The position numbers and the translations under genes were made by a program. This document shows positions 1-64,000 of a stretch of 64,000 bases of DNA, one piece after another (positions within the stretch are counted from its first letter, which is position 1; every line of letters begins with the position of its first letter). The stretch lies in IMG/VR virus record IMGVR_UViG_3300012971_000021. One strand, 5' to 3'. Below the pieces are notes generated by a model. It was not told the origin of the DNA. It saw nothing but the letters and a program-made list of their open reading frames with translations, and made no database searches. The DNA is from a virus.

Positions 1-384
1 TAGACGTAGCTCTGTGTTGATTTGAGTCAGGTGGGCCTCCAAGAACGGCTCCCACTCAAGCTGCGCTCCCTCCCGCTGGATCTCGGCGTCGGTGACGATG
101 CGCGGGATCTTCCGCGTCCATCCGATGATCGACTGGCGCAGCGCGTGATCGACCCGCCGCACTCTCCTCTTGTCCAACGCGAGATCCTCGGCGGTGGCGT
201 CGTCTATCCGCCGCTTGAGGCTGCCGGCGACGAATACCAGCGCCGCGGCGCGCGAGATCCGGGCAACCTGGCGTTCGGTCAAGCTCTGCTTCGTCGCGTT
301 GCGCGGCAATCGCAATCCGCTGTCGTAGAACCGCTCTAGGTACCCCGAAGCGTCGATTACCAGGTCTTTACTGTTTTCGGACAA
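1..384 (-). CDS. Hypothetical protein, runs off window edge (MSENSKDLVIDASGYLERFYDSG...)
   Basis: Hand-translated; TTG start after GGAGGGAG; open frame to position 1; absent from the ORF track. Confidence 0.7.
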   Translation of the reverse strand, partial: MSENSKDLVIDASGYLERFYDSGLRLPRNATKQSLTERQVARISRAAALVFVAGSLKRRIDDATAEDLALDKRRVRRVDHALRQSIIGWTRKIPRIVTDAEIQREGAQLEWEPFLEAHLTQINTELRL

Positions 385-511
385 TATTCTCCCTCCCTGC
401 AAACGCTCTAAGCCCCCGACAAGCTCCGAGATACCGGGGACAGGTTCCGGATCGGATTCCGGCTATCTTCGCTTGTCGGACATGCAGACAAAGCCGTTCG
501 CTACCTTCGGA

Positions 512-685
512 CTAGGCTACCGGCCGCGCCGTAGGCATCCCGCGGTCGTCTAGGGGATGGCGAACGAACAAGCCGGTAGCTCCGCAAGCTGGGCAAGTCG
601 AGACCTTGATGAACGTCGAGACGTTACATTTCAGGTTGGGGCAAGCCGAGAGCGGTTCGTCCTTGGACTTCTCGTTCAGATGCAT
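512..685 (-). CDS. 57-aa Zn-ribbon-like protein (MHLNEKSKDEPLSACPNLKC...CPACG...)
   Basis: Hand-translated; GGAGGAGAG RBS; overlaps upstream stop; Cx4C and CxxC motifs. Confidence 0.7.
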   Translation of the reverse strand: MHLNEKSKDEPLSACPNLKCNVSTFIKVSTCPACGATGLFVRHPLDDRGMPTARPVA

Positions 686-1101
686 CCTCTCTCCTCCATG
701 TAGGCCATCCAGCGCTCAAGAGACCAGTTCGGGTTCGGGACGACTTGGACTACATCGTAGAGGTAGCCGCATAGCCCCGCAGCGCAGAGGATGGCGTCGG
801 CATGTGTCAGCGAGACGCAGAGGCCAGGGTAGTATTCGGTGTCGCCGTTCGCGATGGCTCGGATGCGGCGCTCGTCTACGCCGCTGTGCTCGGCCAGATA
901 CCTGTACGGGCCGTTCAACTGGCGACCGTTGTTCCACTCGTGCTCCGCTTCCCAGTCGTCTATCCAGCGACGGATGATCGGAGCTAGCTGGTAGAGAGGC
1001 ACGACCTCAGCCTCACCTTGACCCCCATAGTGAGTCTTGAGGACGTGCCTCTCCATCCGTTGCTCGTGGAGACGACGGTTATGCTTCGGAGACCCCGGCA
1101 T
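676..1101 (-). CDS. Putative HTH DNA-binding protein
   Basis: YRYLAEHSGVDERRIRAIANG resembles an XRE-type HTH; start moved to ATG 1101 (GAGGAAGG RBS). Confidence 0.55.
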   Translation of the reverse strand: MPGSPKHNRRLHEQRMERHVLKTHYGGQGEAEVVPLYQLAPIIRRWIDDWEAEHEWNNGRQLNGPYRYLAEHSGVDERRIRAIANGDTEYYPGLCVSLTHADAILCAAGLCGYLYDVVQVVPNPNWSLERWMAYMEERGCI

Positions 1102-2032
1102 CCTTCCTCTCGATCCGGTGGTGCTTGCTCCGGAACTGCCGATTATCTTCCCATGCCCAGGCGAATGGACATTGACCCTCGACAGATTCCCATCCCTGGA
1201 AGGTACAGGTATGGGAGTCGCCCTCCCAGTTGCTGGTGTCATAGTTGGAGTTCGGCGGCGTCTTCTCGCAGCTGATCTTGACGTACGGATCGAGCCACGG
1301 GTAGAGACCGACGAGGATCTCGCGGGCCATCCGCATCACCGTCACGATCTCCCACTGGAACATCGAGCAGCCCCGGTAGGCGTAGACGTTGATGAACTCT
1401 CGCAGTGGATACTCCAGCATGATGTAGTTCGTCGTACCCTCCGGCAAGATGTAGCGGGCGTCTTGGTAGCTGACGTCCGCATCGCAGGCCATGTTGTATG
1501 CCCTGCGACACGCCTCGACCGCGAACACCCAAGCCTCGCGGACGGCATCGTTCTGCGTCCATACGGACTCGGGGATCCGCTGTTCCGGCCCGACGCCGTA
1601 GAAGCTCGCCCTCATCGACTGCTGGTGGAACGCCGCCTTGCGCGTTCTTACCAGCTGATGGGTGCAGGCTCGGCTGACGCCGCTTACCTCGAAGACGATG
1701 ACCTGGGACTCCAGGGCGGTTTGGAGTCCGCCCTGGAGCATTTCCTCCCAGTCCCTCGCGTCCTCATCCGGCCCGTACAGGTCGATGCCGATGGTGGCCC
1801 TTTGCGCCTTGGACAAGACTTGCTTGAACTCGGGGTTCAGACCCTGGACGAGCTTGACGGTGATCCCGTCGTCGCCCACTTGGATGGTGTCATTGTCCGA
1901 CGGCGATAGATGTCCGCCATCCTGCATCGAGTGCCGGTTGAACGCCACATCGCGGAGCAGCGGCGTCTCTTGCCGATCCGTCCAGTTACGAGAACCCTGG
2001 TACGCCTTGGCTGCGCGAGGGGTGAACATCAC
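1079..2032 (-). CDS. thyX: Flavin-dependent thymidylate synthase
   Basis: FEVSGVSRACTHQLVRTRKAAFHQQSMR (RHRx7S-like), ARYILP, FQWEI. Confidence 0.9.
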   Translation of the reverse strand: MMFTPRAAKAYQGSRNWTDRQETPLLRDVAFNRHSMQDGGHLSPSDNDTIQVGDDGITVKLVQGLNPEFKQVLSKAQRATIGIDLYGPDEDARDWEEMLQGGLQTALESQVIVFEVSGVSRACTHQLVRTRKAAFHQQSMRASFYGVGPEQRIPESVWTQNDAVREAWVFAVEACRRAYNMACDADVSYQDARYILPEGTTNYIMLEYPLREFINVYAYRGCSMFQWEIVTVMRMAREILVGLYPWLDPYVKISCEKTPPNSNYDTSNWEGDSHTCTFQGWESVEGQCPFAWAWEDNRQFRSKHHRIERKDAGVSEA

Positions 2033-2433
2033 GCCGCCGCCTTTGCCCGCTCCCTGGCCCGAGCTTCCCGCTGGCGGATCTTGGCCTTGGCCGCGTCCGC
2101 GATGGGCTTCCCTGCCTTGGTGTTCGGGGCGGGGGCCGCTTCCCTCAAGCTCTTGAGGACTCGCACCTTGGTGCGGATCCCTTCCGGCTTCCCGGCGTGC
2201 GGGTGCGACTGCCCGTCAGCTGGGCTACGCACGAGCGTGCCCTTCTTGATGGGCTTGACGTACGCGAACCCGAGCTTGAGGAACGACCCGATCCTGACCT
2301 CGTTCCCATCCTCCAACTCCAGCTGGATGGTCTCGAAGAAGGTGTCCACGATGTTCTTGACCTCGCGGGCCGGCAGCTCAAGCTCAGCTGCCGTGTCACG
2401 AATCAACGAGGTCATCGTTACTGCTCTTGCCAT
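2029..2433 (-). CDS. HU/IHF-family DNA-binding protein
   Basis: LIRDTAAELELPAREVKNIVDTFFETIQLELEDGNEVRIGSFLKL plus beta-arm region. Confidence 0.85.
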   Translation of the reverse strand: MARAVTMTSLIRDTAAELELPAREVKNIVDTFFETIQLELEDGNEVRIGSFLKLGFAYVKPIKKGTLVRSPADGQSHPHAGKPEGIRTKVRVLKSLREAAPAPNTKAGKPIADAAKAKIRQREARARERAKAAA

Positions 2434-2446
2434 TACGCTCCCTCCT

Positions 2447-2779
2447 CTACATCAGTCTGCACATTCGGGCTGTGTTCGGCCAGGGACTCCATCCCCGCGC
2501 CTGGTAGCCTTTCCTTCCGGCGTCTAGCTGTGCCCACACGGGCCAGTGATCTGCTGTTCCCCATCGTCGGTAGTAGCTGCCTCCGTACGCCAGCATGAAG
2601 TTGACGTCCATCTGCAACCCACCCCAGTACGGAGCATTCGGATCTGTCCAACTGCCCTCGTACCGATGTATACACAGCAACCCGTTCGTCACGTAGTCCG
2701 AAGTGGACGACGCTACCGAACCGACCGCCATGGTAAGTGCCACGAAGAACGCGGCAGCGATGGTAGTTACCCTTCTCAC
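2447..2779 (-). CDS. Secreted Rpf-like (resuscitation-promoting factor) transglycosylase
   Basis: Signal peptide; CIHRYEG (catalytic Glu), YWGGLQMD, AQL, GWSPWPNTARMC. Confidence 0.8.
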   Translation of the reverse strand: MRRVTTIAAAFFVALTMAVGSVASSTSDYVTNGLLCIHRYEGSWTDPNAPYWGGLQMDVNFMLAYGGSYYRRWGTADHWPVWAQLDAGRKGYQARGWSPWPNTARMCRLM

Positions 2780-2880
2780 AACCCTCCGTCAGTTGACTAC
2801 ATGGCCTCGTGAGCGCCCTTCCCTTCTCACGGTACACGCGCGCCTCTGAGTTACGGTGGTTGCCGCGCACCCAACTGCTG

Positions 2881-3012
2881 CTACTCGGAATCGTCTGACT
2901 CCTCGGCGTCATCGCCGCTGTCGTCGCTGACCTCGTCGTCGTCCGGCCCGACTTCGGTTGCCTCGTCGGGAGGCGGGCCGACCGGATCGCCCGGGACTGC
3001 CGGTGTCTCCAT
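2881..3012 (-). CDS. 43-aa highly acidic protein
   Basis: Hand-translated METPAVPGDP...DDAEESDDSE; GAAGGAG RBS; 18 D/E, no K/R. Confidence 0.7.
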   Translation of the reverse strand: METPAVPGDPVGPPPDEATEVGPDDDEVSDDSGDDAEESDDSE

Positions 3013-3022
3013 GTCGTCTCCT

Positions 3023-6000
3023 TCATGGTTTGAGTACCCAGATGTCGTTCACGTAGATTTCCCGCGCAGCACGCCATCCGGGCTTGACGCCCCGGACGAG
3101 CAGAACGTCCTCATGGAGCTTGATCTTCCAGAGTATGTTCTTGAACCGGGGGTACTTCCAACGAGTGATCCGGATGCTGAGCAGGTCGGTTCCGTCGTAA
3201 CCCGCTATCAACATCCACTCGTTGAGTTCGGGATGCTTTACCGTCGCCGGGTCTAGCTCCTCGCCCGTCCGGGCGCGGTTGACCTCAAAGATGTCTCGGA
3301 GGTTCCGGTGAACGGGGATGCCGATCCAGATGACCTCTTGATCCTCTCCCCGCTCGTACGGAACGTCGATGGCTTTGAAGGTCGGCTTTGGTAGCCGATT
3401 CCCCAGGCTGTCGTACATCCCGGACTTCAGGCTCCGCACGCAAGACTCGATCATCCTGTCCATCGTCTTGACGCCGAACGGATCCTCGGCGGTCGCGTGA
3501 GCCACAAGCTTGTCGATGGTCTTCGGCCCGATCCCCTTGACTTCGATCAGGTTGGGCCACCTAACGGTTCGGTCTCCGACGCTATCGCGCCACGTGATAA
3601 TCTTCTCGGCCATCGATGGGCCGACACCGTCGATCTGATCGAAGCCCGGACGCAGCGCGCGGTCTCCGTCGCGCTTCCACGTCATGTCGGACTTGCGCAG
3701 ATCGTACGGGAGGATCTTGAACCCGTGAGCGATAGCGTCCCGCAGCATGATGGTGTGCGGGTCGATCTGCGCCTTGGAGATCGCGCTGGCCTTGGCGTTC
3801 GCTCCGCTTCCGCCGCTGCGCCCGTCGGCGCGGTCGAGCATCGCTGCGTAGAAGATCCCAGGGTGATGCTTCTTCCACCACATCGTCCACCAGGCGATGT
3901 AGCCGTACGAGACCGAGTGCGCCGCGTTGAAGGCGTACGAGCCGCTGGTCGTCAGGTCGCCCCAGATCGAGCGCGCCAGTTCCTTCTCGATCTTGGGGTA
4001 GCTCGTCCGCTCGTGAATCGTCCGCGCGCCCTCCCAGAACCGCTCCCACTGCCGGTTGAACTCCGCGTCGCCGAGCTTCCGTGAGATGATCTTACGGATG
4101 TAGGCTGCGTGCGTCCAGTCGAAGTTGCCGATCTCGCGAACAATCTGGAGGATCTGCTCCTGGTAGACGATCTGGTACTGCGTGAACGCGGTTATGCTCT
4201 CCAGCGCAGGGTGACGCAGATGAGGCTGTTTCTCTCCTCGCTTGATGTCAACGTAATCGGCAACTGCTCCATTATGTAGCGGGCCAGGTCGGGCGAGAGC
4301 GGTAACGTGGCAGACCTCGTTGAAATCGTCTGGCTTGACGGATCCGTTGACCATACGACAAGCTCGGCCTTCAAATTGGAATATTCCGACGACATCGTTC
4401 TCCTTGAATCCCTCGACTGTCCTATCGTCCTCAATCGGGATCTCGTAGAGGAACGACGCTGGCTTGCCTAGCATCTGGCACATACGGATGAGCGCGTCGA
4501 GCGCGGATAGCCCGAGCAGGTCGATCTTGAGGACGCCGAGGTACTCAGCGTCGTACTTGTCAATGGCGACGACCTGGATCAGACGTTTGTTGACCTCTCG
4601 CTCCAGGATCGCGGTTACGTCGGTGATCGGCTCGTTGGAGATCGCTACGCCCGCGGCGTGCGTCCCGAAGCCTTTGACGTTTCCCTCTAGCTCAGTCGCG
4701 TCGAGTAGCTTAGGGTGACGCTGGATGACTTCGGCCGCTTGCTCGAACTGCTCGATGGTATCGAGGATCGTCGCACTGGCGCGCAGGTCGCCGGACGACC
4801 GCTCCAAGAGCACGTCCTTGATCAGATTGACTTCGTACTGCGGGATGCGGTGGACGCGCGCTACGTCGTCGAGCGCGAGCTTCGACTTGAACGTCTGAAA
4901 CGTCCCAATCTGGTTGACACACTCTCGTCCGTAGCGCGACACCAGGTAATCAACGATCTCTCCCCGACGGGTGGATTCAAAGTCAAGATCAATGTCCGGG
5001 AGATCCATCCTGGTAATGTCGATGAATCGCTCGAAAACCAGATGGGGGAACTGCATCGGATTGACTTCTGTGATACGCAAAAGCCAACAGACAAGGCTAG
5101 CCGCAGCCGACCCGCGTGCAGGCCCAACTCCAATTCCTGCCTGCTTCGCGAACTGTACAGCGTCAGCGACAATGAGGAAGTAGTCAATGAAGTCTTTCTC
5201 CTCGATGATCGACATTTCGTACCTGAGTCTCTCGGTGTACTGTCGCCGCTCCGCGTAGGAGAGACGGTCACATCCTCGGAACTCCCATCCCTGGCGGAGC
5301 CACTCCCGCCAGATCTCGTGGCTTCTACCTCCCGGATACCGAACCATTGGCAACCGTGGCAGTTCGACAGTACAATCCTGCGCGAGAGCTTCGGTCATGA
5401 GGATCGCGTCGATGGCCTCCTGTCTCGTTAGCCCGGTCGCGACCAACCGCGAGAGAATCGAGCGGTCGCTTGCCGGCGGACAAAGCTCTGCAGTGTAGCC
5501 CCACGTCTTCGCGAGATCCTCCGGGGTAGACTTCCCGCCGTTGCGAAGTGAGTGGATGACTTGCTGCAGTTCGTTCTCCGTCGGCAAGGTGTAATGGCAA
5601 TCTAGGGTCGCGACAAGTGGCACACCCACTTCCCGAGCAATCCGAGCGAGGAGAGGGTTGGCCCTGCGGGTAGTCTCAAGTTCAGGGAACGCCTGGACTT
5701 CGACAAAGTAGCGATCTCCAAATGTCCGACGGAAGCGTTGAGCGACGGCCAGTGCTCGGCCATAGCTAGCATCCTCAGGCGCGATCCCTTTACCTCCAAC
5801 AAGCGAGCAGAACAGTAGTGATCCCTGACATCCAGATAGTACCACGACCCCTTCTTGGTGGTCGCGAAGCATTCCTCCCGATACGGTTGGCTCATAGTAG
5901 AAGCCCTCCATGTACGAGCGGGAGACGAGTTGGAGAAGGTTCCGGTACCCGGTCTCGTCCCGCGCGATGAGAGTGAGGTGGTTCTTGAGCTGCGTCCGGC

Positions 6001-6421
6001 GATCCGGGTCGATCTCGCCCGTGTACAACTCGATGCCGAAGATCGGCTTGACTCCGATCTCGCGAGCCGCTTGCTCGAACTTCACGTGGCTCATTACGTT
6101 CCCGTGTTCCGTGAGCGCCAGCGCTGTACCATTGAGTTCAGAGATCCGTCGAACGTGAGCTTGGGGGAGTTGGAGGCCGTCGAGGAACGAATACGTGCTA
6201 TGGTGATGAAGCGAGACGAACCGCATCGGTCTGGTGAGGCGGGGATTACGATGACTACGCTTGTCCCTCCGAACCAGCGCAGGAGTATCCTCATGGTCGC
6301 AAATCCTTCCGTGTACGTCGAGCTTCGCCTTGCCCGGCGATTCGCCGCGCTGGATCTTGTTCCCGAACGCCGAGAGCTTGGCGTGATCGGGCGACTCGCC
6401 CCTCTGAATCTCGTCAGACAT
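3023..6421 (-). CDS. dnaE: DNA polymerase III alpha subunit (PHP + Pol IIIa core)
   Basis: LHHHSTYSFLDG, ALTEHG, GPARGSAAASLV, RMDLPDIDLDF, HAAGV, LKIDLLGL, YQEQ, YAFNAAHS. Confidence 0.97.
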   Translation of the reverse strand: MSDEIQRGESPDHAKLSAFGNKIQRGESPGKAKLDVHGRICDHEDTPALVRRDKRSHRNPRLTRPMRFVSLHHHSTYSFLDGLQLPQAHVRRISELNGTALALTEHGNVMSHVKFEQAAREIGVKPIFGIELYTGEIDPDRRTQLKNHLTLIARDETGYRNLLQLVSRSYMEGFYYEPTVSGGMLRDHQEGVVVLSGCQGSLLFCSLVGGKGIAPEDASYGRALAVAQRFRRTFGDRYFVEVQAFPELETTRRANPLLARIAREVGVPLVATLDCHYTLPTENELQQVIHSLRNGGKSTPEDLAKTWGYTAELCPPASDRSILSRLVATGLTRQEAIDAILMTEALAQDCTVELPRLPMVRYPGGRSHEIWREWLRQGWEFRGCDRLSYAERRQYTERLRYEMSIIEEKDFIDYFLIVADAVQFAKQAGIGVGPARGSAAASLVCWLLRITEVNPMQFPHLVFERFIDITRMDLPDIDLDFESTRRGEIVDYLVSRYGRECVNQIGTFQTFKSKLALDDVARVHRIPQYEVNLIKDVLLERSSGDLRASATILDTIEQFEQAAEVIQRHPKLLDATELEGNVKGFGTHAAGVAISNEPITDVTAILEREVNKRLIQVVAIDKYDAEYLGVLKIDLLGLSALDALIRMCQMLGKPASFLYEIPIEDDRTVEGFKENDVVGIFQFEGRACRMVNGSVKPDDFNEVCHVTALARPGPLHNGAVADYVDIKRGEKQPHLRHPALESITAFTQYQIVYQEQILQIVREIGNFDWTHAAYIRKIISRKLGDAEFNRQWERFWEGARTIHERTSYPKIEKELARSIWGDLTTSGSYAFNAAHSVSYGYIAWWTMWWKKHHPGIFYAAMLDRADGRSGGSGANAKASAISKAQIDPHTIMLRDAIAHGFKILPYDLRKSDMTWKRDGDRALRPGFDQIDGVGPSMAEKIITWRDSVGDRTVRWPNLIEVKGIGPKTIDKLVAHATAEDPFGVKTMDRMIESCVRSLKSGMYDSLGNRLPKPTFKAIDVPYERGEDQEVIWIGIPVHRNLRDIFEVNRARTGEELDPATVKHPELNEWMLIAGYDGTDLLSIRITRWKYPRFKNILWKIKLHEDVLLVRGVKPGWRAAREIYVNDIWVLKP

Positions 6422-6956
6422 CGCGCCTCCACGGGGTCTCCCAGATTGCCCCTTCGATCCTCTTGACTAGCTGAAGTTGAACGCAGAGGTTCGCCCACTT
6501 GACGCCGACGACCTTCATCCAAGTGATGTCGAACTTCCACTCGTGCCCGTAGCTGCTGTCATAGCCCTGCGAGTAGAACATGTCCTGCCAGCCCTCCTCC
6601 GTCCAGTAGCTCCGATGGTCGGGAGCCTGGTACGCGAGCGGGGCCATCGCGTGCGGGACGGTGATGTAGGCGCAGCCCTCCTCCATCAGCACGCGCTCGA
6701 CTTCGATCAGTTGGAGGCGCACCGCGTCTACGTCCAGGTGCTCAAGGAAGTGGTGCATGTGGACGGCTGCTACCGATCCGTCCGGGTACCGTAGCTCTGG
6801 CGCTCTCCATTCCGGCCGGTCGAGGTTGATCGCGCCGTCGATGGGTGCGAACCCGGAGCCGAGATTGAGTGTCTTCCCCCGAGGCTGCCGCATGAGGGTG
6901 CCTGGGTTCCGCTTGACGCCGAGATAGAAGAAGATTTCCTCATCCACTTTGACCAC
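6414..6956 (-). CDS. SAM-dependent methyltransferase (Methyltransf_11-like)
   Basis: LNLGSG, HHFLEHL, ERVL..EG, ITVP, DHRSYW; start moved to GTG 6956. Confidence 0.8.
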   Translation of the reverse strand: MVKVDEEIFFYLGVKRNPGTLMRQPRGKTLNLGSGFAPIDGAINLDRPEWRAPELRYPDGSVAAVHMHHFLEHLDVDAVRLQLIEVERVLMEEGCAYITVPHAMAPLAYQAPDHRSYWTEEGWQDMFYSQGYDSSYGHEWKFDITWMKVVGVKWANLCVQLQLVKRIEGAIWETPWRRDV

Positions 6957-7215
6957 GCTCGATCTGCTTGACGAGGAACGCCGCGAAGTTGATGACGTCG
7001 AGCGCATCCTCGACCACTGCGTCGTACTCGCCGCGAGAGTATGCGTACTCGATCCGGCGCATACGCTCGTTCAGTTCCCGGATCTTGTCACTGGGCGGAA
7101 ACTCCATCCACAGTTGCCCGCGGATCTGGCTCTTGTCCCGGAACAGCTGCATTGCCCGCTCCAGAACGGCCGCGTGCTCCCCCTCATAATCAAGTGTCTG
7201 CACTACTTCCTTCAT
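6940..7215 (-). CDS. Small all-alpha MazG/DUF1599 (nucleotide-modification-associated)-like protein
   Basis: LFRDKSQIRG...VEDALDVINFAAFL; start at ATG 7215. Confidence 0.6.
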   Translation of the reverse strand: MKEVVQTLDYEGEHAAVLERAMQLFRDKSQIRGQLWMEFPPSDKIRELNERMRRIEYAYSRGEYDAVVEDALDVINFAAFLVKQIERGQSG

Positions 7216-7852
7216 GTTGCTCCCTCCACTTCTTGATGAGGCCGCCGATCCCGGCCGTGATGTCCCAGATGTTGTGGGTGCGCGGGATACTCGCGACGTT
7301 GTACGGATTCGCGATGAGAATGCCGACCGGACGCCCGACCGCGTAGTCAGCGTCGTCACACATCTCAGGCAGGTCGTCGATCACGACGACGATCCGATCC
7401 GGGTTCACGCGCGTGACTAGCTGCGCGTACTTGTCCTCATCGAACAGCATCCCGCCGTCGTACTCGATCTTGTGGCGTCGCAACCATTCGACGGTATCCG
7501 GAACGATGTTGTCGAGCGAGAGGTACGGCCGGGTGGTCGTGACCCATAGCTCGGCGTCGTGCGAGCGGATCTCCGAGACGAGTTCAATCGCCCCGTCGAT
7601 GATTGGCATACTGCGCTTCATCCCGCCTTGCCGGTAGGCGAGCTTGATGGCCCTGAACTCGGGAGGCTCGACTTGGTTGACCTCCCAGAACCATTCCTTG
7701 AACCCGGTCGAGCCGGTGTAGTCATCGCGCAGCCGTCGCCCGACGTACTGCTCCGCGAACCGGATGAAGTGACCGTGGTAGTCGCCTATCGTCCCGTCGA
7801 TGTCGAGCGCGACGACCGGCCGAATGATCTGGCTACAGTTTGAGCAGAGCAT
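7190..7852 (-). CDS. HAD-superfamily 5'(3')-deoxyribonucleotidase-like phosphatase
   Basis: ALDIDGT motif I, VTTR motif II, K, VVIDDLP motif IV. Confidence 0.8.
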   Translation of the reverse strand: MLCSNCSQIIRPVVALDIDGTIGDYHGHFIRFAEQYVGRRLRDDYTGSTGFKEWFWEVNQVEPPEFRAIKLAYRQGGMKRSMPIIDGAIELVSEIRSHDAELWVTTTRPYLSLDNIVPDTVEWLRRHKIEYDGGMLFDEDKYAQLVTRVNPDRIVVVIDDLPEMCDDADYAVGRPVGILIANPYNVASIPRTHNIWDITAGIGGLIKKWREQHEGSSADT

Positions 7853-8642
7853 TCCTCACCGCCTCGTAGGAGTGATGGACAAACGTGTTCTTGTCCCATT
7901 GCCCGAACCGACCGAGCCGGATGATCTCCGGGTTGCAGTCGCAAGTCGTCCAGATCGGCTTCTCGCCGTAGCTGACGGTGTGATGCGGCGGTACCGCTTC
8001 CTTCTCGACGTGGAATGGCACTTGGCCGTCGCGGTACTCCCATGACTCGTAGCGGTTGATGAGCGAGTAGCGGTACCAGTCGAAGCCGATGTAGTCCATC
8101 AAGCCGTCCGGCGTCCACCCGTTGTAGTACATCATGTTGCGCTGCTCTCGGCCGTCCGTCTTCGGCCCATGAACGATGCAGACTCGCTGCGACTTGAACT
8201 CGTGCCGAGAATCGCGGCAGAGCGTCCTGGCGTAGATCGTCGTGAAGGTGACGTCGCTCATCGCGACTAACCCGCGAGCGGACATGGCGCTGACTTCGCA
8301 GGGCACGATCAGATCCTCGTACATCTTCCATAGCTGACGGTACGCCTCGGGCAGACTCCAAGCGAGGATGACGCCCTCCTCAAAGCGATCCCAGCTGACC
8401 GGTGCCTCGGGGTCGCCGTAGACGTTCATGGCGTAGCCCTCGCGCTCGCCGGACTTGATGACGTCGATCTCTAGCTCGTGCTGCTCGGGGCTGACGCCGG
8501 GTACGGGCGCGTGTAGGAACATCGCGCCGTACATCTGACTCGGTACCTTGCGCGAGTAGACCTTGACCTCATGGCCTAGCTCGACCGCGGCGTGCGCCGC
8601 GATCAGACCGGCCGGGCCTGCTCCGAGAATGGCGATCCTCAC
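7833..8642 (-). CDS. FAD-dependent oxidoreductase (compact, UDP-galactopyranose-mutase/PPO-like ends)
   Basis: MRIAILGAGPAGLIAA Rossmann motif; C-terminal RLGRFGQW. Confidence 0.75.
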   Translation of the reverse strand: MRIAILGAGPAGLIAAHAAVELGHEVKVYSRKVPSQMYGAMFLHAPVPGVSPEQHELEIDVIKSGEREGYAMNVYGDPEAPVSWDRFEEGVILAWSLPEAYRQLWKMYEDLIVPCEVSAMSARGLVAMSDVTFTTIYARTLCRDSRHEFKSQRVCIVHGPKTDGREQRNMMYYNGWTPDGLMDYIGFDWYRYSLINRYESWEYRDGQVPFHVEKEAVPPHHTVSYGEKPIWTTCDCNPEIIRLGRFGQWDKNTFVHHSYEAVRNALLKL

Positions 8643-8953
8643 GAGATCACAACCTCCAGCCCGATACCGTTGATCGTGAGGTCTCTCCGCTCGCCGTTCC
8701 GCTCTAGCTGGAACGTGATCGACTGCAACGTTCCAGCGCCGACTTCACCCACAGTGTCCGATACACCCAGGATGTTCCATCCGATGATCTGGACGTTGCG
8801 GGTCGTCGAACGCATGATGGACGCTTCGATGTCTTCCGCGCCGCCGCCAAACAACGAATGCTCATATGCTCCCTCCCGCTCGAAACGGACACGGTCGCCG
8901 CCGGGTGCGTTGGGTGGCCGTACTGCCGGGGTGTAGTCTTCGTCGTCTACCAT
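8639..8953 (-). CDS. Hypothetical protein
   Basis: ORF coupled to neighbours by overlapping start/stop. Confidence 0.65.
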   Translation of the reverse strand: MVDDEDYTPAVRPPNAPGGDRVRFEREGAYEHSLFGGGAEDIEASIMRSTTRNVQIIGWNILGVSDTVGEVGAGTLQSITFQLERNGERRDLTINGIGLEVVIS

Positions 8954-11706
8954 CTGACCTCCCTCAATAGCTCGTGAAGCGTCGGCTCCACGATGTTGTC
9001 CCCACCACCCGTATCCTTCCGGATCATTCTCGCCCGGTAGAGACGGTTGATGATCGCGTTCGCTTGCTCGCGAGAGACGTTCAGAACCTCCTCTAGATCC
9101 TGTCGCCGGAACTTGCTCGCGCTGCGGAGAAGCTTGGCAAGCCCCCGCTGCTCTAGAAGGTATGTCCGGATCTCGTCTCTATGCTCGCGAGCCTCCTGCA
9201 CGTCCATGATCCGTTCTCTCGACCGCTCCGCGTATCCGAGTGTTGGCATATCGTAGACGTGGTCGATGAACGCTACGGCGTCTTGGACGTGCTCCTTGTT
9301 GACGATGATTCGCTCACCTTTCTCATCGCTGCTGAACGTTCTAGCCGCGAGAGAGACGGCAACGCGAGCGATCTTGATGCGGGCATTGGCCGCTTGGATG
9401 AGAGGAGGATCCTCGACGTATCGGTCTCCCATGGCGTTTGCTTGTCGGTAGACTTCATCCTCCGCTCCTCCCGCCCAACCGATCTGGTCGGGCTGCCTCG
9501 TCCAGACCCACATCAGCAGCGTGTGGCAGGCTTCGCTCGTGTACTTGAGTTCGCCAGGCTCGATCCGCTTATTGTACTCGTTCGGGTTGACGTCGTACTT
9601 GGAGAGTGCCATCGCGAGATCGAAGCGTGCGATGTCTTCCGGGTTCCCGATGAGCGGACGGATCGCGTCTACTCCGTATGTGAACTGATCCATTCCTCCG
9701 TGTCGAGGATTTCCGAGCCAGAGGAGACGTGTACGTGCGAATGTGACCTCCTGCTGAATCTTAGTGAGGCGAGCCATCCCCGACGCCCGCACGTCGGACA
9801 TCTTGGCGATCTCCTCCGGGTGGAGACCTGATAGTTCATCGATGACAACCAGTCGTCGGTCGTTGAGAGGAATGACTCCCCAAGTAACGGCCCAATCGCG
9901 TCCAGAAATCTGCTGGACTCCTCCAACCAGGCCAGCAATAGTAGCTGCCTCGCCTCCGACCATTTCTCCTGCGCCGTAATGTCGAACGAGTCGTTCAGCA
10001 GCTTCCGATTTCCCCGTGCGAGTATCTCCAACGATGAGAGATTCGAGCCAACCCCTGTGGACAAGCTGACCTCCGAACTTGAAGGAGAGAGGCGAGTGGA
10101 ACGTTAGATCCATGACCGCGTGCATCTCAGGACGGCCGATGATCTTTGTGACGTGGCTCGCTAGTTCGCGCTCGATCTCTCCGAGCTTCTTGAGTGGACG
10201 TTGCCTTCCCCGCGGTCGGAATCGCATCATCATCTTGACCGCTTCGCCCGTCAAGTCAAACCAGTCTACGCTCGTTTGTTGTTGTTGGACTTCCCAGGCG
10301 AGAAACTCGTTGCTTGCGTCCCTTGGGGAAGGGTAGAGCGCGCCGGTGACGACGACAGTGGTGTTTGCCATTGTGTCGTGTCTTCCCACCGACGTGATCT
10401 TGATGTTCTTGTAGTCGCGTGCTTGTGTCCCGTCCGCATGGTCTATGGACGGTCGAGCGAACAGTTGTTCGACGGCTTGGTGATCGGATACCTCGATGTT
10501 GAGTTTGGTACACTTCTGCGCTCCGTACTCCTGGCGCAGCATTTCCCGTCTAGTTATCTCCGGAGCGTCGATCATTCCGAGGATCATGGGGCTGGTCGGA
10601 AGTATCTCTAGCTCGGCGTTGCCTCCCGCTCCGTTGAGAGGACAGACCGCGCATTTCGGCCCCGCGTCCTGCGTACAAGCGAGGTTCGCGAGTCGAGGGA
10701 CGGAGTAGCCCGGTTCCTTCTTGCCCTTGATCGTTACTTGGAGCCTGACCGGATCTCCGACTCGATGCGAGTCGAACGAGTCGAGTACCGTAATGACCTC
10801 TGCTTCCCCGGCTGGCTTCTTCTTGGGTGAGTGTGCCTCGGTCAGCAACCGCTCGAAGTCGATAGCGTCGTGCTCTGCCCAAAAGTCGGTCAGATCCTTT
10901 CCGTGCTTGTCTACGATCTCGTACGGGAGTTGAACGATTCGTACGTCCGCGATCCTGGCGAGCGAGCGGGCGATCTTGCCCGCGCCGCTCTGCCCGTCCG
11001 CATCGCAGTCCTGCGCGATGAAGACGAGCTTGCCCTTGAAGAGAGGATTCCACCGGGGGTTCCAGGTCTTGGCCCCGGACGTTCGGGTGATCGCGGGGTA
11101 GCCGTTCTGGATAGTGACAAGAGCGTCCCACTCTCCCTCGCAGATGATGATTCGATCCGCGCTGATTTGGTTGAGCGGGTATAGCTCGGTCGGCCTCATG
11201 CCGGTGACGTTCCAGATCTTGGTCTTACCCTCGCGAGTCGTGTAGCGACGTACGTTGAAAATCTCTCCCATCGGGCCGCGGATCGGGATGGTGTAGACTT
11301 CCCGGTCGCGATCCCAACCGATCTCGAAGTCGATGATGGTCTTGGTATGGATACCACGGCTAACGAGATAGTCGGCCACTGTCTCATCATCGAGGAGAGC
11401 CGCATGCCACCCTTTGATCTTGCCTTCGGTGATGATCTCCTGCGCGCTGGCCCCGCCCCGCCGAGGAGAGCCATTCATTGCGGCCCTCCCCGGCGGAACC
11501 CAGCGCGACTGGTGCATGATGAGGTCTGCGACCCGACCGCCGCCGCATCCAGCGTGACAGAACCACTCGCCGGTCAGCGTGTTGAGCGACGCCGACCGAT
11601 TCGTGTCGTCGTGGAGCGGGCACAGCATGTCCCACTCGCCGTTCTTCTTGGGCCGACCGATGAGGTACGGCCGTAGAAGACGCAGATGTCTCGCGGATAC
11701 CGGCAC
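8947..11706 (-). CDS. Primase-helicase fusion: Zn-finger + TOPRIM primase + MCM-like AAA+ helicase
   Basis: CPLHDD...FCHAGC; ICEGEWDAL and QDCDADG (TOPRIM); CTQ..KCAVC; GDTRTGKS, VVIDE, WLGNP, ARFDL. Confidence 0.88.
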   Translation of the reverse strand: MPVSARHLRLLRPYLIGRPKKNGEWDMLCPLHDDTNRSASLNTLTGEWFCHAGCGGGRVADLIMHQSRWVPPGRAAMNGSPRRGGASAQEIITEGKIKGWHAALLDDETVADYLVSRGIHTKTIIDFEIGWDRDREVYTIPIRGPMGEIFNVRRYTTREGKTKIWNVTGMRPTELYPLNQISADRIIICEGEWDALVTIQNGYPAITRTSGAKTWNPRWNPLFKGKLVFIAQDCDADGQSGAGKIARSLARIADVRIVQLPYEIVDKHGKDLTDFWAEHDAIDFERLLTEAHSPKKKPAGEAEVITVLDSFDSHRVGDPVRLQVTIKGKKEPGYSVPRLANLACTQDAGPKCAVCPLNGAGGNAELEILPTSPMILGMIDAPEITRREMLRQEYGAQKCTKLNIEVSDHQAVEQLFARPSIDHADGTQARDYKNIKITSVGRHDTMANTTVVVTGALYPSPRDASNEFLAWEVQQQQTSVDWFDLTGEAVKMMMRFRPRGRQRPLKKLGEIERELASHVTKIIGRPEMHAVMDLTFHSPLSFKFGGQLVHRGWLESLIVGDTRTGKSEAAERLVRHYGAGEMVGGEAATIAGLVGGVQQISGRDWAVTWGVIPLNDRRLVVIDELSGLHPEEIAKMSDVRASGMARLTKIQQEVTFARTRLLWLGNPRHGGMDQFTYGVDAIRPLIGNPEDIARFDLAMALSKYDVNPNEYNKRIEPGELKYTSEACHTLLMWVWTRQPDQIGWAGGAEDEVYRQANAMGDRYVEDPPLIQAANARIKIARVAVSLAARTFSSDEKGERIIVNKEHVQDAVAFIDHVYDMPTLGYAERSRERIMDVQEAREHRDEIRTYLLEQRGLAKLLRSASKFRRQDLEEVLNVSREQANAIINRLYRARMIRKDTGGGDNIVEPTLHELLREVRW

Positions 11707-11721
11707 CGGATTGGGCCGCGA

Positions 11722-12732
11722 CTAGAACGGGTTTGCGACCTTGTCGTCGGCACGCAAGGCTTCGACCATCTTCGCCTTGGTCTTGCGTCCCTTGATCGAG
11801 ATTTCCGCGCCCTGCTCGTTCCGGGTGGTGATCTCGTCGTTGAGGTCGTTCTCGTCCCACTCGTCGTAGTCGTCCGGCTCGGACTCCTCACCCGACCCCT
11901 CGCCCGCGCCGTTGCCGAGCGCCTCGGCGTTCTTGGCCAGCTTGACGATCTCGTCGATCCACTTCTGCTTCGTCTTGCGCCCGGTGACGTTGCCGGCGAT
12001 CCCGAGTTCACCCGCGTACGCCTCCAGGTCAACCGTCTCCCAGTCGTCGTAGTACGTGGCGTCCGACCGGAGATCCTCCATCAACTCCGGGTCGAGCATG
12101 CCGGTGCCGTTGGCGTCGGCGTCGTCGTCCGACTCCTCTGCCTCTGGCTCCTCGCCCTCGCCCTGATCCTCCAGGATCGCGGCGATGGCCTTGGCCGCGG
12201 AGAAGCGGCCGGTGAGCTGGATCTCGCGGGCGTCCAACTCCTCCTTCAGATCCTCGCTCGACCACTCCTTGAGTTCGGCCTCGGTGAGCGGCTCCTCGCC
12301 GTCGCCCTCGGGGATGTCCTCGCCATCCTCCTCGATCTTGCCGGGTGCGAACAGGTTCTTGACCCGGCCGCGGTACTCGCCCTCCAGGTTCGTGTCCGCG
12401 ACGACCTTGACGTTGACTTCCTTGCCGATGAGCTTCTGCGTGTCGAGGTTGCCCTTCGGCGGGAGCTTCATCGCGTCGGTGAACTCACGCAGTTTCCAGC
12501 CGTGCGCGGCCTCGTTGTAGTTCGCGTCGGTCGGGAGCTTGATGTACGTCCAGAGCAGGCCGTACTCCTCGCCGACGCTGACCGTGATCTCCAGGTCGCT
12601 GACGGCCGTTCCGTCCGACTTCTTGTCCCGGACGTTGATGCTGTTGATCTTGCCCTTGTAGAGACCGGGCTGCGGCTGCTCGCCGCCTCCACCCGACTCC
12701 ACGTTGCTTACGTCGTACTTGACCGTTGCCAC
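11722..12732 (-). CDS. ssDNA-binding protein (DUF669-like) with acidic C-terminal helical repeats
   Basis: QPQPGLYKGKINSINV...GKEVNVKV...RVKN; position after Sak4-like gene. Confidence 0.7.
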   Translation of the reverse strand: MATVKYDVSNVESGGGGEQPQPGLYKGKINSINVRDKKSDGTAVSDLEITVSVGEEYGLLWTYIKLPTDANYNEAAHGWKLREFTDAMKLPPKGNLDTQKLIGKEVNVKVVADTNLEGEYRGRVKNLFAPGKIEEDGEDIPEGDGEEPLTEAELKEWSSEDLKEELDAREIQLTGRFSAAKAIAAILEDQGEGEEPEAEESDDDADANGTGMLDPELMEDLRSDATYYDDWETVDLEAYAGELGIAGNVTGRKTKQKWIDEIVKLAKNAEALGNGAGEGSGEESEPDDYDEWDENDLNDEITTRNEQGAEISIKGRKTKAKMVEALRADDKVANPF

Positions 12733-13547
12733 TACTGCTCCCTCCTCCTACGTCGTCTGGACGCGCCACCGTTGGTGCGCCCCTTCATGATCGCCTCCAC
12801 CATACCCGGAAGCGTTGGGTTGACTACGTCGCCCGTACCGAACACCGAGCCTCCGTCGGGAAGCTTGATCTGACACTTGGCGTAGTAGTTCTCGGTCGCG
12901 TTGGTATGGAGAACGCGGACTGTCCGCTTCCTCCCGCGATGCTCGCGGGTCTCGATGTCGCCGTACCCGACGATGTTCATCATCCCGCAAATCTTCTGCG
13001 GCATCATCTTTCCCTGAACCCAGGGCCAGATGCAGGACGGTGTTACCCCGAAGTCGTTTGGCTCCCACCAGAACGAGTGAGCCGTGATGCCGAGGTTGAC
13101 CGTTCCCGCGCCGACCATGTGCCGCACCCACTGTCCGAGTCGCCACATGTTGACGCGGTACTCGCCGCGGTCTGGCCCGAACTGCTCGCGATCCTTGCGG
13201 GCCTGCGAGCCGACCGGCCCTTTGCGGTCGAGGATGTTCCCGTACACGTCGTCCAGTCCTACGTCTTGGAGGAGCGAGATCGAGTCGAGCCAGAACCAAT
13301 CCCACTCGCCCTCCTTCATGTGCTGGGCGTACTCCAGCCCCTCGAATATCTCCTCCCAATCGCGGACGACCATTTCCTGTACGCCGCTTCCGATGATCGG
13401 GTCGGCGTGGTCGATGGGCGGTCGCATCACGAGGATCTTGTAATCCTTCCCGCCCGTTCCGATCAGACTCGTCTTTCCCCAGCCGATGTCCGCGTGGATC
13501 AGCATGCTGACCTTCGCAGACGCCCCGGCTGGTTGGATATTAGGCAA
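12732..13547 (-). CDS. AAA_24/Sak4-like ssDNA-annealing ATPase
   Basis: LIHADIGWGKTSL Walker A; FWLDSIS Walker B; ITAH. Confidence 0.8.
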   Translation of the reverse strand: MPNIQPAGASAKVSMLIHADIGWGKTSLIGTGGKDYKILVMRPPIDHADPIIGSGVQEMVVRDWEEIFEGLEYAQHMKEGEWDWFWLDSISLLQDVGLDDVYGNILDRKGPVGSQARKDREQFGPDRGEYRVNMWRLGQWVRHMVGAGTVNLGITAHSFWWEPNDFGVTPSCIWPWVQGKMMPQKICGMMNIVGYGDIETREHRGRKRTVRVLHTNATENYYAKCQIKLPDGGSVFGTGDVVNPTLPGMVEAIMKGRTNGGASRRRRRREQ

Positions 13548-13558
13548 TGAACCTCACC

Positions 13559-14674
13559 TCACTTCGTCTCGTCCGTGTAGACTTGATGGGCTTCGTACGG
13601 CTCCCACCCGCGAGAAGCGTGACCGCGCATCTCATGCCAGTCTGCGCCGATCTCGTGTAGCTCGCAGAAGTCGAAGCACCAACATCCCGGGCAAGTGAAC
13701 TGCCCCTGATTCTTGTACGCTCCCGCGGGAGGCGAATCCGGCCCTTCCATGCGGTCGGAGCGCCGAACGTTCTCCATGTCCCAAAACTCCGCGAGTACCT
13801 GCTGCTTCGCCGCGGCGCGCTCGTTGAAGTCGCGGAAGATCGGCGTGCGGACGAAGTATGGTGCCGGCTGCTTCTTGCTTACGCTACCGTCCTGGTTGAG
13901 CGAGAATCCGCCAGCATCTTTCGGGCGGTCGTCTTGGAACTGCTTACGCAGGTGGTTGTAGATCATTCCGGCGGGGCGCTGGTTCGGCTTGAGCAGCCCC
14001 TGCTCGTATATCCAGTCCAACCCCCACGTCCAGTAGCCGGTCGCCTGCGAGTCGAGCGAGAGGTACATCACGTTGATCGCTTTCGCGGTCTTGTGATCGA
14101 CGATGTGGATCTTTCCGGTACGCCGATTCTTGATGATCAAGTCGAGCGTACCGACGTAGATGAACAGCGGCTTACCGTCCGGCCCACGGACAAGCTGCTG
14201 GAACGGCTGCTCCGTGACGAGCACTTCCCATTCCTCGTCCCGCCCGTAGTGCTTGACGTAGGCGTTGAGCATGTCGTACCCGAGATCGCGAGCTTCCGCC
14301 CAGACCTCATCCTCCTCCAAGTCTTCGACCTTGAAGCCAAACTCGCCCTGCGACTTGGCCTCCTCGTCGTAGTAGCGGACGAATGACTCGGCGGGATGCG
14401 GCCCGCGCCGGACTCCCTTCTTGTAGTAGTCCGCGAGCGCCATATGTACGAGCGAGCCGAACCGGAGCGGTGGGATGTCATGCTTCGGCTTTAGGACTTC
14501 CTCAAACTCCATCCACCACTTCCAGCGGCACCGCTTGAAGGTGCCGCGCTCGCTCGTGCGAAGCATTGGGAGACCGTCGGCCCCCGCGCCGATTGGGTGG
14601 CTGCCCGGCACACCAACGGTCTCCCGATGCTTCACCAAGTCGGATCGCCGCCGACGGCGTTGGATTGTTGACAT
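13559..14674 (-). CDS. PD-(D/E)XK Cas4/RecB-like exonuclease
   Basis: RTSERGTFKRCRWKW, GSLVH, GTLDL, IVDHKT, C-terminal CPGCWCFDFC. Confidence 0.88.
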   Translation of the reverse strand: MSTIQRRRRRSDLVKHRETVGVPGSHPIGAGADGLPMLRTSERGTFKRCRWKWWMEFEEVLKPKHDIPPLRFGSLVHMALADYYKKGVRRGPHPAESFVRYYDEEAKSQGEFGFKVEDLEEDEVWAEARDLGYDMLNAYVKHYGRDEEWEVLVTEQPFQQLVRGPDGKPLFIYVGTLDLIIKNRRTGKIHIVDHKTAKAINVMYLSLDSQATGYWTWGLDWIYEQGLLKPNQRPAGMIYNHLRKQFQDDRPKDAGGFSLNQDGSVSKKQPAPYFVRTPIFRDFNERAAAKQQVLAEFWDMENVRRSDRMEGPDSPPAGAYKNQGQFTCPGCWCFDFCELHEIGADWHEMRGHASRGWEPYEAHQVYTDETK

Positions 14675-14785
14675 CTACTCCCTCCTAACGGTCTTGCCGT
14701 CCGACGAGAGGTGCCACCCAACGCCGAGAACGGCCCGAAATAGGGACTCTACTAGAAACCAAACACCGCGTAAAGCCCCCAACCC

Positions 14786-15025
14786 CTAGAAAAAAGACGC
14801 TCCGAGCGGCCTGTTTTGAGTTGTCGGCCCCGGCTCCCGCGTAAAACGCGGACGCGCCGCGCCCCCGGCCGCGCGACCCTCCGAACGAAAAACATGTCTC
14901 CTCGTACGCGCGTATATGCGCCTACGAGGATAGCAGTTTCGGCTGATAGAGGGTTGCCACGCGGGCGCGAATCGCCCGCGCGTAAAAGGAATATTTGGAT
15001 GGTATAAGTCACCTTTCTCATACAT
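14786..15025 (-). CDS. Possible small ORF (MYEKGDLYHP...) across the control region
   Basis: ATG preceded by GGAGGGGGTACC; composition not very protein-like. Confidence 0.25.
   Translation of the reverse strand: MYEKGDLYHPNIPFTRGRFAPAWQPSISRNCYPRRRIYARTRRHVFRSEGRAAGGAARPRFTREPGPTTQNRPLGASFF
14840..14935 (-). promoter_or_regulatory. Pseudo-palindromic element TCCTCGTA-GGCGCATATACGCGCG-TACGAGGA plus CCGGGGGCGCG box, upstream of replication block
   Basis: Shares both halves and downstream box with 31190-31325 (+). Confidence 0.5.
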
Positions 15026-15048
15026 TTGGTACCCCCTCCCAACGGCGG
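15016..15048 (-). repeat. 33-bp repeat, inverted copy at 28953-28985
   Basis: CCGCCGTtgGGAGGGGGTACCAAATgTATGAGA vs CCGCCGTaaGGAGGGGGTACCAAATaTATGAGA (30/33). Confidence 0.85.
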
Positions 15049-15234
15049 TTAGGCGTCGAACCAACGCTCTAGTTCCAGCAGATCCTCCTCGTCAACGACC
15101 TCGCCTTCAACGATTTCGGGGTCATCTTCGGGGATTCGCTCGGCGGTTTTGTCCATCCAGAACTTGATCGTCCCGATTGTTACGCCGATAACGACGCAGG
15201 CGACCTCAGGTGCGCCCACGATACGCTTTCGCAA
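15049..15234 (-). CDS. Small protein, hydrophobic N-terminus and acidic tail
   Basis: ORF; start may be GTG 15219. Confidence 0.55.
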   Translation of the reverse strand: MRKRIVGAPEVACVVIGVTIGTIKFWMDKTAERIPEDDPEIVEGEVVDEEDLLELERWFDA

Positions 15235-16993
15235 TCTGACGACGCAGATCGAGGATGTTCTTGTTCACGTCGAGCTTGCCGTCGTTCACCTTCTTGATGT
15301 ACTCCTCTACGGTTCCGCTTGAGCGATAGACGAGCGCAGTCACCTGATGGTGCCGCGTCGTATCGACCGCTCTGTCCGTGACTTGGGTCTGATCGTCCGG
15401 GTTCCAGGTCTCGTCTAGGATATGTACGTCCGTAGCGCGGTTCATCGTGATCCCGACACCGGCCGCAGCCGTTACCAAGATCGCGACCCGAACCTTGCCG
15501 GCCTGGAAGTCGGCTTGGATCCTGTTCCGCTCTGTCTGGTGCACCGCTCCGGAGATGATCTCGCAGGGTATGCCGTACCGATTGAGGTAGCGATGAATCA
15601 TCTCCGCGGTCTCGCGGAACTGACTGGCGATGAGTGCCTGATCCGTGCCGTCTGGATCGTCGGGGTCGATGCCGCGCTCTGCCAGCTTGTCCAGCAGAGC
15701 CGGGATCTTGCCTGACTCCTCGGTCGCTCTGACCTTCATGTCAACGTAACCCGTCTCATCGTCTACTGAGAGGATCTCGACTGAGCACATGTGGTTCGCG
15801 AACTGCTTGAGCCGCGTGTACTCGGCCAACACCGAAGTCGCCGACAGATGGTACTCGTCGATGCGAACCTCAGCTTCCTCGTGGAACGTCTTGTACTGCA
15901 TCGCTTGCTTCGGCGTCATAGTGCACCAAACGTCGATCCACTGCGTCTCCGGCAGCTGAGGTAGAACCTCAGTGCGCAGACGCCGGATGGCGTAGGGAGC
16001 GAGGGACTCATAGAACGAATCCTCGCGCCCTGGGATGATGTTGCCGATAGCCTTGTGATTGCCCCACGTGTTCTCGATCACGAGCCATTGCGCAGCCCAC
16101 TTCCACTTGGACGTGAACTTGTTCGGATCGAGCCACGAGAGTGCACCAAAGAGCTTGACCGGCTTACCACCCATTGGCGTTCCGCTCAGCCCGTACTTCC
16201 GCTTGGCCTTGATAGCTTTCGCTACCTTGGGAAAGCGGTTCTGCGTCTCGGGCAGGCCGGTCTTATGGAACTCGTCAATGGTGAACGAGTTCCACCCTTC
16301 CTTCAACTGCGGGAAGTTACCGCGCCTGACCATGTCGGCGGTCGTGATGAACCAGAACGGCTTGCCGTCCCGGAGACAATCCTCGACCGTGCCCTCTGCG
16401 TCTGCCTTCTCGGCGGCGTTGAGGTCGCCTGAGTAGGTCACGACGGTGTGATCTGTCCACCGCTCGATCTCCATGCGCCAAACACTGTCGAGCGTGGACT
16501 TCGGCGCGACAACCAGGTGCGGCCCGTCTTCAAGGTCAGCCTCGAAGACAGCACCAATCACTTCGGTCGTCTTGCCGAGCCGCGGCTCTAGCAGGTTCAG
16601 GCAGGAAGTCGTCGCCATGAACTTCACGTCGGCCCGCTGGTACGGACGGAACCACTTGGCGAGCTTCGGGAGCTTCTGCTTCAGCTTCAGATCCTTGAGC
16701 GGTACATCGTCAAGGATTGACAGCGTCTTCAGGTTACGCTCCTTGGCTACCTCCTTCTTGCCCCATGCGCGCAGCGCCGCGCCGAGCGTGAGTCCGTTGC
16801 CGAACTCCTCGCGCAGACGACGCATGACGACGAGGTCAAGAGGAAGGAGCCAGAGAGGCCCGCCATTCTGGGCATTCAGGAACCGAGCACCAATCGGCTT
16901 GAGCCTGTTCATCGCCGCTACAGCCTCAGGCGTGTAGCGGAAATGTACAGCGCAGCGATCACCTTCTTCTGTAAGCTCGGCGAACGCTTCCAC
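15206..16993 (-). CDS. SNF2-family helicase with HARP-like N-terminus
   Basis: EPRLGKT, IDEFH, LSGTP, AAGVGITM, WNP...DRA. Confidence 0.9.
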   Translation of the reverse strand: MEAFAELTEEGDRCAVHFRYTPEAVAAMNRLKPIGARFLNAQNGGPLWLLPLDLVVMRRLREEFGNGLTLGAALRAWGKKEVAKERNLKTLSILDDVPLKDLKLKQKLPKLAKWFRPYQRADVKFMATTSCLNLLEPRLGKTTEVIGAVFEADLEDGPHLVVAPKSTLDSVWRMEIERWTDHTVVTYSGDLNAAEKADAEGTVEDCLRDGKPFWFITTADMVRRGNFPQLKEGWNSFTIDEFHKTGLPETQNRFPKVAKAIKAKRKYGLSGTPMGGKPVKLFGALSWLDPNKFTSKWKWAAQWLVIENTWGNHKAIGNIIPGREDSFYESLAPYAIRRLRTEVLPQLPETQWIDVWCTMTPKQAMQYKTFHEEAEVRIDEYHLSATSVLAEYTRLKQFANHMCSVEILSVDDETGYVDMKVRATEESGKIPALLDKLAERGIDPDDPDGTDQALIASQFRETAEMIHRYLNRYGIPCEIISGAVHQTERNRIQADFQAGKVRVAILVTAAAGVGITMNRATDVHILDETWNPDDQTQVTDRAVDTTRHHQVTALVYRSSGTVEEYIKKVNDGKLDVNKNILDLRRQIAKAYRGRT

Positions 16994-17294
16994 TCTTTGT
17001 CCTCCTGGTCTCTGGTCGATTGCCCTTGTAGACGCCGAACACTTCGACGCCGCGTGCCGCGAACTCCCAGAGATGATCTGGAAACGGAATCACGAGTTGT
17101 CTCTGATGAAGGTTCGACTGGATCTTGTTCGCTGCCGATGGCGTGTCACATGTCTCGATCAACGCCCACACTCCTGGCCTGGCCACGAGCGGCTGGAGAT
17201 GGTTAGCCCAACTCATGCCACCCCTTCTGTGTCCTGGGCCGGGAATGGAGCCAACGAACTCGACCCCTGTTCCTACGTGTTGCCCCTTGGGCAT
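16959..17294 (-). CDS. Hypothetical protein
   Basis: AAAGGAGGGTACAC-ATG start. Confidence 0.75.
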   Translation of the reverse strand: MPKGQHVGTGVEFVGSIPGPGHRRGGMSWANHLQPLVARPGVWALIETCDTPSAANKIQSNLHQRQLVIPFPDHLWEFAARGVEVFGVYKGNRPETRRTKSGSVRRAYRRR

Positions 17295-17309
17295 GTGTAC
17301 CCTCCTTTG

Positions 17310-17590
17310 TGTACGGCAAGAGCACCCGCGGAGTCGAACCGCGGTACGCCATCGTGCTCCGGGTTGGGGTTGCGCCAGTCCCTGGTTTCTCCTGGACTGG
17401 ATGGGGCTAGTACAATCCCGGCATTTCCGGAACCGGGTTCCTGCCTTCTCACGCTGACACGTCCATTCCGGAGATCAGACGTATCCCCCAACTCTAGTTG
17501 GGGGATCCAGGGGAGGGTACCGATCTACCCTGGATCCCCCTCGCGGGGCAGCGTTGAAGTGCGAACTCGCGCCGCCGCGATCTTGTCGAT
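17310..17590 (-). ncRNA. Candidate structured RNA/leader with tRNA-like T-arm minihelix and anti-GGAGGGTACC segment
   Basis: No credible ORF; several hairpins; GGAGCAC..CCGCGG-TTCGACT-CCGCGG-GTGCTCT; TAGAAT at 17589-17594. Confidence 0.45.
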
Positions 17591-17591
17591 T

Positions 17592-17843
17592 CTAGCCGAT
17601 CTCCGACCTGTTCGGTACCCGGCCTGCCTTTGAACAATATGGGCAGACTCGGCCGGTGATGATGATCTTCTTCTGATCCTTGGCACTCGGCACTCTACGT
17701 GGCCGAAGCCACTCGCGCGCCGAGACCAAGAATGGGCGGTCTACACAGTCCTTCCGCCCGCATGTCACGATGAGAAAACCCGGGAAATCCTGGCTTTTCA
17801 CCGCTTTGAACACAGGCAATCGGCTCACGAAGTCATCAGACAA
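17592..17843 (-). CDS. Small Zn-binding protein (Cx4C...CPYC)
   Basis: Start moved to TTG 17843. Confidence 0.65.
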   Translation of the reverse strand: MSDDFVSRLPVFKAVKSQDFPGFLIVTCGRKDCVDRPFLVSAREWLRPRRVPSAKDQKKIIITGRVCPYCSKAGRVPNRSEIG

Positions 17844-18073
17844 TCGAGAACCTCCTGCGCCTCGTCGGTGGAGACGGGATCGTCCCATTCATCGAACATG
17901 TCCATGGCGAGTTCCCAAGCCGTCGGGAGGCTCTGGTTCTTGTGCCACCAGAGCAGGAGACCGTCGGCCCAGAGATGCTCTTCATGCTTCTCCTTCGGGA
18001 TCTTGGAGAGAGCGTAGCCTGCTTCGGCCATGTCCTTCTCGTCCTGATCCCAGGGGTTGTCACTTACGTCCAT
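17825..18073 (-). CDS. Small acidic hypothetical protein
   Basis: GAGAGGGTACC start motif. Confidence 0.75.
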   Translation of the reverse strand: MDVSDNPWDQDEKDMAEAGYALSKIPKEKHEEHLWADGLLLWWHKNQSLPTAWELAMDMFDEWDDPVSTDEAQEVLDCLMTS

Positions 18074-18152
18074 TTGGTACCCTCTCTGTAGTGAAGCTCG
18101 GATGAGCTTCAGACCTCCCAGCCCGATGGTCTGGGCTTGGGAGATCTGAAGA

Positions 18153-18398
18153 TCACCTTCCAGTCCGGCCGGGGTCTTCCAGCCGGATCTCAGCGGCGGC
18201 CAAAGTCTGCATACCGCCCGGGTCGGTGTACACCTGGATGAGAGTCCGCTTGCGGTCTACCCAGTGGTCACCTACCTTGATCTTGCCAGCCGGGAGGATC
18301 TTCACCTTCTCGCTGATGATGACCTTCGGCCCGACTACAAACGGCTTGATCCCTTCAAACGCGACGATATGCCAGATCCGGCGACCGAGACCGAGCAT
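18153..18398 (-). CDS. Hypothetical protein
   Basis: ORF in operon context. Confidence 0.6.
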   Translation of the reverse strand: MLGLGRRIWHIVAFEGIKPFVVGPKVIISEKVKILPAGKIKVGDHWVDRKRTLIQVYTDPGGMQTLAAAEIRLEDPGRTGR

Positions 18399-18448
18399 TT
18401 GCTCAACCTCAGTCTGGTCGCCGGATCTGATGGACTCGATGACCGCCG

Positions 18449-19006
18449 TTAGGAAGGGTTCCGGCGGTTGGCCGCCCGGCGCTCCGCGAGGGTGCGCGCC
18501 CTCTTGGGGCCGGACGCCGCAGCCGCAGCGGTGCCCTTCTTGGCGCCACGCGTCGTGCCCGTGGACTTGGTCGTCGTCTTGCTCGACTTGGTGGAGCCGT
18601 TGCCGTTGCCGCTACCACCGCGGACGGCCGCTGCCTTCTGCTCCTCCTCGTCGCCGTACAGGTCACGAGCGGCTTGGACGCTGATCCCGGCACGAGCCGC
18701 GATCAACTCCCAGCGGTTCCGGTCGTTCTCCTTGGCCGACTTCACGGCCTTGGCGGTCGCCGGGATCTCGTCCCACACGCCGACCTCGACCAGCGCCTTG
18801 CACCACTCCAGCATCGAGACGCTGGTGACGGGGAGGCCCAACTCGTTGGCCGCCGCCGTGTGGCTCTCGATGCCGCGCTTCGCCAGCTTCACCAACTCGG
18901 CGTAGCTGACCTGACCGCCCCGCTGCCGGGCGTTGCCGTCCCGAGCGGGGGTCGTGCTCTTGCGTCCGCGGCCTGTCGCCGCGGGCGTTGTCCTCTGACG
19001 AGGCAT
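18449..19006 (-). CDS. Putative DNA-binding regulator with basic tails and two HTH-like segments
   Basis: GRGRK tail; SHTAAANELGL and WELIAARAGISVQAARDLY; own promoter. Confidence 0.6.
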   Translation of the reverse strand: MPRQRTTPAATGRGRKSTTPARDGNARQRGGQVSYAELVKLAKRGIESHTAAANELGLPVTSVSMLEWCKALVEVGVWDEIPATAKAVKSAKENDRNRWELIAARAGISVQAARDLYGDEEEQKAAAVRGGSGNGNGSTKSSKTTTKSTGTTRGAKKGTAAAAASGPKRARTLAERRAANRRNPS

Positions 19007-19052
19007 GCTCCCTCCTATACGGATAGGTTGATGATCGGTACCTACGCAACTG

Positions 19053-19081
19053 AGTATATAGCATAGGCATGTAGCCGTCTA
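19053..19081 (-). promoter_or_regulatory. SigA-like promoter TAGACG-N17-TATACT
   Basis: Read directly on the minus strand upstream of 19006. Confidence 0.55.
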
Positions 19082-19156
19082 CCCTTGATTACCAGGATAA
19101 ACGGGAGGGTGTCTGACCCTCCGAGCCTGGCACCCATCGATGCCAGACTCGCGGGG

Positions 19157-19453
19157 TCACCGCACCTTCAAGCAGCCGAACCTCGGCTTGATCACCTTGT
19201 TCAAGTAGACGCCGCTCGACTCCGCATACGCGCAGGCGACCGCCATCTGCCGCGAGACACCGAAGTAGATGTACCTCGCCGCGTTCTTGAACGAGACGAC
19301 CATGATGTCGCTGCCCTTCTTCTGACCGGTCTTTGGCCATCCGATCCACTCGATGTTCGATGAGTCGATCCGCCGAATGTTCAGGTGGATCGGCCCTTCG
19401 GTCGTGATGATCGTGTGCTCGCCCTTCGGCTCCCAGCTGTTGTCGAGGGGCAT
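19157..19453 (-). CDS. KTSC-domain protein
   Basis: IDSSNIEWIGW...VSFKNAARYIYFGVS...AESSGVYLNKVIKPRF; start at ATG 19453 (TAATG overlap). Confidence 0.8.
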   Translation of the reverse strand: MPLDNSWEPKGEHTIITTEGPIHLNIRRIDSSNIEWIGWPKTGQKKGSDIMVVSFKNAARYIYFGVSRQMAVACAYAESSGVYLNKVIKPRFGCLKVR

Positions 19454-20043
19454 TAGCTCATCCCCAGAATCTCCCAGCAGTCCGGGCCGATGCCCCGAGC
19501 GCGGCTGGTGTCGTCGGTCAACTCTCGACCGCAACGACCGCAGTGCTCGAACTCGATCCCGAACAGCTGGAGGCTTTCGACCACGCCCATGTCCTTGATC
19601 ATCTCGCGGATCTTCGTCCGGGTAGCCTGCTCCTTGACCGGGAACCGCTTGCCGTGTCCGACGATCTGGTCGATGAACTGGTAGCCTTTCCAGTCGCCCT
19701 CTTTGGGCGTCCGGAGGCGGAAGAACGAGACCTGGTTCTTGTGGCCAGGCACGTTCCGCAGCCCATAGCGACCGTCGGGCAGATCGGACTTGTCCGATCT
19801 GTTCTTGGGCAGCCACGGGAGCTTCTTGAGCGTCTCGATCACGGTGCCCATCCGCTTCTTTGGAAGCTCGGACGGGTACGTGTCGAAGTCGGCCTCCATG
19901 ACCCAGTCGATCTGCTCCTGGGTCAAGCTGCTCAGATCCTTCCCATCGCGGAGTCCGCGCAGGTAGTTGAGCTGAGGCTCGCTCGCCGTCTCCTCTGCCG
20001 GCTGGATGAACTTCGCCGGCACAGGCGTTCTGCGTTTTGCCAT
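19453..20043 (-). CDS. DUF6011-like Zn-ribbon protein
   Basis: CGRCGRELTDDTSRARGIGPDC. Confidence 0.8.
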   Translation of the reverse strand: MAKRRTPVPAKFIQPAEETASEPQLNYLRGLRDGKDLSSLTQEQIDWVMEADFDTYPSELPKKRMGTVIETLKKLPWLPKNRSDKSDLPDGRYGLRNVPGHKNQVSFFRLRTPKEGDWKGYQFIDQIVGHGKRFPVKEQATRTKIREMIKDMGVVESLQLFGIEFEHCGRCGRELTDDTSRARGIGPDCWEILGMS

Positions 20044-20109
20044 TTCGGTACCCTCTCTTTCTGGAGCGGGAGTGCTCCGGGCAAGGCCATTGCTGACCCG
20101 CCCGCAGAA

Positions 20110-20595
20110 CTACTGCTCCCTGCGATCTTCCAGGTGCTGGTCGATCTTGTCGTGTAGCTTTTGTCCTTCTTCCTTGAGCAACTCAAGGTGTTCCATCAGC
20201 CACGCGGCCTCGGTCGGTTCGAGCGACTGGATGAACTCTGGCGTGATCGTCTCCCTCAAACCCTGGGAGAGTTCACGGAACTGGTTCATCCATTCCCGGA
20301 GAGTTGCTTCCTCCGAGGATGGCGTCCGAACCTCCGTGACCTCATACGAGCCGACGGCCATCGTCTCGCCCGGGTACGCCGGGTGATAGATGATCGCGTA
20401 CCACTCGCCAGGGCCATCGGCGTAGTCTGCTTCCCAGTCTCGCTGGGACATGCAGTGCTCGCCGTACGGATCCCACGACTCATCGAAGCTGTCGTGGACT
20501 TGGATGACGATGCCCGTTTCCCAGGAATCGAGGTCGCTGGCTTCTTCAGTCAGCGTCAGGACATCTCCTTCCTTGGGTCTCGGCAGCTTAGTCAC
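20110..20595 (-). CDS. Hypothetical protein (SH3-like N-terminus, coiled-coil C-terminus)
   Basis: Start moved to GTG 20595. Confidence 0.65.
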   Translation of the reverse strand: MTKLPRPKEGDVLTLTEEASDLDSWETGIVIQVHDSFDESWDPYGEHCMSQRDWEADYADGPGEWYAIIYHPAYPGETMAVGSYEVTEVRTPSSEEATLREWMNQFRELSQGLRETITPEFIQSLEPTEAAWLMEHLELLKEEGQKLHDKIDQHLEDRREQ

Positions 20596-20920
20596 GGCCG
20601 TACCCAACAGGAGGCTCCATGCCCTCTGCCTCGTCGATGAGGCGCTCGACATCGCCCCAGTTCTCCAGGGGATTGTCCATCACGGACTCGATGTCAAGCT
20701 CAACGATGGCCTCCAGCTTCTCGCGGGTCGCATCGCTGCCACCCGAGTCGGGGAGGTTGTCATGCCAGTCGCTGTACTCGGACTGGACATCGAGCAGACG
20801 ACCGAGCGCGTTGCTTAGCTCGCTCGCTTGCTCCTGGAGCTTGTCGAACTCGACACGTGCGTCGCCTACGGCGTCCGCCCAACGAGCCGACCTGCTCTTT
20901 TGTTTGGCCTTCTTGGCCAC
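20588..20920 (-). CDS. Acidic helical hypothetical protein
   Basis: GGAGGGTACC start motif. Confidence 0.8.
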   Translation of the reverse strand: MAKKAKQKSRSARWADAVGDARVEFDKLQEQASELSNALGRLLDVQSEYSDWHDNLPDSGGSDATREKLEAIVELDIESVMDNPLENWGDVERLIDEAEGMEPPVGYGRD

Positions 20921-20994
20921 AGGTACCCTCCTTCGGTTCGTGCCGGATGATTCCGAACACGAGGCCCGGGATCGTTACATCCCGGACTTCCTGC

Positions 20995-21225
20995 TCAGTA
21001 CCATTGATGCCTCGGAACGTTGTTCCAGATCATGACGTCTAGCTCGTTCTGGAGACGATCCTTGTTGACGGGAACGTCGCTGACCCGCAAGAAGAACAGT
21101 ACATCGCGGGTCAGCTGCGCTCTCGTCTTGCCCGGAACGTAGACCAGATCCGGGTTGCGACTCGTCACCTTGACTCTGACGTGTCCGTCGTCGGTCAGGG
21201 TGAGACTGTAGGTGATCCTGACCAT
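20995..21225 (-). CDS. Hypothetical protein
   Basis: ORF with AAGGAG RBS. Confidence 0.7.
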   Translation of the reverse strand: MVRITYSLTLTDDGHVRVKVTSRNPDLVYVPGKTRAQLTRDVLFFLRVSDVPVNKDRLQNELDVMIWNNVPRHQWY

Positions 21226-21233
21226 TTGTCTCC

Positions 21234-22202
21234 TTACTTGGAGATCGACTTCCTGCCCTTCAAGCCGGAGCCGGGGTTGCCGGTGATGTTCGCCCGCGCG
21301 CCCGCGCTCCTGCCAGCGGACTGAGCTGCATCGTCGTGCTTGCGGGAGACGGCCTTGCTACTGCCGCCCCGCATGCCGCCCGTGAGCGGGAACTCCTCCA
21401 GCATGAACTCCCGGTTGATCTTGTCCTGATCCCGGAGAGCGAGTTCCATGCCGGTAGTGCTGGAGCCAGGTGTCGCGCGACGCATCTCGGAGAACCGAAG
21501 CGAGATGGTCGAAGCGAAGCCCTGAGCGAAGTTCCGCCTGAACGTCTTCCAGTTGGCGTAGTTCTGCTCAACGCCGCGCTTCTTGCACTCGCTGCGGTAG
21601 TACCGGATGTACTTGTCACGGGCCGCGGTGCGGGCCATGTCGGCGTCGAATCCGGCCTGTTGCATAACCTTCCCAACGTCGTCCCAGCCCCAGCCCGCCT
21701 CGCGGAACTTCCGGAGGTTGTCGAACAGGGAGGCACTCTTGTCGGGGGTCGGATGCGTAGCCGAGATCAGCTGCGTCATCAGCGACGTGAAGAGCAGGGT
21801 CATGTAGCCAAGGTCGGCCTCCGTCCCGATGATCGGAACGGTGCCACCCTTGTACGTCTTGTCCGCATTGCTGTAGTGCTGCATGTGCGTGACGACGACG
21901 CAGTTGGTGTGCCGAGCCGTGGACAGGAACAGCGACCACAGCCCGTCGCAGATCTCCGGGAAAGGCCCGGACTCAAACGCGAAGTTGTAGTCGAAGTCCT
22001 GGATGACCGGCTTGCGCTGGTCGATGACCATGCCCGCAGCGTGCTGCTGGATCTCCCAGAGTTCGATGCGATACTTGTTCATCATGTTGTTCGCGGCCGT
22101 GAAGAATGAATCCCTCTCAGCCTCGAACTCCGATGACTCGGCCTTGGCCAACAAGCCCTGGATCTTCCGAAGAAGATCGTGCTTGTCAGTTGATGTTGGC
22201 AT
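21234..22202 (-). CDS. DUF2786-domain protein
   Basis: LLRKIQGLLAKAESSEFEAERDSFFTAANNMMNKYRI; start ATG 22202. Confidence 0.8.
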   Translation of the reverse strand: MPTSTDKHDLLRKIQGLLAKAESSEFEAERDSFFTAANNMMNKYRIELWEIQQHAAGMVIDQRKPVIQDFDYNFAFESGPFPEICDGLWSLFLSTARHTNCVVVTHMQHYSNADKTYKGGTVPIIGTEADLGYMTLLFTSLMTQLISATHPTPDKSASLFDNLRKFREAGWGWDDVGKVMQQAGFDADMARTAARDKYIRYYRSECKKRGVEQNYANWKTFRRNFAQGFASTISLRFSEMRRATPGSSTTGMELALRDQDKINREFMLEEFPLTGGMRGGSSKAVSRKHDDAAQSAGRSAGARANITGNPGSGLKGRKSISK

Positions 22203-22282
22203 TCGGTACCCTCCTTCGGGGTTTGTCGGTAGTACAGGTGGACATGACGTCCGGCCGAGGATCGGTGATCCCCAGCCGCGCG

Positions 22283-22531
22283 TCAGGCCTTGTCGCGCAG
22301 GATCCCGGCGTCCTTGAGCAGCTGCTCGTACGCCGCGAACACGGGCTTGCGCTGCCGGCGAACGTGGATCTCGTTGTTCGCCAGGATCTCCCAGGCCAGG
22401 GCCAGCGGCGACTGCCGCCACTTCGGCCCATTCGGGTGCTCGACCTCCAGCTTCAGCTTGTAGTAGATCTGAAGCAGAGCGAACGCCTGAATCTGGTCGG
22501 GAGTGTCGAGGATGAATCCTCCGTCACCCAT
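22283..22531 (-). CDS. Hypothetical protein
   Basis: Start moved to ATG 22531. Confidence 0.65.
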   Translation of the reverse strand: MGDGGFILDTPDQIQAFALLQIYYKLKLEVEHPNGPKWRQSPLALAWEILANNEIHVRRQRKPVFAAYEQLLKDAGILRDKA

Positions 22532-22781
22532 CTTCCTGTTCCTCCATGATGTCGATGAAGATGTCCTTGGCCTCGCGGCTTTCCTCTGTTTGGTATTCAT
22601 TCCAGAGTTCTTCCGCTTGGGCAAGCGGGACTGTTACGTCCCAACGCTCACGAGCGTCGTTGTTCGCGAGCCGTTCGTCGAAGCGCAGATGGATTATCTG
22701 CCCATCGGTCTGTGGCACGACGTACCATGTAATACGTCGCGTCCAGCCCGGTCGAGCGTTCTGCCATCGCTTGAGCCACAT
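22524..22781 (-). CDS. Hypothetical protein
   Basis: TGATG-coupled start at 22781. Confidence 0.65.
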   Translation of the reverse strand: MWLKRWQNARPGWTRRITWYVVPQTDGQIIHLRFDERLANNDARERWDVTVPLAQAEELWNEYQTEESREAKDIFIDIMEEQEDG

Positions 22782-23305
22782 CACTCGCCCCGGAACGTCT
22801 CGTCTCTGACGATGACGACCTGGTCGGTGCGCAGGATGTGCTCCTTTCCTGCCTCGTGGCCGTTGCGTGCGATGAACTTGATCCACTGCACGCCATGCTC
22901 GTCCCGGAAGACTTCCGCCGCTGCCGCGTACAACGCCGAGTCCATGGCGCTGAAGTACACGATGACAGGGTAGTCGAGGATGATGTTGGGGAGTTGCGCG
23001 ACGTCAAGTGCCAAAACCCGCCGCTTCTCGCCAACCGGGATGATCTCGTACTTCGGCTCGCTCGGCGGTGCGCCCCCGGGCTTCAACCCAGGCCACACCA
23101 GCCGACCGTCCGACTCGAACAACTCGATCACGCGCTCCAGAAGCATGCGAGCCTCGTCAGCGATGGTCGAGTAGGAGCAGTCACCGCTCATCCAGACGCT
23201 TACCAGCATCTGCGCGATGATCTCCGTGTGCGAGTACATCCCGTCACACAGTTCCAGGATGAGGAACTCGGCCCGCTCGCGGGCCTTGGGTTCCCTTTCG
23301 TCCAT
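22781..23305 (-). CDS. Hypothetical protein
   Basis: GGAGGGTACC start motif. Confidence 0.8.
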   Translation of the reverse strand: MDEREPKARERAEFLILELCDGMYSHTEIIAQMLVSVWMSGDCSYSTIADEARMLLERVIELFESDGRLVWPGLKPGGAPPSEPKYEIIPVGEKRRVLALDVAQLPNIILDYPVIVYFSAMDSALYAAAAEVFRDEHGVQWIKFIARNGHEAGKEHILRTDQVVIVRDETFRGE

Positions 23306-23406
23306 GTGGTACCCTCCTTCGGTTCAGAACCTACGGTACATAGGCTCCAAACCCTGGCCAAGCCCCCACCGCATAGGGGGCCGAGCCAGGATTTGCGGCC
23401 TACGTG

Positions 23407-23817
23407 CTAGTCGGCGCGCATTCTGACGTGAGTCCTGATCTCTGCCATCTTCCGGAGCAGTTGCTTCGCACTCGCGTGTGGCCGAGTCTGGAGCCAGTCG
23501 TACAGCTGGGAGGCGATGTCTTCCTCCATGGCAGCGATCCCGGCCTCGGCGTCTGCCGAACCCTCGTTGCTGCCGTGCTGGTAGCCGAGATCGCGGGCGG
23601 TCTGGATGACCTTGACGAAGTCGGTGTCGTCCCAGCAGTCGTCGATGAGGATGCTCTGCGTCGATCCGCTGGGCAACGTCGCTGTGATCCTCTTGACCTT
23701 CGCGTCCAGGAGCTTCTCGGCCAACTTGTCCCAGAACTCCTCTTCTGCGATGTCCTCGGGACGATTGCCCGGGATCATGTTCGTCGTGACGCCCGGCGGC
23801 ATGTTCCAGGAACTCAC
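23407..23817 (-). CDS. Hypothetical protein
   Basis: Coupled ORF. Confidence 0.7.
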   Translation of the reverse strand: MSSWNMPPGVTTNMIPGNRPEDIAEEEFWDKLAEKLLDAKVKRITATLPSGSTQSILIDDCWDDTDFVKVIQTARDLGYQHGSNEGSADAEAGIAAMEEDIASQLYDWLQTRPHASAKQLLRKMAEIRTHVRMRAD

Positions 23818-24188
23818 AGTTCCATCTCCTCGCCGCAGTAGACGCAGACGGGCTTGCCGTTGCGGATCGTGTGCGTGTGAACGTGGTGCTTGTCGGCTGC
23901 GAAGACGATGTCGTCGCTGGCCTCGAAGATTTCCTCATGATCGTCGCCGCTCCGGTAGTTGGCCTCGACCTTCTCGACGCTGCCATCTTCGAACACGACT
24001 TGGATCTCCAGGCCGTAACCGCCGTCGTCCGCGTCGGTCACCGGATTGTACTTCACATCCGGCTCACCGATGACGATGATGGTTCCGATCTGATTGAGGA
24101 TCTCGTCGGGGGTGTCGGGTGATCCGAAGACCACCTTGTCTCCGACCTTCAACTCGTTCTCACGCCAGTCCACGATTGTGACTGGCAT
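23814..24188 (-). CDS. Acidic SH3/KOW-like protein with C-terminal His/CxxC motif
   Basis: LKVGDKVVF; HHVHTH...CVYC; start ATG 24188. Confidence 0.7.
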   Translation of the reverse strand: MPVTIVDWRENELKVGDKVVFGSPDTPDEILNQIGTIIVIGEPDVKYNPVTDADDGGYGLEIQVVFEDGSVEKVEANYRSGDDHEEIFEASDDIVFAADKHHVHTHTIRNGKPVCVYCGEEMEL

Positions 24189-24263
24189 TCGGTACCCTCC
24201 TTCCGTTCCGTGTCCCTTATTGAACACGAGGCCCAGCGCGCGTTGACACGCTGGACTTCCTGC

Positions 24264-24485
24264 TCAGTCCGGGTTTTGGGCGAGCCAGATCTTCTCGTCT
24301 GTCTTGCCCGAGACCGTACCGCAGACCTGGAGAGCGTTGTACTCGCCATAGTCTTCGTACGCCATCTCCATGGCAGCCTCCTGCGTCGCCGCATCGAAGA
24401 CGTCATAGAAGTGGATGTAGCCGTTCTTGTCCGCGCCGTCGCAGGACGGCTCGTACAGCATGCCGTGGATCTTGAACTTAGGCAT
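24264..24485 (-). CDS. Hypothetical protein
   Basis: Coupled ORF. Confidence 0.65.
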   Translation of the reverse strand: MPKFKIHGMLYEPSCDGADKNGYIHFYDVFDAATQEAAMEMAYEDYGEYNALQVCGTVSGKTDEKIWLAQNPD

Positions 24486-24615
24486 CCTTGGCCTCCCGCT
24501 TGATCGCGTCCTTGCGGTCGCGACGATGCCGGGCAGACCGGGCTTTGTCCTCGGCCTTGGCCTGGGGCTTGCTCCGGCTGCCCGCGCCGATCTGAAGGTG
24601 CTTGCCCTTCTTCAT
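24478..24615 (-). CDS. 45-aa basic protein (MKKGKHLQIG...)
   Basis: Hand-translated; fills the gap with overlaps on both sides. Confidence 0.6.
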   Translation of the reverse strand: MKKGKHLQIGAGSRSKPQAKAEDKARSARHRRDRKDAIKREAKDA

Positions 24616-24836
24616 GGCTTCACCTGGTCGGCCGTGATCCACAGCTGGCCCTTGCCCGTGCCGAGCGTCGTTGACGCCCGGTACGACCGCCAGTGCATCT
24701 CACAGCCGTTCGCCCACGGCCCATGCGACGTCTTGAAGTCGTACGGGCCGGGTGTCCCATCCTGGCAGAAGTTGCACGCCGGGATGCTGGACACCAGGAT
24801 CACCTGATGCGGGATCAGCTTGTACTGCTTAGGCAT
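24612..24836 (-). CDS. Small Cys/His phage protein (CxxC...YDFKTSHGPWANGC...LGTGKGQ)
   Basis: GGAGGGTACC start at 24836; motif recalled from small actinophage proteins. Confidence 0.75.
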   Translation of the reverse strand: MPKQYKLIPHQVILVSSIPACNFCQDGTPGPYDFKTSHGPWANGCEMHWRSYRASTTLGTGKGQLWITADQVKP

Positions 24837-24911
24837 TCGGTACCCTCCTTGTCTGACGCCATCACCGATGACGTCCGGGTGGGGCAGCTTGGTGTCTGCC
24901 TCCACCGCACG

Positions 24912-25256
24912 TCACTGGGGATCGGGCTTGCCGAAGTTCGGCATGTCCATCCGCTCGTACAGTCGAGCAACCAGCTGGTCGCCGTCCATCTCGCGACCCT
25001 TGTCGTACAGGATCGTGTAGCTGATCAGCAAGCTGCTCTTGCCCGTGACGCGAATGTCCTCGGGCAGATGGAGCCGCTCGATGATCTCGATCCCCTTGAC
25101 CGTGCCTTTGCCGCCGCTGGCGTACTCAAGCACGGTTGCCGTCGTTCTCGGGTAGTTGGCCCGCTCGTGACCGGCATCGGACGGGATCGACATCCACTCG
25201 GGGCCGATCCATGCGCCGTGGCCGTTCATCCAGCGGTACTTGACAAGATCAAGCAC
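24912..25256 (-). CDS. Hypothetical protein
   Basis: ORF with AAGGAG RBS. Confidence 0.7.
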   Translation of the reverse strand: MLDLVKYRWMNGHGAWIGPEWMSIPSDAGHERANYPRTTATVLEYASGGKGTVKGIEIIERLHLPEDIRVTGKSSLLISYTILYDKGREMDGDQLVARLYERMDMPNFGKPDPQ

Positions 25257-25524
25257 TTGGTTCTCCTTCTAGCGTCAGGATGATCGACGCCTGTTGTCCT
25301 TCGCCGCCGTTGATGGGCGCGGCTGTGATCGTCGCCTTGGCGACCTCGACCGTTTTGGGATCCGGCTCGGGATCGCCCTCGCGACGCTCGGGCATGATGC
25401 AGTTCTCGACACGGATCACGAACGCCCACTCGCCGTTGTAGTTGAGCGTGACGTCCGTGATCGCGCCGTCCATCGGGTTCATCTCGATGTGGTAGACCTT
25501 GAGGTTCTCGTCGTTCGTGGCCAT
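25249..25524 (-). CDS. Acidic hypothetical protein
   Basis: Start ATG 25524 (TAATG overlap). Confidence 0.7.
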   Translation of the reverse strand: MATNDENLKVYHIEMNPMDGAITDVTLNYNGEWAFVIRVENCIMPERREGDPEPDPKTVEVAKATITAAPINGGEGQQASIILTLEGEPSA

Positions 25525-25787
25525 TACGCAACCCGAACGACGTGACTCTCGATGATCTTCCAGCCGAAGCTGTTCCAACGGCCCTCGGTCGGCATGCGCA
25601 GACCGGTCATCCTGACCTGCCGCTTGGAGTCGCTCTTGCCCCTCGGCCAGTAGGCGAGGTTGGGAGTGTCCTCCTCCTTGCGAGGCCAACAGCGGTCGAA
25701 GCGCAGCATGTCAAATGGAAAGTCGTGCTGGCCCTCGACCGTGAACTCGAACAAGGTGTTGATCTTGTTCTCCTTCATCGCTGGCAT
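25524..25787 (-). CDS. Hypothetical protein
   Basis: GGAGGGTACC start; FPFDMLRFDRCWP. Confidence 0.8.
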   Translation of the reverse strand: MPAMKENKINTLFEFTVEGQHDFPFDMLRFDRCWPRKEEDTPNLAYWPRGKSDSKRQVRMTGLRMPTEGRWNSFGWKIIESHVVRVA

Positions 25788-25871
25788 TGGTACCCTCCTT
25801 TCTTGGCAGTGCCCATTATGAGCACAGGCCCGGGGCAGGGAGCAATGTTCGCTCCCAGCCCCAGCCGCTGC

Positions 25872-26198
25872 TCATGCTAGGTTGTACCGCAAGCGGATGA
25901 ACTCGGCGATTGCCGTCCGCTGCAGCTTGTGACGAGAGATCGTGTTCTTGCGATCTCCCTTCTTGGGGCGCAGGTAGTACATGCCCTTCGCTCCATACTC
26001 GCCAGGCTCGTACTCGATGACGGCGACGATCTTGTCGTCCATCTCCATCGTGATCCCCCAGATCTCGGGGAGCAGGATCTCGTCATCGGCATCCTCGCGC
26101 TTGTGCTCGACCAGCCGCCCGTTCTTGGCCTTGACGAGCACGTAGCTCTTGCTGGTGATGCCAAGCTCTCCGAGCTTGTTTCTGACGTAGGCGCGCAT
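25872..26198 (-). CDS. Hypothetical protein
   Basis: Start moved to ATG 26198. Confidence 0.7.
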   Translation of the reverse strand: MRAYVRNKLGELGITSKSYVLVKAKNGRLVEHKREDADDEILLPEIWGITMEMDDKIVAVIEYEPGEYGAKGMYYLRPKKGDRKNTISRHKLQRTAIAEFIRLRYNLA

Positions 26199-26200
26199 AG

Positions 26201-26452
26201 CTATGCCGCCTCGACCTTGAGCCACTTGGGGATGTTCGTCCCGGTGGCCCACTCGGGGTTGAGCCTGACCTCGCCCCGCAGCTTGGTGTTGCTGCGGATG
26301 CGGATCAGGCGACCCGTCTTGAGGTTGGTCGCGTTCCATCCGCCGTACTGGCATTCGCCCTCGATGCGGATGACGTTCAGGCGACCCGTCGTGGATGACG
26401 TGTGCTTGATGACGTAGTAGCCGCCAATCTTCACGTCCTTCTTCTTGATCAT
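26201..26452 (-). CDS. Small SH3-like basic protein
   Basis: GGAGGGTACC start; DVKIGGYY...GGWNATNLKTGR. Confidence 0.75.
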   Translation of the reverse strand: MIKKKDVKIGGYYVIKHTSSTTGRLNVIRIEGECQYGGWNATNLKTGRLIRIRSNTKLRGEVRLNPEWATGTNIPKWLKVEAA

Positions 26453-26536
26453 TGGTACCCTCCTACGGGTTGTACGTGTCCAAGGATATGAACACGAGGC
26501 CGGACGCGATGCGGTTGACCGCGTCCGACTTCCTGC

Positions 26537-26992
26537 TCAGCCCTGGTAGAGCAAATCGCGGAGCGGGCCAGGCCCCATGATCCAGTTCGGGTGTTGCGAA
26601 CGGATGACGTCGCCCGGCTGGATCTCATCCGGGTTCTTGTTGATCACAGCCTCGTACGCGATCAACTCATCCGTGAACAGCTGTCCCATCGGTGAGAGGC
26701 AGATCGCGCCAGTGGACGTGATCGTCAAGATCACGCCCTCGCTCTCGCCTGGGAGCACATCGCCGGCATGGAGATCGTAGACCTCGTCACCGATGACCGG
26801 GCCATGGAAGTGCTCGCTAACCTCGGCCGGGACATCCGCGAACGGAGGCAGAACCTGCCAGCCGCCCTTGTGCTCTGGGCTAACAGGCTTCTCTCGCCAT
26901 TCGTAGAACTCCGGGCCTTCATCCGGATGCTGCGTCACGACGTAGTTGATCTCGTAGACGACGCCATAGTCGTCCGTCCATTCGGTCGTCAT
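26537..26992 (-). CDS. Acidic hypothetical protein
   Basis: Start moved to ATG 26992. Confidence 0.7.
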   Translation of the reverse strand: MTTEWTDDYGVVYEINYVVTQHPDEGPEFYEWREKPVSPEHKGGWQVLPPFADVPAEVSEHFHGPVIGDEVYDLHAGDVLPGESEGVILTITSTGAICLSPMGQLFTDELIAYEAVINKNPDEIQPGDVIRSQHPNWIMGPGPLRDLLYQG

Positions 26993-27348
26993 GGCGTCAC
27001 CGGGCACAGGTTGACGGTGTCCCACCAGATGTAGTGGGTCTTGTTCTGTGCGTCGATGTACGTGATCGAGTAGCGAGCCTTGGCCGACGTTGGGACGACC
27101 TCGTTGCTCCACCCCGCATATACGACATGCGGATGCTTCGCGCGCCAGGCTTCCATGAAGCGATGGCCGCTCGCGTACGTGATGTGGTCGCCAGGTTGCT
27201 TGCTCCATGCCGGACAAATGCCCGACATGTTCGAGCTTACTACCGCTGCCTTGGCGTCCGTTACGTTGGTGGCGTACTCGATGACGAGTAGCGTCAGGGC
27301 CAACGCAAACAGGATCACCCAAGCGGCGACAGTCTTGCGTCTAGACAT
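26989..27348 (-). CDS. Secreted or membrane-anchored protein
   Basis: Basic N-terminus, hydrophobic helix, AxA cleavage-like site; GGAGGGTACC start. Confidence 0.75.
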   Translation of the reverse strand: MSRRKTVAAWVILFALALTLLVIEYATNVTDAKAAVVSSNMSGICPAWSKQPGDHITYASGHRFMEAWRAKHPHVVYAGWSNEVVPTSAKARYSITYIDAQNKTHYIWWDTVNLCPVTP

Positions 27349-27425
27349 TGGTACCCTCCTTTTGACCGTGCCGGATGGCACGCGCTCAGGGTTGGGTAAT
27401 GCGGTCTACCCAACCCTAGCGCCTA

Positions 27426-27587
27426 CTACCGGCGCGTTGCGCTCGCAGCAAGAACCGACGTTGCGAGGAAGATCATGGCGAGTACGAGGGAGACGATCAT
27501 GGCGAACTGGTCGCCATTCATGGTCGCCGCCATAATCGCCATCACCATCGCGAAGATGGCGAACGCGATAGAGACGAACGTAGTCAT
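27426..27587 (-). CDS. 53-aa two-helix membrane protein
   Basis: MTTFVSIAFAIFAMVMAIMAA...IVSLVLAMIFLATSVLAA. Confidence 0.7.
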   Translation of the reverse strand: MTTFVSIAFAIFAMVMAIMAATMNGDQFAMIVSLVLAMIFLATSVLAASATRR

Positions 27588-27826
27588 AGCAGTGTTGTTC
27601 CTTTCGGGTTTTGGATCACGATGACGTCCCTCAGCTTGATGATGAGGGATGGAACATCGAGGCCATAGGCTTCTAGTTGGCCTCCAAGCTCCTCCCGCTC
27701 GACAGCGAGCGACATCACGGACAAGTCGTCCAGATCGCCGTTGATGATGAGCGAGGTGAGCATGCCGATCTTGTAGGCGATCTCCACGATGGTCGGAAGA
27801 TCGCTCTTCATGATCTTTTTTGGCAT
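27584..27826 (-). CDS. Hypothetical protein
   Basis: GGAGGGTACC start. Confidence 0.75.
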   Translation of the reverse strand: MPKKIMKSDLPTIVEIAYKIGMLTSLIINGDLDDLSVMSLAVEREELGGQLEAYGLDVPSLIIKLRDVIVIQNPKGTTLL

Positions 27827-27920
27827 TCGGTACCCTCCATTGGCTTTCCGTACTTGCTGGACGCAAATACGGGGCCGCAAGGGGGCGGGCCATGCGGTTG
27901 GCTCGCTCCCTTGCGACTCC

Positions 27921-28355
27921 CTACTTGCCCAGCCGAACGTCCTTGAGGTAGATTTCCCAATCGACCCCGTTCTCGTACAACTGGTTGCCGCGGAAGTCGC
28001 GCTCGTTGTCGAACGCCTCGCGGAAGACGCCAGGAGTGTTCATGACCTTCTGAACATCCGGGTGCATCATCGCGTCGAGGCATCCCAAGCGGTACGCCGC
28101 GATTGCTGCGGTGATGCGCCGCTCCGCAATCGTCAAGATTCCGGAGCGGGCATCCGCCAAGGCGTCGAGGATGGGTTCCGCTGCCTTCCAAGCAGCGTTG
28201 ATCTCGTCGGGCGTTCCCGCCGCTTGGCACTGGTCATGGATCACCTCTTGAGCTTTCGCGATCCTGTCCAAGTCGGACATGATGCTCGGCTCAAGCGATC
28301 CGATGACCAAGATCCGGCTCTCATCTTCGAGAGCGCGTCTCTCATTCTCGTTCAT
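27921..28355 (-). CDS. Helical hypothetical protein
   Basis: GGAGGGTACC start. Confidence 0.8.
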   Translation of the reverse strand: MNENERRALEDESRILVIGSLEPSIMSDLDRIAKAQEVIHDQCQAAGTPDEINAAWKAAEPILDALADARSGILTIAERRITAAIAAYRLGCLDAMMHPDVQKVMNTPGVFREAFDNERDFRGNQLYENGVDWEIYLKDVRLGK

Positions 28356-28436
28356 GGTTGGTACCCTCCTTGGGGTTTGGTAACGTACCCGCTCTTGCGA
28401 ATACGGGAGATCGGCGGCTCATGTCCGCCGCATCCC

Positions 28437-28775
28437 CTATTCGTTGGAGTAGGTCGCGGAGAGATGCTCTAGACATCGGCCCTTCATGATCGCCGGGGAA
28501 TGGCAGTTGCGGCCCCCGACGACCACCATGAGCGAGTAGTAATCGGGCTTGCCGCCGACCATCACCGGAACGCCTTTTTTGGTTCGTAGCTTCTTGATCG
28601 CTACTTGGCGTCCGTCGATCCGGTATTCGCAACACTTGGTCGGGAACGTCTCGGCTCGCTTGTTCTTCTTCCCGAGACCCTTGGACTCGACCAATCGGAG
28701 GCTGTTGCCGTCTCGCAGTTGCTGCTTGCGAAACGCCTTCGCCTTGGCTCGCGCTCGTTGCGTCGCCTGGTCCAT
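28437..28775 (-). CDS. Basic hypothetical protein, first gene of the left arm
   Basis: GGAGGTACC start. Confidence 0.75.
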   Translation of the reverse strand: MDQATQRARAKAKAFRKQQLRDGNSLRLVESKGLGKKNKRAETFPTKCCEYRIDGRQVAIKKLRTKKGVPVMVGGKPDYYSLMVVVGGRNCHSPAIMKGRCLEHLSATYSNE

Positions 28776-28828
28776 TTCGGTACCTCCTTTGATTGGATTG
28801 GCGGGGCGCTCCTACTTGGTTCTTGGAA

Positions 28829-28945
28829 CGCTCCATCGAGGGGAGTCGCCCAACGGGACATGGCTCGACCCCGTTGCCGGATGGCGCCTCCCCTCGATGG
28901 AGCGCCGGGCTTGGGCTTTGGCGTCCTTCGCCTTTGCCCTTGCCC
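28829..28945. repeat. 17-bp perfect inverted repeat with nested stem, then second hairpin with symmetric TT/TT loops
   Basis: CGCTCCATCGAGGGGAG 28829-28845 / CTCCCCTCGATGGAGCG 28888-28904; inner CAACGGG/CCCGTTG. Confidence 0.85.
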
Positions 28946-28952
28946 GACGCCC

Positions 28953-28985
28953 CCGCCGTAAGGAGGGGGTACCAAATATATGAGA
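28953..28985 (+). repeat. 33-bp repeat, inverted partner of 15016-15048
   Basis: 30/33 identical. Confidence 0.85.
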
Positions 28986-29772
28986 GATAAGGCCCTTTTG
29001 AATCTTGTCCGAGAAAGGAGATTGCCGGATGGTATCCTCGGCGCTCCGTTCTCTATTCGGGCTAGGCCATAGGGGAGGCGACAACCGATTCCCTACAACC
29101 GTCCCTCTTGTCAAGGTACGCTCATTCGACCCGTCGTAAAGCCGTAGCAAGTCCATACCGTTCCCCCGGGAGGCCCGGTCATCAGATGACCGTTAGCCCA
29201 TGCGACCGCTCGCTAGACCGGCGCTCGGGCAACTCTAACCGCGCAAGACGCGACGAGCAACTATCCGGTTACCATGGGGGACTCTTGTCTATATCGGTTC
29301 AGGCCCGTAGGGGAATCGCCCAACTGCCGCCGTTCCCCGGGAGCGGTCTCCCGACCAACTCCCATAAGCTACCCGGCGCGACCCCTCAAGATCGCGCCGT
29401 TTTTGCCGCCGTACCCTTATCATCCCCGGGTTTGCTCGCCCGTATCCATTGAGGCCCGGGGTCTCGCGACCCCGGCCCCGCTTTCTCATCAAATGGCGTC
29501 TAGCGATTGCCACTTGACTCGGACTCGGACTCGACTCGACCCCGCGCGGGGACGAGTTCATGTCCCCCGCGGGGCCGATCATCGAATGAATTTTCAAGGT
29601 ACTGCCCAACGGGAACCCGGTACGCGGTTAGGATCAACCGCCATCCTGCAACTCCCGCTCTCCCCCTCGGGGGAGACCGACCCCCGCGGAGCGGGGGTCG
29701 CCCTCGATCCTACCTGATCCAAGAGATGGTCGCTAGTGTTTCTTAGGAGTTTCTAAGGTACGTTGTCTGTCG

Positions 29773-29781
29773 TGGTATGCT
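29773..29781 (+). promoter_or_regulatory. Possible extended -10 promoter TGgTATGCT
   Basis: TGnTAnnnT at entry to the lower-GC repeat region. Confidence 0.3.
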
Positions 29782-29894
29782 GATGGTTTCGGTGTATATG
29801 CATGGTTTTCAATGTGATGATCAGGCGCCAACGTTTGGGTTGGGTGCCTCCGAACCCGGCGCTCTTGAGATGGGGTTTCTGGGTTGCTCGCGTA

Positions 29895-30320
29895 AGATGC
29901 ATTGAGTTGTTGTTGACTGAATGCCGATTTGGAACGGCTTACGCAGTTGTATTGAGCTGGCGGTACACCAGAAACAATGTGTTGAGTTGGGTAAATGGGG
30001 TGAAACGTGTGTTGAGTTGTGCCGGCGACCAGCCACCGGCCCGCGCGGAGCGCCGAAGCCGCCTACCAACTCAATACAACGAACAAGTGTGCTTATGCCG
30101 TTGTCTTGAGTTGGCGCCATGGATGCTCTCGCTGGCGTGCTTACGCAGTTGAATTGAATTGCCTGCAGAGCAGGCTTAGCACTTTGAGTTGAATTGCCTG
30201 CGACACAGGCTTACGCAGTTGAATTGATTTGCCGAGCACAACGTGCTTACGGCTGTTGAGTTGGTGTTGTGTTGAGTTGGCCGGAACCCCAGATCCCCCA
30301 AATGGGGGACAACTCAAACC
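29895..30320. repeat. Iteron-like array: 9 x TTGAGTTG (7 forward, 2 reverse) and 3 x CTTACGCAGTTG
   Basis: Octamer at 29902, 29982, 30012, 30067(rc), 30106, 30184, 30256, 30272, 30310(rc); 12-mer at 29938, 30140, 30210. Confidence 0.85.
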
Positions 30321-30455
30321 CCCCAAATGGGTGAGTAGAAAACCCCCCGAACGGGGGAGGCGACTCGCCGCGGCGAGGAGTACGCTACGGACGTAGCGCC
30401 GAACGGATCGGCGCTCGGAACCCCGGCGAGACCCGCCGGAGAAAGTAGGTAACCC

Positions 30456-30950
30456 ATGGCTCGGAATACTCCCCTCCCCGCGACGATCCGCGCGGCGGCG
30501 CTCGCCGCCTACGTCGTCGCCTACGACGCGGACGCCGCCGCGGACGCCCCGAAGGGGTACGTCGTCGCGGGCGACGTCGCCGCCGCGGTCGCGAAGCGGT
30601 ACGGTCTCTCCCGCGACTACGTCCGCGGTCTCTCGGACGCCGTCGTCTACCGCGAGAACGGGACGCGGAACCCGCTCGCGGACGTCGCGCCCGACGCCCC
30701 GCGGAGCGTCGTCGCGAAGTCGCTCGGCGCTCGCCGCCGCGCGGGAGGGACGCTCGCGCGTCTCGATACGCTCCGCGCGACGCTCGCCGCGACGCTCGGA
30801 GTCCCGGTCTCGAAAGCCGAGACGGAGGGCTATCTCCGCTCGGCGCGGATCGTCCGCGAGCGGGACTACTCCGGTCGCGGGACGCGCGCCCGCGCGACGA
30901 AGACGCGCGACGACGCGGCGAGCGCCGCGGAGTCGCGCCGCGGGAAGTAG
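30456..30950 (+). CDS. 164-aa Ala/Arg-rich orphan protein in a CA/TG-free tract
   Basis: Clean ORF followed by a strong hairpin; lacks C, F, H, Q, W and internal M. Confidence 0.75.
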   Translation: MARNTPLPATIRAAALAAYVVAYDADAAADAPKGYVVAGDVAAAVAKRYGLSRDYVRGLSDAVVYRENGTRNPLADVAPDAPRSVVAKSLGARRRAGGTLARLDTLRATLAATLGVPVSKAETEGYLRSARIVRERDYSGRGTRARATKTRDDAASAAESRRGK

Positions 30951-30957
30951 CTCGCGC

Positions 30958-30987
30958 GAGTCCCGGAGGGTTTACCCTCCGGGACTC
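30958..30987 (+). terminator. 13-bp perfect hairpin (terminator-like, no U tract)
   Basis: GAGTCCCGGAGGG-TTTA-CCCTCCGGGACTC. Confidence 0.6.
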
Positions 30988-31189
30988 CCCGCTCGCGGGG
31001 GCAGGCGTCATCACGCAAAATAGAAACACCCTATACGACCAATCCCCCGCCACCTCCCCCGCCACCACGGCTGCGCCCTCCTCACCAATCCCCTCCTCAC
31101 CAATCACACCCCCTCGCGTACGCGCACGTGCATATCGCGCGATTATCCCGTCCCGCCCGGGAGCCAAACCTCTCTACGACTTTCATGCT

Positions 31190-31325
31190 CTCCTCGTAAG
31201 CGCATACGCTAATCGCGATATATCGCGCGAGCGCGTCACGTACGTCACACGCGCGTACGAGGGGACATGATTCCGGCCGTAGACAGCTGCCTCCCGGGGG
31301 CGCGACGCGACGCGCGGTTTCGCGC
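31190..31325 (+). promoter_or_regulatory. Second copy of the 14.9-kb element with central palindrome CGCGATATATCGCG and downstream TATAAT
   Basis: TCCTCGTAAGCGCATA...ACGCGCGTACGAGGGGACATG...CCGGGGGCGCGACGCG. Confidence 0.55.
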
Positions 31326-31389
31326 TATAATCGCGCCCGACCCGGTACGCCGGTGTTTAGCATCAACCAAACTCCAACGAAAGGGAGAC

Positions 31390-31746
31390 ATGGCGACGAA
31401 GAAAGCACTCACTCCTGCGGAATCCGAAGCCGCAATGAACTACCTCGCAGGTGTGTTCGACAGCAGCATGGGGTTCCGCAGCGTGACCACCACCGGTGCG
31501 ATCTGCATCTCGCACACGCGTGACTGGCCGGACTACCTCGTGGCCACCTACAAGGTGGGTGAGACGCGCGAGTTCACGTCCAAGCGCGGGAACACCATCT
31601 GGGGCTGGTTCATCGACAGCCTGGAAGATAAGATCACGCTGCTCGACTGGATCATCGAGGGGAACTACTACCACATCGCCCCGGAGGAGACCATTCGGGA
31701 GATCCGCGCCAAGTTCCAGAAGACCATCGACAGGAAGGCCAAGTGA
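31390..31746 (+). CDS. Degenerate single-motif LAGLIDADG-like protein A
   Basis: NYLAGVFDSSM (catalytic D replaced); later WFIDSLEDKITLLDWI segment; start ATG 31390. Confidence 0.6.
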   Translation: MATKKALTPAESEAAMNYLAGVFDSSMGFRSVTTTGAICISHTRDWPDYLVATYKVGETREFTSKRGNTIWGWFIDSLEDKITLLDWIIEGNYYHIAPEETIREIRAKFQKTIDRKAK

Positions 31747-32111
31747 GCAAGCCGACCACCCCGACCACCCCGCCTTACGGCACCAAATACTCACGCACCG
31801 ATCTCGCGTACCTGGCGGCCATCGCAGACATGACTAACTGCCTGCATGTCAACCACCCGGAGCGGCACGTGCTCGCGAACACGAGCGAGCTTATGGTCAG
31901 GAACCTTGCCGCTACGTTCGGGGGTGAGTACCAAGAGGGCGAGCGCAACAACCACTACTGGGACATGGATCTGCCGACCCGGGAGTATTTGCTACGCCTC
32001 GTTCTCAAGTACAAGCTCCACCGCAGGGGTGATGAATACTACCTCCGCATGACAGACACGCTAGTGGACACCATTCTATTCCGGAAGGAAACGCCGTACC
32101 CGTTCGACTAG
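31743..32111 (+). CDS. Degenerate single-motif LAGLIDADG-like protein B
   Basis: TDLAYLAAIADMTNCL, LANTSELMVRNLAATFGG, YLLRLVLKY. Confidence 0.65.
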   Translation: MSKPTTPTTPPYGTKYSRTDLAYLAAIADMTNCLHVNHPERHVLANTSELMVRNLAATFGGEYQEGERNNHYWDMDLPTREYLLRLVLKYKLHRRGDEYYLRMTDTLVDTILFRKETPYPFD

Positions 32112-32150
32112 CGGGCAAGAGTTGGCTCAGGTAGGGTTAGAATCGCGGAG

Positions 32151-32179
32151 CGCGCCCCGGGGAAAGCTCCCGGGGCGTG
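32151..32179 (+). terminator. 11-bp GC hairpin (terminator or processing site)
   Basis: CGCGCCCCGGG-GAAAGCT-CCCGGGGCGTG. Confidence 0.5.
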
Positions 32180-32223
32180 CCTGGTTTCTACCGGACATTG
32201 AAAAAGGAGGGAGATACACAAAC

Positions 32224-32478
32224 ATGGACGTAGTCCTGTATCCACGCAAGGACAGCGACCAAACCGCAGACGAGGAGAACGCGCACGTGGTGACCAACAT
32301 CGTCCGGCTCGAAGTGGACATGCTGGACGACGAGAACCGGCGCTGGAGGGTCATGATCCTCGACGCGGACGACACGTTTGACGTAGTTCTGGAGGATCCT
32401 GACGACACCGAGGGTGGTGAGGTGCTTCCGGGGGAAATCCTCTGGAGCCTGGTGAGGGAGCGAAGGGGCGCTGAGTGA
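32224..32478 (+). CDS. Acidic hypothetical protein
   Basis: AAAGGAGGGAG RBS, ATG 32224. Confidence 0.75.
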   Translation: MDVVLYPRKDSDQTADEENAHVVTNIVRLEVDMLDDENRRWRVMILDADDTFDVVLEDPDDTEGGEVLPGEILWSLVRERRGAE

Positions 32479-32560
32479 CATTCATCTGAATGGAGCGCAG
32501 TTGGTGATTCTACTGTTCCTGCTGACGCTGGTCGCGTTGGCTCTTAGCAGCAGAAAGTAG
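32471..32560 (+). CDS. Possible 29-aa membrane peptide
   Basis: ..GAQLVILLFLLTLVALALSSRK; only a CTG start candidate. Confidence 0.3.
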   Translation: MSDIHLNGAQLVILLFLLTLVALALSSRK

Positions 32561-32573
32561 GTGAACACTCACA

Positions 32574-33176
32574 TTGAGCACAATGCGAGGGGTCTTCTGT
32601 ATAGACCCCGGTGAATCGACCGGGGTTGCGTGGGGCGTGATCGACGCAGGCCCCATGTCAAGGCACTCGGCGGTTGAGGCTGTGCGTGACCGCATCAAGC
32701 ACGGCACCGCGACGGTCACGGGTACTGAGGTTGACCAGATCCACGCGCTCTACAAGCTTTGGACGGACTTCAAGTTCGACTGCGTGGCCCGGGGCATGAT
32801 GGATCCTGATACGGTCGAACTGGTGATCGAAGACTATGTGTTGTTCCCGGGCGAGAAGCCAGGGCGCAGCACGACGGCCCCCGAGCGGATCGCATGGGGC
32901 TTTGAAGGGTACCGGCTGGGCAAGTACGAGAGCTACCGACGCACCAAGCACTACACCCCCGTTTTCTGGCAGAAGTCGGGTGCTGCCTCCCGCTTCAAGA
33001 AGGACAGGGCACTCATGACGAGCGCGAACGCTTGGATCCCGGGTCGCGATCACGAGCGCAGCGCGCTGGCCCACATGATCCTGCGGGCCAACATCATCAT
33101 GGATAACCGCCCGCCTCCCGCTCGCGGCAAGCGCCCGCCCGCGCGGCAGCGGCAAGCTCGGCAGGCGTTTAGATAG
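32574..33176 (+). CDS. RuvC-like (RNase H-fold) Holliday junction resolvase
   Basis: FCIDPGESTGVAW, LVIEDY, HERSALAH. Confidence 0.7.
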   Translation: MSTMRGVFCIDPGESTGVAWGVIDAGPMSRHSAVEAVRDRIKHGTATVTGTEVDQIHALYKLWTDFKFDCVARGMMDPDTVELVIEDYVLFPGEKPGRSTTAPERIAWGFEGYRLGKYESYRRTKHYTPVFWQKSGAASRFKKDRALMTSANAWIPGRDHERSALAHMILRANIIMDNRPPPARGKRPPARQRQARQAFR

Positions 33177-33504
33177 CGCACGCGCGATACCGACGCGCGT
33201 ACGCGCGGATGCTGTCTAGCAACATCCACGAACCGCGCCCCGCTACATGCCCCTTTACGCGAGGCCGCGAATGCGATAAGCTCTCGCCCGTGCCCGGCAA
33301 CCCGCCCACTACCCCCACTGGCCCTCCATGGGGCTACCCGGTGTATGTGGAGGATGCATCTACTCGGGAGCCGGAATGGGAGCCAATTGAGGAGGGCTTC
33401 AGCTACCAGGGCGAGGGTCGCAACTTCTTCTGGGATCCGATCCACGGGCATGTCATGGTGACCGGCCCCAAGATCGCGTACAAGCCTCCGATCCGGCCCA
33501 AGTA

Positions 33505-34203
33505 GTGGCGCGCACCCGCACCAAGCAGCCCCTCCTGGACAAGCGGGCAGAGACCCAACTCAAGGGACTCTGCGGCGTCAAGTCGAAGCGCACCGGCTAC
33601 CCCTGCCGGCGTCGAGCCGGTGCCGGGACAGACCACCTGGGCACCGGCAAGTGCAGTTCTCACGGTGGAAACGCGCCCCCGCACCGCAAGCACGCGATCC
33701 GGCAGGAAGCGATCCAGTTCATGGGAGCGCCGCTCGATATCAACCCGCTGGAGGCCATCATCTGGTGCATCCGGATCACGGCAGGCGAGGTCGAGTGGCT
33801 CTCCAGAAAGATCGCGGAAGTGGACGAGGAAGACTGGATCGAGAATACCATCGCCGGCAAGCAACTCAACGTCTTCCAGCGGAGCCGCGCCGACGCCCAG
33901 GACAGGCTGGTTCGCTATTCAAAGGAGGCCATTGCTCTCGGCCTCGCAGAGCGCGCCGTCCGGATGGCCGAGAACTTCGGCCTGGCTCTGGCGCGCCTGC
34001 TGGAAGGAATCGAGGGCGACATGAGCTTCACCGGGAAGCAGAAGCGGATCTGGGGCCAGGCCGTCCGCAAGCACCTCATTCTGCTGCAGGGCGGGCGAAT
34101 GGATCAGGCAGCGATCCGGCCCGAGATCCCGGAGATTGTCGAGGGCAAGTTGGTGCGCGAGACCGACACGCTGGGCGACACTTCCGCGGTGGCCGGTGGC
34201 TAG
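33505..34203 (+). CDS. terS: Terminase small subunit (HGGxSTG-like Zn motif)
   Basis: CGVKSKRTGYPC...CSSHGG; directly upstream of TerL. Confidence 0.8.
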   Translation: MARTRTKQPLLDKRAETQLKGLCGVKSKRTGYPCRRRAGAGTDHLGTGKCSSHGGNAPPHRKHAIRQEAIQFMGAPLDINPLEAIIWCIRITAGEVEWLSRKIAEVDEEDWIENTIAGKQLNVFQRSRADAQDRLVRYSKEAIALGLAERAVRMAENFGLALARLLEGIEGDMSFTGKQKRIWGQAVRKHLILLQGGRMDQAAIRPEIPEIVEGKLVRETDTLGDTSAVAGG

Positions 34204-35704
34204 GACTGCCAACAAGCTCAAGCCGCCCGACGACTGGATGGGCTTTGGCGACGAGTCGGGGCTGCCGGTCGGCACCGTTGCCTCGGCGCTGAGGTACCTC
34301 TACCCGGAGCCTGCGCCGTACATGGACGGTGCCGGCGACTGGATCCGAGACGTACTGCACGAGCACATCTGGTCTAAGCAGGAGGAGATCTGCGAGTCCG
34401 TCGTGAACAACCGCTACACGGCCGTGAAGGCATGCCACGGCCCGGGCAAGAGCTTCATCGCGGCGCGGATCGGATGCTGGTGGCTCAACATTCACAAGCT
34501 GGGTGATGCGTTCCTGGTCACGACTGCCCCGTCATGGCCGCAGGTTCAAGCGATCCTGTGGCGCGAGATCCGACGCGCCTGGCGCATCGGAAACCTCCCG
34601 GGGCGCATCACCCTGGAGTGCCAGTGGTACATGGGAGAGGGGCGCAGCGACGAGGAACTGATCGCCATGGGGCGCAAGCCCGCCGACTACAACGAGCAGG
34701 CGTTCCAGGGTCTCCACGCGCGCTACATTCTCATCGTGCTCGACGAGGCATGCGGCGTTCCCGAGACGCTGTGGACTGCCGTGATGACGCTGATGACGAA
34801 CGACAACGCTCGTGTTCTGGCCATCGGCAACCCGGACGATCCCGGCTCGCACTTTGCGCAGATCTGCAAGCCGGGCAGCGGCTGGAACACCATCACGATC
34901 TCCGCGTTCGACACGCCCAACTTCACCGGAGAGGAGGTACCAGCACGAGTAGCCGAGCAGCTAGTGACTCCTTTGTGGGTAGAAGACCGACGGCGTGATT
35001 GGGGTGAGGGTTCTCCGCTCTGGCAAGCCAAGGTGCTGGCGGAGTTCCCTGACATCAGTGACGAGTACCTCATCACCCCCGCGATGGTACAGACCGGGAT
35101 TGACACCGAGCTACCCGGCATCGAGAAGGGGCGCTATGGTGCTGATATCGCGCGTATGGGCGTAGACAAGACAGTCGTGTACCGGAACAGGGGCGGCGTG
35201 ATCCGGTTTGAGGACTCCTGGGGAATGACTGACACGATGAAGACGACCGGGAAGATGAAGCTGATCTTGGACAAGCACCTTCACATCAACCGGCCGGGCT
35301 TCGTCATGGACGTTGTCGGCGTCGGTGCCGGCGTCTACGACCGGCTGCGTGAGATGGGCTACCCTGTAGTCGGATTCTCGGGCGCGGAACGCGCATGGCG
35401 TCCCGATAAGTACAAGAACCGCCGCGCTGAGGTGTACTGGACGTTCCGGAACATGCTGGAGTCCGGGCTGATCGACCTCGACCCGCTCGACCTGGAGCTT
35501 CACCAGGAGCTACAGTCGATCAAGTGGTTCGTGGATTCGTCCGGCCGCATTCAGATCGAGTCGAAGGAAGACATGAAGGAGCGCGGGGTGAAGTCTCCCG
35601 ACCGCGCAGACGCATGCGTCTACTCGATTGTCCATCAGACGCCGGTTCACATCGCAGCGCCGCAGGGCAGCCTCGCGACCGACCTACTCGGGATGAAGCT
35701 GTGA
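34196..35704 (+). CDS. terL: Terminase large subunit
   Basis: VKACHGPGKS, IVLDEACG, AIGNP, GADIARMGVDKTV, SPDRADA; GTG 34196. Confidence 0.95.
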   Translation: MARTANKLKPPDDWMGFGDESGLPVGTVASALRYLYPEPAPYMDGAGDWIRDVLHEHIWSKQEEICESVVNNRYTAVKACHGPGKSFIAARIGCWWLNIHKLGDAFLVTTAPSWPQVQAILWREIRRAWRIGNLPGRITLECQWYMGEGRSDEELIAMGRKPADYNEQAFQGLHARYILIVLDEACGVPETLWTAVMTLMTNDNARVLAIGNPDDPGSHFAQICKPGSGWNTITISAFDTPNFTGEEVPARVAEQLVTPLWVEDRRRDWGEGSPLWQAKVLAEFPDISDEYLITPAMVQTGIDTELPGIEKGRYGADIARMGVDKTVVYRNRGGVIRFEDSWGMTDTMKTTGKMKLILDKHLHINRPGFVMDVVGVGAGVYDRLREMGYPVVGFSGAERAWRPDKYKNRRAEVYWTFRNMLESGLIDLDPLDLELHQELQSIKWFVDSSGRIQIESKEDMKERGVKSPDRADACVYSIVHQTPVHIAAPQGSLATDLLGMKL

Positions 35705-35847
35705 TCTCATCCACCTCAGACCTTCCGACCGAAGTGTACATCGCGATCCCGGCTGGGGTCGCCATCGCACTGGTCTCGCTGATCGGGTGGATCATCTTCA
35801 AGAACCGCGGTGGTAAGGGAGATCCGCCGCCGGGAGGGACGCCATGA
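35701..35847 (+). CDS. 48-aa single-TM protein (holin candidate)
   Basis: VYIAIPAGVAIALVSLIGWIIF; GTG overlaps TerL stop. Confidence 0.6.
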   Translation: MISSTSDLPTEVYIAIPAGVAIALVSLIGWIIFKNRGGKGDPPPGGTP

Positions 35848-36761
35848 CAGAATGGTACGAGAAGCCGTACAACGGCGGGCCGATGGTGGCTGTGCGCGGG
35901 TTCCCACGCCCGCTGTACCCACCGGACGCTGCGCCGGGCAAGACGCCGTCAATCGACGGCCCCGATGTCGAGGCTTACAAGCGAGTGGTCTCTCGCGCCG
36001 GTCGCTGGAAGTGGCAGGCGTTCGACCAGCAGTTCAGCAACGCCTTCAGTCACGGCAAGTCGGCGAACGTGATCGACTCCGGGATCGAAGGAATCCAGCG
36101 CCAACAGAACATGGAGCCGGATACGGGCTGGGTCGGTGAGAAGACCTTCAATACGCTGCGTTCAATCAAGATACCGGCGGGACTCCCCCACGCCGGTGAG
36201 ATGGCAATGGACGCACGCTCCGTGGAACTGATCAATGCTGCGTACGATCTGTTCCGCGGGAAGCCTGCGCCGCCGCCAACGCCTGACCCCGGCCCCACGG
36301 CGGCGCAGGCCCGACTGACCCGAGCGATCTCGCAGCTGGGTGTGAAGGAATCTCCGCCCAACTCAAACCAGTGCATCTATACGGACTGGTATCAGATGGT
36401 TGGCCCGTGGTGCGCGATGTTCTGTACCTGGAGCGACCAGACCGGGCAGAAGTCAACAAAGAGCTTCGTCAAGGGCAGCAAGTACGCCTACGTGCCGTAC
36501 ATCGTCTCCGACGCGCGAATGGGCTACAACGGTCTCTCCGTCACGTCCGATCCGCAGCCCGGTGATCTCGTCTGCTTCGACTGGGATCGCAACGGCGAGT
36601 ACGATCACATCGGTCTGTTCGAGAAGTGGACGAACAAGCCGAGCTTCACGGCCATCGAGGGCAACACGAGTACGAGCAACAACAGCAACGGCGGCGAGGT
36701 CATGCGGCGCACCCGGAACCGTGACGCACAGGGCACGGTCTTCGTACGAGTGAAGGAGTGA
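35844..36761 (+). CDS. Endolysin: PG-binding-like N-terminus + CHAP peptidase
   Basis: PWCAMFCTW, PGDLVCFDW, DHIGLF, AIEGNTS. Confidence 0.88.
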   Translation: MTEWYEKPYNGGPMVAVRGFPRPLYPPDAAPGKTPSIDGPDVEAYKRVVSRAGRWKWQAFDQQFSNAFSHGKSANVIDSGIEGIQRQQNMEPDTGWVGEKTFNTLRSIKIPAGLPHAGEMAMDARSVELINAAYDLFRGKPAPPPTPDPGPTAAQARLTRAISQLGVKESPPNSNQCIYTDWYQMVGPWCAMFCTWSDQTGQKSTKSFVKGSKYAYVPYIVSDARMGYNGLSVTSDPQPGDLVCFDWDRNGEYDHIGLFEKWTNKPSFTAIEGNTSTSNNSNGGEVMRRTRNRDAQGTVFVRVKE

Positions 36762-36762
36762 C

Positions 36763-36846
36763 ATGAACTCTGCGTTCACCAAAGTAGACCTAGCGGTGAT
36801 TGCCATCGCGATCATCCTTCTCATCGAACTGATCCACACCTGGTAG
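36763..36846 (+). CDS. 27-aa membrane peptide (lysis accessory candidate)
   Basis: Hand-translated MNSAFTKVDLAVIAIAIILLIELIHTW; AAGGAG RBS; abuts portal ATG. Confidence 0.6.
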   Translation: MNSAFTKVDLAVIAIAIILLIELIHTW

Positions 36847-38262
36847 ATGCCTCGCCCGAACACACGTGTGCCGAGCACCGGCTCCAAACCGCCCACTCGC
36901 GAGATCGGCGGCGTCCTCAACGGCAACTTCACTCCGGCCGGAATGGCACCGTGGAACCAGTTCTGGGTGGACACCGACGAGTTCATTCCCGAGTTGATGT
37001 GGCCCGCGAGCGTCAACACGTTCAAGATCATGCGGACGGACTCGCAGCTATCCGGCCTGTTCACCGCGACCCTGCTCGGCCTCTCGCGGATGAACTGGCT
37101 GATCGACCCGAACGGCGCAGACGACGCGATGGTGAGGAAGATCGCGGCCGACTACAACCTGCCGATCTTGGGTGACGAGAACGAGCAGACCCGTGGCCGC
37201 TTGAAGCGCCGGTTCTCGTTCCGCAACCATCTTCAGAAGGCAATGAAGGCGGGCATCTGGGGCCACTACTACTTCGAGCAGGTCGGCTACATCGGCGACG
37301 GCCTTCAGGGTCGTCCGAACGACGGTCTGTGGCATCTGCGGAAGCTCGCGGAACGGCCACCCTCGACCATCATGGACTTTCGGGTTGCGGACGACGGTGG
37401 CCTCGTCTCCATCCTCCAGAACCTGACTCGTCCCGGCCCGAACAGCTGGACGCAGCCCGTGCCAGAGATCCCGATTGACAACCTGGTCGGGTACGTCTGG
37501 GATCAAGAGGGCGCGAACTGGGCGGGCAGGTCGTGGTTCCGCGACCTCTACAAAAACTGGGTCATCAAGGACAGACTGCTTCGGATCGACGCAGTCAACC
37601 ACGAGCGTGCCGGCGGCGTCCCGTACATCGAGGCGCATCCGGGCGCGACCGAAGACGAGATCAGAGTCCTCAACCAAATGGCCCAGAGCTTCCGCATTGG
37701 CGACACCGCTGGCGGAGCGGTGCCGGCGGGAGCGAAGTTCAACGTCGCCCGCGGGACGAACTCATCCGTCATCGACTCCGTGATCTACCACGACGAAGCG
37801 ATGGCCCGCAGGTTCATGCTGATGGTCATGCAGCTAGGCCAGACCAGGAGCGGTAGCCGCGCGCTCGGAGCTACGTTCGCAGAGTTCTGGGCCGAGGGTC
37901 TGGAGGCCATCGCGTGGTGGTTCGCAGACACCTTCAACGAACACGTGATCGAAGACGACATCGACTGGAACTGGGGAGAGCAAGTCGAGCAGGTGCCGCT
38001 CCTGACGTTCGACTACAATCCCGACTTCCTCGTTGCCGACCTGGTATCCCTGATCACAGCGGGGGCGATCATCGTGGACACGGAGTTGGAGAACGACATC
38101 CGCAAAGAGTTGGGTCTTCCGCCTGCTGAGAACCCGCATCCGACGCCGCAGGAACAGTTCGACCAGCAGATGCAACTCACGCAGGCGCGAGCCACTGCGC
38201 AGCCGTCCGACGGGGAATCGTCGCCATCCTCGGGTGGGGCGCAAGGCGGCGGCGGGAAGTGA
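36847..38262 (+). CDS. Portal protein (DUF935/Mu gp29-like)
   Basis: Position and size; GYYFE-like segment, LGQT..GSRALG. Confidence 0.88.
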   Translation: MPRPNTRVPSTGSKPPTREIGGVLNGNFTPAGMAPWNQFWVDTDEFIPELMWPASVNTFKIMRTDSQLSGLFTATLLGLSRMNWLIDPNGADDAMVRKIAADYNLPILGDENEQTRGRLKRRFSFRNHLQKAMKAGIWGHYYFEQVGYIGDGLQGRPNDGLWHLRKLAERPPSTIMDFRVADDGGLVSILQNLTRPGPNSWTQPVPEIPIDNLVGYVWDQEGANWAGRSWFRDLYKNWVIKDRLLRIDAVNHERAGGVPYIEAHPGATEDEIRVLNQMAQSFRIGDTAGGAVPAGAKFNVARGTNSSVIDSVIYHDEAMARRFMLMVMQLGQTRSGSRALGATFAEFWAEGLEAIAWWFADTFNEHVIEDDIDWNWGEQVEQVPLLTFDYNPDFLVADLVSLITAGAIIVDTELENDIRKELGLPPAENPHPTPQEQFDQQMQLTQARATAQPSDGESSPSSGGAQGGGGK

Positions 38263-38329
38263 TCGTGGGCTCCCTCCCGATCACTCCCGTCGTCGTACTA
38301 ATGGCGACATACAATGAGGAGGTCGCGTA

Positions 38330-38530
38330 ATGGCAAGAGCAAAGGGCCGGACGCAGAATCCCAAGTTCGAGCCGGGTGCGAACGCACAGCAGGTCGGCAT
38401 CGATGGCGGTTCTGGGATGAACGTCGGCGGTCTCACCGACGCGCAGGTGCGTCGGAACGTCGTGGGGCAGGGCAAGATGCTCCACCTGCAGCTGCGCAAG
38501 AACCGGAGCACGGGCCTCAAGGTTCCGTAG
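38330..38530 (+). CDS. Small basic protein
   Basis: GAGGAGG RBS. Confidence 0.7.
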   Translation: MARAKGRTQNPKFEPGANAQQVGIDGGSGMNVGGLTDAQVRRNVVGQGKMLHLQLRKNRSTGLKVP

Positions 38531-38532
38531 TC

Positions 38533-38658
38533 ATGCCGGCGAAGTCACAAGCCCAGCGTCGATGGGTCTACGCCAACAAAGGCCCGGCATGGGCCAAGAA
38601 GCACCACTTCGACAACAAGGGCAAACTCCCCAAACGAGCGAAGGGAAAGAAGAAGTGA
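38533..38658 (+). CDS. 41-aa Lys-rich protein (MPAKSQAQRRW...KGKKK)
   Basis: Hand-read; coupled to next GTG. Confidence 0.65.
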   Translation: MPAKSQAQRRWVYANKGPAWAKKHHFDNKGKLPKRAKGKKK

Positions 38659-40091
38659 GGTGGAGGAAGACACTCAGGGCGTCGGCCGGGACTCCGTACC
38701 GGGCCGATGGCATCTGGCGGATCGACGATGTGCCGATCTGCTCCACCGGGATCGAGTACCCGCTCAGCACAGGGCCGCACACCTTCACCGAGAGCGAGTT
38801 GGCGTCGGCAGTCGAGGCCGCGTCCGGTCGCGACGTGGCCATCAACCCGCCGCGGATCAAGCTCGGCCACAAGTCGGAGGCCAACCAGTTCTATCTCGGT
38901 GAAGACGAGCCTGCGTTCGGTCGCGTCGAGAACTTGCGCCTGAGCGAGAACAAGCAGACGATCCTCGGCAACTACGTTGGGACGCCGGAATGGCTCTCCA
39001 AGGTACTGCCGGTCGCGTACCCTTCCCGCTCGGTGGACGCCAGGCTCGGCGTCGAGACAGCGACCGGGAAGCGGTACGAGATGGTGATCACCGACGTGTC
39101 CCTGCTCGGCGTGATGTGGCCGGGATGTTCCGTGCTGGAGGATCTGCCTCTCTGGTACGGCAGCGAGACGCCAGAGGGTGTCGAGCTAGCGGCCGCAGCC
39201 GACGTGGTCAGCATTCGTCGGAAGTTCTACAAGGATGGCCCCGGCCAGAACGGAGACTGGTGGATCCGGGGCGAACGCTTCGACAGCGTGTCGGGCTACA
39301 ACCTGATCGTGGACGAGGGCAATGGCGACATTGTTCGGATCCCGGTCGCTGTCGATGGCGACAAGGTGGACTTCGGCGACGCAGTTCCGGTCGTGGAAGA
39401 CTACCCAGACAAGGCGCTGGCGGCCAAGGCCGCTCTGCGCGGGATGCAATTGGCGGATCCTGCCATGCGCATCTACGCATCACGCACGGACACAGACGAG
39501 GAAGGAGAGACGATGGACGAGGAGCTTCGCCTCAGTCTCGCCAAGCGCCTGGGTCTGCCCGAGAACGCCACAGAGGAGCAGATCCGCTCGGAGTTGGCCA
39601 AGCCGGTGAGCGAAACCCCTCCCGGTGGGGATGGCGACGACGATGGCGACGATGGCGACGATGGCGATGGCGACGGCGACGAGGGCACCCCGCCCCCGGC
39701 GTCTGAGACAGTCACCATCGACCGCGGCACCTACGAGCAGCTCACCATCGGTGCGCGGCTCGCGGTCGAGCACGAGGGCGAGCGCATCGCCGCTCGCGTC
39801 AGCAACACGGTCGAGGCCGCGGTCAAGGATGGGCGGATCCCGCCCGCCCGCCGCGAGCACTGGACCAAGGCGCTCACGGCCGACTTCGACGGTACCAAGA
39901 CCGTCCTGGACGGCCTGGAGCCGGGAGTCATCCCGGTGACCGTACGCGGAAGCGTCGGCCCCGGTGACGACGACGGCGTCACGAACGACAACGCCAACCA
40001 GGGGCTGCCGGACGAGTGGTTCCCCGAGATCGCGACCATCCGCGCACAGGCCTCCAAGGGCCGTCGGGTGGTCAACGCCAAGGAGGGGTAG
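38655..40091 (+). CDS. Prohead protease/scaffold fusion (Mu I-like)
   Basis: IKLGH, YPSRS; C-terminal LSLAKRLGLPENATEEQI and AVKDGRIPPARREHW; GTG 38655. Confidence 0.8.
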   Translation: MRWRKTLRASAGTPYRADGIWRIDDVPICSTGIEYPLSTGPHTFTESELASAVEAASGRDVAINPPRIKLGHKSEANQFYLGEDEPAFGRVENLRLSENKQTILGNYVGTPEWLSKVLPVAYPSRSVDARLGVETATGKRYEMVITDVSLLGVMWPGCSVLEDLPLWYGSETPEGVELAAAADVVSIRRKFYKDGPGQNGDWWIRGERFDSVSGYNLIVDEGNGDIVRIPVAVDGDKVDFGDAVPVVEDYPDKALAAKAALRGMQLADPAMRIYASRTDTDEEGETMDEELRLSLAKRLGLPENATEEQIRSELAKPVSETPPGGDGDDDGDDGDDGDGDGDEGTPPPASETVTIDRGTYEQLTIGARLAVEHEGERIAARVSNTVEAAVKDGRIPPARREHWTKALTADFDGTKTVLDGLEPGVIPVTVRGSVGPGDDDGVTNDNANQGLPDEWFPEIATIRAQASKGRRVVNAKEG

Positions 40092-40094
40092 GAC

Positions 40095-40529
40095 GTGGCC
40101 AACGACCTCATCCCGTACAAGCGACCAGGCGAAGACGTCACCGCGTACTGCACGGCCGCGGTGACGGGCAAGCGCTGCGTCCAGATCTCTGCTGCCAAGC
40201 CCGCGGGCGAGAAGGCAGAGGGACTCAGCACCACCGGCGGCGGCGGCGTGTACCGCGTGTCCCTTCCGTCGGGTGCCGGCGCGAACGGTGGAGCCGCCAA
40301 GATGATCTTCGGAGTCGCCAAGTACGACGCCGCGCAGGGGAAGATGGTCGGCGTCGTTCGCGAGGGCATCGTCCCCATCACGGCTTCGGCAGCCATCACC
40401 GCCGGGGCATCCGTCCAGTGCGCCGCAGACGGCACCGTGGTTCCGGTCTCTACCGGAGTCGCCATCGGGATCGCCTGCGACGACTGCGCCAACGCGGCCG
40501 ACTGCGAAGTCGCGCTGCTGATCAGCTAG
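40095..40529 (+). CDS. Head decoration/capsid cement protein (DUF2190-like)
   Basis: GIVPITASAAITAGASVQCAADG; precedes capsid gene. Confidence 0.75.
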   Translation: MANDLIPYKRPGEDVTAYCTAAVTGKRCVQISAAKPAGEKAEGLSTTGGGGVYRVSLPSGAGANGGAAKMIFGVAKYDAAQGKMVGVVREGIVPITASAAITAGASVQCAADGTVVPVSTGVAIGIACDDCANAADCEVALLIS

Positions 40530-40541
40530 AAGGGAGGGAAG

Positions 40542-41531
40542 ATGAGAAGCAGAGTCCACCTGGCCGAAGACATCGTCTGGGTTCCCGGCCAGCCGGGCAT
40601 CACAAGGGCGCGCGAGGCCATCGAGGCATCGACGTTCCCGAACCCGGTCGCCCATCCGCTCGGGCCACCGACGTTCTCGACCACGACCATGACCGTCGAT
40701 CTCGCGCTCCAGACGCCGACGCGAGTGACGCGGACGCTCATGGATCTGACGCTCCAGCGGTTCTTCGCAGACCGCGTGTTCACGTCGGCCGGTGGCGTCA
40801 GCGGCGGCGCGGTCGTGTACGACCCGCTCATCGCCAACGATCTCTACTCCGACCGCGACATCCAGCGTGTCGCGCCCGGAGACGAGTTCCCGACGATCAC
40901 CTCAAGCCGCCGCGCTCCGCAGGTGGCAGAGGTCGAGAAGTGGGGCGGCAAGTTCTTCACCACGGTGGAGGCCCGGGATCGGAACGACATCTCGGTCTTC
41001 ACCCGGAACGTGCGTCTGCTCGCGAACACCATCGTCCGCAAGATCAACCAGCGGGCGGTCGAGACGCTGGAGGCGGCGGTTCAGGCGTCACCGAACCGGC
41101 TCGTCACCGGCGTCAACTGGAGCACCGTCGTCACGGCGGGCGCTTCGGCGTCGAACTCCAACCTGTGGCCGGGCTACGACTTCAGCCGCGCCCAGGCCCA
41201 GGCCGAGACCGAGGAACTGGGGATCGTGTACGACCTGTGGATCATGAATCCGCAGGAGTACCTCCAGCTGGCTCGGATCTACGGCCCCGACCTCAACAAC
41301 CTGCTCGCGTCGCTTGGTCTCGAAATCTTCGTGACCAACCGCGTCGTCGCCGGCAACGCCTACGTCGTCCAGGCGGGGCAGGTTGGCCAGATGCGGGTCG
41401 AGCAGCCGCTGCAGACCACGCAGTGGTACGAGAACGAGACCGAGCGGTTCTGGACGCAGTCCAGTGTCCGCCCGCTCTGGTTCTGCGACAACCGCTTCGC
41501 TGTCCTCAAGTTCACGAACCTCGCCGGGTAG
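40542..41531 (+). CDS. Major capsid protein
   Basis: 329 aa; VAPGDEFP, EKWGGKF, C-terminal PLWFCDNRFAV; position. Confidence 0.85.
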   Translation: MRSRVHLAEDIVWVPGQPGITRAREAIEASTFPNPVAHPLGPPTFSTTTMTVDLALQTPTRVTRTLMDLTLQRFFADRVFTSAGGVSGGAVVYDPLIANDLYSDRDIQRVAPGDEFPTITSSRRAPQVAEVEKWGGKFFTTVEARDRNDISVFTRNVRLLANTIVRKINQRAVETLEAAVQASPNRLVTGVNWSTVVTAGASASNSNLWPGYDFSRAQAQAETEELGIVYDLWIMNPQEYLQLARIYGPDLNNLLASLGLEIFVTNRVVAGNAYVVQAGQVGQMRVEQPLQTTQWYENETERFWTQSSVRPLWFCDNRFAVLKFTNLAG

Positions 41532-41540
41532 GAGGAGAAC

Positions 41541-42074
41541 ATGCCCGAACTTCACGGCAAGCCGGTCGATGTCGAGGAGGGGTACGAGACCCCCGACGAC
41601 TACGACGGCCAAGGCGACACCCGGATGATCCGCGTGCTCTCGTTCCTGTACACCGTCGCGGTGGAGGAACCGGGAGGCATCACGGTCATCGAGCCGAGGG
41701 AGGCGAAGCGCAACGAGGTCGTCACCCTCGACCAGATCGGACTCATCGCCCAGCAGAAGGGCGAGAAGTCCCATTCGTTCTACACCACCGAGGAGCGGGA
41801 TCGCATCGAGGAGGGCGGCAGCCCCGATGCGTCGTCGTACACGCAGGCCAGCAGCGGCGGCGACGTGTCCTCGATGGGCGAGTTCGAGTTGGCCGAGTAC
41901 ATCAAGGGCGCCAACCCGGAAGGCAAGGAACTGACGGTGAACGAGACGCTCGCGCTCGCAGGCGACGACAAGGATCTCGCCCACCGGCTGCTCCAGGCCG
42001 AGAACATCGCCACCGATGGCGAGCCGCGCAAGGGCGTCGAGACCGGGCTGACCTCGATCATCGAATCGGGGTAG
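41541..42074 (+). CDS. Acidic head-associated protein
   Basis: Follows capsid; helical C-terminal domain. Confidence 0.7.
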   Translation: MPELHGKPVDVEEGYETPDDYDGQGDTRMIRVLSFLYTVAVEEPGGITVIEPREAKRNEVVTLDQIGLIAQQKGEKSHSFYTTEERDRIEEGGSPDASSYTQASSGGDVSSMGEFELAEYIKGANPEGKELTVNETLALAGDDKDLAHRLLQAENIATDGEPRKGVETGLTSIIESG

Positions 42075-42078
42075 ACCA

Positions 42079-42489
42079 ATGGCGGCCGACGAGTACAAGG
42101 CTCTGACGTACGTGAACCTCCCGTTCCTCGATGGGAACGGGAGGGCGTACGCCCCAGGGCAGATGATCCCCCACGACGCTTTCGAGGAGTCAGTCGCCTT
42201 GGCGCAGGAGGCCATGCCGGATCACGACGGCCTCACTTCCGCCGAGGACATGATCGCCGAGATGATGGAGTGGGGGTCGATCAGCGACGACATGACGGCC
42301 GAGATCAACGAGGCCCATTTGCCGGTCGTGCCTGGCCAGCCGACCGTCGCGAGCCTTGCGCAGCAGGCCCGTCAACTCGTCGCTCAGTACGAGCAGGAGG
42401 GCCGTGAAGTGCCGCAGGAGTTGGCGGTCTTCGCGGAGGCCATCCAGACCGTACAGGCCGACGACGCAGGGGGTGGTACCAGTGCGTAA
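42079..42489 (+). CDS. Acidic hypothetical virion-region protein
   Basis: ORF in operon. Confidence 0.7.
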   Translation: MAADEYKALTYVNLPFLDGNGRAYAPGQMIPHDAFEESVALAQEAMPDHDGLTSAEDMIAEMMEWGSISDDMTAEINEAHLPVVPGQPTVASLAQQARQLVAQYEQEGREVPQELAVFAEAIQTVQADDAGGGTSA

Positions 42490-43060
42490 CGGAACAACCC
42501 TCTGGATCTGCGAGAAGTGGAGCGAGGAGGCATGCGAGTTCACGCGTCGGAAGCTCTGGCTGCCGGACGGCTCGGATGTCTCCTCGGCTGCGCTCCGAGA
42601 GGTCATCGGGGATCCCGAGGAGTGCATGGAGGTCTATGGCAACCTCCTGCTCAACGAAGGGATCCAGCGGATGGAGGACATGACGATGATCGCCACCGTC
42701 CTGTCGAACCAGACCGCTGCGAACCCGTGGTCGAACGCCAACTCCTACCTCGGAGTCGGCGACAGCAACGTCGCAGAGGCGGCGACGCAGACCGAACTCC
42801 AGGCTGCGACCAACCGCTTCTACAAGGCCATGAACGCGACCTACCCGAGCCGTGCCAACCAGACCGTCTCGTTCCAGTCCGACTTCGCCGGCACCGAGGC
42901 AAACTTCGCCTGGGCCGAGTGGTCGGTCGCAGCCGGAGCGACGACGGCATCTGGCGCGGGGTTCACGACCGGCACGGTGAACCTGCAGCGCAAGGTGGCG
43001 GCTCTGGGCACAAAGGCGTCGGGGACATGGACGCTCACCGCCCAGGTTACGTTCTCGTAG
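42482..43060 (+). CDS. Virion structural protein
   Basis: YLGVGDS..AEAATQTEL, EANFAWAEW; GTG 42482. Confidence 0.7.
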   Translation: MRNGTTLWICEKWSEEACEFTRRKLWLPDGSDVSSAALREVIGDPEECMEVYGNLLLNEGIQRMEDMTMIATVLSNQTAANPWSNANSYLGVGDSNVAEAATQTELQAATNRFYKAMNATYPSRANQTVSFQSDFAGTEANFAWAEWSVAAGATTASGAGFTTGTVNLQRKVAALGTKASGTWTLTAQVTFS

Positions 43061-43081
43061 GGACGAGTTGACGGGATCGAC

Positions 43082-44602
43082 GTGACGATCTACTACGTCG
43101 ATCCCGTCAACGGCGTTGACACCAACAACGGTCTCGGGCCGGACGCTTCCAACGCGACCAACAAGCCCTGGAAGACCGTAGGCAAAGGTCTGCTCGCCGG
43201 CAGCCCGGTTGTGTCGGGCGATACCATTTATCTCGCGCCCGGCACCTATCGACAGCAGGTCACTGTCGGGATCACTTCGCCTACGTCCCAAACATACGTC
43301 ATCGGAGATCCGGCGAACACGCGGGGGTTCAAAACTGCAACGGGGGCGGTTGTTCCCGGCGGGATGGTTCTCTGGACGGGACATACGACGAACGACGTAA
43401 CATCTCCGGCTAACAACTGTATGGACTTGGCAGGTCGGAGCTTCCTGTCCTTCCAAAACATCTTCTTTGTCAGCGGGTTCAACTTCGTGTGTCTAGCCGG
43501 TACTGCGACGAGCCAGAACATTCAGTTCATCAACTGCGCCCTCCTCTCCTCTTACTCCGGATGTTGCCGCCTCATCGCTCCGACGAACGCATTTGGTGTT
43601 CCCTTCAATTGGCTAATCGACCGATGCATCCTCATGGCTGGTACGGTTCCAGTTGGTCAGGGAATCATCAACCTTACTTGTGCCCTTGGGGCTGGATCGG
43701 ATTACGACATCAACTTTGTCATCAAAAACTCTAAGTTCATAGCTGGGGTGGGTAGTTCTACGGTCGCCCATGTCGTCGTAACACAGAGCGGGTCGGGCGC
43801 GAATAAGGGCAATGGAGCGAAAATCTCTAACTGCACGTTCATTGGCGGCACTGCCTTGTACGTGGTAGTTGCCTCCGCATCGACTGCATTCCCTTCATCA
43901 ATCGTCAACTCTTTCCTTTACTCCGGTGCGATGGTTGCTATCAACGCTGGCGTGGCCGGAGCAATCACCGAAGACTACAACTTGATACTCAGCTCAACTC
44001 CTCGTACAAATGTCACCGCTGGTGCGCACTCTCAAAGTGGTAACGCCTACGCGCCGATGTTCTGGTTCGGACAAGAGGCAATCATGGGATTGAATCCCAA
44101 GCCATTCGGAGAACCGATGCCCGGATCACCGCTGCTCGCTTTCGGTAACGACGGAACGCAACCAAACTTCGATCAGCTCAACCGGCCGAAGCCAGCCGGT
44201 GGAGCTTCGATCTTGCCGGCTATCGGAGCTTTGGAGCGCGGGAACAGCTGGGTGCGCGAGACAGCAACCTTTCGCAGCGGGCCGAACGCGATCTCGTGTA
44301 CCGGCCCAGCATACCAAGATTTCTTCCTGCCGGTCGAGCCGGTCGCTACGACTGTCAGCGTCTACATGCGCTATGACGCGACGTATGACGCTACCATCAG
44401 CAGACCGCAGTTCTCCGTCTTGAATGGAGAGGAATGCGGGGTCGCTGCCGCGTCAGCCGCGATGGTCGGAGCCTCGGGTGCCTGGGAGCAGGTCAGTTTG
44501 ACCTTTACTCCGACTCGACAGGGCATAGTGACTCTGCGCCTTAGCTCGTACGACAACAATGGCGCAGGGCACGTCTACGCCGACGACCGTACTGGCTGGT
44601 AG
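43082..44602 (+). CDS. Right-handed beta-helix (pectin-lyase/DUF1565-like) protein with C-terminal jelly-roll
   Basis: IYYVDPVNGVDTNNG...PWKT...GDTIYLAPGTY; repeated N/S-C/F-I/T-F strands; IGALE. Confidence 0.75.
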   Translation: MTIYYVDPVNGVDTNNGLGPDASNATNKPWKTVGKGLLAGSPVVSGDTIYLAPGTYRQQVTVGITSPTSQTYVIGDPANTRGFKTATGAVVPGGMVLWTGHTTNDVTSPANNCMDLAGRSFLSFQNIFFVSGFNFVCLAGTATSQNIQFINCALLSSYSGCCRLIAPTNAFGVPFNWLIDRCILMAGTVPVGQGIINLTCALGAGSDYDINFVIKNSKFIAGVGSSTVAHVVVTQSGSGANKGNGAKISNCTFIGGTALYVVVASASTAFPSSIVNSFLYSGAMVAINAGVAGAITEDYNLILSSTPRTNVTAGAHSQSGNAYAPMFWFGQEAIMGLNPKPFGEPMPGSPLLAFGNDGTQPNFDQLNRPKPAGGASILPAIGALERGNSWVRETATFRSGPNAISCTGPAYQDFFLPVEPVATTVSVYMRYDATYDATISRPQFSVLNGEECGVAAASAAMVGASGAWEQVSLTFTPTRQGIVTLRLSSYDNNGAGHVYADDRTGW

Positions 44603-44607
44603 GGATC

Positions 44608-47514
44608 ATGCCCGATCCCTTCGACTACTTCATTCGTGAAGAGCCGTTCCAAGGCACGTTCCACACCACATCTTCGTTCGATCACTTTCGACGCCAGGAG
44701 CCTGCCAAGTCGGTAGCTCTCTCTCCAGCTACCCAGGTCTCCGCGTCCGACTCGGGCACCGCGACTGAGAGCGCAGCCATCACCAAGATCGGAGCCAACG
44801 ACACCGACGGCGGAACGATCACAGAGACCGCTTCGGCAGATGCCAAGGGGATCATCGTCTCGGACTTTGGTGTCTTCTCCGAGGCATGGGCGACCCAGCC
44901 GCAGTACTACCGTGACACGATAATGCTCGACGGCCCGCGCGCGTATTGGCGGATGGAGGAACCGTCCGGTACCGTAGTGCGCGATACGGCTGGTGGTCTT
45001 ACGCTCGGAGCAGGGTCTGGCACGCCGCCCACACCGGGTGTCCCTGGCATTCTTCCGGGCTACCCAGGATCGATGGCGCGTGGGTTCTCGTCGGTCGGAA
45101 CATTCCTCAACGGCGGCAACGCTCCGTTCAAATACAACTTGTTCACTTGGGAGTTCTGGGTCAAGCGGACGAGAACGAACGCTGACGAAGACATCTGTGA
45201 CCAGTACAACGGCGGCGCTCAGTTCCTGATTGGATCCGACGGTACGCTACGCCTCTATCAGAGCTATGGAGGAATGGTCTCGAAATCAACCAACCTCAAG
45301 ATACTCGATACGAATGCACATCATGTTGTCGTATCGCGTGCTGGGATTGGTGGACAGGTCGTCTTCTACCTAGACGCTGTATCTGAAGTTGGAACGGTAG
45401 AAACGCTTTACAACGTTGACTACAGCGTATGGGCCGGATACAATATCTTCATCGGATCGCAGTGGGGTAACTACCCATTTGACGGAACGATTGACGAGTT
45501 CGCGATCTACGACTACGTTCTAGCACCTAGTCATGTCGCTAACCACTACAACGTCGGCTATGGTCAGGTCGTCGCTCAAGGCGTAGACAGCGGCACTGCG
45601 GTCGAGGCGTATGCGATCAATAAGACCATGGCGGACTCAGGAACCGCTGTCGAGTCTGCATCTGTCACTCGCGTTCTGTACAGCGACGTTGATGTCGGAA
45701 CGGCGACCGAGTCCGCATCGTTCCTCTACGCTCCGGCCGGGACGGACGCGGGCACGCTGTCCGAGGCTGCCTCTCCGGTTGCGAGCATCTCCGATAACGA
45801 TGCGAGCGGTACGACTACCGAAACGGCGTCGCTCGTTGCTAGGATCCCGGGCGCAGCGCCGTACCCCTCGCTCGTGCTATCCGATGGAGCTATCAACTAC
45901 TGGAGATTGAACGAGGTCTCCGGGACGACCGCGAGAGACATTCTCGGGAACATCAACGGAGTCTACGGCGGCGGCTACACCCTCAATCAGCCGGGCGCGG
46001 TCGCGGGAGATGCGGCGGTTGCACTCAACGGAACGACGGGCAACGTCGCTATCAACAACGTTTCGGTAGCTGGTGACTGTTCGTTCGAGTGCTGGTCATA
46101 CTTGACGGACGCCGCTGCTGTACAGCATGCCATCCTCGCCCAGTCGGGAACGAACCCAGGCCGGTTGCGTCTGCTCATCCAGGGGACGACGATCTTCCTG
46201 GGTATCATCAACCCGTCGTCGGTCGAGGTAACATTCAACCTCTCGGGACAACCGTCGGTTCTCAACGTCTGGACGCATTGGGTCGTCGTCAGGAGCGGTA
46301 CGAACGTCACGCTCTATCGCAATGGTGTCGCCGTTCCGAGCGGAACGTTCACTATACCGGCCGGGACGACCGCCATCAACCAGTTCGGACAGCAAGCTGG
46401 ATCGTACTACTTCGGCGGGTCGATTGACGAGATCGCTGTCTATCCGACCGCTTTGACACCGGCGCAGATCCTTGCTCACTACAGAGCAGCGCCGCTCGCT
46501 ACAGCTTTCGATGTCAATGGTATAACGACCGAGACTGGATCCGTCAGGGTTCCTGTTCCCGCGAGCGATTCCGGAACGATGACAGAGACTAGCCACGTCG
46601 ATCAGGGCGCGGCTGTCGGCGGTACCGACTCGGGATCGTTGGCGGAAGCAACGAGCTTGCAGACGACGGTGACGACCTCAGACGCCATAGCTACGGCCTC
46701 GGAGGTTACCACCGTCAAGGCGACGGTGTCTGCAGCCGACTCGGCAGTAGGCGCAGACACCGTTGCCCTATTCGTCCCGGTCTCGGTGGCCGATGCCGGC
46801 GTCGGTACGGAGTCTTCCACGCTCGCTGGGAAGCCGCAGACCGGCGACATAGGCTCCAGCACTGAGACCGGGGCGGTGATTGCCCAGATCACCGCGACAG
46901 ACGCGGGCGGATCGACAGAAGTAGGGTTGGTTACATTCGCGGTCACCTTGACTGACTCTGGTACCGCGACTGAAGCATACTCCCTGACGGTCTCAAGGAC
47001 GGATACCGACTCAGGCTCCATAGTCGAGTCCGCTTCGCCCGTTGCCTCTCTCACGACGGGTGACTCTGGCTCGGCTACTGAGTCGGTGTCCGCTCGCGTC
47101 TACGTCACCGACTCGGATCTCGCAATGGCCGCCGAGGTTGTGGCCCTGGTTGCGAAGCTCGCCAGCGGAGACAATGGGTCAATCGCCGAAGGAACTACCA
47201 CCCGTGCTCAAATCATCGCGATTGACTCGGGCACCCTTATAGATAACGCGATACCGGACATATATACTGATGACTACGCGGTGGGGATCGACACCGAGCT
47301 TCTACACGTCTGGGTCGAAGACCAAGACAATGGATTCATGTCGGAAGTCTACGATAGGCAGCCTCCGCTGGTCTTCTTTACGGGCGCTCCTGCAGGCTAT
47401 ATACTCGCGATGTCGATGGGCACCTTCTCCACACCCGCATCCGGAACGTTCCGCAGCGCGTCCGGGTCGCAGGGTTCCTTTGGTAAGCCGACGACCGGGA
47501 GGATCTTGAAATGA
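44608..47514 (+). CDS. Large virion protein with two LamG/ConA-like lectin domains and DSGTxxE repeats
   Basis: AYWRMEE and NYWRLNE; GTIDEFAIY and GSIDEIAVY; many D(S/A)G(T/S)xxE repeats. Confidence 0.8.
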   Translation: MPDPFDYFIREEPFQGTFHTTSSFDHFRRQEPAKSVALSPATQVSASDSGTATESAAITKIGANDTDGGTITETASADAKGIIVSDFGVFSEAWATQPQYYRDTIMLDGPRAYWRMEEPSGTVVRDTAGGLTLGAGSGTPPTPGVPGILPGYPGSMARGFSSVGTFLNGGNAPFKYNLFTWEFWVKRTRTNADEDICDQYNGGAQFLIGSDGTLRLYQSYGGMVSKSTNLKILDTNAHHVVVSRAGIGGQVVFYLDAVSEVGTVETLYNVDYSVWAGYNIFIGSQWGNYPFDGTIDEFAIYDYVLAPSHVANHYNVGYGQVVAQGVDSGTAVEAYAINKTMADSGTAVESASVTRVLYSDVDVGTATESASFLYAPAGTDAGTLSEAASPVASISDNDASGTTTETASLVARIPGAAPYPSLVLSDGAINYWRLNEVSGTTARDILGNINGVYGGGYTLNQPGAVAGDAAVALNGTTGNVAINNVSVAGDCSFECWSYLTDAAAVQHAILAQSGTNPGRLRLLIQGTTIFLGIINPSSVEVTFNLSGQPSVLNVWTHWVVVRSGTNVTLYRNGVAVPSGTFTIPAGTTAINQFGQQAGSYYFGGSIDEIAVYPTALTPAQILAHYRAAPLATAFDVNGITTETGSVRVPVPASDSGTMTETSHVDQGAAVGGTDSGSLAEATSLQTTVTTSDAIATASEVTTVKATVSAADSAVGADTVALFVPVSVADAGVGTESSTLAGKPQTGDIGSSTETGAVIAQITATDAGGSTEVGLVTFAVTLTDSGTATEAYSLTVSRTDTDSGSIVESASPVASLTTGDSGSATESVSARVYVTDSDLAMAAEVVALVAKLASGDNGSIAEGTTTRAQIIAIDSGTLIDNAIPDIYTDDYAVGIDTELLHVWVEDQDNGFMSEVYDRQPPLVFFTGAPAGYILAMSMGTFSTPASGTFRSASGSQGSFGKPTTGRILK

Positions 47515-48272
47515 CCGTAGTGTCATTCACCGACTACACGCCGGTGCCCAGGTTCGATGGCATTCCTTGGATCACCATCCTCATCGACGAGTCTACGATG
47601 GAGGATGGCCCCTGGGATCCCATCGACTCCATACCGATGTTGCCAGTTGACCCGGATCCGGCCGAGCCGATGGCAAGGTCGTTCACGACGGACAACGCCA
47701 CGATGGACGAGGGTTGGTACCGGGTCTCGTTTGTCGATGTGAACAACAACGTCGTCCAGACAGCCCCTGCGTTCCACGGAGAAGCGTACGCCTGGATCCC
47801 GACGTTGGCCGATGTCGGCTCGCTCGTCCTAGCTCGGACTCGCGACCACAACGGGAACGTCTTGGGAACATTCACGGACGACACGCAGCCGACCGACGAC
47901 CAGGTCAGAGCGTTGATTCAGAAGTCCGTCGAGAACGTCATGCCGTTCATCGGCACCGACATTCCCGAGGTTCTCAACCAAGAGGCTCAGGATGTCGTCG
48001 CGCTCCGGACGGCGATGTACATCGAGTTGACCTTCTTCTCCAACGAGGTCGCTCAGAATCGCTCGCCCTACCCGGAGTTCAAAACGTTGTTTGACGAGAA
48101 GATCGCGACCCTCGCAACGGCGGTCGCCGCTGTCGAGGCGGGCGCAGATCCCTCGGATGCCCTCGTCAGCGTCGCAGATCAGGGCTACGGCTACCCGGCA
48201 TACGCCTTTCCTCCGCCAATGTCAGTCATGACCAACTTCCCGCCTGGCTACCCACACAGTGGGATTGTTTGA
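47511..48272 (+). CDS. Head-tail adaptor (Ig-like N-terminus)
   Basis: PTLADVGSL...FTDDTQPTDDQVRALI; position. Confidence 0.7.
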   Translation: MTVVSFTDYTPVPRFDGIPWITILIDESTMEDGPWDPIDSIPMLPVDPDPAEPMARSFTTDNATMDEGWYRVSFVDVNNNVVQTAPAFHGEAYAWIPTLADVGSLVLARTRDHNGNVLGTFTDDTQPTDDQVRALIQKSVENVMPFIGTDIPEVLNQEAQDVVALRTAMYIELTFFSNEVAQNRSPYPEFKTLFDEKIATLATAVAAVEAGADPSDALVSVADQGYGYPAYAFPPPMSVMTNFPPGYPHSGIV

Positions 48273-48739
48273 TGGCCCGGGAACTAGTCATCCGCATCTT
48301 TGGTGCGGAGGAGGCGAGGGAACGTCTGTTCCAGGGAGCGAACCGGGCGGGGAGCATGGAGCCGGCATTCGAGGACATCGCCGAAGATATGCGCAGGATC
48401 ACGGCGATCAACTTCAGCAGCGAAGGTCGTCGTGGCGGCGGAAGCTGGGCATGGCTCTCTCCGAGCCGTCTCCGCCAGAAGATCAAAGCTGGTCTTCCTG
48501 AGGACATCCTGATCGCCCACAAGAGGTTGTACGAGTCAGTCACCACTGACAACGACGACTCGATTGCGGACATCTACAAGAACCGGATCAACTTCGGGTC
48601 TGCGCTCGACTACGCAGCTTCCCATCAGTTCGGGAATGAGCATCTGCCGGCGCGGCCCTTCCTCCGCTTCATCGAGAGTGATCTGGAGGGATGGGTCACG
48701 ATGTGCGAGAACTCGATCTATCAAGCGATGGGGTTCTAG
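48269..48739 (+). CDS. Neck/tail-completion protein (Mu gpG-like)
   Basis: YAASHQFG...LPARPFL. Confidence 0.8.
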   Translation: MMARELVIRIFGAEEARERLFQGANRAGSMEPAFEDIAEDMRRITAINFSSEGRRGGGSWAWLSPSRLRQKIKAGLPEDILIAHKRLYESVTTDNDDSIADIYKNRINFGSALDYAASHQFGNEHLPARPFLRFIESDLEGWVTMCENSIYQAMGF

Positions 48740-49368
48740 TGACCGACATCTTCGGGCCGATCTTCGACGGCAGTGTTCTTTCGCGGGCTGTCTTGTCTTG
48801 CCTGGAGGCATGGTACCCGACCTACATCCAGGAGATCGAAGTTCAGCGCGGCTACCCTCGCGGCAAGATCCCACATCCCAAGACGTACACGGAGCGATGG
48901 CAGTTCGACTCCTACCCGGACGACAAGATCCCGGTCGTGGTCGCTGTCTGTCCTGGAATGGCGGAGCCTCCTGAGCACACCGGGGATGGAGTCTACGGAG
49001 GCTGGTGGGCGCTCGGGGTCGGGATCATCGCCGCAGCGAGCACCGAGGAGAACTCTGAGCGCCTTGCCAAAGTCTACGGCGCGGCTGCTCGGGCGATCCT
49101 GATGCAAAAATCGTACATCAGCGATGACTGGGAGTTCGCCGGGGTCGATCTGGTGGACGAGAGCTATGACGACATTCCCGACATGGAGCAAGCCCGAACG
49201 ATGCGAGCGGTACAAATCATCACACGGGTCAGGGTCGAGAACGTCGTCACCATCTATGGCGGGCCTCAATACCCGATCCCGCCGGATCCGGAGACGCAGC
49301 CTGGGTCGGACTGGCCTACTGCCGACACGGTAGACGTCACAATCAAACGGAAAGAGGAGGAGGGTTGA
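48739..49368 (+). CDS. Tail terminator-like protein
   Basis: Position before sheath; GTG 48739. Confidence 0.6.
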   Translation: MTDIFGPIFDGSVLSRAVLSCLEAWYPTYIQEIEVQRGYPRGKIPHPKTYTERWQFDSYPDDKIPVVVAVCPGMAEPPEHTGDGVYGGWWALGVGIIAAASTEENSERLAKVYGAAARAILMQKSYISDDWEFAGVDLVDESYDDIPDMEQARTMRAVQIITRVRVENVVTIYGGPQYPIPPDPETQPGSDWPTADTVDVTIKRKEEEG

Positions 49369-49619
49369 TGCCACCGACACCGAAGCCCCAGAAGCCGCCG
49401 GATCCTCCGGGTACGCCGTGGTACAGGTTCATCGGGAACCGCGCGATGATCCTGGAGGGCGGGCAGCCCATCGAACCGGGGCAGTACATCCAGCTCACTC
49501 CGGAGGAGATCACCGGCGTGACACAGCTGGCAGTTCTGGACGGACATCTCATCGACGCGACCGGCTCGGAGCCGCAGATGGCCCAGGAGTCGGCCCCGCC
49601 GCCAGAGGAAGGAGAGTAG
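49368..49619 (+). CDS. Small hypothetical protein
   Basis: Coupled ORF before sheath. Confidence 0.65.
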   Translation: MPPTPKPQKPPDPPGTPWYRFIGNRAMILEGGQPIEPGQYIQLTPEEITGVTQLAVLDGHLIDATGSEPQMAQESAPPPEEGE

Positions 49620-51065
49620 ATGAGCACCCTGATCCGGCCGGGTGTCAACGTCACTCTGCGCCCCACGCCGCCGACGCGGAGCGCACCGACGGACACCGGC
49701 GTCTGGTTCTTGGTCGGTACGGCGGACTCCGGGCCGACCGTGCCGACTCGCATCACCAGCATGCAGAACTTTACCAACGTGTTCGGCCCAAGGGTCACGT
49801 ACAGCGTTCTGTACGACGCGCTGGACGTGTACTTCCGCGAGGGCGGTTCCATCGCCGAGGTCTGTCGCGTCGTCGGGCCGGCAGCGGTCGTGGCGAGCAA
49901 GAACCTGCTCGACGCAAGCTCGGGAATCTCTCTGGTCGCCTCGGCACTCGGCCCGGGGGCGAGCGGCAACAACATCAAGGTCGGAGTCAGGAATGGGCAG
50001 ACGGGCGGCACCTTCGTCCTGTTCGTCCAGGACTCGACCAACACCGAGGTCGAGACCAGCCCGGATCTCGCCAATCAGTCGGCGGCGGTTCTCTGGGCGA
50101 GCTACTCCAGCTACATCCGGGTGGCGCTCGGTGCGTCTTCCCTCAACCCGGCGACCGTCGCAGCCGCGGCGCTTTCGGGCGGCAACGACGACCGGAACAA
50201 CATCACCGACGCGCAGTGGCAGGCGGCGCTCGATCAGTTCACGTCGGATCTCGGGCCGGGGCAGGTCTCCGCTCCGGGCCGCACGTCGGACATCGGCCAC
50301 CAGCAGCTGGTCACTCACGCCGGTGCGCGCAAGCGCGCCGCGATCCTCGACGCGCCGGACACCGCAACCGTCGCCACGTTGCTCGCCAGCGCGGTCGGGG
50401 CGCGGGCCGGAACGCAGAAGTTCGCGGCGATGTTCTGGCCGTGGTGCATCGCTCCGGGCGTCATCACCGGGACGACGCGCTCCGTTCCTCCCAGTGCCCT
50501 CATCGCGGGTCTCTGCGCCCGCAACGACGGCCAAGGCAAGGGCGCGGACTGTCCGGCCGCGGGCGACAACGGAGCGGCGCTGTTCGTGAACGACCTGTCA
50601 CAGAACCCGGTGGCGGACTCGATCCGCGGGCAGCTCAACACCGGCTGCGTCAACGTCGTCCGCGAGATGTTCGGCGGCGTGCGGAACTACGGATGGCGCT
50701 CGCTGGTCGATCCGACCGCCGAGGCCGACTGGGTCAACTTCGGTTGCGCCCGCCTCTGGATGAGCATCGCTGCGAACGCGAACGCCATCGCAGAGGGCTA
50801 CGTGTTCGACAAGATCGACGGCTCGGGGCACACGATCTCCTCGTTCAACGGGGCGCTCGCCGGCATGCTCCAGGAGTATTACGCCAACGGGGATCTCTAC
50901 GGCGCGAGCGCGCCGGATGCGTTCTTCGTGGACACCGGCCCGCAGGTCAACACCCCGACCACCATCGCGAACCACGAACTCCACGCCGTGCTCTACGTCC
51001 GCATGGCCGAGTTCGCCGAGATGGTGCAGATCGAGGTCTACAAGAAGCCCATCAACGAGGCGTAG
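49620..51065 (+). CDS. Tail sheath protein
   Basis: RPGVNV, ITSMQNFTNVFG, YFREGG, GPGASGNNIKV, AAILDAP, YGWRSL. Confidence 0.92.
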   Translation: MSTLIRPGVNVTLRPTPPTRSAPTDTGVWFLVGTADSGPTVPTRITSMQNFTNVFGPRVTYSVLYDALDVYFREGGSIAEVCRVVGPAAVVASKNLLDASSGISLVASALGPGASGNNIKVGVRNGQTGGTFVLFVQDSTNTEVETSPDLANQSAAVLWASYSSYIRVALGASSLNPATVAAAALSGGNDDRNNITDAQWQAALDQFTSDLGPGQVSAPGRTSDIGHQQLVTHAGARKRAAILDAPDTATVATLLASAVGARAGTQKFAAMFWPWCIAPGVITGTTRSVPPSALIAGLCARNDGQGKGADCPAAGDNGAALFVNDLSQNPVADSIRGQLNTGCVNVVREMFGGVRNYGWRSLVDPTAEADWVNFGCARLWMSIAANANAIAEGYVFDKIDGSGHTISSFNGALAGMLQEYYANGDLYGASAPDAFFVDTGPQVNTPTTIANHELHAVLYVRMAEFAEMVQIEVYKKPINEA

Positions 51066-51079
51066 GAGGGAGGTAACCA

Positions 51080-51553
51080 ATGAGTGCTGTCATCAGGGGA
51101 ACGCGCCAGGACACCTGGATCGTCAACCTGAAGGTCGAGAACCCGAAGCTGGTCGCCGCCGGTCAGCCGGGCCACATGATCGACTACGATGTGTGGGACA
51201 CCAAGTCCGGCGGCGAGATCGACTCCGAGGAGAACTTGTACTACCCGGGCGGAATGAAGCCCGCGTACTCGCTCGGAGGGCGCGTCAATCCGGGTCAGCT
51301 CACGCTGAGTCGGAACTACCGGCTGAGCCGCGACCACGACAACATCCAGCAGCTGATCGACGCGGTGGGGAAGTCGAAGATCATCGTGTCCATGCGGCCG
51401 ATGGATCGCTACAAGAACCCCTACGGCTCGCCCATCGTCTGGACGGGAACGCTGAAGACCGTAACCCTTCCGGAGCACAACTCGATGTCCACCACCGACG
51501 CGGCGATGATCGAGATCGTCTGTTCCATCGACAAGCCGCCGACGAGCACCTAG
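51080..51553 (+). CDS. Tail tube protein
   Basis: Follows sheath; WDTKSGGEIDSE...LTLSRNY. Confidence 0.8.
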   Translation: MSAVIRGTRQDTWIVNLKVENPKLVAAGQPGHMIDYDVWDTKSGGEIDSEENLYYPGGMKPAYSLGGRVNPGQLTLSRNYRLSRDHDNIQQLIDAVGKSKIIVSMRPMDRYKNPYGSPIVWTGTLKTVTLPEHNSMSTTDAAMIEIVCSIDKPPTST

Positions 51554-51571
51554 CACTAGTCAGGAGGGAGC

Positions 51572-52129
51572 ATGGAAGAGCCAGAGCAGCCGCTCGTAAC
51601 CGACATCACGAGCGACGAAGAAGTGAATCCTCAGAGGTCGCTCGCGGATCAACTCCGCGAGCGTCGCTCTGAGATCGCGGAGACCAAGGAGGTCTTCCTG
51701 CCGTTGACCGGCTACGAGCAGTTCGGCGTACAGGTCAAGCATCGGCTGATGGATCGAGTCGAGGTCGAGGGCATCGGTCGCAAGATCCTGGCCGAGACTC
51801 GGAACCGTAGCGAGCGCAATATGCGGATCCTTCTCGACGTCATCATCAACTCGACCCAGGGGTTCTACATCCAGGACGAGGAGACGAACAAGGATGAACC
51901 GGAGCAGCTGATGGATCCGTCCGGCGCCACGATCTACGGATGGGACGGATTCGCGACGTACCTCGGCTGGACTACCAACGGCGACGAAGCACACGCACGG
52001 GCCGCTCTGTACTGGGTCTTCGGCGGCAACGAGTTCTCCATCGGGCAATACGGGATCCTCCTCAACCGCTGGATGGGCAACACGAGCCTCAAGGTGGACG
52101 AGGAGTTCCTGGGGGAAGTGCTGGGGTAA
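51572..52129 (+). CDS. Tail assembly chaperone (extended to 52323 by a -1 frameshift)
   Basis: Between tube and TMP; -1 frame open to 52323. Confidence 0.75.
   Translation: MEEPEQPLVTDITSDEEVNPQRSLADQLRERRSEIAETKEVFLPLTGYEQFGVQVKHRLMDRVEVEGIGRKILAETRNRSERNMRILLDVIINSTQGFYIQDEETNKDEPEQLMDPSGATIYGWDGFATYLGWTTNGDEAHARAALYWVFGGNEFSIGQYGILLNRWMGNTSLKVDEEFLGEVLG
52111..52117 (+). other. Programmed -1 frameshift slippery site GGGGGAA
   Basis: CTG GGG GAA near the chaperone stop; motif known from actinophage tail chaperones. Confidence 0.75.
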
Positions 52130-52319
52130 TACCCGATGAGATCAAAGCGGCGGCATCCATCGCATTCTCTGGCCAGGATCCTGTCAGGTACCTGGAGGAG
52201 ACCGACTCCGAGAAACGGGTGCAGATGGAGGCCATCGCCGCCGAGTACGTCAAGCTGGTGCAACTCCTCAACGAAGACCTTGCCCACATGGTCATCAGTA
52301 AGCTCGCAGAGGCAATGAA

Positions 52320-54671
52320 GTGACCGCCGGGCGCGCAGCCGTAATCCAGCTCAAGCTCCAGGGCCAGCGGGCTATGCAGGCCGGGCTAGGCGCGACTGCT
52401 GCGTCCATCAAAGGTCTCCAAGGCGCGGTAGCGGAGTACAACGCCACGGCCGAGGTCTCGACCCGGCGCTCGTGGTTGTGGAACCAGGCTCTGTTCACTC
52501 TGCGTCGTTACGCTTACGCCGGCACGCTTGCGATCACGGGCCTGGGCACGGCGGCTGCCATCATGGGGTTCAAGTTCAACGCCTCCATGGAAAGCAACCG
52601 GATGGCCTTCACGCAGTTCCTCGGATCTGCGCAACTGGCCAACAAGGAACTGACATACCTGTATAACCTCGCCAAGTACACGCCGTTCGAGTTCAGCAAC
52701 GTCACTTCCGCGGCTCGGCGGTTCCTCGCGTTTGGCTACTCGCTGCGCGAGACCAACAAGTACCTTCAGATCATCGGAGACACCGCGGCGGCGTTCGGTG
52801 GGAGTGGCGACCTCATCGAACGCATGGTGCTCGTCTTCGGGCAGATCCGCGCGAGCGGTCGTCTTCTCGGCCAGGACATGCTTCAGTTGGAACAGCAGGG
52901 CGTCCCGGTTCTGGAGATCCTTCAGAAGCAACTTGGCCTGACCGCCGAGCAGCTGGGTCGGATTGGCGCTGTCGGGATTCCGGCATACGTCGGGATCCCC
53001 GCGCTCATGCGCGGAATGCACGAGCTATTCGCCGGAATGGCTCTGAAGCAAGCGCAGACCTTCAGCGGACAGCTTTCTACCCTTCATGACAATCTCTCCC
53101 AGGTCTTTGGCGCGCTAACGCTCCGCCAGTTCAACAAGGCGAGCAAGGGGCTGCTGCCTGGTCTGAATAAGATGTTCGACGATATGACCAAGTTGATCCA
53201 GAAGCAGAAGGGCAGGATCACCTTGGCTCAGGCGCTCGGGATCGCGGAGGCGCACTACCCGTGGATCAAGCCTATCGCCGACATCACGCAGAGGCTGCTA
53301 ACGCTCGGGCGAGCGTTCTGGAACTTCTTCATGAAGGTGCTCTGGCCGGCAATCAGGATCGCGCTTATCCCGGTTCTGATTCTCCTCGTCCAGCTGATGT
53401 GGGGTCTGACGAAGGTTCTCAACATCTTGGCTGCGATCCCGGGACTCAAGTACCTGGTCGCTGTCTTCCTGATCATCCTCATGACGGAGTTCGCGTGGGT
53501 CAGGCTCATCGCGCTCCTAACGAGGGTGACCTGGCTCATCAGGTTCCTGCGGATGGGAAAGCTCGCGAAGACGTTGATGACCGAGGAGCAGCTCAAGAAT
53601 ATCGGGAAGCTCGACAAGTACCTCATGCGACTCGGAGACCGCTGGAAGTGGTTCTGGCGAACAACGGTCGGCGGCGGGGCGTTGAGATCCAGTCAGAGGT
53701 TGTGGCAGATCCTCCGCACCGGCCAGGTCGCGATGCCCAGCGGTCGCTTCCCGAAGTATACAGCATTTGAGAAGTTCATCCAAGGAATGCGCCTCAAGGC
53801 TCTCGCGGGAGCGAAGTCAATTGGCCGCGCATTTGAAGTTCTGCGGACGGGATCAGTACAGGGGCCAGGAGGCTTCCAGAAACTTACCCCATTCGAGAAG
53901 TGGATCCGTCGAATGCGCATCGTCGCCATCGGGCAGTTCTTGAAGATCGGTGCCGGCTTCAAGTACCTCAAGAACGCGGGCGAAGCTCTGTTCAAGGGTC
54001 GCGTCACCGGGAAGTTCCTCCAACAGTACAACAGGCTGGAGCGGGTGCTGATCCGTCTCCGCATCTTCATCCTGAGGCTCATCCCGGCGATCCGCGGCGT
54101 CGGGATCGCGCTCTGGACATTCGTCTCCACGAACCCGATCATCGCGATCATCGGCGCTGTCATCCTTCTGATCGTGGCGCTCGTTGTCCTCTACTACAAG
54201 TGGGGATGGTTCCACAAGCACGTGGACAAGACCTGGCACTGGATCAAGGATCACTGGCGTCTGCTAGCCATCGTCATCTTCGGGCCGTTCATGCCGATGA
54301 TCCCGCTGTTCATCCTGATCCTCGATAACATCAAGAGGATCATCAATTGGGCCAAGACTCTTATCGGCTGGCTCAAGTCGGCCTGGGGATGGATGCAGAA
54401 GATCAATCCTGTCCACTGGATCGGAGTCGGGGCGCACGCCATCGGTGGATTCTTCTCGGGCGGTGGCGGAGGTCAGAACACTCAGCCCGGGGCGGAGCGC
54501 AGAGGGCCAATGCTCTCTCCGAGGGGCGCGAGCTACGCCGCTGCCTTCGCGGGAGCGCACCAGACCGTTCCGCAGCTCAATGTTACGGTACATAGCGAAC
54601 TGCACGTAGATCGGAAGAAGCTTGCTGAGTCCGTGTCCAAGGCCAAGATGGATAAGGCTGCGAGGAAGTAA
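52320..54671 (+). CDS. Tape measure protein
   Basis: TPFEFSNVTSAARRFLAFG...FGQIRASGRLLGQDMLQL; TM segments. Confidence 0.92.
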   Translation: MTAGRAAVIQLKLQGQRAMQAGLGATAASIKGLQGAVAEYNATAEVSTRRSWLWNQALFTLRRYAYAGTLAITGLGTAAAIMGFKFNASMESNRMAFTQFLGSAQLANKELTYLYNLAKYTPFEFSNVTSAARRFLAFGYSLRETNKYLQIIGDTAAAFGGSGDLIERMVLVFGQIRASGRLLGQDMLQLEQQGVPVLEILQKQLGLTAEQLGRIGAVGIPAYVGIPALMRGMHELFAGMALKQAQTFSGQLSTLHDNLSQVFGALTLRQFNKASKGLLPGLNKMFDDMTKLIQKQKGRITLAQALGIAEAHYPWIKPIADITQRLLTLGRAFWNFFMKVLWPAIRIALIPVLILLVQLMWGLTKVLNILAAIPGLKYLVAVFLIILMTEFAWVRLIALLTRVTWLIRFLRMGKLAKTLMTEEQLKNIGKLDKYLMRLGDRWKWFWRTTVGGGALRSSQRLWQILRTGQVAMPSGRFPKYTAFEKFIQGMRLKALAGAKSIGRAFEVLRTGSVQGPGGFQKLTPFEKWIRRMRIVAIGQFLKIGAGFKYLKNAGEALFKGRVTGKFLQQYNRLERVLIRLRIFILRLIPAIRGVGIALWTFVSTNPIIAIIGAVILLIVALVVLYYKWGWFHKHVDKTWHWIKDHWRLLAIVIFGPFMPMIPLFILILDNIKRIINWAKTLIGWLKSAWGWMQKINPVHWIGVGAHAIGGFFSGGGGGQNTQPGAERRGPMLSPRGASYAAAFAGAHQTVPQLNVTVHSELHVDRKKLAESVSKAKMDKAARK

Positions 54672-55303
54672 TGCCACCAGCTGAGCAACACTACTACGTC
54701 TTCCGCGCGAGTAACGGACTCACCGTCAAGGTCATGCGCGGATCCGGGACTCCGAAGATCGTTGGCGGGGAGGGCGGTTGGGAGGTTGTGAACCGCGCTC
54801 GCCGCGTCGGGCTGACGCAGTGGACGGGACACGAGCCATATCGGATGGACGTGCCCGTCATGTTTGATGGGTACCGTGGCGGCATCAGCGTCGAGCGCGA
54901 CATCCGCGTTTTCAATCTGATGTCGATGGGCGTGAACTTTACTCCTCCACCAACCGTCACGATTGTTGGTGCGCTTCCCGTCGTCGGCGCTACTTGGGTC
55001 ATCGAGAGCATCGACTGGGGCGATCTCGTCTACTGGGAGCGGTCGAGTCAAGGACAGTTCTTCCGTCTGCGTCAGGATGCGGTCGCTCACATGCTCCAGT
55101 ACGAAGCGGAGAAAGCTCTCAAGATCATCATTCCGAAGCAGATCCCGAACTCGTACACAACTCATGGCACCGGCGAGACGCTTCGCTCGATAGCCAAGAA
55201 CATGTACGGGAACGGAGCGCGCTGGAAGGACATCGCTAAGGCCAATCCGAAGATCCGCGATCCGAACAAGATCCCGGACAAGACCAAGCTGAGGATTCCG
55301 TAG
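54671..55303 (+). CDS. Baseplate/tube-initiator protein with LysM
   Basis: GETLRSIAKNMYGNGARWKDIAKANPKIRDPNKI. Confidence 0.85.
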   Translation: MPPAEQHYYVFRASNGLTVKVMRGSGTPKIVGGEGGWEVVNRARRVGLTQWTGHEPYRMDVPVMFDGYRGGISVERDIRVFNLMSMGVNFTPPPTVTIVGALPVVGATWVIESIDWGDLVYWERSSQGQFFRLRQDAVAHMLQYEAEKALKIIIPKQIPNSYTTHGTGETLRSIAKNMYGNGARWKDIAKANPKIRDPNKIPDKTKLRIP

Positions 55304-58188
55304 TGCCTGCGAAGCCGAGAGCGAGAACCGCACGGCAGAAGCTTGAACTGTCGAAGATGCAGCCGGGCACCCTACAACGGGAGTTGATGGGTAACGACAT
55401 CGACCTGGAGAAGCTCGTCGTCTACCTCAAGAGCGCGATCCTGTTCGATACCACCGACCGGATTGTTGACTGCTCGGTCACCCGGACTATCGAAGGAGCG
55501 AGCACTCTCGATCTCACGCTCAACGACTACGACCGGAGCATCGTCAAGTCCTGGGCGATCAACGCGAAGCTCGACATCCAGATCGACGGAATGTGGTTCC
55601 GTCTCGTCAAGACATCCCGTGACGTAGGCGACGACAACCTTCAGCTAACATTCGAGCAGCGCGAGATCGCCTTGCTGCGCTCGTACCCGCCGAAGGGTGC
55701 GCCACACAACGGTGCGAAGTTCGCGAGCCGGACGAAGGTGACGCGAGCCGAGTTCATCCTCAACTTGATCCGAGAGGTCAAGGAAGTAGACATTCCTGTC
55801 GTCATCCCGGAGCTTCACAAGGTACAGAAGATCCAGAAAGCCGTAGACGCTGGCGGATCGTACGACTGGAGCAGTTTGTACAATACGAACCCAGGACTCG
55901 CCGCGGACATCAACAAGGGTCTCCAGGAGTCTGGCCAATCGACGGGGGCCGGGGGCGGGAACCAGAAGACCATTCCGCAGAAGTATCTGACGGTCGATAA
56001 GGCTCCTATGACCAAGGAGCAAATGGCCAACGCGAACACGATCATCTCGACCGGACTCGGGATGGGCGTCAAGCCGAAGCTGCTCGTCTGCGCCATCATG
56101 ACGGCCATCGATGAGTCTCGTCTGAAGAACCTCAGCGCCGGGGACAAGGACAGTGCCGGTCTCTTCCAGCAGCGCCCGAGCCAGGGATGGGGCAGCTATG
56201 AGAATGTGACCGACCCGCCGACCGCTTCGCGCTCGTTCTACAATCACGCGATCAAGTACGATCAGCAGTACCCGAATGCGTCGTATAACGATCTCTGTCA
56301 CGGCGTCCAGGGGAACAAGGATCCGAACGTCTATGGCCAGTTCTACGGCGAGGCCGTCCGCATCGTCACGGCGTACGGGGTACCTCTCAAGAAAGACGGA
56401 TCCGAAGACAGCGCCGCGAACGCGAACAATATGGCTAACGTAACATTCACAGGAGTTCAAGACTTTCTGTTCTACCGCGGAACGCCGACGCAGAATGGCA
56501 AATACTTCAAGCGGGAGGACAACTGGTCTTGTATCCAGCGGCTCGCGGACGACGTAGGCTGGCGCGCGTTCTTCATCGGCGGCGTCTTCTACTACCTGAC
56601 CGACGACGATCTGTTCAAGATGCAAGCGACAGCCATTCTGACCGAGGAGTCGGATGGCGTCATGGGCATCGGCTTCGACTACGACGTGGGCAAGACCCAG
56701 GCGACTGTCGAGGTTCAGGCTCTGACCGGCAAGTGGACAGTTCCGCCCGGAGCTATCGTCATCATCCAGGACATGGGAGCGATCTCGGGTCGCTGGGTCG
56801 TGAGTAACTTCGAGCGGAGCTTGTTCAACAATCAGGCCGACATCCAGCTATCAAAGCGCCAGCCCGATCTCCCAGAGCCGTTGGACGACGGAACGCAACG
56901 CCCCACCTGGGCATCGCAGACCGGCCCGCCTGGTACGCAAGCGGGGCAGGATCCTGGTTCAGCAGCATTCGGCGGTATCCCGGGAATGAACGATGCGTCG
57001 CGCAACGCGGTCGTCGCGGTCGCAAAGCGGGCACTGGCCATCGAGAAGGGAACCGATGGCGAGAAGAAGTGGCACTACAAGTACCCCGGCGACGAGGGTG
57101 GCGATGGCGGCCCAGCGCGCCCGATCCCGGACTCGCTTTGGAGCGCAGACGCGCACGACGCCATCGACTGCTCGGCGTTCGCGACTCTTTGCTACAAGGA
57201 AGCAAACTGCGAGGATCCGAACGGGAACAAGTACAACGGTCAAGGGTACACCGGGACTCTCGTTCGGCACGGCATCCCGGTTACGACGCCACAGCCTGGC
57301 GATCTCTTGTTCTACGGGTCGCCGCCGGACTATCACCATGTCGCGGTCTACATCGGCGGCGGGATGCAGATCCAGATTGGTAGCGCGCAGGGCGTCAAGA
57401 CCGAGCCGTCCGACGGCCCAGGGCCAGTCACCGCGATCCGGAGCTACCTGAACAAGAACACCGACAGCGGCATCTCTACGGGAGGGGCGGTTCCTGTTGC
57501 CCCATCGGGCGGCGGTACCGGGACTCTGCCAAAGGGCAAGATCACCGTCTTCATTCAAGCTGGCCACGATACGGGCGGGCACTCCGATCAGCCGTACGGC
57601 CACGAGGGTCAGTCGGGCGCTGCCGGCGAAGTCGAGTTCAATATGGAGATTCGCAACAAGGTCATCGAGCATCTACAGAAGGATGACCGATTCGCTCCCT
57701 GGTCAGCCGACGCTTGGAGCGCGAGCGCAGGAGCGACAGCAGCGCCCGGAGACGACGAGAACATCTTGTGTCATATGTTCGTCGCGATCCACTACGACCG
57801 TGGTACCCCGGGTAGCGGGTACTTCTTTGGCTACACACGAGGAGCGACTGATGGAAGGTCGGACGGAACCTCGACGCAGAGCGCCACTCTCTGTAACAAG
57901 ATTGCCGCCGAGATCAATCAGATCAGCGGCGCTCCTCCTCGTCTTGGTGATAACAGCAGCTTTGGCGGTACCCCCGCTGGCGCGAGCGGATGGGGCTACT
58001 ACCCCTGGGGCAGCACGCAGCGCGCCGCGCCCGATAACATCGACCATACTGGCGCTCAATGTACCGCGCATTGCATCATGGAGTGCGGACGAGCGAGCGA
58101 CGGCGACTACCTCGATCACAAGCGTGACGACATAGCCAAGGCCATCTACACCGGCATTTGCCGCTACTACTCTTACGATCCGGTATGA
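55303..58188 (+). CDS. Baseplate hub fused to lysozyme-like, NlpC/P60 and Amidase_3 domains
   Basis: AIDESRL..DSAGLFQQRPSQGWG; DCSAF..PGDLLFY..HHVAVY; QAGHD..EVEFN..AIHYD..IMECG. Confidence 0.85.
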   Translation: MPAKPRARTARQKLELSKMQPGTLQRELMGNDIDLEKLVVYLKSAILFDTTDRIVDCSVTRTIEGASTLDLTLNDYDRSIVKSWAINAKLDIQIDGMWFRLVKTSRDVGDDNLQLTFEQREIALLRSYPPKGAPHNGAKFASRTKVTRAEFILNLIREVKEVDIPVVIPELHKVQKIQKAVDAGGSYDWSSLYNTNPGLAADINKGLQESGQSTGAGGGNQKTIPQKYLTVDKAPMTKEQMANANTIISTGLGMGVKPKLLVCAIMTAIDESRLKNLSAGDKDSAGLFQQRPSQGWGSYENVTDPPTASRSFYNHAIKYDQQYPNASYNDLCHGVQGNKDPNVYGQFYGEAVRIVTAYGVPLKKDGSEDSAANANNMANVTFTGVQDFLFYRGTPTQNGKYFKREDNWSCIQRLADDVGWRAFFIGGVFYYLTDDDLFKMQATAILTEESDGVMGIGFDYDVGKTQATVEVQALTGKWTVPPGAIVIIQDMGAISGRWVVSNFERSLFNNQADIQLSKRQPDLPEPLDDGTQRPTWASQTGPPGTQAGQDPGSAAFGGIPGMNDASRNAVVAVAKRALAIEKGTDGEKKWHYKYPGDEGGDGGPARPIPDSLWSADAHDAIDCSAFATLCYKEANCEDPNGNKYNGQGYTGTLVRHGIPVTTPQPGDLLFYGSPPDYHHVAVYIGGGMQIQIGSAQGVKTEPSDGPGPVTAIRSYLNKNTDSGISTGGAVPVAPSGGGTGTLPKGKITVFIQAGHDTGGHSDQPYGHEGQSGAAGEVEFNMEIRNKVIEHLQKDDRFAPWSADAWSASAGATAAPGDDENILCHMFVAIHYDRGTPGSGYFFGYTRGATDGRSDGTSTQSATLCNKIAAEINQISGAPPRLGDNSSFGGTPAGASGWGYYPWGSTQRAAPDNIDHTGAQCTAHCIMECGRASDGDYLDHKRDDIAKAIYTGICRYYSYDPV

Positions 58189-59189
58189 GTCAAGTCTGGA
58201 TGGATATGCCGGCTCGTCAGAGCCTCGGGGCGATCTGGAAGGGAACGATCACGCAGCCGCCTTTGAACTTCTTGGCTCGTTGCGGTGTCATCATCCCGGA
58301 CATTCATCCGGATCTCGTCCACGAGAACGTTCGCTGGTCTGCGCGCGACAATATGTCGCTGCCCCAGGACGAAGACGAATGCCTCGTTGTCTTTGATAAC
58401 AACCAAGAACTTTGGATCGTTGCTTGGTGGCCAACCGATAAGCGTCCGAGCATCATCAGCAGCCCTTCCTCGGCTGGCCCTCCCCCAAACCCAGTCGATG
58501 GCGACATCTGGCTGGAAGAACGACCGACGAGCAATACTTCGCTAACCGTTCATGAGTACCAGGCCTCGACTAGCTCCTGGCTGACCTCTAGGGCGCTGTC
58601 TCTCTCGGATGTCGGCCCGCCGCCGCCATCAAGCGACCTCAATCAAGCGGTCTACAATGGGTGGTACTCCATTGCTCCCGGCTACACGAACTCGCCGGTG
58701 CCCGGAGCGTACGGCGCGCTCATGGTTACCAACATTACCTACACTGGAGCTTGCCGTCAGGTCTTTTACCAACATGGAGCTTACGCGACTTATCAACGGT
58801 TCCAGAATGGAGCGGGTTCTTGGTCTGCCTGGCAATGGATCCTCGGCTACACGGATACCGCTTGGGTGCCCATTAGCCTTCAGAACAGCTGGGGCAACTA
58901 TGCCAATGGTTACGCGCCTGCGCGTTACCGTCAACTGTCGAGCGGGCTAGTGTTGGTACAAGGATTGATAACACGACCGACCGATCCCGGGAATGGAACA
59001 GTTATTGCTCAGCTTCCTTCTGGGGTATGGCCTACCGGAAACATCATCTTTTCACAACCAGCTGGAGGCGGCATAGCACGTATAGACGTTACGGACTCGG
59101 GGGTCTTTCTTTGGTATGGGGGACTGACCACTGGTGCGAACACCGGATGGGCCTCTCTCAGCGGTATTCAATTCTACGCCGATCACTAG
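58185..59189 (+). CDS. Baseplate spike/fibre-like protein
   Basis: OB-like N-terminus; DLNQAVYNGWY knob-like segment; WVPISLQNSW...GLVLVQGLI. Confidence 0.65.
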   Translation: MSQVWMDMPARQSLGAIWKGTITQPPLNFLARCGVIIPDIHPDLVHENVRWSARDNMSLPQDEDECLVVFDNNQELWIVAWWPTDKRPSIISSPSSAGPPPNPVDGDIWLEERPTSNTSLTVHEYQASTSSWLTSRALSLSDVGPPPPSSDLNQAVYNGWYSIAPGYTNSPVPGAYGALMVTNITYTGACRQVFYQHGAYATYQRFQNGAGSWSAWQWILGYTDTAWVPISLQNSWGNYANGYAPARYRQLSSGLVLVQGLITRPTDPGNGTVIAQLPSGVWPTGNIIFSQPAGGGIARIDVTDSGVFLWYGGLTTGANTGWASLSGIQFYADH

Positions 59190-59198
59190 GAGGGAGCT

Positions 59199-59399
59199 AT
59201 GCAGGTACAGGTATCAATCAGACTGGGGCCGGACGAGACTCTCGCCAAGGGAAGCGACGAGGTTGCCGCTGACATCCTGTCTGCGCTCGGTCTCGATGCC
59301 GAGAGGGACACGGTCATGGTTCAGATGGCGCAGTTCGGATCGGCAGGAATGACGCAGATGCCGCCGGGAGCCGTGCCGGGAATGGTACCCGGTGCCTAG
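59199..59399 (+). CDS. Small hypothetical protein
   Basis: GGAGGGAG RBS. Confidence 0.7.
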   Translation: MQVQVSIRLGPDETLAKGSDEVAADILSALGLDAERDTVMVQMAQFGSAGMTQMPPGAVPGMVPGA

Positions 59400-59724
59400 C
59401 GTCGATTGCCCGCATTTCGATCTTCCCTTCCGGCTCGGCAAGGCCGGGGCGAACGTCGTGGAGCAGGACTCCATCGAAGATGTGGCCAACTGCGTCGTGG
59501 CGATCCTGGCGACTCACCCCGGGTGGCGGGACGAGGTACCGACGTTCGGGACGATGGACTTCGCGATGCGCCGGATGCCTCTAGGCGCGGAAGACATCGC
59601 GAGCTATATCGGCGCGCAAGAGCCGCGGGCAGTCTTGATCGTTGAGGAGCGTCCGGATCAGGTAGACTCTCTCGTCGATCACGTCAACATCGGCGTCTCG
59701 ATCCACCAGAAGAAAGGAACCTGA
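59392..59724 (+). CDS. gp25-like baseplate wedge protein
   Basis: ILATHPGWRDEVPTFG...EPRA. Confidence 0.85.
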   Translation: MPSVDCPHFDLPFRLGKAGANVVEQDSIEDVANCVVAILATHPGWRDEVPTFGTMDFAMRRMPLGAEDIASYIGAQEPRAVLIVEERPDQVDSLVDHVNIGVSIHQKKGT

Positions 59725-60920
59725 TGAGTACGAGCGGGTACATCTCATACCCCATCGACTCCAATACCCAGGACATCCTGGACGCCGCTTACGCTCTGAT
59801 CAAGAGCAAGGTTCCGGACTGGTTGGAGAACGACGGGAATCTCGATACATGGATCATCCAGGCGATGGCGGCGCAGGCGTCCGACCTCAAGGGGATCGCT
59901 CTGGACGTGCCCGATACGATCTTCATGTACTTCGGGTCGCAACTCATGGGCATCCCTCCGCTCGACGCGACCTCCTCAACCGTTCCGTCCACTTGGACGA
60001 TGTCCGATACTCTCGGGCACACGATCCCCGCCGGCACCCAAGTCGCCATCACGGATGCCGTCGGACAGCAACATGCCTTCCAGACGACAGCGGACTTCAC
60101 CGTGCCCGCGGGGCAGAGCGCGACCGCTGTTGGTGGGGTCACCCTTACCTCCATCGAGGCAGGCGCGGATATGACCGGCCTCGGAGGCAACGGCTACGTC
60201 GCGACGCTCATCGACAACCTCGCCTATGTTCAGACCGTAGCATTGACCGCTCTGACGTCGGGCGGGCAAGACGCAGAACTCTCCAGCGAGTACCTCGACC
60301 GGCTCGCACGCAAGCTCCAGCGCATCTCTAACCGGCCAGTGCTCGCCTCTGACTTCTCGCTCGCGGCGCTCGACATCGATGGCGTCTACCGCTCTCTGAC
60401 GCTCGATGGCTACAACCCGGCGAACTCGACATACAACAACGAGCGCATGATCGCCATCGCGGCCGTCGATAGCCTCGGGCAGCCGGTCTCAGCCGCGATC
60501 AAGACGCAGCTTCAGGCGTACCTCGACTCGCAGCGCGAAGTCAACTTCGTCGTCAACACCTTCGATCCGACCGTCACGCAGGTCGATGTGACGTTCAACG
60601 TCAAGGTCGTCGTCGGGTACACGGCAACCTCCGCTCAGGCGAACGCGCTCCAGGCGCTCCGAGACTTCCTCAACCCGGCGAACTGGGGACACGATCCAGC
60701 GGTCACCGACGCGACCGCTCAGGCGCAGACGTGGATCGTCAGCCCCATCGTCTACTACAACAAGGTGATCCAGGTTCTCTCGGAGGCGACCGGAGTAGAC
60801 CGGGTGATCACGATGACGATGGCGCTTCACGGGAACGCGCTCGGGATCGCTGACCTGACCCTTCCTGGCGCCGCACCGCTCGCGGACGACGGGACGATCA
60901 ACGGGACGGCGACACCCTGA
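59724..60920 (+). CDS. Baseplate J-like protein
   Basis: TIPAGT, GGQDAELSSEYLDRL, DGVYRS. Confidence 0.88.
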   Translation: MSTSGYISYPIDSNTQDILDAAYALIKSKVPDWLENDGNLDTWIIQAMAAQASDLKGIALDVPDTIFMYFGSQLMGIPPLDATSSTVPSTWTMSDTLGHTIPAGTQVAITDAVGQQHAFQTTADFTVPAGQSATAVGGVTLTSIEAGADMTGLGGNGYVATLIDNLAYVQTVALTALTSGGQDAELSSEYLDRLARKLQRISNRPVLASDFSLAALDIDGVYRSLTLDGYNPANSTYNNERMIAIAAVDSLGQPVSAAIKTQLQAYLDSQREVNFVVNTFDPTVTQVDVTFNVKVVVGYTATSAQANALQALRDFLNPANWGHDPAVTDATAQAQTWIVSPIVYYNKVIQVLSEATGVDRVITMTMALHGNALGIADLTLPGAAPLADDGTINGTATP

Positions 60921-61564
60921 TGGCGGGAATCGCGGACACCGGCTGGCCGGTCAACGACGTTACGCAGCGCGCGTACGATCAGGTCTACCCGGTCTCGATC
61001 CAAGACCAGCTATACGGCTGGCCGTTGCTCGCGTACGTCAACGCGCTCGGCGAGATGTTCCAGCAGATGGCTGACATTGTCGAAGATGGGCCGCATGGCG
61101 AGCCGGGCTGGTCGGTCATTTTGGACATCAACCGGACGAAGGATGAGGGACTTCCGTACCTCGCGCAGTTCATCGGTCTGAACTTCTACAAGGGATTGAC
61201 ATCGGCGGTGCAGCGCCAGCAGATCCGCGACCACATCAGCTGGCTGCGCGGTACGCCAAGTTCGATCTCTTCAGCCATCGGCCTCTTTCTGACCGGGACG
61301 AGGACAGTTCAGTTCTTGGAGCGAACTCCGGATGCCTATGCCTTCCAGGTGACCATCTGGGCCAGCGAGGCTCCTGCGGATACGTCTTCAACGTCCGCGC
61401 TCGTTCGCTACGTGAACCAGTTCGCGAAGCCAGCCGGTCTCAACTGGACTCTGACGGTCAACCCCGGGACTCCGCCAGCGACGACGTACGTGGCGATCTA
61501 CAACCGTGGCGATTCCTACGCCAACATCTTCAACAACTACCAGACCTACAACGACATCCGCTAA
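60920..61564 (+). CDS. Baseplate protein I-like
   Basis: LPYLAQFIG...RGTPSSI...KPAG. Confidence 0.8.
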   Translation: MAGIADTGWPVNDVTQRAYDQVYPVSIQDQLYGWPLLAYVNALGEMFQQMADIVEDGPHGEPGWSVILDINRTKDEGLPYLAQFIGLNFYKGLTSAVQRQQIRDHISWLRGTPSSISSAIGLFLTGTRTVQFLERTPDAYAFQVTIWASEAPADTSSTSALVRYVNQFAKPAGLNWTLTVNPGTPPATTYVAIYNRGDSYANIFNNYQTYNDIR

Positions 61565-61573
61565 GGGAGGGAT

Positions 61574-62134
61574 ATGCAGACTACATCAAGGCGAGGGATC
61601 CAGTATCCCGATCCCGCTACCAGAGCGGATCGTGCGGACATCGCCCTCCACCTTTCGTACCTGGCCATCCCGCTCGACGCAGACGTGCTCTTCCAGCAGG
61701 GCACGGACGCGGCGCGGGTCGCAGCCGCTCGCCAGACGGGCGGCGGCAAGTTCTGGTGGACTACGGACACCTTGCTTCTCTGGTACGACGACGGTACCGC
61801 TTGGCGCCAGGTTCAGACGCCGCAGTTGTCCGTCCCGAACCTCCAGACGATCAGCTACACGCTCGTACTCGCGGACACGACCAAGACGGTCGAGATGAAC
61901 AGCGGCTCGCCGCTGACGCTGACCGTCCCGACGAACACGGCAGTTGGCTTCCCGGTCGGTACGACCTGTAACATCGCGCAGGTCGGAACGGGACAGGTCT
62001 CCATCGCCGCTGCCGGCGGTGTGACGCTCCGCTCGTACGGGAACATGCTCAAGCTCGCCGGTCAGTACGCGCTCTGCTCGTTGATCAAGCGGGGCACGGA
62101 CGACTGGTGGGTCTCCGGAAACTTGGTGCCCTGA
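61574..62134 (+). CDS. Tail fibre/adaptor protein
   Basis: SYTLVLADTTKTV...TLTVP..FPVGT..QVGTGQV..WWVSGNL. Confidence 0.75.
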   Translation: MQTTSRRGIQYPDPATRADRADIALHLSYLAIPLDADVLFQQGTDAARVAAARQTGGGKFWWTTDTLLLWYDDGTAWRQVQTPQLSVPNLQTISYTLVLADTTKTVEMNSGSPLTLTVPTNTAVGFPVGTTCNIAQVGTGQVSIAAAGGVTLRSYGNMLKLAGQYALCSLIKRGTDDWWVSGNLVP

Positions 62135-64000
62135 TGCCGTATCCGCCGCCAGGGATCATCGACAGTATCGACCAGATCGTTCCGGCCGGTACGTTCACCA
62201 GCCCTGCGCCCGGGAACGTTTCGGGCATCATCACCCTTACGGTCTCGGCGTCGGACTACGATCAGGTGGCGAGCGTTCAGTTCCAGATCGACGGGGCCAA
62301 CATCGGCGCTCCAGACACCAACGCTCCGTACTCGACGACGTATGACACCCGCGCTCTCCTCAACGGGCCGCACACGTTCCAAGCCATCGTCAAAGATCGG
62401 GTTGGTAACTCGTTCACCACTTCGGTCGCCGTCACCTTCGCCAACGCGCCGGTAGTCGCGATCACCGCGCCCGGGAACGGAGCGAACGTCACCGGACTCA
62501 CGAGCTTCTATGCGACCGTGACGAGCTACGACGCCTCGGTCTCAACTCAATTCAGAGTCGATGGTGCGAACTACGGAGCAGCGCAACCGGGCACCGGTTC
62601 GGTCGGATTCGGCTCGGTCGATACGCGCTCCTGGGGGAATGGGGCGCACACTTGGTCGGTGGTCACTACGGATGGGCACGGTAACTCAGCAACGGTCTCG
62701 GTCACCGTCACGCACGTGAACAATCCGGTCGTCGCGTTGACTGCACCGGCAAATGGGGCGACGATCTCGGGAACCTCCGTCGTCGTCACGCAGAACGTGA
62801 CGAGCTACGATGTCGCGGCTACGACCCTCACTCAGTTCAAGATCGACGGGGCGAGCTACCTACCTCCACAATCCGGAGTCGGGAACGTCTCGATCAATCT
62901 CAACACGCAGTCGTTCTTGAACGGGAGTCATACGATCACCGCCGTGACGACAGACGCGCACGGCAACAGCGCGAGTTCAAGCATCACCGTAATGTTCGCG
63001 AACGCGCCGGTGATCAACATCACCAGCCCGGGGAACGGAGCGACGGTCAGCGCCGGGTTCGCCTTCAACGCGACCATTACCCACTACGACAACTCCTGCT
63101 CGACGGTCTTCAGGATAGACGGGAACCAATGGGGAGCGACGCAGTCTGGCGCCGGGGGTCTAGGGATCAGTCCGGACTCGCGCAGTTGGCTGAATGGCGG
63201 GCATACGCTTCAGGTGATCTCGACGGACGGCCACGGCAACACGCAGTCTGCGTCGATCTCCGTAACGTTCAACAACGCTCCGACCGTCTCAATCACGTCT
63301 CCTAGCAACGGAGCTACGGCGACCGGATCTCCGATCCAAGTCAACGCTTCTGTCACGAGCTACGACGCGACGACCTCTACGCAGTTCAATGTCGATGGCG
63401 CGAACTATGGCGGGGCGCAGAGCGGGTCGGGCGGTAAGGGTGTCAGCTTCGACTCGCGCTCCTGGCTCAACGGTTGGCATACATACTCGGTGACGACCAC
63501 GGATGGACACGGCAACTCAGCGTCTTCTTCGATCTCGGTCTATCACCGCAACGCGCCGGTCGCTTCTATCACTACGCCCGGAAACGGGGCATACGTCAGC
63601 GGCTACCTCAACTGGCACGCGAACGTCACGATGTACGATTCCAGCTGTACCATCAACTGGTACCTCCAGGGCAGCTTGTGGAACCAGTCGAGTACCCCGG
63701 GCAACGGGGTCGGCTACGACGGTTTGGATACGCACTACTGGCCTGTGGGTAACTGGAGCTTGAAGATCATCGTCACCGACGCGAGCGGTAACCAGGGTTC
63801 GTCCGAGGTTGTCGTCTACGTCAACAACAGCATCCCGGGCGCTCAGTGGACGTACCTGGGCAACCTGATGTCCTGGTACGGAGGCGACGACGGCCCTGGC
63901 TGGTACTCGATGCGTGACAACCCTGCGAGCTACGACCAGCGATGGAATCAACTTTGCTGGAACAGTGACACTTGGTGGGATCAGAGGGGTCAGAGTGCCG
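62134..64000 (+). CDS. Fibre protein with six tandem Ig-like (Big_7-type) repeats, truncated by window edge
   Basis: Hand-read from ATG 62134; ~92-aa units PVVAITAPGNGA...QFxIDG...DTRSWxNGxHT...DGHGN; no stop seen. Confidence 0.85.
   Translation, partial: MPYPPPGIIDSIDQIVPAGTFTSPAPGNVSGIITLTVSASDYDQVASVQFQIDGANIGAPDTNAPYSTTYDTRALLNGPHTFQAIVKDRVGNSFTTSVAVTFANAPVVAITAPGNGANVTGLTSFYATVTSYDASVSTQFRVDGANYGAAQPGTGSVGFGSVDTRSWGNGAHTWSVVTTDGHGNSATVSVTVTHVNNPVVALTAPANGATISGTSVVVTQNVTSYDVAATTLTQFKIDGASYLPPQSGVGNVSINLNTQSFLNGSHTITAVTTDAHGNSASSSITVMFANAPVINITSPGNGATVSAGFAFNATITHYDNSCSTVFRIDGNQWGATQSGAGGLGISPDSRSWLNGGHTLQVISTDGHGNTQSASISVTFNNAPTVSITSPSNGATATGSPIQVNASVTSYDATTSTQFNVDGANYGGAQSGSGGKGVSFDSRSWLNGWHTYSVTTTDGHGNSASSSISVYHRNAPVASITTPGNGAYVSGYLNWHANVTMYDSSCTINWYLQGSLWNQSSTPGNGVGYDGLDTHYWPVGNWSLKIIVTDASGNQGSSEVVVYVNNSIPGAQWTYLGNLMSWYGGDDGPGWYSMRDNPASYDQRWNQLCWNSDTWWDQRGQSA

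Follow-up and report, generated by a model that had tools for sequence, protein, structure and literature searches.

A DnaE-associated enzyme module of a soil phage as a candidate pathway for thymidine hypermodification at TG sites

What does a block of small enzymes do between the primase-helicase and the replicative polymerase of a soil phage? An earlier note had proposed that it serves the modification of bases or nucleotides. In the window, that is, the whole 64,000-nucleotide stretch of viral DNA analyzed here, positions 6414-8642 are filled by four minus-strand genes directly upstream of dnaE. The nucleotide-type enzymes read there by the note were borne out as a flavoprotein, an NT5C-type HAD phosphatase, a MazG-fold protein and a SAM-dependent methyltransferase. 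Pfam likewise confirmed the flanks, namely a primase/MCM-type helicase fusion (8947-11706, minus strand; MCM 8.8e-7, Toprim_2 4.9e-4), which serves here only as the upstream boundary, and a DnaE-type DNA polymerase III alpha (3023-6421, minus strand; DNA_pol3_alpha 8e-69 plus PHP and finger domains). Reading frames overlap by 4-26 nt at all junctions from primase to DnaE: 7 nt between primase and a 104-aa ORF, 4 nt from there to the flavoprotein, 20 nt between flavoprotein and HAD, 26 nt between HAD and the 91-aa MazG-fold protein, and 8 nt on either side of the methyltransferase. The proposed translational coupling is consistent with these overlaps, from which it is read. The 104-aa ORF (8639-8953, minus strand), which lies between primase and flavoprotein and overlaps both, is an extra gene missing from the earlier list; PHROG and NCBIfam searches found nothing for it and Pfam nothing meaningful, and its homologues were found in five close relatives only.

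The neighborhood was compared across 83 related loci. The HAD gene adjoins or neighbors the flavoprotein gene in 70/83 of them, the blastp family of the 91-aa protein fills the equivalent slot in 56/83, and DnaE lies downstream of the flavoprotein in 73/83. The order primase, module, DnaE is constant at identities as low as ~30%. The genes therefore do co-occur in relatives, but not as the four-gene unit originally described, since the methyltransferase accompanies the flavoprotein in 8/83 loci only and is also found out of context in Pbunaviruses. This class I enzyme of 177 aa (6414-6947, minus strand; phrog_6636 at 9.5e-31, motif I LNLGSG; Methyltransf_11 at 0.008, under the cut-off) is a sporadic accessory member; no DNA amino-methyltransferase motif was visible in its sequence. 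The conserved core consists of the flavoprotein, the HAD phosphatase, the MazG-fold protein and an atypical ThyX-like gene, the last present in 12/12 module-bearing whole genomes checked.

The module is already annotated, without a function, in cultured phages. Cluster D mycobacteriophages (Nova gp61-68, PBI1, PLot) carry an 'oxidoreductase - deoxyribonucleotidase/phosphatase - methyltransferase - FabG-like reductase - DnaE - ThyX-like' block, and Gordonia DV, Microbacterium Krampusvirus and Streptomyces phages have equivalents. The gene families and their order are those of the window, with identities of 26-33% for the flavoprotein, 38-51% for the HAD, 35% for the methyltransferase (Nova gp63) and ~42% for DnaE, and the variant ThyX motif is shared. 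Unlike the Cluster D block, the window lacks the FabG-like SDR and places the 91-aa protein behind the HAD. The block is listed only in genome announcements, with no function given (PMC10893344).

The most characteristic member is the flavoprotein (269 aa, 7833-8642, minus strand; phrog_8720 at 3.8e-43), a small stand-alone protein annotated 'oxidoreductase' in actinophages. Its Pfam matches were confined to the Rossmann N-terminus with the motif GAGPAGL, and in sequence and profile searches the dinucleotide-binding motif alone matched. An AF2 model (pLDDT 95.6) was used for the structural-homology check that had been suggested for this protein: the best match via the model was the UDP-galactopyranose mutase (UGM, Glf) 4dsg (Z 15.7, 261 aa aligned), followed by the further UGM 3hdq (Z 13.7) and PPO (Z 13.5). 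The protein is thus predicted to adopt a two-domain FAD/NAD(P)-binding fold of the UGM/protoporphyrinogen-oxidase/amine-oxidase type. It carries a C-terminal G-R-x-G/A-x-aromatic motif, which we take to resemble the flavin-binding motif of the UGM group. Residues S35, H44, Y70, Y75, W95, Y101, R191, E202, K228, R245 and W249 are at least 99% conserved and C142, H147, C234 and C236 ~93% conserved (n=74 sequences). The family comprises ~1,200 clusters at 50% identity, is ~98% viral and spans 243-295 aa, barring one 220-aa and one 343-aa entry.

A nearest fold of this kind also invites a reading outside DNA, in which the UGM-like flavoenzyme, the phosphatase, an SDR and the methyltransferase would tailor a sugar or nucleotide-sugar for a cofactor, a cell-wall precursor or a signaling nucleotide, possibly with an anti-defense role. 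An SDR was found in 21 relatives, a glycosyltransferase lies nearby in some, and the methyltransferase matches the MftM sugar O-methyltransferase model weakly and partially (E 0.0019), all in keeping with such a pathway. We nevertheless consider it improbable. In every clade the module holds a fixed position in the replication operon beside DnaE and the ThyX-like gene, whereas anti-defense genes are usually variable rather than core, and the HAD belongs to a dNMP-phosphatase type. Moreover, the flavoprotein gave no match to Pfam GLF and falls ~100+ residues short of the UGM chains that it matched (363-473 aa), a gap consistent with domain loss; the UDP-binding helical domain is probably missing.

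The HAD phosphatase (220 aa, 7190-7852, minus strand) was assigned by Pfam to the NT5C, or 5'(3')-deoxyribonucleotidase, family (PF06941; 2.2e-10, 41 bits, cut-off 24.8), and its sequence has a DIDGT catalytic motif with a VIDD motif farther on. In 83 records from cultured phages, this subfamily was confined to host genera that also have the flavoprotein. The best PHROG match was phrog_415 'polynucleotide kinase' (2.1e-14), and a homologue is annotated as polynucleotide kinase in some records. With the Cas4-like nuclease, AAA_24 and SNF2 repair and recombination genes in the neighborhood, this could suggest DNA-end processing or repair at the replisome, with the HAD as polynucleotide 3'-phosphatase and the other proteins as repair accessories. 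Such a role appears very improbable, given that the HAD lacks a kinase domain, that Pfam places it in NT5C rather than with the PNKP phosphatase, and that neither the flavoprotein nor the ThyX-like enzyme has a known part in end repair.

The 91-aa protein (6940-7215, minus strand) had no direct Pfam match. Its AF2 model (pLDDT 92.9) is all-alpha, and structure searches point to a MazG-like (all-alpha NTP pyrophosphatase) fold: the top match was AF_0060 (2p06; Z 11.0, 84/88 residues aligned), with MazG and HisE entries next in the Foldseek list. PF07659 (DUF1599) was matched by 3/30 members of the family (best 1.6e-6), but hhalign linked the subgroup of the window to the DUF1599-matching subgroup with a probability of only 22%; the protein is possibly a distant DUF1599/Nmad1 relative. 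The ThyX gene mentioned by the note as lying nearby is indeed present (317 aa, 1079-2032, minus strand; Pfam Thy1 4e-25, phrog_35637 2.6e-108), but its product is atypical. In an alignment with 3ge9, a ThyX of solved structure, neither the RHRxxS motif nor the conserved upstream histidines are present, the product reading 'GGLQTALES...THQLVRTRKAAFHQQSMRA' where the canonical 3ge9 reads 'vGHtalLEH...THELVRHRHFSFSQLSQRF'. The variant motif occurs in 11/12 module-bearing genomes, including 14-1 (gp60); in Sparcetus the script found no motif. Neither the flavoprotein nor the variant ThyX was found in ten control mycobacteriophages. Instead of acting as an ordinary thymidylate synthase, the ThyX-like protein may be the uracil-C5 alkylating enzyme that is otherwise missing.

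The same enzymes could instead keep the nucleotide pool in order for the DnaE replicase and bring no new base into DNA: the ThyX-like protein would make dTMP, the MazG-fold and NT5C proteins would clear (d)NTPs and dNMPs that are unwanted or non-canonical, and the flavoprotein would be a redox helper or act in metabolite repair. In favor of this reading, the NT5C family is one of dNMP phosphatases, a MazG fold is commonly seen in house-cleaning enzymes, UDG-superfamily and ThyX genes share the primase-DnaE slot in some relatives, and the module belongs to the core of the replication operon and is inherited vertically. On the other side, the ThyX-like protein is without residues conserved in 3ge9, the acidic metal-binding motif is not retained across the MazG-fold family, and the tight linkage of a UGM-fold flavoprotein is left unexplained. 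We regard pool housekeeping as rather unlikely, though deserving of weight, and two genome signatures, which it also leaves unexplained, bear on it further.

The first signature is a tract at 30332-31002 (670 bp) that had been described as free of CA/TG and proved real: the sole CA/TG is a CATG at the start codon of one ORF, and the longest gap measures 545 bp where ~78 bp would be the expected maximum. No comparable anomaly was found in any other dinucleotide class. It contains a 164-aa ORF (30456-30950, plus strand) with no Pfam or PHROG family, whose homologues in five relatives (31-45% aa identity) are likewise nearly CA/TG-free. The tract was not found in 14-1 or cultured distant relatives and is specific to the clade of the window. 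Modification directed at TG may be kept out of this zone. The conserved gene and the palindrome signal described below favor the connection between cassette and tract that had been suggested, which we still infer rather than observe.

The second signature concerns restriction-type palindromes. In seven module-bearing genomes, 9/123 palindromes with CA/TG were strongly avoided compared with 86/351 without (OR 0.24, p 2e-5), whereas ten control mycobacteriophages gave 35/171 and 118/475 (OR 0.78, p 0.29); the genomes are few, the sites mutually non-independent and the controls of a single host genus. In the five close relatives of the window the counts were 8/90 and 77/261. The contrast was also seen in a per-genome Mann-Whitney test (p 0.0015) and over thresholds from 0.1 to 0.5, and for other dinucleotide classes module-bearing and control genomes did not differ. 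For the window alone p was only 0.07. Taken as a whole, the genome statistics suggest that its phage may mark TG sites too. Because many non-TG palindromes are wholly avoided, global base replacement is unlikely. Strong avoidance extends to most non-TG palindromes, and the bulk of the DNA is accordingly open to restriction, a point that pool housekeeping would accommodate; that reading does not account for the TG-selective relaxation relative to controls or for the conserved CA/TG-free gene.

A chemically measured precedent for a TG mark exists. The DNA of Pseudomonas phages F8 and 14-1 contains a thymidine derivative at TG that replaces ~1/4 of T, with nucleosides of 362 Da in F8 and 390 Da in 14-1 described as sugar-alcohol and aldopentose derivatives; the preprint links no genes to this mark (Yee, Lee, Weigele, Bondy-Denomy et al. 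2025, PMC12191111). The Pbunavirus 14-1 shares with the window the variant ThyX-like gene (gp60, E 4e-19), DnaE (gp56, 30% identity over 949 aa, E 2e-97) and the methyltransferase and, more weakly, a flavoprotein-like gene (gp66, E ~1e-3, with common GAGxAGLIAAH and LGRFxxW motifs) and a MazG-fold gene (gp58, a weak profile match); no match to the HAD was found in 14-1. Its genome also shows the TG-selective palindrome signature (log odds ratio -1.17). The two Pbunaviruses differ from the window phage in host and virion type (the annotation of 14-1 includes a tail sheath), 14-1 lacks the CA/TG-free tract, and any mark in the window phage is putative. Because the module is inherited with the DnaE replication genes, in 14-1 as well, its correlation with the TG mark is inseparable from the rest of the replicon.

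The homologues in 14-1, the TG-selective palindrome relaxation and the conserved CA/TG-free gene point, if indirectly, to the DNA-modification role originally proposed. Tentatively, and at somewhat short of an even chance, we read the module as a pathway for thymidine hypermodification in TG context. The block would be the actinophage form of an old DnaE-associated module. Its parts would be the UGM-fold flavoprotein, the phosphatase of NT5C type, the protein with the MazG fold and the histidine-less ThyX-like enzyme, while an SDR reductase and the SAM methyltransferase would be optional. The most likely product would be a thymidine analogue with a sugar-derived (polyol) C5 side chain that comes to lie at TG in the phage DNA and protects restriction sites containing TG. 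Flavin N5-iminium chemistry is common to ThyX and UDP-galactopyranose mutase. In the proposed sequence, the ThyX-like enzyme would activate dUMP at C5, the flavoprotein would supply or reduce a sugar-phosphate-derived carbon electrophile through such chemistry, the HAD would remove a phosphate from the side chain or from the competing canonical dNMP, and the MazG-fold protein would edit the triphosphate pool. Against this hypermodification pathway, nucleotide-pool enzymes do not account for TG specificity, nor does any identified gene, and a dNMP-type phosphatase fits pool housekeeping equally well.

Known thymidine modifications offer partial parallels. Phages phiW-14, SP10, ViI and M6 reportedly incorporate 5-hmdU and then apply post-replicative kinase and transferase steps, and are said to use ThyA-fold hydroxymethylases, a 5-hmdU DNA kinase and aGPT-Pplase transferases. 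As in the proposed pathway, a C5-substituted derivative partly replaces T and the first enzyme is thymidylate-synthase-like, but these pathways are not known to include a UGM-fold flavoprotein. No ThyA-fold hydroxymethylase, 5-hmdU DNA kinase or aGPT-Pplase transferase was recognized among the window ORFs scanned, nor was a sequence-specific transferase or glycosyltransferase. Bacillus phage SP-15 offers a further parallel: its 5-(4',5'-dihydroxypentyl)uracil has a pentose-derived C5 chain (Kropinski et al. 2018, PMC5977210), and SP-15 carries two Thy1-family genes, one beside a FabG-like reductase (PMC5977210). According to the title of a study cited there, the ribose-labeled modified uracil is made as nucleoside triphosphate (PMC5977210). 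SP-15 differs in being a 222-kb phage whose modification carries additional sugars and for which TG specificity is not reported.

The new results are the TG-selective palindrome relaxation, the retention of the CA/TG-free gene in five relatives and the presence of the methyltransferase in 14-1 and not F8. The closest cultured homologues of this enzyme are those of Pbunaviruses, out of module context (14-1 gp13, 34% identity, E 4e-28), and none was found in the Pbunaviruses F8 and PB1. In the proposed hypermodification pathway, the methyltransferase would, where present, methylate side-chain hydroxyls. Its presence tracks nucleoside mass, 14-1 (390 Da) having the gene and F8 (362 Da) lacking it, and the gap of 28 Da equals two CH2 groups at nominal mass.

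The left arm of the window, which holds most of an uncultured actinophage-type phage genome with a GC content of ~61%, is transcribed leftward, and on its minus strand overlapping genes run from 11706 to 3023 without a break. The run begins with a primase/MCM helicase recognized by its profile domains (8947-11706) and continues with a 104-aa ORF (8639-8953), a flavoprotein of 269 aa (phrog_8720, 7833-8642), a HAD phosphatase of 220 aa (PF06941, 7190-7852), a helical protein of 91 aa with a predicted MazG-like fold (6940-7215), a methyltransferase of 177 aa carrying motif I (phrog_6636, 6414-6947) and DnaE (3023-6421). From the primase to DnaE the successive junctions overlap by 7, 4, 20, 26, 8 and 8 nt. 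In the primase an MCM P-loop (PF00493, 8.8e-7) comes after a CHC2 zinc finger and a Toprim domain, which fits a primase-MCM fusion. Downstream of the block lie an HU-like gene and, also on the minus strand, a ThyX-family gene (PF02511, 1079-2032). An earlier note on this DNA had described the enzyme genes as translationally coupled between the primase-helicase and DnaE, with ThyX nearby. Judged by ORFs and profiles this account was accurate, since gene order, overlaps and the downstream ThyX-family gene were all found. A megablast search of 6000-9000 against 50,697 phage records gave zero matches.

The earlier note had further interpreted the four genes at 6414-8642 as a candidate modification cassette and proposed to examine the conservation of the neighbourhood across phages. 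This was done with 80 IMG/VR loci and three cultured phages, all of which carry the flavoprotein (n = 83). The HAD gene comes after the flavoprotein in 70 loci, DnaE is present in 73, and the blastp family that includes the 91-aa helical protein fills the next slot in 56; UDG-superfamily or ThyX genes occupy that slot in a few loci. The methyltransferase is found in just 8/83 loci, and a FabG-like SDR, which is missing from the window, in 21/83. Because the methyltransferase is this sporadic, and in the Pbunaviruses lies among hypothetical early genes, well away from those for replication, the four-gene cassette was rejected as a conserved unit. As a variant ThyX recurs together with the other genes, the conserved set rather consists of the flavoprotein, the HAD phosphatase, the MazG-fold protein and the variant ThyX around DnaE. 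This module is real, ancient and widespread. Phages of Gordonia, Microbacterium, Mycobacterium, Streptomyces, Arthrobacter and Nocardia account for the 126 flavoprotein records among cultured phages, and the 83 records of the HAD subfamily come from phages of these genera too. In the Cluster D mycobacteriophage Nova, gp61 is annotated as an oxidoreductase, gp62 as a deoxyribonucleotidase and gp63 as a methyltransferase, followed by gp64, a FabG-like protein (gp65), DnaE (gp66) and a ThyX-like protein (gp68), so the block is already annotated in cultured phages. No paper that explains what these genes do in actinophages was found in the literature, where the block is merely listed.

The ThyX-family protein (1079-2032) contains a Thy1 domain (PF02511, 4e-25, 89 bits). 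The canonical ThyX signature, RHRxxS with upstream histidines, is absent from it: in the alignment to the solved ThyX 3ge9, R-T-R-K-A-A of the window protein stands against R-H-R-H-F-S, and GGLQTALES against vGHtalLEH. The neighbouring ThyX of the earlier note is thus indeed a member of the family, but not an ordinary ThyX. The same variant motif, THQ[LIM]VR[TSQ]R..A[AG][FY].Q[QE]S.R, was found in 11 of the 12 module-bearing genomes checked. In Sparcetus the script did not find the motif, yet the ThyX-like gene of this phage scores 4e-40 against the profile of the variant family, which the canonical ThyX of phage L5 barely matches.

The flavoprotein (7833-8642) belongs to a family, phrog_8720, with no known function, which comprises ~1,200 clusters at 50% identity, is ~98% viral and is almost entirely confined to lengths of 243-295 aa. 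The structure model (pLDDT 95.6) predicts a minimal two-domain flavoenzyme that resembles UDP-galactopyranose mutase (UGM) in fold, with 4dsg as the top VIA match (Z 15.7, rmsd 3.7, 261 aa), followed by further UGM-type structures (3hdq, Z 13.7; 4mo2, Z 13.2). Protoporphyrinogen oxidase (PPO), amine oxidases and group A monooxygenases come close behind at Z 12-13.5. At the sequence level no GLF family was detected in Pfam at E values up to 0.1, and PDB sequence and profile searches matched the dinucleotide-binding Rossmann motif alone (residues 2-50 in the profile search). With 269 aa vs 363-473 aa in UGM chains, the protein probably lacks the nucleotide-binding helical domain. Fused forms of at least 500 aa were sought and none was found, which is weak evidence. 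Among 74 distinct homologues, several Tyr, Arg, Lys, His and Glu positions show no or almost no variation, and C142, H147, C234 and C236 are ~93% conserved; judging from this conservation, the residues would fit a phosphate-binding active site together with a second site, for zinc or for redox or nucleophilic chemistry. Most FAD enzymes have an acidic residue at the end of the second Rossmann strand; here that position is an invariant Ser (S30), with Arg/Lys after it. The protein may therefore bind a dinucleotide other than standard FAD, and an NADP-type or an adenylate-modified ligand is possible.

The HAD protein (residues 11-186) matches the NT5C family PF06941 with 41.1 bits, vs a cut-off of 24.8, and an E value of 2.2e-10. 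It has the HAD motif I D-I-D-G-T at residues 17-21 and a distal V-I-D-D, and is by sequence an NT5C-type 5'(3')-deoxyribonucleotidase-family phosphatase with predicted activity on dNMPs. The MazG-like fold of the 91-aa protein is indicated by its match to AF_0060 (2p06; Z 11.0 over 84/88 residues, 2.7 above the next match). Foldseek placed MazG and HisE entries next (TM 0.5-0.7), with E values of just 0.05-3. The window copy contains E47-x-x-E50 and E69-D70-x-x-D73, which may correspond to the acidic metal-binding motifs ExxE...ExxD of MazG; across the family D73 alone of these residues is invariant, and basic residues replace the first motif. The window copy has no match to DUF1599/Nmad1 (PF07659), which is matched by 3 of 30 proteins of the blastp family (best 1.6e-6), and the profile-to-profile comparison of the window copy's subgroup with the subgroup that matches gave a probability of 22% (E 9e-4). 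Any link to DUF1599/Nmad1 would thus be transitive and weak. The 177-aa methyltransferase is of the SAM-dependent class I type (phrog_6636, 9.5e-31), with L-N-L-G-S-G as motif I; the match to Methyltransf_11 (E 0.008) is under the cut-off. No (D/N/S)PP(Y/F) or PC motif of DNA amino- or C5-methyltransferases is present in its 177 aa, and no DNA methylase family was detected in Pfam and NCBIfam. PDB searches with the HAD, methyltransferase and 91-aa proteins yielded nothing useful.

A thymidine mark at TG is known from the Pseudomonas Pbunavirus phages F8 and 14-1, whose DNA is resistant to enzymes with TG in their sites and in which a thymidine derivative replaces about a quarter of T (Yee et al., 2025; PMC12191111). 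The modified nucleosides, with nominal masses of 362 Da in F8 and 390 Da in 14-1, were presented as derivatives of a sugar alcohol and of a circularised aldopentose; the same preprint tied no genes to the mark (Yee et al., 2025; PMC12191111). We found that these phages share candidate genes with the window. In 14-1, the ThyX-like protein gp60 carries the variant motif seen in the window (E 4e-19), and a ThyX-like gene is present in F8, PB1 and 14-1 (E ~1e-15). The product of 14-1 gene gp56 matches the DnaE of the window at 2e-97, gp66 matches the flavoprotein profile weakly and has both signature motifs in common with it, and gp58 matches the MazG-fold profile weakly. The best cultured homologue of the window methyltransferase is gp13 of 14-1, and the gene is absent from F8 and PB1. 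An unrelated polymerase in 14-1 would have separated module from replicon, but gp56 rules this out; since 14-1 also uses DnaE, module and replicon were inherited together, which is a confound. At the nominal-mass resolution of the published values, the gap of 28 Da between 390 and 362 equals two methyl groups, and we predict from these two phages that the methyltransferase explains the difference. By arithmetic the F8 mass fits dU with a C5H11O4 chain, i.e., thymidine whose methyl carries a polyol of four carbons. Of the enzymes of known post-replicative thymidine hypermodification, neither a 5-hmdU DNA kinase nor an aGPT-Pplase was detected in Pfam scans of 29 ORFs in 676-31746 of the window. 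Beside gp66 in 14-1, gp67 (L087:37390-38274, L087 denoting the 14-1 genome), whose low-complexity product is rich in Lys, Glu and Ala and ends in an acidic tail, contains a 560-bp stretch without AT or TA; this was rejected as relevant, being probably a compositional effect only.

The avoidance of palindromes was determined for every 4-bp or 6-bp palindrome with at least four expected copies, an observed/expected ratio of at most 0.25 being counted as avoidance. In seven module-bearing genomes, including 14-1 as a positive control, 9 of 123 palindromes with CA/TG were avoided vs 86 of 351 others (OR 0.24, p 2e-5). The corresponding counts were 8/90 vs 77/261 in five close relatives of the window and 2/18 vs 17/49 in the window alone (p 0.07). 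Ten mycobacteriophages without the flavoprotein avoided 35 of 171 palindromes with CA/TG and 118 of 475 others (OR 0.78, p 0.29). Sites without TG were avoided equally in the two groups (25% each), and no other dinucleotide class differed between them. The result holds at thresholds from 0.1 to 0.5, and the per-genome Mann-Whitney p value is 0.0015, in a comparison of few genomes with mutually non-independent sites and controls from one host genus. TG/CA palindromes are therefore rarely avoided in the module-bearing genomes, whereas the controls avoid them as often as other palindromes, the pattern that we would expect if TG-containing sites were protected. Among the control genomes (L141-L152), PG1, Wildcat and Barnyard have no flavoprotein, yet their log odds ratios are -1.13, -0.83 and -0.59, i.e., somewhat fewer TG/CA palindromes are avoided. 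Palindrome avoidance in the window is extreme, with no copy of TTAA (44-88 expected) and none of GGGCCC, CGATCG, CTCGAG, GAGCTC, GTCGAC, CCTAGG or GAATTC, whereas GATC, GTAC, GGTACC and TCGCGA are over-represented 1.2- to 5-fold, depending on the background model. The total absence of so many palindromes argues against a global base replacement and indicates that most of the DNA is exposed to restriction.

A tract of 670 bp in the window (30332-31002), comprising one gene and its flanks, is free of CA and TG except for the ATG start codon of the gene itself. The ORF (30456-30950, plus strand) encodes an Ala/Arg-rich protein of 164 aa from no known family and has a GC content of 76%; no other dinucleotide class in the window is comparably anomalous. 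As the homologous gene of five relatives is also nearly CA/TG-free at 31-45% protein identity, the property is under selection, at the DNA level and on both strands. The idea that the tract travels with the module was rejected, because it is absent from Rooney, Sparcetus, MoiGyank, Nova, Onyinye and 14-1, and a search of five cultured actinophages found no homologue of its protein. Missing from 14-1 and the distant cultured relatives, the tract is a feature of the window's clade; a link to the module, which the earlier note had also suggested, is conceivable.

Taken together, the genome signature and the 14-1 homologues argue for a role of the module in DNA modification, so that the earlier interpretation is partly supported, with the four-gene unit given up. 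We consider this the best single reading, with a probability just short of even. The main rival is plain nucleotide-pool housekeeping, which we regard as rather unlikely; even without a part in making the mark, the module would remain a conserved nucleotide-metabolism set tied to viral DnaE replicases.

Under a modification role, a pathway can be proposed in outline. The chemistry of both ThyX and UGM proceeds via a flavin N5-iminium carrying a carbon. Phage SP-15 provides a precedent: its ribose-labelled base 5-(dihydroxypentyl)uracil is reported to be made as a triphosphate, and SP-15 has Thy1-family genes, one of which adjoins a FabG-like reductase (PMC5977210). In the pathway considered here, the variant ThyX would activate dUMP at C5, the UGM-fold flavoprotein would supply and/or reduce a sugar-phosphate-derived electrophile, the HAD phosphatase would take off a phosphate, the MazG-fold protein would edit the triphosphate pool, and the SDR and methyltransferase, where present, would tailor the side chain. 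TG specificity would lie outside these steps and need a polymerase-level or post-replicative step. A joint reading, which we offer tentatively and think improbable in its entirety, is that the DnaE-linked module, with its histidine-less ThyX-like enzyme, UGM-fold flavoprotein, phosphatase and MazG-fold protein, is the pathway behind the sugar-alcohol thymidine at TG. The mark would then extend beyond the Pbunaviruses to many soil actinophages, among them the cultured mycobacteriophages of Cluster D; the methyltransferase, an optional component, would supply the side-chain methyls that distinguish 390 Da in 14-1 from 362 Da in F8; and the clade of the window would keep one early gene, with no TG on either strand of its 670-bp tract, free of the mark.

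Hypermodifications of phage DNA protect it from restriction enzymes and CRISPR, make sequencing harder and are a source of new enzymes for DNA chemistry. The Pseudomonas phages with the TG mark reported in 2025 are relevant to therapy. With more than 1,000 clusters at 50% identity, the flavoprotein family is found almost exclusively in viruses and lacks an assigned function; if the module makes the TG mark, a new flavin-dependent route to C-alkylated pyrimidines would be defined, and many actinophages in teaching collections and therapy would carry an unnoticed mark. The enzymes of routine SEA-PHAGES digests (BamHI, ClaI, EcoRI, HaeIII and HindIII) recognize sites without TG and so would have left such a mark unrevealed, and short-read metagenome data would not reveal a modified base either. 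The new genome-signature evidence and the methyltransferase-mass prediction make the question cheap to test in cultured phages: if the module makes the mark, the gene assignment can be tested directly in Cluster D phages of M. smegmatis and by comparing 14-1 with F8.

In five IMG/VR loci a UDG-superfamily gene (PF03167, 5e-30) lies between the flavoprotein/HAD pair and DnaE, one of them being the relative locus L047 (11781-12422). A glycosylase-fold enzyme in this slot could in principle serve as a base-exchange or sequence-reading component.

What the first reader, a model, noticed from the sequence alone, without database searches (positions are those of the whole stretch)
17500..17540. Antisense copy of the start motif inside a structured leader: possible master sRNA for early genes
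GGGAGGGTACCG occurs on the + strand at 17511-17522 with no start codon after it. The minus-strand RNA therefore carries CGGTACCCTCC, the exact complement of the early-gene RBS GGAGGGTACCG. It sits in a hairpin (GGGGGATCCAGGG...CCTGGATCCCCC) whose 3' arm can instead pair as CCCCCAACT/AGTTGGGGG and expose it. One RNA could occlude ten or more RBSs and drive an early-to-middle switch. A second antisense variant lies at 28962-28973. The trans-acting role is inference.
Basis: partly seen in the sequence, partly recalled or inferred. Interest (0 to 1): 0.68.

Follow-up and report, generated by a model that had tools for sequence, protein, structure and literature searches.

The report
Phage RNA hairpin displaying anti-RBS motif
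An uncultured soil phage puts the same extended ribosome-binding motif in front of about 13 early genes. It also carries one exact antisense copy of that motif in the loop of a conserved RNA hairpin, which most likely base-pairs with those sites to control their translation together. This gives a testable answer to what phage "start-associated sequences" are for.

Summary
GGAGGGTACC precedes the start codons of 10 (plus 3 to 5 variant) leftward genes. Its only reverse copy (17512-17521) lies in the loop of a 13-bp hairpin (17500-17540) inside a 300-nt non-coding gap.

Comparative evidence shows the hairpin is functional:
- 22 distinct hairpins from about 30 related metagenomic phage loci keep the antisense motif invariant in the loop.
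- The stems covary: 98% of cells paired, 16 of 23 pairs with compensatory changes, 0 of 500 shuffles as good.
- The loop motif changes in step with each clade's own start motif: TACC with GGUA, TACA with UGUA, TCA with UGA.
- A covarying tRNA-like acceptor/T-arm minihelix usually follows the hairpin and may direct processing.
- The loop's 11 best predicted targets in the window are all motif-bearing ribosome sites.

The proposed alternative pairing is not conserved and is not needed.

Cluster K1 mycobacteriophages show the same layout: their lone reversed SAS lies in a hairpin loop in the gap where late transcription starts. Microbacterium phage AnnaSerena does not.

This scan has noted similar anti-RBS loop RNAs in other phages.

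The parts
17500..17540 (-). Anti-SAS hairpin. It has a 13-bp stem and a 15-nt loop (17513-17527). The 3' part of the loop is GGUACCCUC(C), the complement of the start-associated sequence GGAGGGUACC. In this phage the complementarity reaches 12 nt (UCGGUACCCUCC).
   Evidence: There are 22 distinct homologous hairpins with an invariant loop motif. Covariation was counted (helix 1: 7 of 12 pairs have changes on both sides).
17541..17591 (-). Upstream part of the non-coding gap. It starts after the stop codon of the 98-aa gene (TAG at 17592-17594) and holds a GC-rich hairpin and the conserved boxes ACAAGMTCGCG and CGCTGCC.
   Evidence: MFE folds. The boxes were seen in relatives. They are not a repeated promoter motif in the window. 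Not analysed further.
17361..17499 (-). A ~139-nt structured insert between the hairpin and the minihelix. It is shared only with L088; most relatives go from hairpin to minihelix within about 10-15 nt. It contains GUUGGGG, which can pair either with the hairpin's 3' tail or with CCCCAAC at about 17363-17369.
   Evidence: CM R1 matches the window in two separate pieces.
17319..17360 (-). tRNA-like minihelix: an acceptor-like stem (GAGCAC/GUGCUC plus a flanking G.U) stacked on a T-arm (CCGCGG-UUCGACU-CCGCGG). About 9 nt stand in place of the D and anticodon arms. It is a probable RNase P / 3'-processing or stabilising signal.
   Evidence: Sequence. Covariation: acceptor-like stem 6 of 6 pairs and T-stem 3 of 5 pairs with changes on both sides. 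It is not called a tRNA by ARAGORN or Rfam. The longer L006 version gives only a weak tRNA-clan match.
17296..17305 (-). SAS variant GGAGGGTACA, the RBS of the 111-aa gene (16959-17294) that overlaps the start of the SNF2 helicase gene (15206-16993).
18076..28369 (-). The block of SAS-bearing early genes. Exact GGAGGGTACC copies are at 20922, 22205, 23308, 24191, 24839, 25789, 26454, 27350, 27829 and 28360 (+ strand start coordinates). Variants are at 18076 and 20047. Looser variants lie at about 28790 (GGAGGTACCGA) and about 15030.
   Evidence: The products are small proteins with no known function.
28956..28973 (-). Second anti-SAS-like element, GGUACCC-CCUCCUUACGG. It lies about 180 nt upstream of the first leftward early gene, after an AT-rich, -10-like box. 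It is the complement of the extended SAS CCGAAGGAGGGUACC, interrupted by small bulges.
   Evidence: It is conserved in five clade-A phages. In clade C it reads TGACCCTCC-CTCCTTACGG, which contains that clade's exact anti-SAS.

Best explanation
The non-coding gap at 17295-17591 (minus strand) encodes a structured RNA element that I call an anti-SAS riboregulator. Its hairpin loop presents GGUACCCUCC, the Watson-Crick complement of the phage's private extended ribosome-binding motif (SAS, GGAGGGUACC). That motif sits 1-4 nt before the start codons of about 13 leftward early genes.

Proposed mechanism:
1. The element is transcribed at the boundary between the SAS-rich early block and the replication module (SNF2 helicase, nuclease, primase-MCM, DnaE).
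2. It is probably cut out or stabilised through the adjacent tRNA-like minihelix, by RNase P-type processing.
3. Its loop pairs with the single-stranded SAS sites (predicted -21 to -25 kcal/mol, against -10 to -17 for the 16S anti-SD tail).
4. This competes with 30S binding, so translation of the whole SAS gene set is tuned or shut off together once transcription has reached the replication genes.

Shown here: the motif, the hairpin, their conservation, structural covariation, and co-variation of the loop with the clade's SAS.

Inferred: that the RNA is made and processed, that pairing occurs in trans or at long range, and that the effect is repression.
For: 1. Motif statistics and placement are as described.

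2. The element is conserved at the same place. Every relative that carries GGAGGGTAC-type start motifs has exactly one reverse copy 200-420 nt upstream of the helicase; relatives without the motif have none.

3. There are 22 distinct hairpins. The loop motif is invariant and abuts the 3' arm, while the stems differ: ATCCAGGG, GAGTCGGG, AACCGGGG, CGTAGG, GAGGCCGG, and unrelated 20-23-bp stems in L008, L018/L021/L113 and L128.

4. Formal count on 18 sequences: 98.0% of cells paired against 82.1% in shuffles; 16 of 23 pairs changed on both sides; 0 of 500 shuffles as good; slid controls 37-60% paired.

5. Loop and start motif co-vary between clades:
- clade A: GGAGGGTACC with GGTACCCTCC
- clade B: GGAGGGTACA with TGTACCCTCC
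- clade C (L011): GGAGGGTCA(A) with TTGACCCTCC in a hairpin loop
- L128: GGAGGGTAT with GGTACCCTCC (a U.G wobble)

6. Strand: G.U pairs make the hairpin 11-15 kcal/mol more stable on the gene-sense strand in clade B and L128. The T-loop of the minihelix also reads only on that strand.

7. The 11 lowest-energy targets of the loop on the whole minus strand are all SAS ribosome sites. The SAS sites are unpaired in local folds.

8. In L007, L008 and L128 the gene just downstream lacks a proper SAS, yet the loop motif is intact. This argues for distant targets.

9. Independent parallel. Cluster K1 mycobacteriophages have one reversed SAS (PMC3203893). I find it in a hairpin loop in a non-coding gap (Anaya; Adephagia; alignment). 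That is the same gap where late transcription is reported to start (PMC11373665).
Against: - There are no expression data.
- Trans action and its sign are untested.
- In the main clade the stems are nearly all Watson-Crick, so strand choice there rests on context; the unconstrained antisense fold is even slightly more stable.
- One related contig with 20 GGAGGGTCA start motifs (G001, L014/L016) has no reverse copy with up to 1 mismatch in a hairpin.
- In Cluster K phages Ekdilam and Amgine the homologous loop has drifted (CCUCCUUCCCC) although the SAS is unchanged.
- Microbacterium phage AnnaSerena, which has its own SAS, shows no loop-displayed reverse copy in record positions 8,000-56,707; positions 1-7,999 were not fetched.
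- The covariation alignment was fitted to the model structure, which favours it.
Confidence: 0.55

Rival explanations
1. Cis-only control. The loop pairs with the SAS of the gene immediately downstream (the 111-aa gene coupled to the helicase). This forms a long-range pseudoknot that gates translation of that gene alone, as in autoregulatory mRNA pseudoknots.
For: In most clade-A relatives the downstream gene has GGAGGGTACT/A 75-95 nt after the loop. In L011 an SAS gene starts about 40 nt after the hairpin.
Against: In L007, L008 and L128 the downstream RBS is not an SAS, yet the loop motif is perfectly kept. In the window and L088 a 139-nt insert plus the minihelix separate the two. A one-gene control does not explain why the loop matches the consensus shared by more than 10 other genes better than it matches the downstream variant.
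Confidence: 0.15
2. Decoy or mimic. The loop (..CCCUCC) imitates the 16S rRNA anti-Shine-Dalgarno tail, or it is bound by a phage or host factor. It would then titrate that factor rather than pair with mRNAs.
For: CCUCC is the anti-SD core. In Ekdilam and Amgine only the CCUCC-like part of the loop is kept. The second element carries CCUCCUUA, which resembles a 16S 3' end.
Against: The bases outside CCUCC (GGUA, UGUA or UGA) are invariant within clades and change with the clade's SAS. That is what pairing with the SAS predicts, not mimicry of an unchanging rRNA tail.
Confidence: 0.12
3. DNA-level site. The 10-mer is the operator of a DNA-binding protein, like the orientation-specific stoperators of Cluster A mycobacteriophages. 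The reversed copies would mark the borders of the early region.
For: The copies are orientation-biased and intergenic. Reverse-type copies lie at both ends of the SAS block (17.5 kb and 28.96 kb).
Against: The fixed 1-4-nt distance to start codons and the GGAGG core indicate an RBS role. A duplex operator needs no covarying hairpin around it. G.U pairs in clade B and L128 point to RNA.
Confidence: 0.05
4. An ordinary terminator or mRNA-stabilising hairpin whose loop matches the motif by chance.
For: A strong GC stem at the end of a gene block. Actinobacterial terminators can lack long U tracts (general knowledge).
Against: No U tract follows in any of the 22 versions. The loop motif is invariant while the stems change and it tracks the clade's SAS, which chance cannot give.
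Confidence: 0.03

Closest known systems
Start-associated sequences (SAS) of Cluster K mycobacteriophages (Pope et al. 2011, PMC3203893)
   Same: An asymmetric, unusually conserved motif at the RBS position of 11-19 non-structural genes. It occurs in one orientation and its conservation extends beyond 16S pairing. K1 phages have one unexplained reversed copy, which I find in a hairpin loop of a non-coding gap.
   Different: The sequence is unrelated (GGGATAGGAGCCC against GGAGGGTACC) and so are the phages (the helicase is about 31% identical to any isolated phage). No anti-SAS RNA has been proposed in the papers I could search; the role is still called unknown in 2024-2025 (PMC11373665, PMC12699233). 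Loop complementarity has decayed in some K subclusters.
C4 antisense RNA of phages P1/P7 (immI; Rfam RF01695)
   Same: A phage RNA cut from a longer transcript by RNase P. Its exposed segments pair with complementary sites that overlap a ribosome-binding site on the same operon (general knowledge).
   Different: There is no Rfam match here. C4 has one target operon, not 10 or more genes. Here the tRNA-like signal lies 3' of the antisense hairpin, and processing is only inferred.
Staphylococcus aureus RNAIII and Rsa-type sRNAs with C-rich loops
   Same: Hairpin loops rich in C pair with the Shine-Dalgarno regions of several mRNAs and block initiation (general knowledge; PMC3053349 and PMC5499838 came up in the search but were not read in detail).
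   Different: Those are host sRNAs that use a short UCCC seed on ordinary SD sequences. Here a phage pairs a 10-12-nt loop with a private SD extension that it has placed on its own genes.
T4 RegB / RegA shut-off of early mRNAs
   Same: The logic is the same: a phage product recognises a motif in early-gene ribosome sites (GGAG for RegB) and ends early translation (general knowledge).
   Different: Those are proteins (a nuclease and a repressor). Here the proposed effector is an RNA.
tRNA-like processing signals (MALAT1-mascRNA; RNase P cleavage of polycistronic mRNAs)
   Same: An acceptor/T-arm mimic embedded in a longer transcript defines the ends of the neighbouring RNA (general knowledge).
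   Different: This is only a 'top-half' minihelix of about 42 nt. Cleavage has not been shown.

Membership tests
Start-associated sequence (SAS) systems | A conserved asymmetric motif of 10 nt or more within a few nt upstream of the start codons of many genes, in one orientation | tested here: met
   13 copies lie 1-4 nt before ATG/GTG on the minus strand; 17 matches against 3.7 expected.
Start-associated sequence (SAS) systems | Restricted to non-structural (early) genes | tested here: met
   All RBS copies lie between 17.3 and 28.4 kb among small genes of unknown function. None lies in the + strand structural block.
Start-associated sequence (SAS) systems | Conservation extends beyond what can pair with the 16S rRNA tail | tested here: inconclusive
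   GTACC cannot pair with the canonical tail GAUCACCUCCUUUCU; duplex energies are -10 to -17 kcal/mol against -21 to -25 for the loop. However, the host and its 16S sequence are unknown.
Start-associated sequence (SAS) systems | Cluster K consensus GGGATAGGAGCCC (homology to the described family) | tested here: not met
   The sequence is different and the phage is unrelated. This is an analogue, not a member of the Cluster K set.
C4 antisense RNA (RF01695) | Match to the Rfam covariance model | tested here: not met
   No Rfam family reaches its threshold in the window. There is no C4 hit even at E up to 10 in 17000-18000.
C4 antisense RNA (RF01695) | Maturation by RNase P from a longer transcript | not testable with these tools
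   A covarying acceptor/T-arm minihelix is present, but cleavage needs an experiment.
tRNA | Complete cloverleaf with an anticodon arm | tested here: not met
   ARAGORN finds none in the window or in 9 relatives. Only the acceptor and T arms are present. The best Rfam tRNA-clan score is 16.5 bits against a gathering score of 47, in L006.
Intrinsic terminator | GC-rich stem followed by a U tract | tested here: not met
   The scan reports no terminator at the hairpin. None of the 22 versions is followed by a U run.
Structured regulatory RNA (generic) | Base pairs kept through compensatory changes across relatives | tested here: met
   16 of 23 pairs changed on both sides; 98% of cells paired; 0 of 500 shuffles as good; slid controls 37-60% paired. 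Caveat: the alignment was fitted to the model.

The most novel reading that the evidence does not exclude
SAS and anti-SAS together form a phage-private, orthogonal 'Shine-Dalgarno / anti-Shine-Dalgarno' code. Actinobacteriophages tag a set of early genes with an extended RBS. They then encode one RNA hairpin whose loop out-competes the 16S tail at exactly those sites. This RNA is made with the middle or late transcripts and released by tRNA-like processing. The result is an RNA-only, genome-wide translational early shut-off. The same principle would explain the 15-year-old puzzle of Cluster K mycobacteriophage SAS and their lone reversed copy.
Probability: 0.35. Interest if true: 0.85.

Novelty: new variant of a known kind. 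Interest (0 to 1): 0.78.

Why it matters
Start-associated sequences have been catalogued in actinobacteriophages since 2011, and in 2024-2025 papers their role is still called unknown. A conserved, covarying RNA hairpin that carries the exact antisense of the motif, and that changes with it between clades, gives a concrete mechanism for them: RNA-RNA competition at the ribosome site.

The idea can be tested directly in genetically tractable phages. Adephagia and Anaya in Mycobacterium smegmatis carry the analogous loop in the leader region of late transcription.

If confirmed, this would be a multi-target phage riboregulator of translation timing, an RNA counterpart of T4 RegA/RegB. It would also be a natural orthogonal RBS/anti-RBS pair of use in synthetic biology for high-GC hosts. 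The tRNA-like minihelix would add an example of tRNA-mimic punctuation of phage operons.

Tried and rejected
- tRNA or attP remnant. ARAGORN and Rfam find no tRNA. The 5' acceptor strand is present and covaries, so this is a minihelix and not a host tRNA fragment.
- Known RNA family. None matches.
- Close cultured relative. No nucleotide match in 50,697 phage records. The helicase is about 31% identical to those of Streptomyces and Gordonia phages.
- Terminator. No U tract follows the hairpin.
- A repeated promoter box upstream of the hairpin. ACAAGMTCGCG has only one exact copy in the window.
- Extension of loop complementarity beyond 10 nt. It is present in the window (12 nt at 5 sites) but is not consistent in the relatives inspected (L054, L055).
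- The 28962-28973 site as the RBS of a + strand ORF. The ATG is not conserved in L055 or L185.
- An apparent clade-B copy of the second element (L184). On checking orientation it turned out to be an ordinary SAS RBS read on the other strand.
- Generality. AnnaSerena (cluster EF) has only a 9-nt partial reverse match, and it is buried in a stem. G001 has none.
- MAFFT/RNAalifold on the raw hairpin alignment mis-registered the 3' arms. I replaced it with a covariance-model alignment.
- No whole genome is held for the window.

Full report
**What the window is.** The window is a 61% GC phage-like contig. Leftward (minus-strand) genes run from about 29 kb to 0. They include DnaE (3023-6421), a primase-MCM fusion (8947-11706), a PD-(D/E)XK nuclease (13559-14674) and an SNF2 helicase (15206-16993). 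Rightward structural genes start at about 31 kb. No whole genome is held for it. It has no nucleotide match among 50,697 isolated phage records, and its helicase is only about 31% identical to those of Streptomyces and Gordonia phages.

**Observation.**
- GGAGGGTACC with up to one mismatch occurs 17 times against 3.7 expected.
- Ten exact and three variant copies lie on the minus strand 1-4 nt before ATG/GTG of genes starting between 17294 and 28355.
- These genes encode small proteins with no Pfam function or only 'unknown function' PHROGs.
- The only exact plus-strand copy is at 17512-17521. It lies in the loop of a perfect 13-bp hairpin (17500-17540) inside a 300-nt gap without a credible ORF, between a 98-aa gene and a 111-aa gene.
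- Read on the minus strand, which is the sense strand of all neighbouring genes, the loop is UAGAUCGGUACCCUC followed by C. That is the exact complement of the motif.

**Conservation.** I searched IMG/VR and JGI metagenomes with the helicase protein and obtained 45 and 79 loci.
- Every relative that uses GGAGGGTAC-type ribosome sites carries exactly one reverse copy at the same place, 200-420 nt upstream of the helicase. Relatives without the motif have none.
- With the motif constrained to be unpaired, 22 distinct hairpins are found. The 3' half of the loop is always (G/U)GUACCCUCC abutting the 3' arm. The 5' half of the loop and the stems differ.
- The stems are entirely unrelated 20-23-bp helices in L008, in L018/L021/L113 and in L128.
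- A covariance model (R1) aligned 18 full elements. On that alignment 98.0% of cells are paired (82.1% in shuffles), 16 of 23 pairs have changes on both sides, 0 of 500 shuffles reach the observed values, and sliding the partners by 1-3 columns drops pairing to 37-60%. The alignment is fitted to the model, which favours the structure, but the margin is large.

**Strand.** In the main clade the stems are almost purely Watson-Crick and cannot tell the strands apart; the unconstrained antisense fold is even slightly more stable. In clade B and L128, 2-4 G.U pairs make the sense-strand hairpin 11-15 kcal/mol more stable than its complement. The adjacent minihelix has a T-loop (GGUUCGAnUCC) that reads only on the sense strand. 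All genes here are on that strand. I therefore take the element to be an RNA made from the window's minus strand.

**Co-variation of loop and start motif.** This is the key evidence for pairing.
- Clade A (the window and about 25 loci): GGAGGGTACC start motif, GGUACCCUCC loop.
- Clade B (L018/L019/L021/L113; helicase about 46% identical): GGAGGGTACA start motif (7 copies in L019), UGUACCCUCC loop.
- Clade C (L011): GGAGGGTCA(A) start motif. Its loop reads UUGACCCUCC, at a different position (L011:1596).
- L128: GGAGGGTAT start motif with the GGUACCCUCC loop, which keeps pairing through a U.G wobble.
- So the bases outside the universal CCUCC core change on both partners together.

**Target prediction.** An RNAduplex scan of the 16-nt loop over the whole window gives, as the 11 best minus-strand sites, the ten exact SAS ribosome sites and the 20047 variant. 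Their energies are -20.9 to -24.6 kcal/mol, against -9.8 to -16.8 for a canonical actinobacterial 16S tail. Five sites match over 12 nt (GGAGGGUACCGA). In local folds the SAS itself is mostly unpaired, downstream of strong hairpins. Those hairpin modules are the subject of another note of this scan on the same genome (e1-5344689).

**The rest of the gap.**
- In most relatives the hairpin is followed within about 10-15 nt by a ~42-nt tRNA 'top half'. It consists of a 6-7-bp acceptor-like stem stacked on a 5-6-bp T-stem with a UUCRAYU loop, and about 9 nt replace the D and anticodon arms.
- Both stems covary: 6 of 6 and 3 of 5 pairs have changes on both sides.
- It is not a tRNA by ARAGORN or Rfam. 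A longer version in L006 gives only a 16.5-bit tRNA-clan match.
- In the window it lies at 17319-17360, directly before the SAS of the 111-aa gene.
- The window and L088 also carry a ~139-nt structured insert between hairpin and minihelix. The alternative pairing is therefore lineage-specific. It is also unnecessary, because the motif is already in the loop.
- From established knowledge of RNase P substrates (tRNA minihelices, the C4 RNA precursor of P1/P7, mascRNA), the minihelix is a plausible processing or stabilising signal. This is inference.

**The second site.** The minus strand at 28956-28973 reads GGUACCC-CCUCCUUACGG.
- It lies about 180 nt upstream of the first leftward gene, after an AT-rich, -10-like box.
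- The same element stands at the head of the SAS block in five clade-A phages. None of them has an SAS in the 3 kb upstream, and SAS genes start 115-180 nt downstream.
- In clade C it reads UGACCCUCC-CUCCUUACGG, which contains that clade's exact anti-SAS.
- It is the complement of the extended SAS (CCGAAGGAGGGUACC) with small bulges.
- It is not the RBS of a conserved plus-strand ORF.
- In folds its CCUCC is partly paired, so its role (leader, promoter, or a second regulator) is open.
- An apparent clade-B copy (L184) proved to be an ordinary SAS read on the other strand.

**Comparison with what is known.**
- Motifs of this kind are the 'start-associated sequences' of Cluster K mycobacteriophages (PMC3203893) and of Microbacterium cluster EF (PMC7302621). 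Their role is still described as unknown in 2024 and 2025 (PMC11373665, PMC12699233).
- Pope et al. noted that K1 phages have a single reversed site not associated with a gene start.
- In Anaya I find this site in the 10-nt loop of a hairpin (GCGCGG-CCUCCUAUCC-CCGCGC, with an outer 10-bp stem). It sits in a 385-nt gap on the SAS-gene strand.
- The region is conserved in 138 Cluster K records.
- In Adephagia the hairpin lies in the highly structured gene 92-93 gap (z = -8.2). The Adephagia RNA-seq paper places the start of late transcription in that gap (PMC11373665).
- Covariation there is weak: 1 pair with changes on both sides and several G.U pairs.
- In Ekdilam and Amgine the loop has drifted while the SAS has not.
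- AnnaSerena shows no loop-displayed reverse copy in record positions 8,000-56,707; positions 1-7,999 were not fetched.
- One contig related to the window (G001), with 20 GGAGGGTCA sites, also lacks a reverse copy.
- So the principle recurs in two unrelated phage groups but is not universal.

**Interpretation.**
- Best reading (0.55): a phage riboregulator whose loop pairs with the SAS ribosome sites, in trans or at long range on the polycistronic RNA, and co-ordinately lowers their translation once the replication module is transcribed. The minihelix would serve to release or stabilise it.
- Rivals: a cis pseudoknot acting only on the next gene (0.15; weakened by L007, L008 and L128, where the next RBS is not an SAS); a decoy or 16S mimic (0.12; weakened by the co-variation outside CCUCC); a duplex-DNA operator (0.05); a chance terminator (0.03).
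- Closest mechanistic analogues: the C4 RNA of P1/P7, the C-rich loops of S. aureus RNAIII, and, functionally, T4 RegA/RegB. It is a member of none of these (see the membership tests).

**Limits.** The host is unknown. This scan has reported similar 'anti-RBS loop' RNAs in other phages (e1-3504167, e1-3271707). I did not test those notes.

Noticed in passing
window 28956-28973 (minus strand), with relatives L055, L185, L186, L187, L180: A conserved element, GGTACCC-CCTCCTTACGG (clade C: TGACCCTCC-CTCCTTACGG), stands at the head of the early operon, often just after a TATAAT-like box. It is antisense to the extended SAS with small bulges, and it contains CCUCCUUA, which resembles a 16S 3' end.
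   Followed up: partly
window 17319-17360 (minus); L001-L005, L083-L134 equivalents; L006:5634-5702: A covarying tRNA 'top-half' minihelix (acceptor-like stem plus T-arm) lies directly upstream of the 111-aa gene's RBS. L006 has a longer, nearly cloverleaf-sized version, which suggests descent from a tRNA gene.
   Followed up: partly
window 17361-17499 (minus); L088:2909-3040: A ~139-nt structured insert lies between the hairpin and the minihelix. It is shared only by the window and L088 and has conserved blocks, for example a CCAGUCC...GGACUGG hairpin and GUUGGGG/CCCCAAC closing arms. L090 and L097 seem to carry other inserts at the same spot.
   Followed up: no
L162:34871-34883 (Anaya record ~59870); L194:1685-1694 (Adephagia record 58684-58693): The lone reversed SAS of Cluster K1 mycobacteriophages lies in a hairpin loop. 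It sits in the very structured non-coding gap (z = -8.2 in Adephagia) where late transcription is reported to initiate.
   Followed up: partly
window 18093-28439 (minus): Each SAS is preceded by one or two strong hairpins 25-90 nt upstream. A sub-module (CUGAGCAGGAAGUCC...GGCCUCGUGUUC) recurs before the genes starting at 26452, 24188 and 20920. This is already the subject of another note of this scan.
   Followed up: no
G001 (contig of L014 and L016, 129,757 bases): This IMG/VR record holds two different but related ~65-kb phage genomes. It has two helicase loci and 20 GGAGGGTCA start motifs in two blocks, so it looks like a concatenated or chimeric assembly. It has no reverse copy of its motif.
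   Followed up: partly
window 17541-17591 (minus) and relatives: The conserved boxes ACAAGMTCGCG and CGCTGCC flank a variable GC-rich hairpin just upstream of the anti-SAS hairpin. Whether this is a promoter, a further helix of the RNA or something else was not resolved.
   Followed up: partly
L195:3290-3335 (AnnaSerena record ~11300): The only partial reverse match (9 nt) to the cluster EF SAS is buried in the stem of a terminator-like hairpin between two structural-region genes. This cluster therefore gives no support for an anti-SAS loop.
   Followed up: yes

Follow-up and report, generated by a model that had tools for sequence, protein, structure and literature searches.

What fills the gaps between the genes of the minus-strand early region (18071–28439) in the window, the 64,000-nucleotide stretch of viral DNA analysed here (IMG/VR record IMGVR_UViG_3300012971_000021)? 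A first-pass annotation had claimed that nearly all of these gaps fold alike and that their hairpins are anchored to stop codons. Both claims hold: 12 of the 14 gaps of at least 50 nt (labelled G1–G14) have one common layout. Each runs from a stop codon through a long hairpin (hairpin 1), a directly adjoining second hairpin (hairpin 2) and an A/C-rich linker to a start-associated sequence (SAS, [A/G]GAGGGTACC) and the start codon. The stop codon is at the base of hairpin 1 or at most 9 nt from it, and in the window hairpin 1 starts 0–6 nt past the first base of the stop. Genes within blocks of the same phage show simple ATGA overlaps as coupling.

With at most one mismatch, GGAGGGTACC has 17 matches in the entire window where 3.7 are expected. 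Minus-strand positions 18076–28369 contain 12 such sites, ten exact and two reading AGAGGGTACC, each immediately 5′ of a start codon that comes after a gap of 66–101 nt. A degenerate SAS (GGAGGTACC, 28779–28787, minus strand) precedes the first early gene (ATG at 28775), and there is a promoter-like site at 28975–29002. At 17500–17540 (minus strand) is an anti-SAS hairpin: a 12-bp GC-rich stem with GGUACCCUCC in its loop (17512–17521), which matches the complement of the SAS exactly, lies on the same RNA strand and is the one such copy. This 10-mer is invariant in the window and nine relatives, while its stem covaries.

The individual copies singled out in the first pass were all recovered. 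Three were said to share a motif, and TGAGCAGGAAGT...GCCTCGTGTTC, with the inner stems as described, is indeed present in three class I modules, G4 (26450–26539), G7 (24186–24266) and G10 (20918–20997), although the positions first given were off by ~1; like all modules, these are on the minus strand. In G4 the stop UGA (26537–26539) makes the first pairs of hairpin 1 (26489–26539), the alternative hairpin 2 (26475–26496) uses CGUGUUCA again, and the SAS is at 26454–26463. In G7 the stop UGA (24264–24266) is inside hairpin 1 (24221–24266), with alternative hairpin 2 at 24208–24229 and the SAS at 24191–24200. G10, which scores 76 bits and has a GTG start, places its stop UGA at 20995–20997, hairpin 1 at 20955–20996, alternative hairpin 2 at 20938–20962 and the SAS at 20922–20931. 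The reported fourth copy is the divergent class I module G5 (25785–25874), with G–C where the others have G–U; its stop UGA (25872–25874) is inside hairpin 1 (25819–25874), followed by alternative hairpin 2 (25805–25830) and SAS (25789–25798). The two further copies said to share TGACG..CGG/CCGGACGTCA are the class II (UGACGUGCGG...CCGGACGUCA) modules G6 (24834–24914; hairpin 1 including the stop codon, 24869–24914; alternative hairpin 2, 24855–24875; SAS, 24839–24848) and G9 (22200–22285; stop UGA, 22283–22285, inside hairpin 1, 22245–22285; weak alternative hairpin, 22240–22252; SAS, 22205–22214). G9 is directly 5′ of the DUF2786 gene.

The six other modules are as follows. G1 (28353–28439), which matches model R1 (E = 3.6e-9), has stop TAG at 28437–28439, hairpin 1 at 28406–28437, an independent hairpin 2 at 28384–28405, the SAS at 28360–28369 and ATG at 28353–28355. 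In G2 (27824–27923; z = −5.7; stop TAG, 27921–27923; hairpin 1, 27871–27921; SAS, 27829–27838) hairpin 2 (27850–27870) grows to 27842–27876 once the stop region is blocked. G3 (27346–27428) has stop TAG at 27426–27428, hairpin 1 at 27382–27422, hairpin 2 at 27368–27381 (27365–27385 in state B) and the SAS at 27350–27359; G8 (23303–23409; p = 0.02) has stop TAG at 23407–23409, hairpin 1 at 23338–23405, a 15-bp alternative hairpin 2 at 23321–23353 and the SAS at 23308–23317. The SAS variant AGAGGGTACC belongs to the class III module G11 (20041–20112; stop TAG, 20110–20112; hairpin 1, 20079–20103, or ~20071–20111 when the entire gap is folded; hairpin 2 GGAGC/GCUCC, 20063–20078; SAS, 20047–20056) and to G14 (18071–18155; stop UGA, 18153–18155; hairpin 1, 18109–18149; hairpin 2, 18095–18108, or 18092–18111 in state B; SAS, 18076–18085).

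Mutual exclusion of the two folds, claimed for most copies, applies to nine of the 12 (G2–G8, G10 and G14), in which the basal helix of hairpin 1 overlaps hairpin 2. The exceptions are G1, whose hairpins do not compete, G9, whose alternative fold is weak, and G11, whose hairpin 2 does not overlap the predicted hairpin 1 if the fold omits the SAS. Two gaps are outside the layout: G13 (18396–18451), which is unstructured (z = +0.2), and G12 (19002–19159, minus strand), which contains a terminator-like hairpin and T-run (19104–19122) and a promoter-like site (19053–19081) and is where the main module-bearing transcript ends.

A search of related soil phage contigs, as the first pass had proposed, was made through one protein, DUF2786, and returned 157 distinct modules in ~25 contigs. 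The SAS is invariant among them, though the DUF2786 protein is only 54–71% identical, and the longer contigs have 9–13 invariant copies apiece on a single strand. The SAS ends 0–5 nt before the start codon in 156/157 modules, the start codon is ATG in 133/157, and the 3′ side retains an A-rich linker of 9 nt; hairpin 1 begins at most 3 nt from the stop in 81/142 modules and at most 9 nt in 134/142. These comparisons establish the anatomy of the module and its conservation. The clade concerned is one of uncultured soil phages, probably actinobacterial.

Folding was compared with controls, a check on which the first-pass proposal might have failed. All 12 window gaps are more stable than dinucleotide shuffles (z = −3.0 to −5.7), and without the SAS mean z is −4.87 against −0.86 in 35 coding windows of the same operon (p = 5e-7; because the modules are paralogues and orthologues, this and the other p-values overstate independence). 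The sense RNA is more stable than the antisense, by an excess larger than in the coding controls.

Each module can be described as four interacting segments, the fourth being the A/C-rich linker with the SAS. Segment 1 contains the stop codon or begins just past it; segment 2 pairs with it as the basal helix of hairpin 1; segment 3 is able to pair with the same segment 2 bases as hairpin 2. Covariation in homologues, the other check proposed, was found in both helices among the copies of class I, the largest class (UGAGYAGGAAGUC / GGCCUCGURYUCA, 38 copies). For hairpin 1, an unfitted MAFFT alignment of these copies is 92.4% paired, compared with 73.6% when shuffled and ~40% when slid, with double changes at 13 of 18 pairs; 146 modules fitted to the model are 90.5% paired. 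For hairpin 2, the duplex is better than with shuffled tails in 30/38 class I copies, and leave-one-out pairing is 82–97% per position, with exchanges among G–C, A–U and G–U. Several segment 2 bases vary jointly with both partners. Compensatory change in both helices is accordingly established for this class, as are near-equal energies of the two states: the median of E(B) minus E(A) is +1.5 kcal/mol, and in the window the difference is 0.5–1.9 in G4 (state A −32.5, state B −31.2 kcal/mol), G7 (−30.8 and −28.9) and G10 (−30.0 and −29.5). A generic three-segment test gave p ≤ 0.05 in 29/98 modules only.

We give a probability of about one half to the joint reading that each of the 12 gaps is one copy of an RNA module that acts in cis and punctuates a polycistronic early mRNA, and that this module is a ribosome-flipped translational-coupling switch between early genes. 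A ribosome at the stop codon would cover approximately the first 10 nt, which make up the 5′ strand of the basal helix, and for this reason termination of the upstream gene is proposed to release segment 2. Released segment 2 would take up segment 3, which when free tends to pair with the SAS, the invariant extended Shine–Dalgarno (SD) sequence AAGGAGGGUACC beyond the A/C-rich linker, and the SAS would become more open. Initiation on the next gene block would in this way be coupled to translation of the previous block, the spacer being fully folded in both states. If this is true, the terminating ribosome flips the module and helps expose the invariant ribosome binding site of the next gene.

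A switch thrown by the terminating ribosome had been among the first-pass hypotheses, and predicted accessibility lends it support in silico. With the stop codon and 7 nt (10 nt in all) blocked, predicted SAS accessibility changes by +0.12, against −0.025 with shuffled tails (n = 91, p = 1.3e-11). In class I the predicted accessibility of GUACC within the SAS increases from 0.35 to 0.60; in class III that of the SD increases from 0.25 to 0.60 (up in 13/15), a prediction of outright unmasking. SAS accessibility is predicted to rise in nine of the 12 window modules, by 0.34 in G3, 0.31 in G6 and 0.37 in G14; with the 10-nt footprint it moves in the opposite direction in G1, G9 and G11, and in G11 segment 3 is able to pair with the SD in place of segment 2. 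The strand at or upstream of the stop is thus predicted to pair with one whose release alters access to the downstream ribosome binding site. This shift, established here as a prediction, is modest and sensitive to how the analysis is set up: scoring AGGAG alone under a 13-nt footprint gives no overall significance (0.48 vs 0.52, p = 0.16). We infer that ribosomes would drive the flip and that the flip would change translation in vivo. This phage turned up in no RNA run. Two points sit uneasily with a plain switch. Because genes within a block couple by ATGA overlaps, the need for 75-nt devices for coupling alone is questionable; and the basal helix, with its high sequence conservation, invariant G.G and frequent A.C mismatches, is more conserved than such a switch needs, which may point to a cleavage site or to a factor that reads the helix in trans.

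Cleavage is the substance of the main rival, which we regard as unlikely: the modules would be processing and stability punctuation, with a cut that separates hairpin 2 from the upper part of hairpin 1 and is made by an endoribonuclease, of the host or the phage, or by the module itself. The long early transcript would be divided into one- to three-gene mRNAs, each with a 3′ hairpin end and a 5′ hairpin plus very strong SD, both ends protected, and the alternative pairing would be refolding after cleavage. The hairpins abut as such a site would suggest (0–2 nt between them in 101/133 modules), the 5′ arm of hairpin 2 begins at the conserved G.G / A.C mismatch region, and basal helix sequence is far more conserved than the upper stem of hairpin 1, which is free to vary. 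There is also precedent: Streptomyces phage Rooney has five type II hammerhead-like cores in similar early-gene gaps directly before CCCAAGGAGG, one of them preceding a homologue of the window's DUF2786 gene (Rfam Hammerhead_II, 29.5 bits, E = 0.019), and tandem hammerheads flank phage genes and cleave in vitro (PMC3088659). RNase III processing, as first suggested, is possible but weakened by the length of hairpin 1 (median 16 bp; at least 18 bp in 48/142), which is short for that enzyme. Known ribozyme families gave no match: an Rfam search at gathering scores found nothing in the window and eight relatives, nor anything relevant in 17000–29500 at E ≤ 1. Cleavage, moreover, leaves the stop codon inside a helix unexplained.

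The hairpins could also be passive insulation, a rather improbable reading in which they keep spacers folded against RNase E/J and Rho loading, with no regulatory output, and segment 3 re-pairs segment 2 while the ribosome holds segment 1, so that termination at a buried stop is unhindered. REP hairpins at most ~15 nt from a stop codon were reportedly found by Liang, Rudd and Deutscher in 2015 to disturb termination in E. coli. In agreement with insulation, neither state leaves the module unstructured, the two are almost equal in energy, and prediction has only about half of the SAS open in each of them. Against this, the accessibility change is systematic and opposite to that of shuffled controls, and the class III segment 2/segment 3 pair mimics SD plus anti-SD.

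A phage-encoded RNA-binding regulator or nuclease could instead read the basal helix or SAS and coordinate early genes in the manner of T4 RegA or RegB. Each genome has its own dominant segment 1/segment 2 flavour, orthologous gaps differ in class among genomes, the G.G mismatch is invariant, and SAS conservation reaches beyond the bases that pair with the 16S rRNA tail; but several unrelated sequence classes occur together in one genome and the early proteins yielded no RNA-binding or nuclease domain beyond one sub-threshold KH-like match, and we judge this decidedly improbable. Most improbable of all is a DNA-level element, whether a promoter with an operator, the role that the ESAS of Cluster K is now proposed to have, or an element that works on RNA polymerase as a put-like antiterminator or an intrinsic terminator: the order of inverted repeat then SAS looks alike, and the Adephagia ESAS has SigA-like hexamers with an inverted repeat (PMC11373665), but no module has a −35/−10 site or a hairpin with T-run, spacing between the 12–13-nt arms varies widely (15–33 nt in the 38 class I copies) across a self-complementary spacer, and compensatory changes and G–U pairs favour RNA. 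An intrinsic terminator or trp-type attenuator was rejected on the further ground that the only minus-strand terminator-like site in 18071–28439 is that of G12, which is not a module.

How do the modules compare with known systems? HK022 put consists of two promoter-proximal sites acting on RNA polymerase for terminator read-through. Both put and the modules place two stem-loops side by side in a nascent phage transcript; the modules differ in being intercistronic and numerous, with 9–13 in each genome and every one linked to a stop and a start codon, and none of the 12 stands next to a promoter-like site, a misfit that leaves the put-like antiterminator of the first pass unsupported. Among T7 early genes, RNase III processing sites have irregular stems that span roughly two turns of helix. 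Like the modules, they form a family of similar hairpins, irregular and internally mismatched, that separate early genes on one long transcript, but most module stems are shorter than two turns, and T7 sites have neither stop anchoring nor an alternative hairpin. Ribosome-driven refolding is known from the MS2 coat–replicase long-range pairing and the leader-peptide attenuators of trp and ermC, where, as proposed here, a translating or terminating ribosome masks one helix strand, its partner is released to pair elsewhere and the state of a downstream signal changes; the modules differ as a repeated standard junction with a real upstream gene in place of a leader peptide, no terminator and a partial predicted effect on the ribosome binding site.

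The first-pass statement that no described element has this layout was too strong, although the RNA-level bistable design itself is not described. Intercistronic hammerheads of phage and prophage operons (PMC3088659), and those of Rooney, also lie between early genes 5′ of a conserved SD context, in many copies per operon and with two hairpins flanking a central junction; the modules have no hammerhead core. Nearest to the modules among known elements are the SAS and ESAS described in Cluster K and EF actinophages, which share the overall plan (PMC3203893, PMC7302621). DNA similarity to any phage in the 'phages' collection of GenBank records was nil. In those actinophages, as in the 12 minus-strand copies here, a short, asymmetric, over-conserved motif with an SD core stands a few bases before the start codons of early, non-structural genes only, in ~10–19 copies per genome, in one orientation and with ATG bias; an inverted-repeat element lies upstream in the gap, flavours differ among related phages, and one copy has the opposite orientation. 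The motif is GGAGGGTACC here rather than the Cluster K GGGATAGGAGCCC or Cluster EF GGGAAAGGACCCC. The Cluster K ESAS is a 15–17-bp imperfect inverted repeat with a 4–14-bp spacer; it was considered not to form paired RNA, and its present interpretation is a SigA promoter with an operator (PMC3203893, PMC7302621, PMC11373665). The modules fall outside that definition: a promoter scan found SigA-like −35/−10 hexamers inside none of them, and their shorter, more widely spaced arms covary, take in the stop codon, surround a variable hairpin and compete with hairpin 2.

The contig (~61% G+C) consists of two divergent arms: a minus arm (1-29000, minus strand) encoding replication genes (a DnaE-type polymerase, a primase-MCM helicase and a SNF2 helicase) plus a run of small early genes, and a plus arm (plus strand) with the structural genes, among them those for a Mu-like portal and a tape measure protein. 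No DNA-level similarity to the window was found in the GenBank-derived 'phages' collection in either near or distant mode. At the protein level the portal is ~40% identical to Gordonia phage portals and the DUF2786 early protein ~25% identical to proteins from Streptomyces, Nocardia and Arthrobacter phages, resemblances that make an actinobacterial host likely.

The ~28 small genes of the early region are arranged in blocks of one to three. Inside blocks genes are joined through ATGA or GTGA overlaps; gaps of 66-101 nt part the blocks, each ending in a start-associated sequence (SAS), an extended Shine-Dalgarno (SD) element, with the start codon 1-4 nt on. With up to one mismatch allowed, the motif GGAGGGTACC occurs at 17 sites in the window against 3.7 expected, 12 of them in the minus-strand interval 18076-28369. 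The first-pass annotation had described twelve stop-anchored tandem-hairpin modules, most of them with mutually exclusive folds, and had proposed shuffled folding controls, covariation in homologues and a covariance-model search of relatives as checks. Its sequence details are correct to within one base, and its folds exceed the controls: the stop-to-start folds of the 12 SAS-ended gaps have z-scores of -3.0 to -5.7 against dinucleotide shuffles. With the motif removed, mean z for the 12 gaps is -4.87, compared with -0.86 for 35 windows taken from coding sequence in this operon (Mann-Whitney p = 5e-7). Two early-region gaps deviate: one (G12, 19002-19159, minus strand) combines a promoter-like site with a canonical hairpin and T-run; the other (G13, minus strand) is unstructured. 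A scan of the window found no sigma-70 promoter hexamers and no U-tract or T-run terminators inside any module, and a search of Rfam returned no relevant family for the modules, either at gathering score or at E <= 1.

Relatives were sought first by a pattern scan (motif plus start codon) and then with an alignment of DUF2786 orthologues as query. This yielded approximately 25 distinct related contigs from soil viromes and metagenomes, whose early regions show synteny with that of the window; shared proteins are only ~30-79% identical by tblastn (54-71% for the DUF2786 protein used to find the contigs). Despite this divergence the sequence [A/G]GAGGGTACC is invariant, with 9-13 coding-strand copies per longer contig. 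The 157 distinct modules extracted have a median gap of 75 nt; the start codon is ATG in 133, and the motif ends 0-5 nt before it in all but one (156/157). Of 142 modules, 134 have a hairpin 1 that starts no more than 9 nt from the first stop-codon base, and in 81 of them this distance is at most 3 nt. With the first 10 nt blocked, two hairpins are seen in 133/142, separated by 0-2 nt in 101; the linker between hairpin 2 and the motif, 57% A and 25% C, has a median length of 9 nt. Since hairpin 1 is held close to the stop codon and the linker precedes the motif, spare bases are kept at the 3′ side rather than at the stop codon. There is an exception to stop anchoring in one relative (L012, 2841-2908, minus strand): comparison with the homologous first early gene of the window indicates that the upstream frame crosses the UGAGCAGGAGGUC motif and stops at a UAG within the inner stem.

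Each module contains three pairing segments: seg1, at the stop codon, and seg3 compete for seg2, which forms with the former the basal helix of hairpin 1 (state A) and with the latter hairpin 2 (state B). Several sequence classes are evident. Class I (38 copies; in the window G4, G7, G10 and the divergent G5) reads UGAGYAGGAAGUC in seg1, a variable GC-rich inner hairpin, GGCCUCGURYUCA in seg2, a short loop, and a seg3 complementary to (U)CGURYUC. Class II (G6 and G9) is defined by UGACGUGCGG...CCGGACGUCA and class III (G11) by UGCGG...CCGGAGC...GCUCC. In the class I basal helix a G.G mismatch is invariant (38/38) and an A.C mismatch frequent (30/38), both at fixed positions. A G.G 1x1 loop was rejected as a universal module feature (48/142 minimum-energy folds, 25/142 shuffles): such loops define classes I-III only.

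The dominant seg1/seg2 flavor is genome-specific, and the class of orthologous gaps differs between genomes (window modules and loci L013-L038). This pattern points to within-genome homogenization or co-evolution with a sequence reader; it also suggests, as the alternative to homogenization, that gene cassettes may be exchanged at module borders. A search of the early proteins for trans-acting factors (Pfam, PHROGs) returned only DUF2786, DUF6011, KTSC and one sub-threshold KH-like match, and no candidate trans-acting protein emerged. The KH-like match (PF22985, E = 0.007, sub-threshold) falls in the first early gene (28437-28775, minus strand; 112 aa), which is conserved in three relatives; it is the sole hint of a possible RNA-binding protein in the operon.

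Both mutually exclusive helices show paired changes among the 38 class I modules. In a plain MAFFT alignment of these modules (A3) 92.4% of hairpin 1 pairs are standard, compared with 73.6% when partners are shuffled and ~40% when they are slid by 1-3 columns, and 13 of the 18 pairs have changed on both sides. A covariance model built from A3 and searched in the window plus 23 loci matched 166 sites, 163 of them on the sense strand; the ten window hits all coincide with modules. After 146 distinct modules were fitted to the model, 90.5% of alignment cells are paired. Because the length of the loop varies, the 3′ arm of hairpin 2 is not alignable by MAFFT, and register-free and leave-one-out scripts were used for this hairpin instead. 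The best ungapped duplex between seg2 and the tail downstream surpassed 1000 shuffled tails at p <= 0.05 in 30/38 class I modules (p <= 0.01 in 23). Under leave-one-out every position is paired in 82-97% of modules, with real exchange: pairs at g+2 are G-C (17), A-U (13) and G-U (6), and at g+3 U-A (11), U-G (10) and C-G (15). The seg2 bases engaged in hairpin 2 also co-vary with seg1; both helices are therefore maintained. The energetic distance between them is small, E(B) - E(A) having a median of +1.5 kcal/mol and being only 0.5-1.9 kcal/mol for G4, G7 and G10 of the window. A generic test of alternative pairing across all classes was significant in 29 of 98 modules against ~5 expected by chance.

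In 107/142 modules the sense strand gives a better fold than the antisense strand, and for the window modules this excess is -4.4 kcal/mol against -1.1 kcal/mol in coding controls (p = 0.03). Together with the variable but self-complementary spacers, this bias places the element in mRNA and not in duplex DNA.

The modules are a real, conserved family of bistable RNA junctions. Their most likely function, to which we assign a probability of about one half, would be that of a coupling device flipped by the ribosome. A ribosome with a stop codon in its A site masks roughly the stop codon plus 7 nt. A terminating ribosome would then cover the 5′ strand of the basal helix. Consequences for the SAS were predicted thermodynamically on related sequences, with two choices of footprint and target: with a 13-nt footprint and only AGGAG scored, SD accessibility is without overall change (0.48 vs 0.52, p = 0.16); with a 10-nt footprint and the whole motif scored, the GUACC half of class I is predicted to open from 0.35 to 0.60 (p = 1.5e-9). 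In class III, GGAGC in seg2 mimics an SD and GCUCC in seg3 an anti-SD; seg3 is predicted to bind the real SD while hairpin 1 holds seg2, and blocking is predicted to unmask the SD (0.25 to 0.60, up in 13/15 modules, p = 6e-5). The predicted accessibility change is +0.12 in real modules and -0.025 when the tail after hairpin 1 is shuffled (n = 91, p = 1.3e-11), with the same direction in 4/4 classes; in the window accessibility is predicted to rise in 9/12 modules (mean +0.15). These values are suggestive, not proof, that blocking the stop region opens the SAS. GGUACC would be the common partner for free seg3, which would explain why conservation of the motif extends past the part that pairs with 16S rRNA.

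The main rival, which we consider possible, is that the modules serve transcript processing or stability, for instance as RNase III sites. Their stems (median 16 bp) are rather short for RNase III; indirect support for processing comes from the early gaps of Streptomyces phage Rooney (L039, MZ648033), a cultured distant relative. Here five type II hammerhead-like cores (GACGAAAC-stem-UC-stem-CUGANGAGUC; 0 expected) occur in early-gene gaps directly 5′ of CCCAAGGAGG (3543-3614, 3924-3977, 4907-4957, 7483-7542 and 8919-8981). One precedes the homologue of the DUF2786 gene and scores 29.5 bits against Rfam Hammerhead_II (E = 0.019), below the 37-bit gathering score. Tandem hammerheads are known to flank phage genes, where their proposed role is cleavage of long transcripts into mRNAs of gene length (PMC3088659). 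Each Rooney core ends in GAGUCC directly before CCAAGGAGG, and the SAS-like conservation in this phage is therefore partly that of the ribozyme.

The sense strand of the window contains one exact complement of the motif (anti-SAS), GGUACCCUCC (17512-17521, minus strand), most of it within the loop of a hairpin with a 12-bp stem (17500-17540, minus strand). In nine relatives the 10-mer is invariant and the hairpin is conserved with a covarying stem; its position is always past the last module, apart from L016, where one further SAS copy follows. Complementarity suggests that the anti-SAS is a putative antisense partner of all early start sites. Nearby (17319-17360, minus strand) is a tRNA-like minihelix with an acceptor-like stem (GAGCAC/GUGCUC) and a T-arm (CGCGG-UUCGACU-CCGCG), just upstream of a one-mismatch SAS, GGAGGGTACA (17296-17305), and an ATG at 17294. 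A GGTTCGA(C/T)TC or GGTTCAAC box is found some 35-60 nt after the anti-SAS 10-mer in most relatives. ARAGORN called no tRNA at 17319-17360, and no tRNA or tmRNA genes were found.

To our knowledge, SAS-type motifs in actinophages have been known since 2011 without a mechanism. This clade presents a clear RNA-level design – a stop codon, then two helices in competition, then the SAS – in 157 natural variants, with a matching anti-SAS hairpin, and through it the question of mechanism becomes experimentally testable. If ribosome-driven flipping is true, the modules would be a modular means of chaining translation of many small early genes with nuclease-proof spacers, and could supply synthetic operons in high-GC bacteria with compact, tunable coupling parts. 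A wider scheme, which we regard as rather unlikely, would unite the early genes in a translation regulon private to the phage: each block would have a ribosome-flipped toggle and the common extended SD, and the distal anti-SAS hairpin would act as a master antisense switch, shutting off or timing all early translation at once. Less likely still is a variant in which the conserved mismatch-bearing helix of the modules would be a new self-cleaving motif.

The window motif acts like the SAS of Cluster K mycobacteriophages and Cluster EF Microbacterium phages, although its sequence is not theirs (PMC3203893, PMC7302621). A single reversed SAS is also present in four Cluster K phages, Anaya, Adephagia, Angelica and CrimD (PMC3203893). 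The Cluster K extended SAS, an inverted repeat of 15-17 bp around a short spacer, was judged by its authors to lack RNA pairing; SigA-like promoters coincide with it in Adephagia (PMC11373665), and its role is still called unverified (PMC12699233). In contrast, the modules described here lack those defining features of the extended SAS: they are RNA structures.
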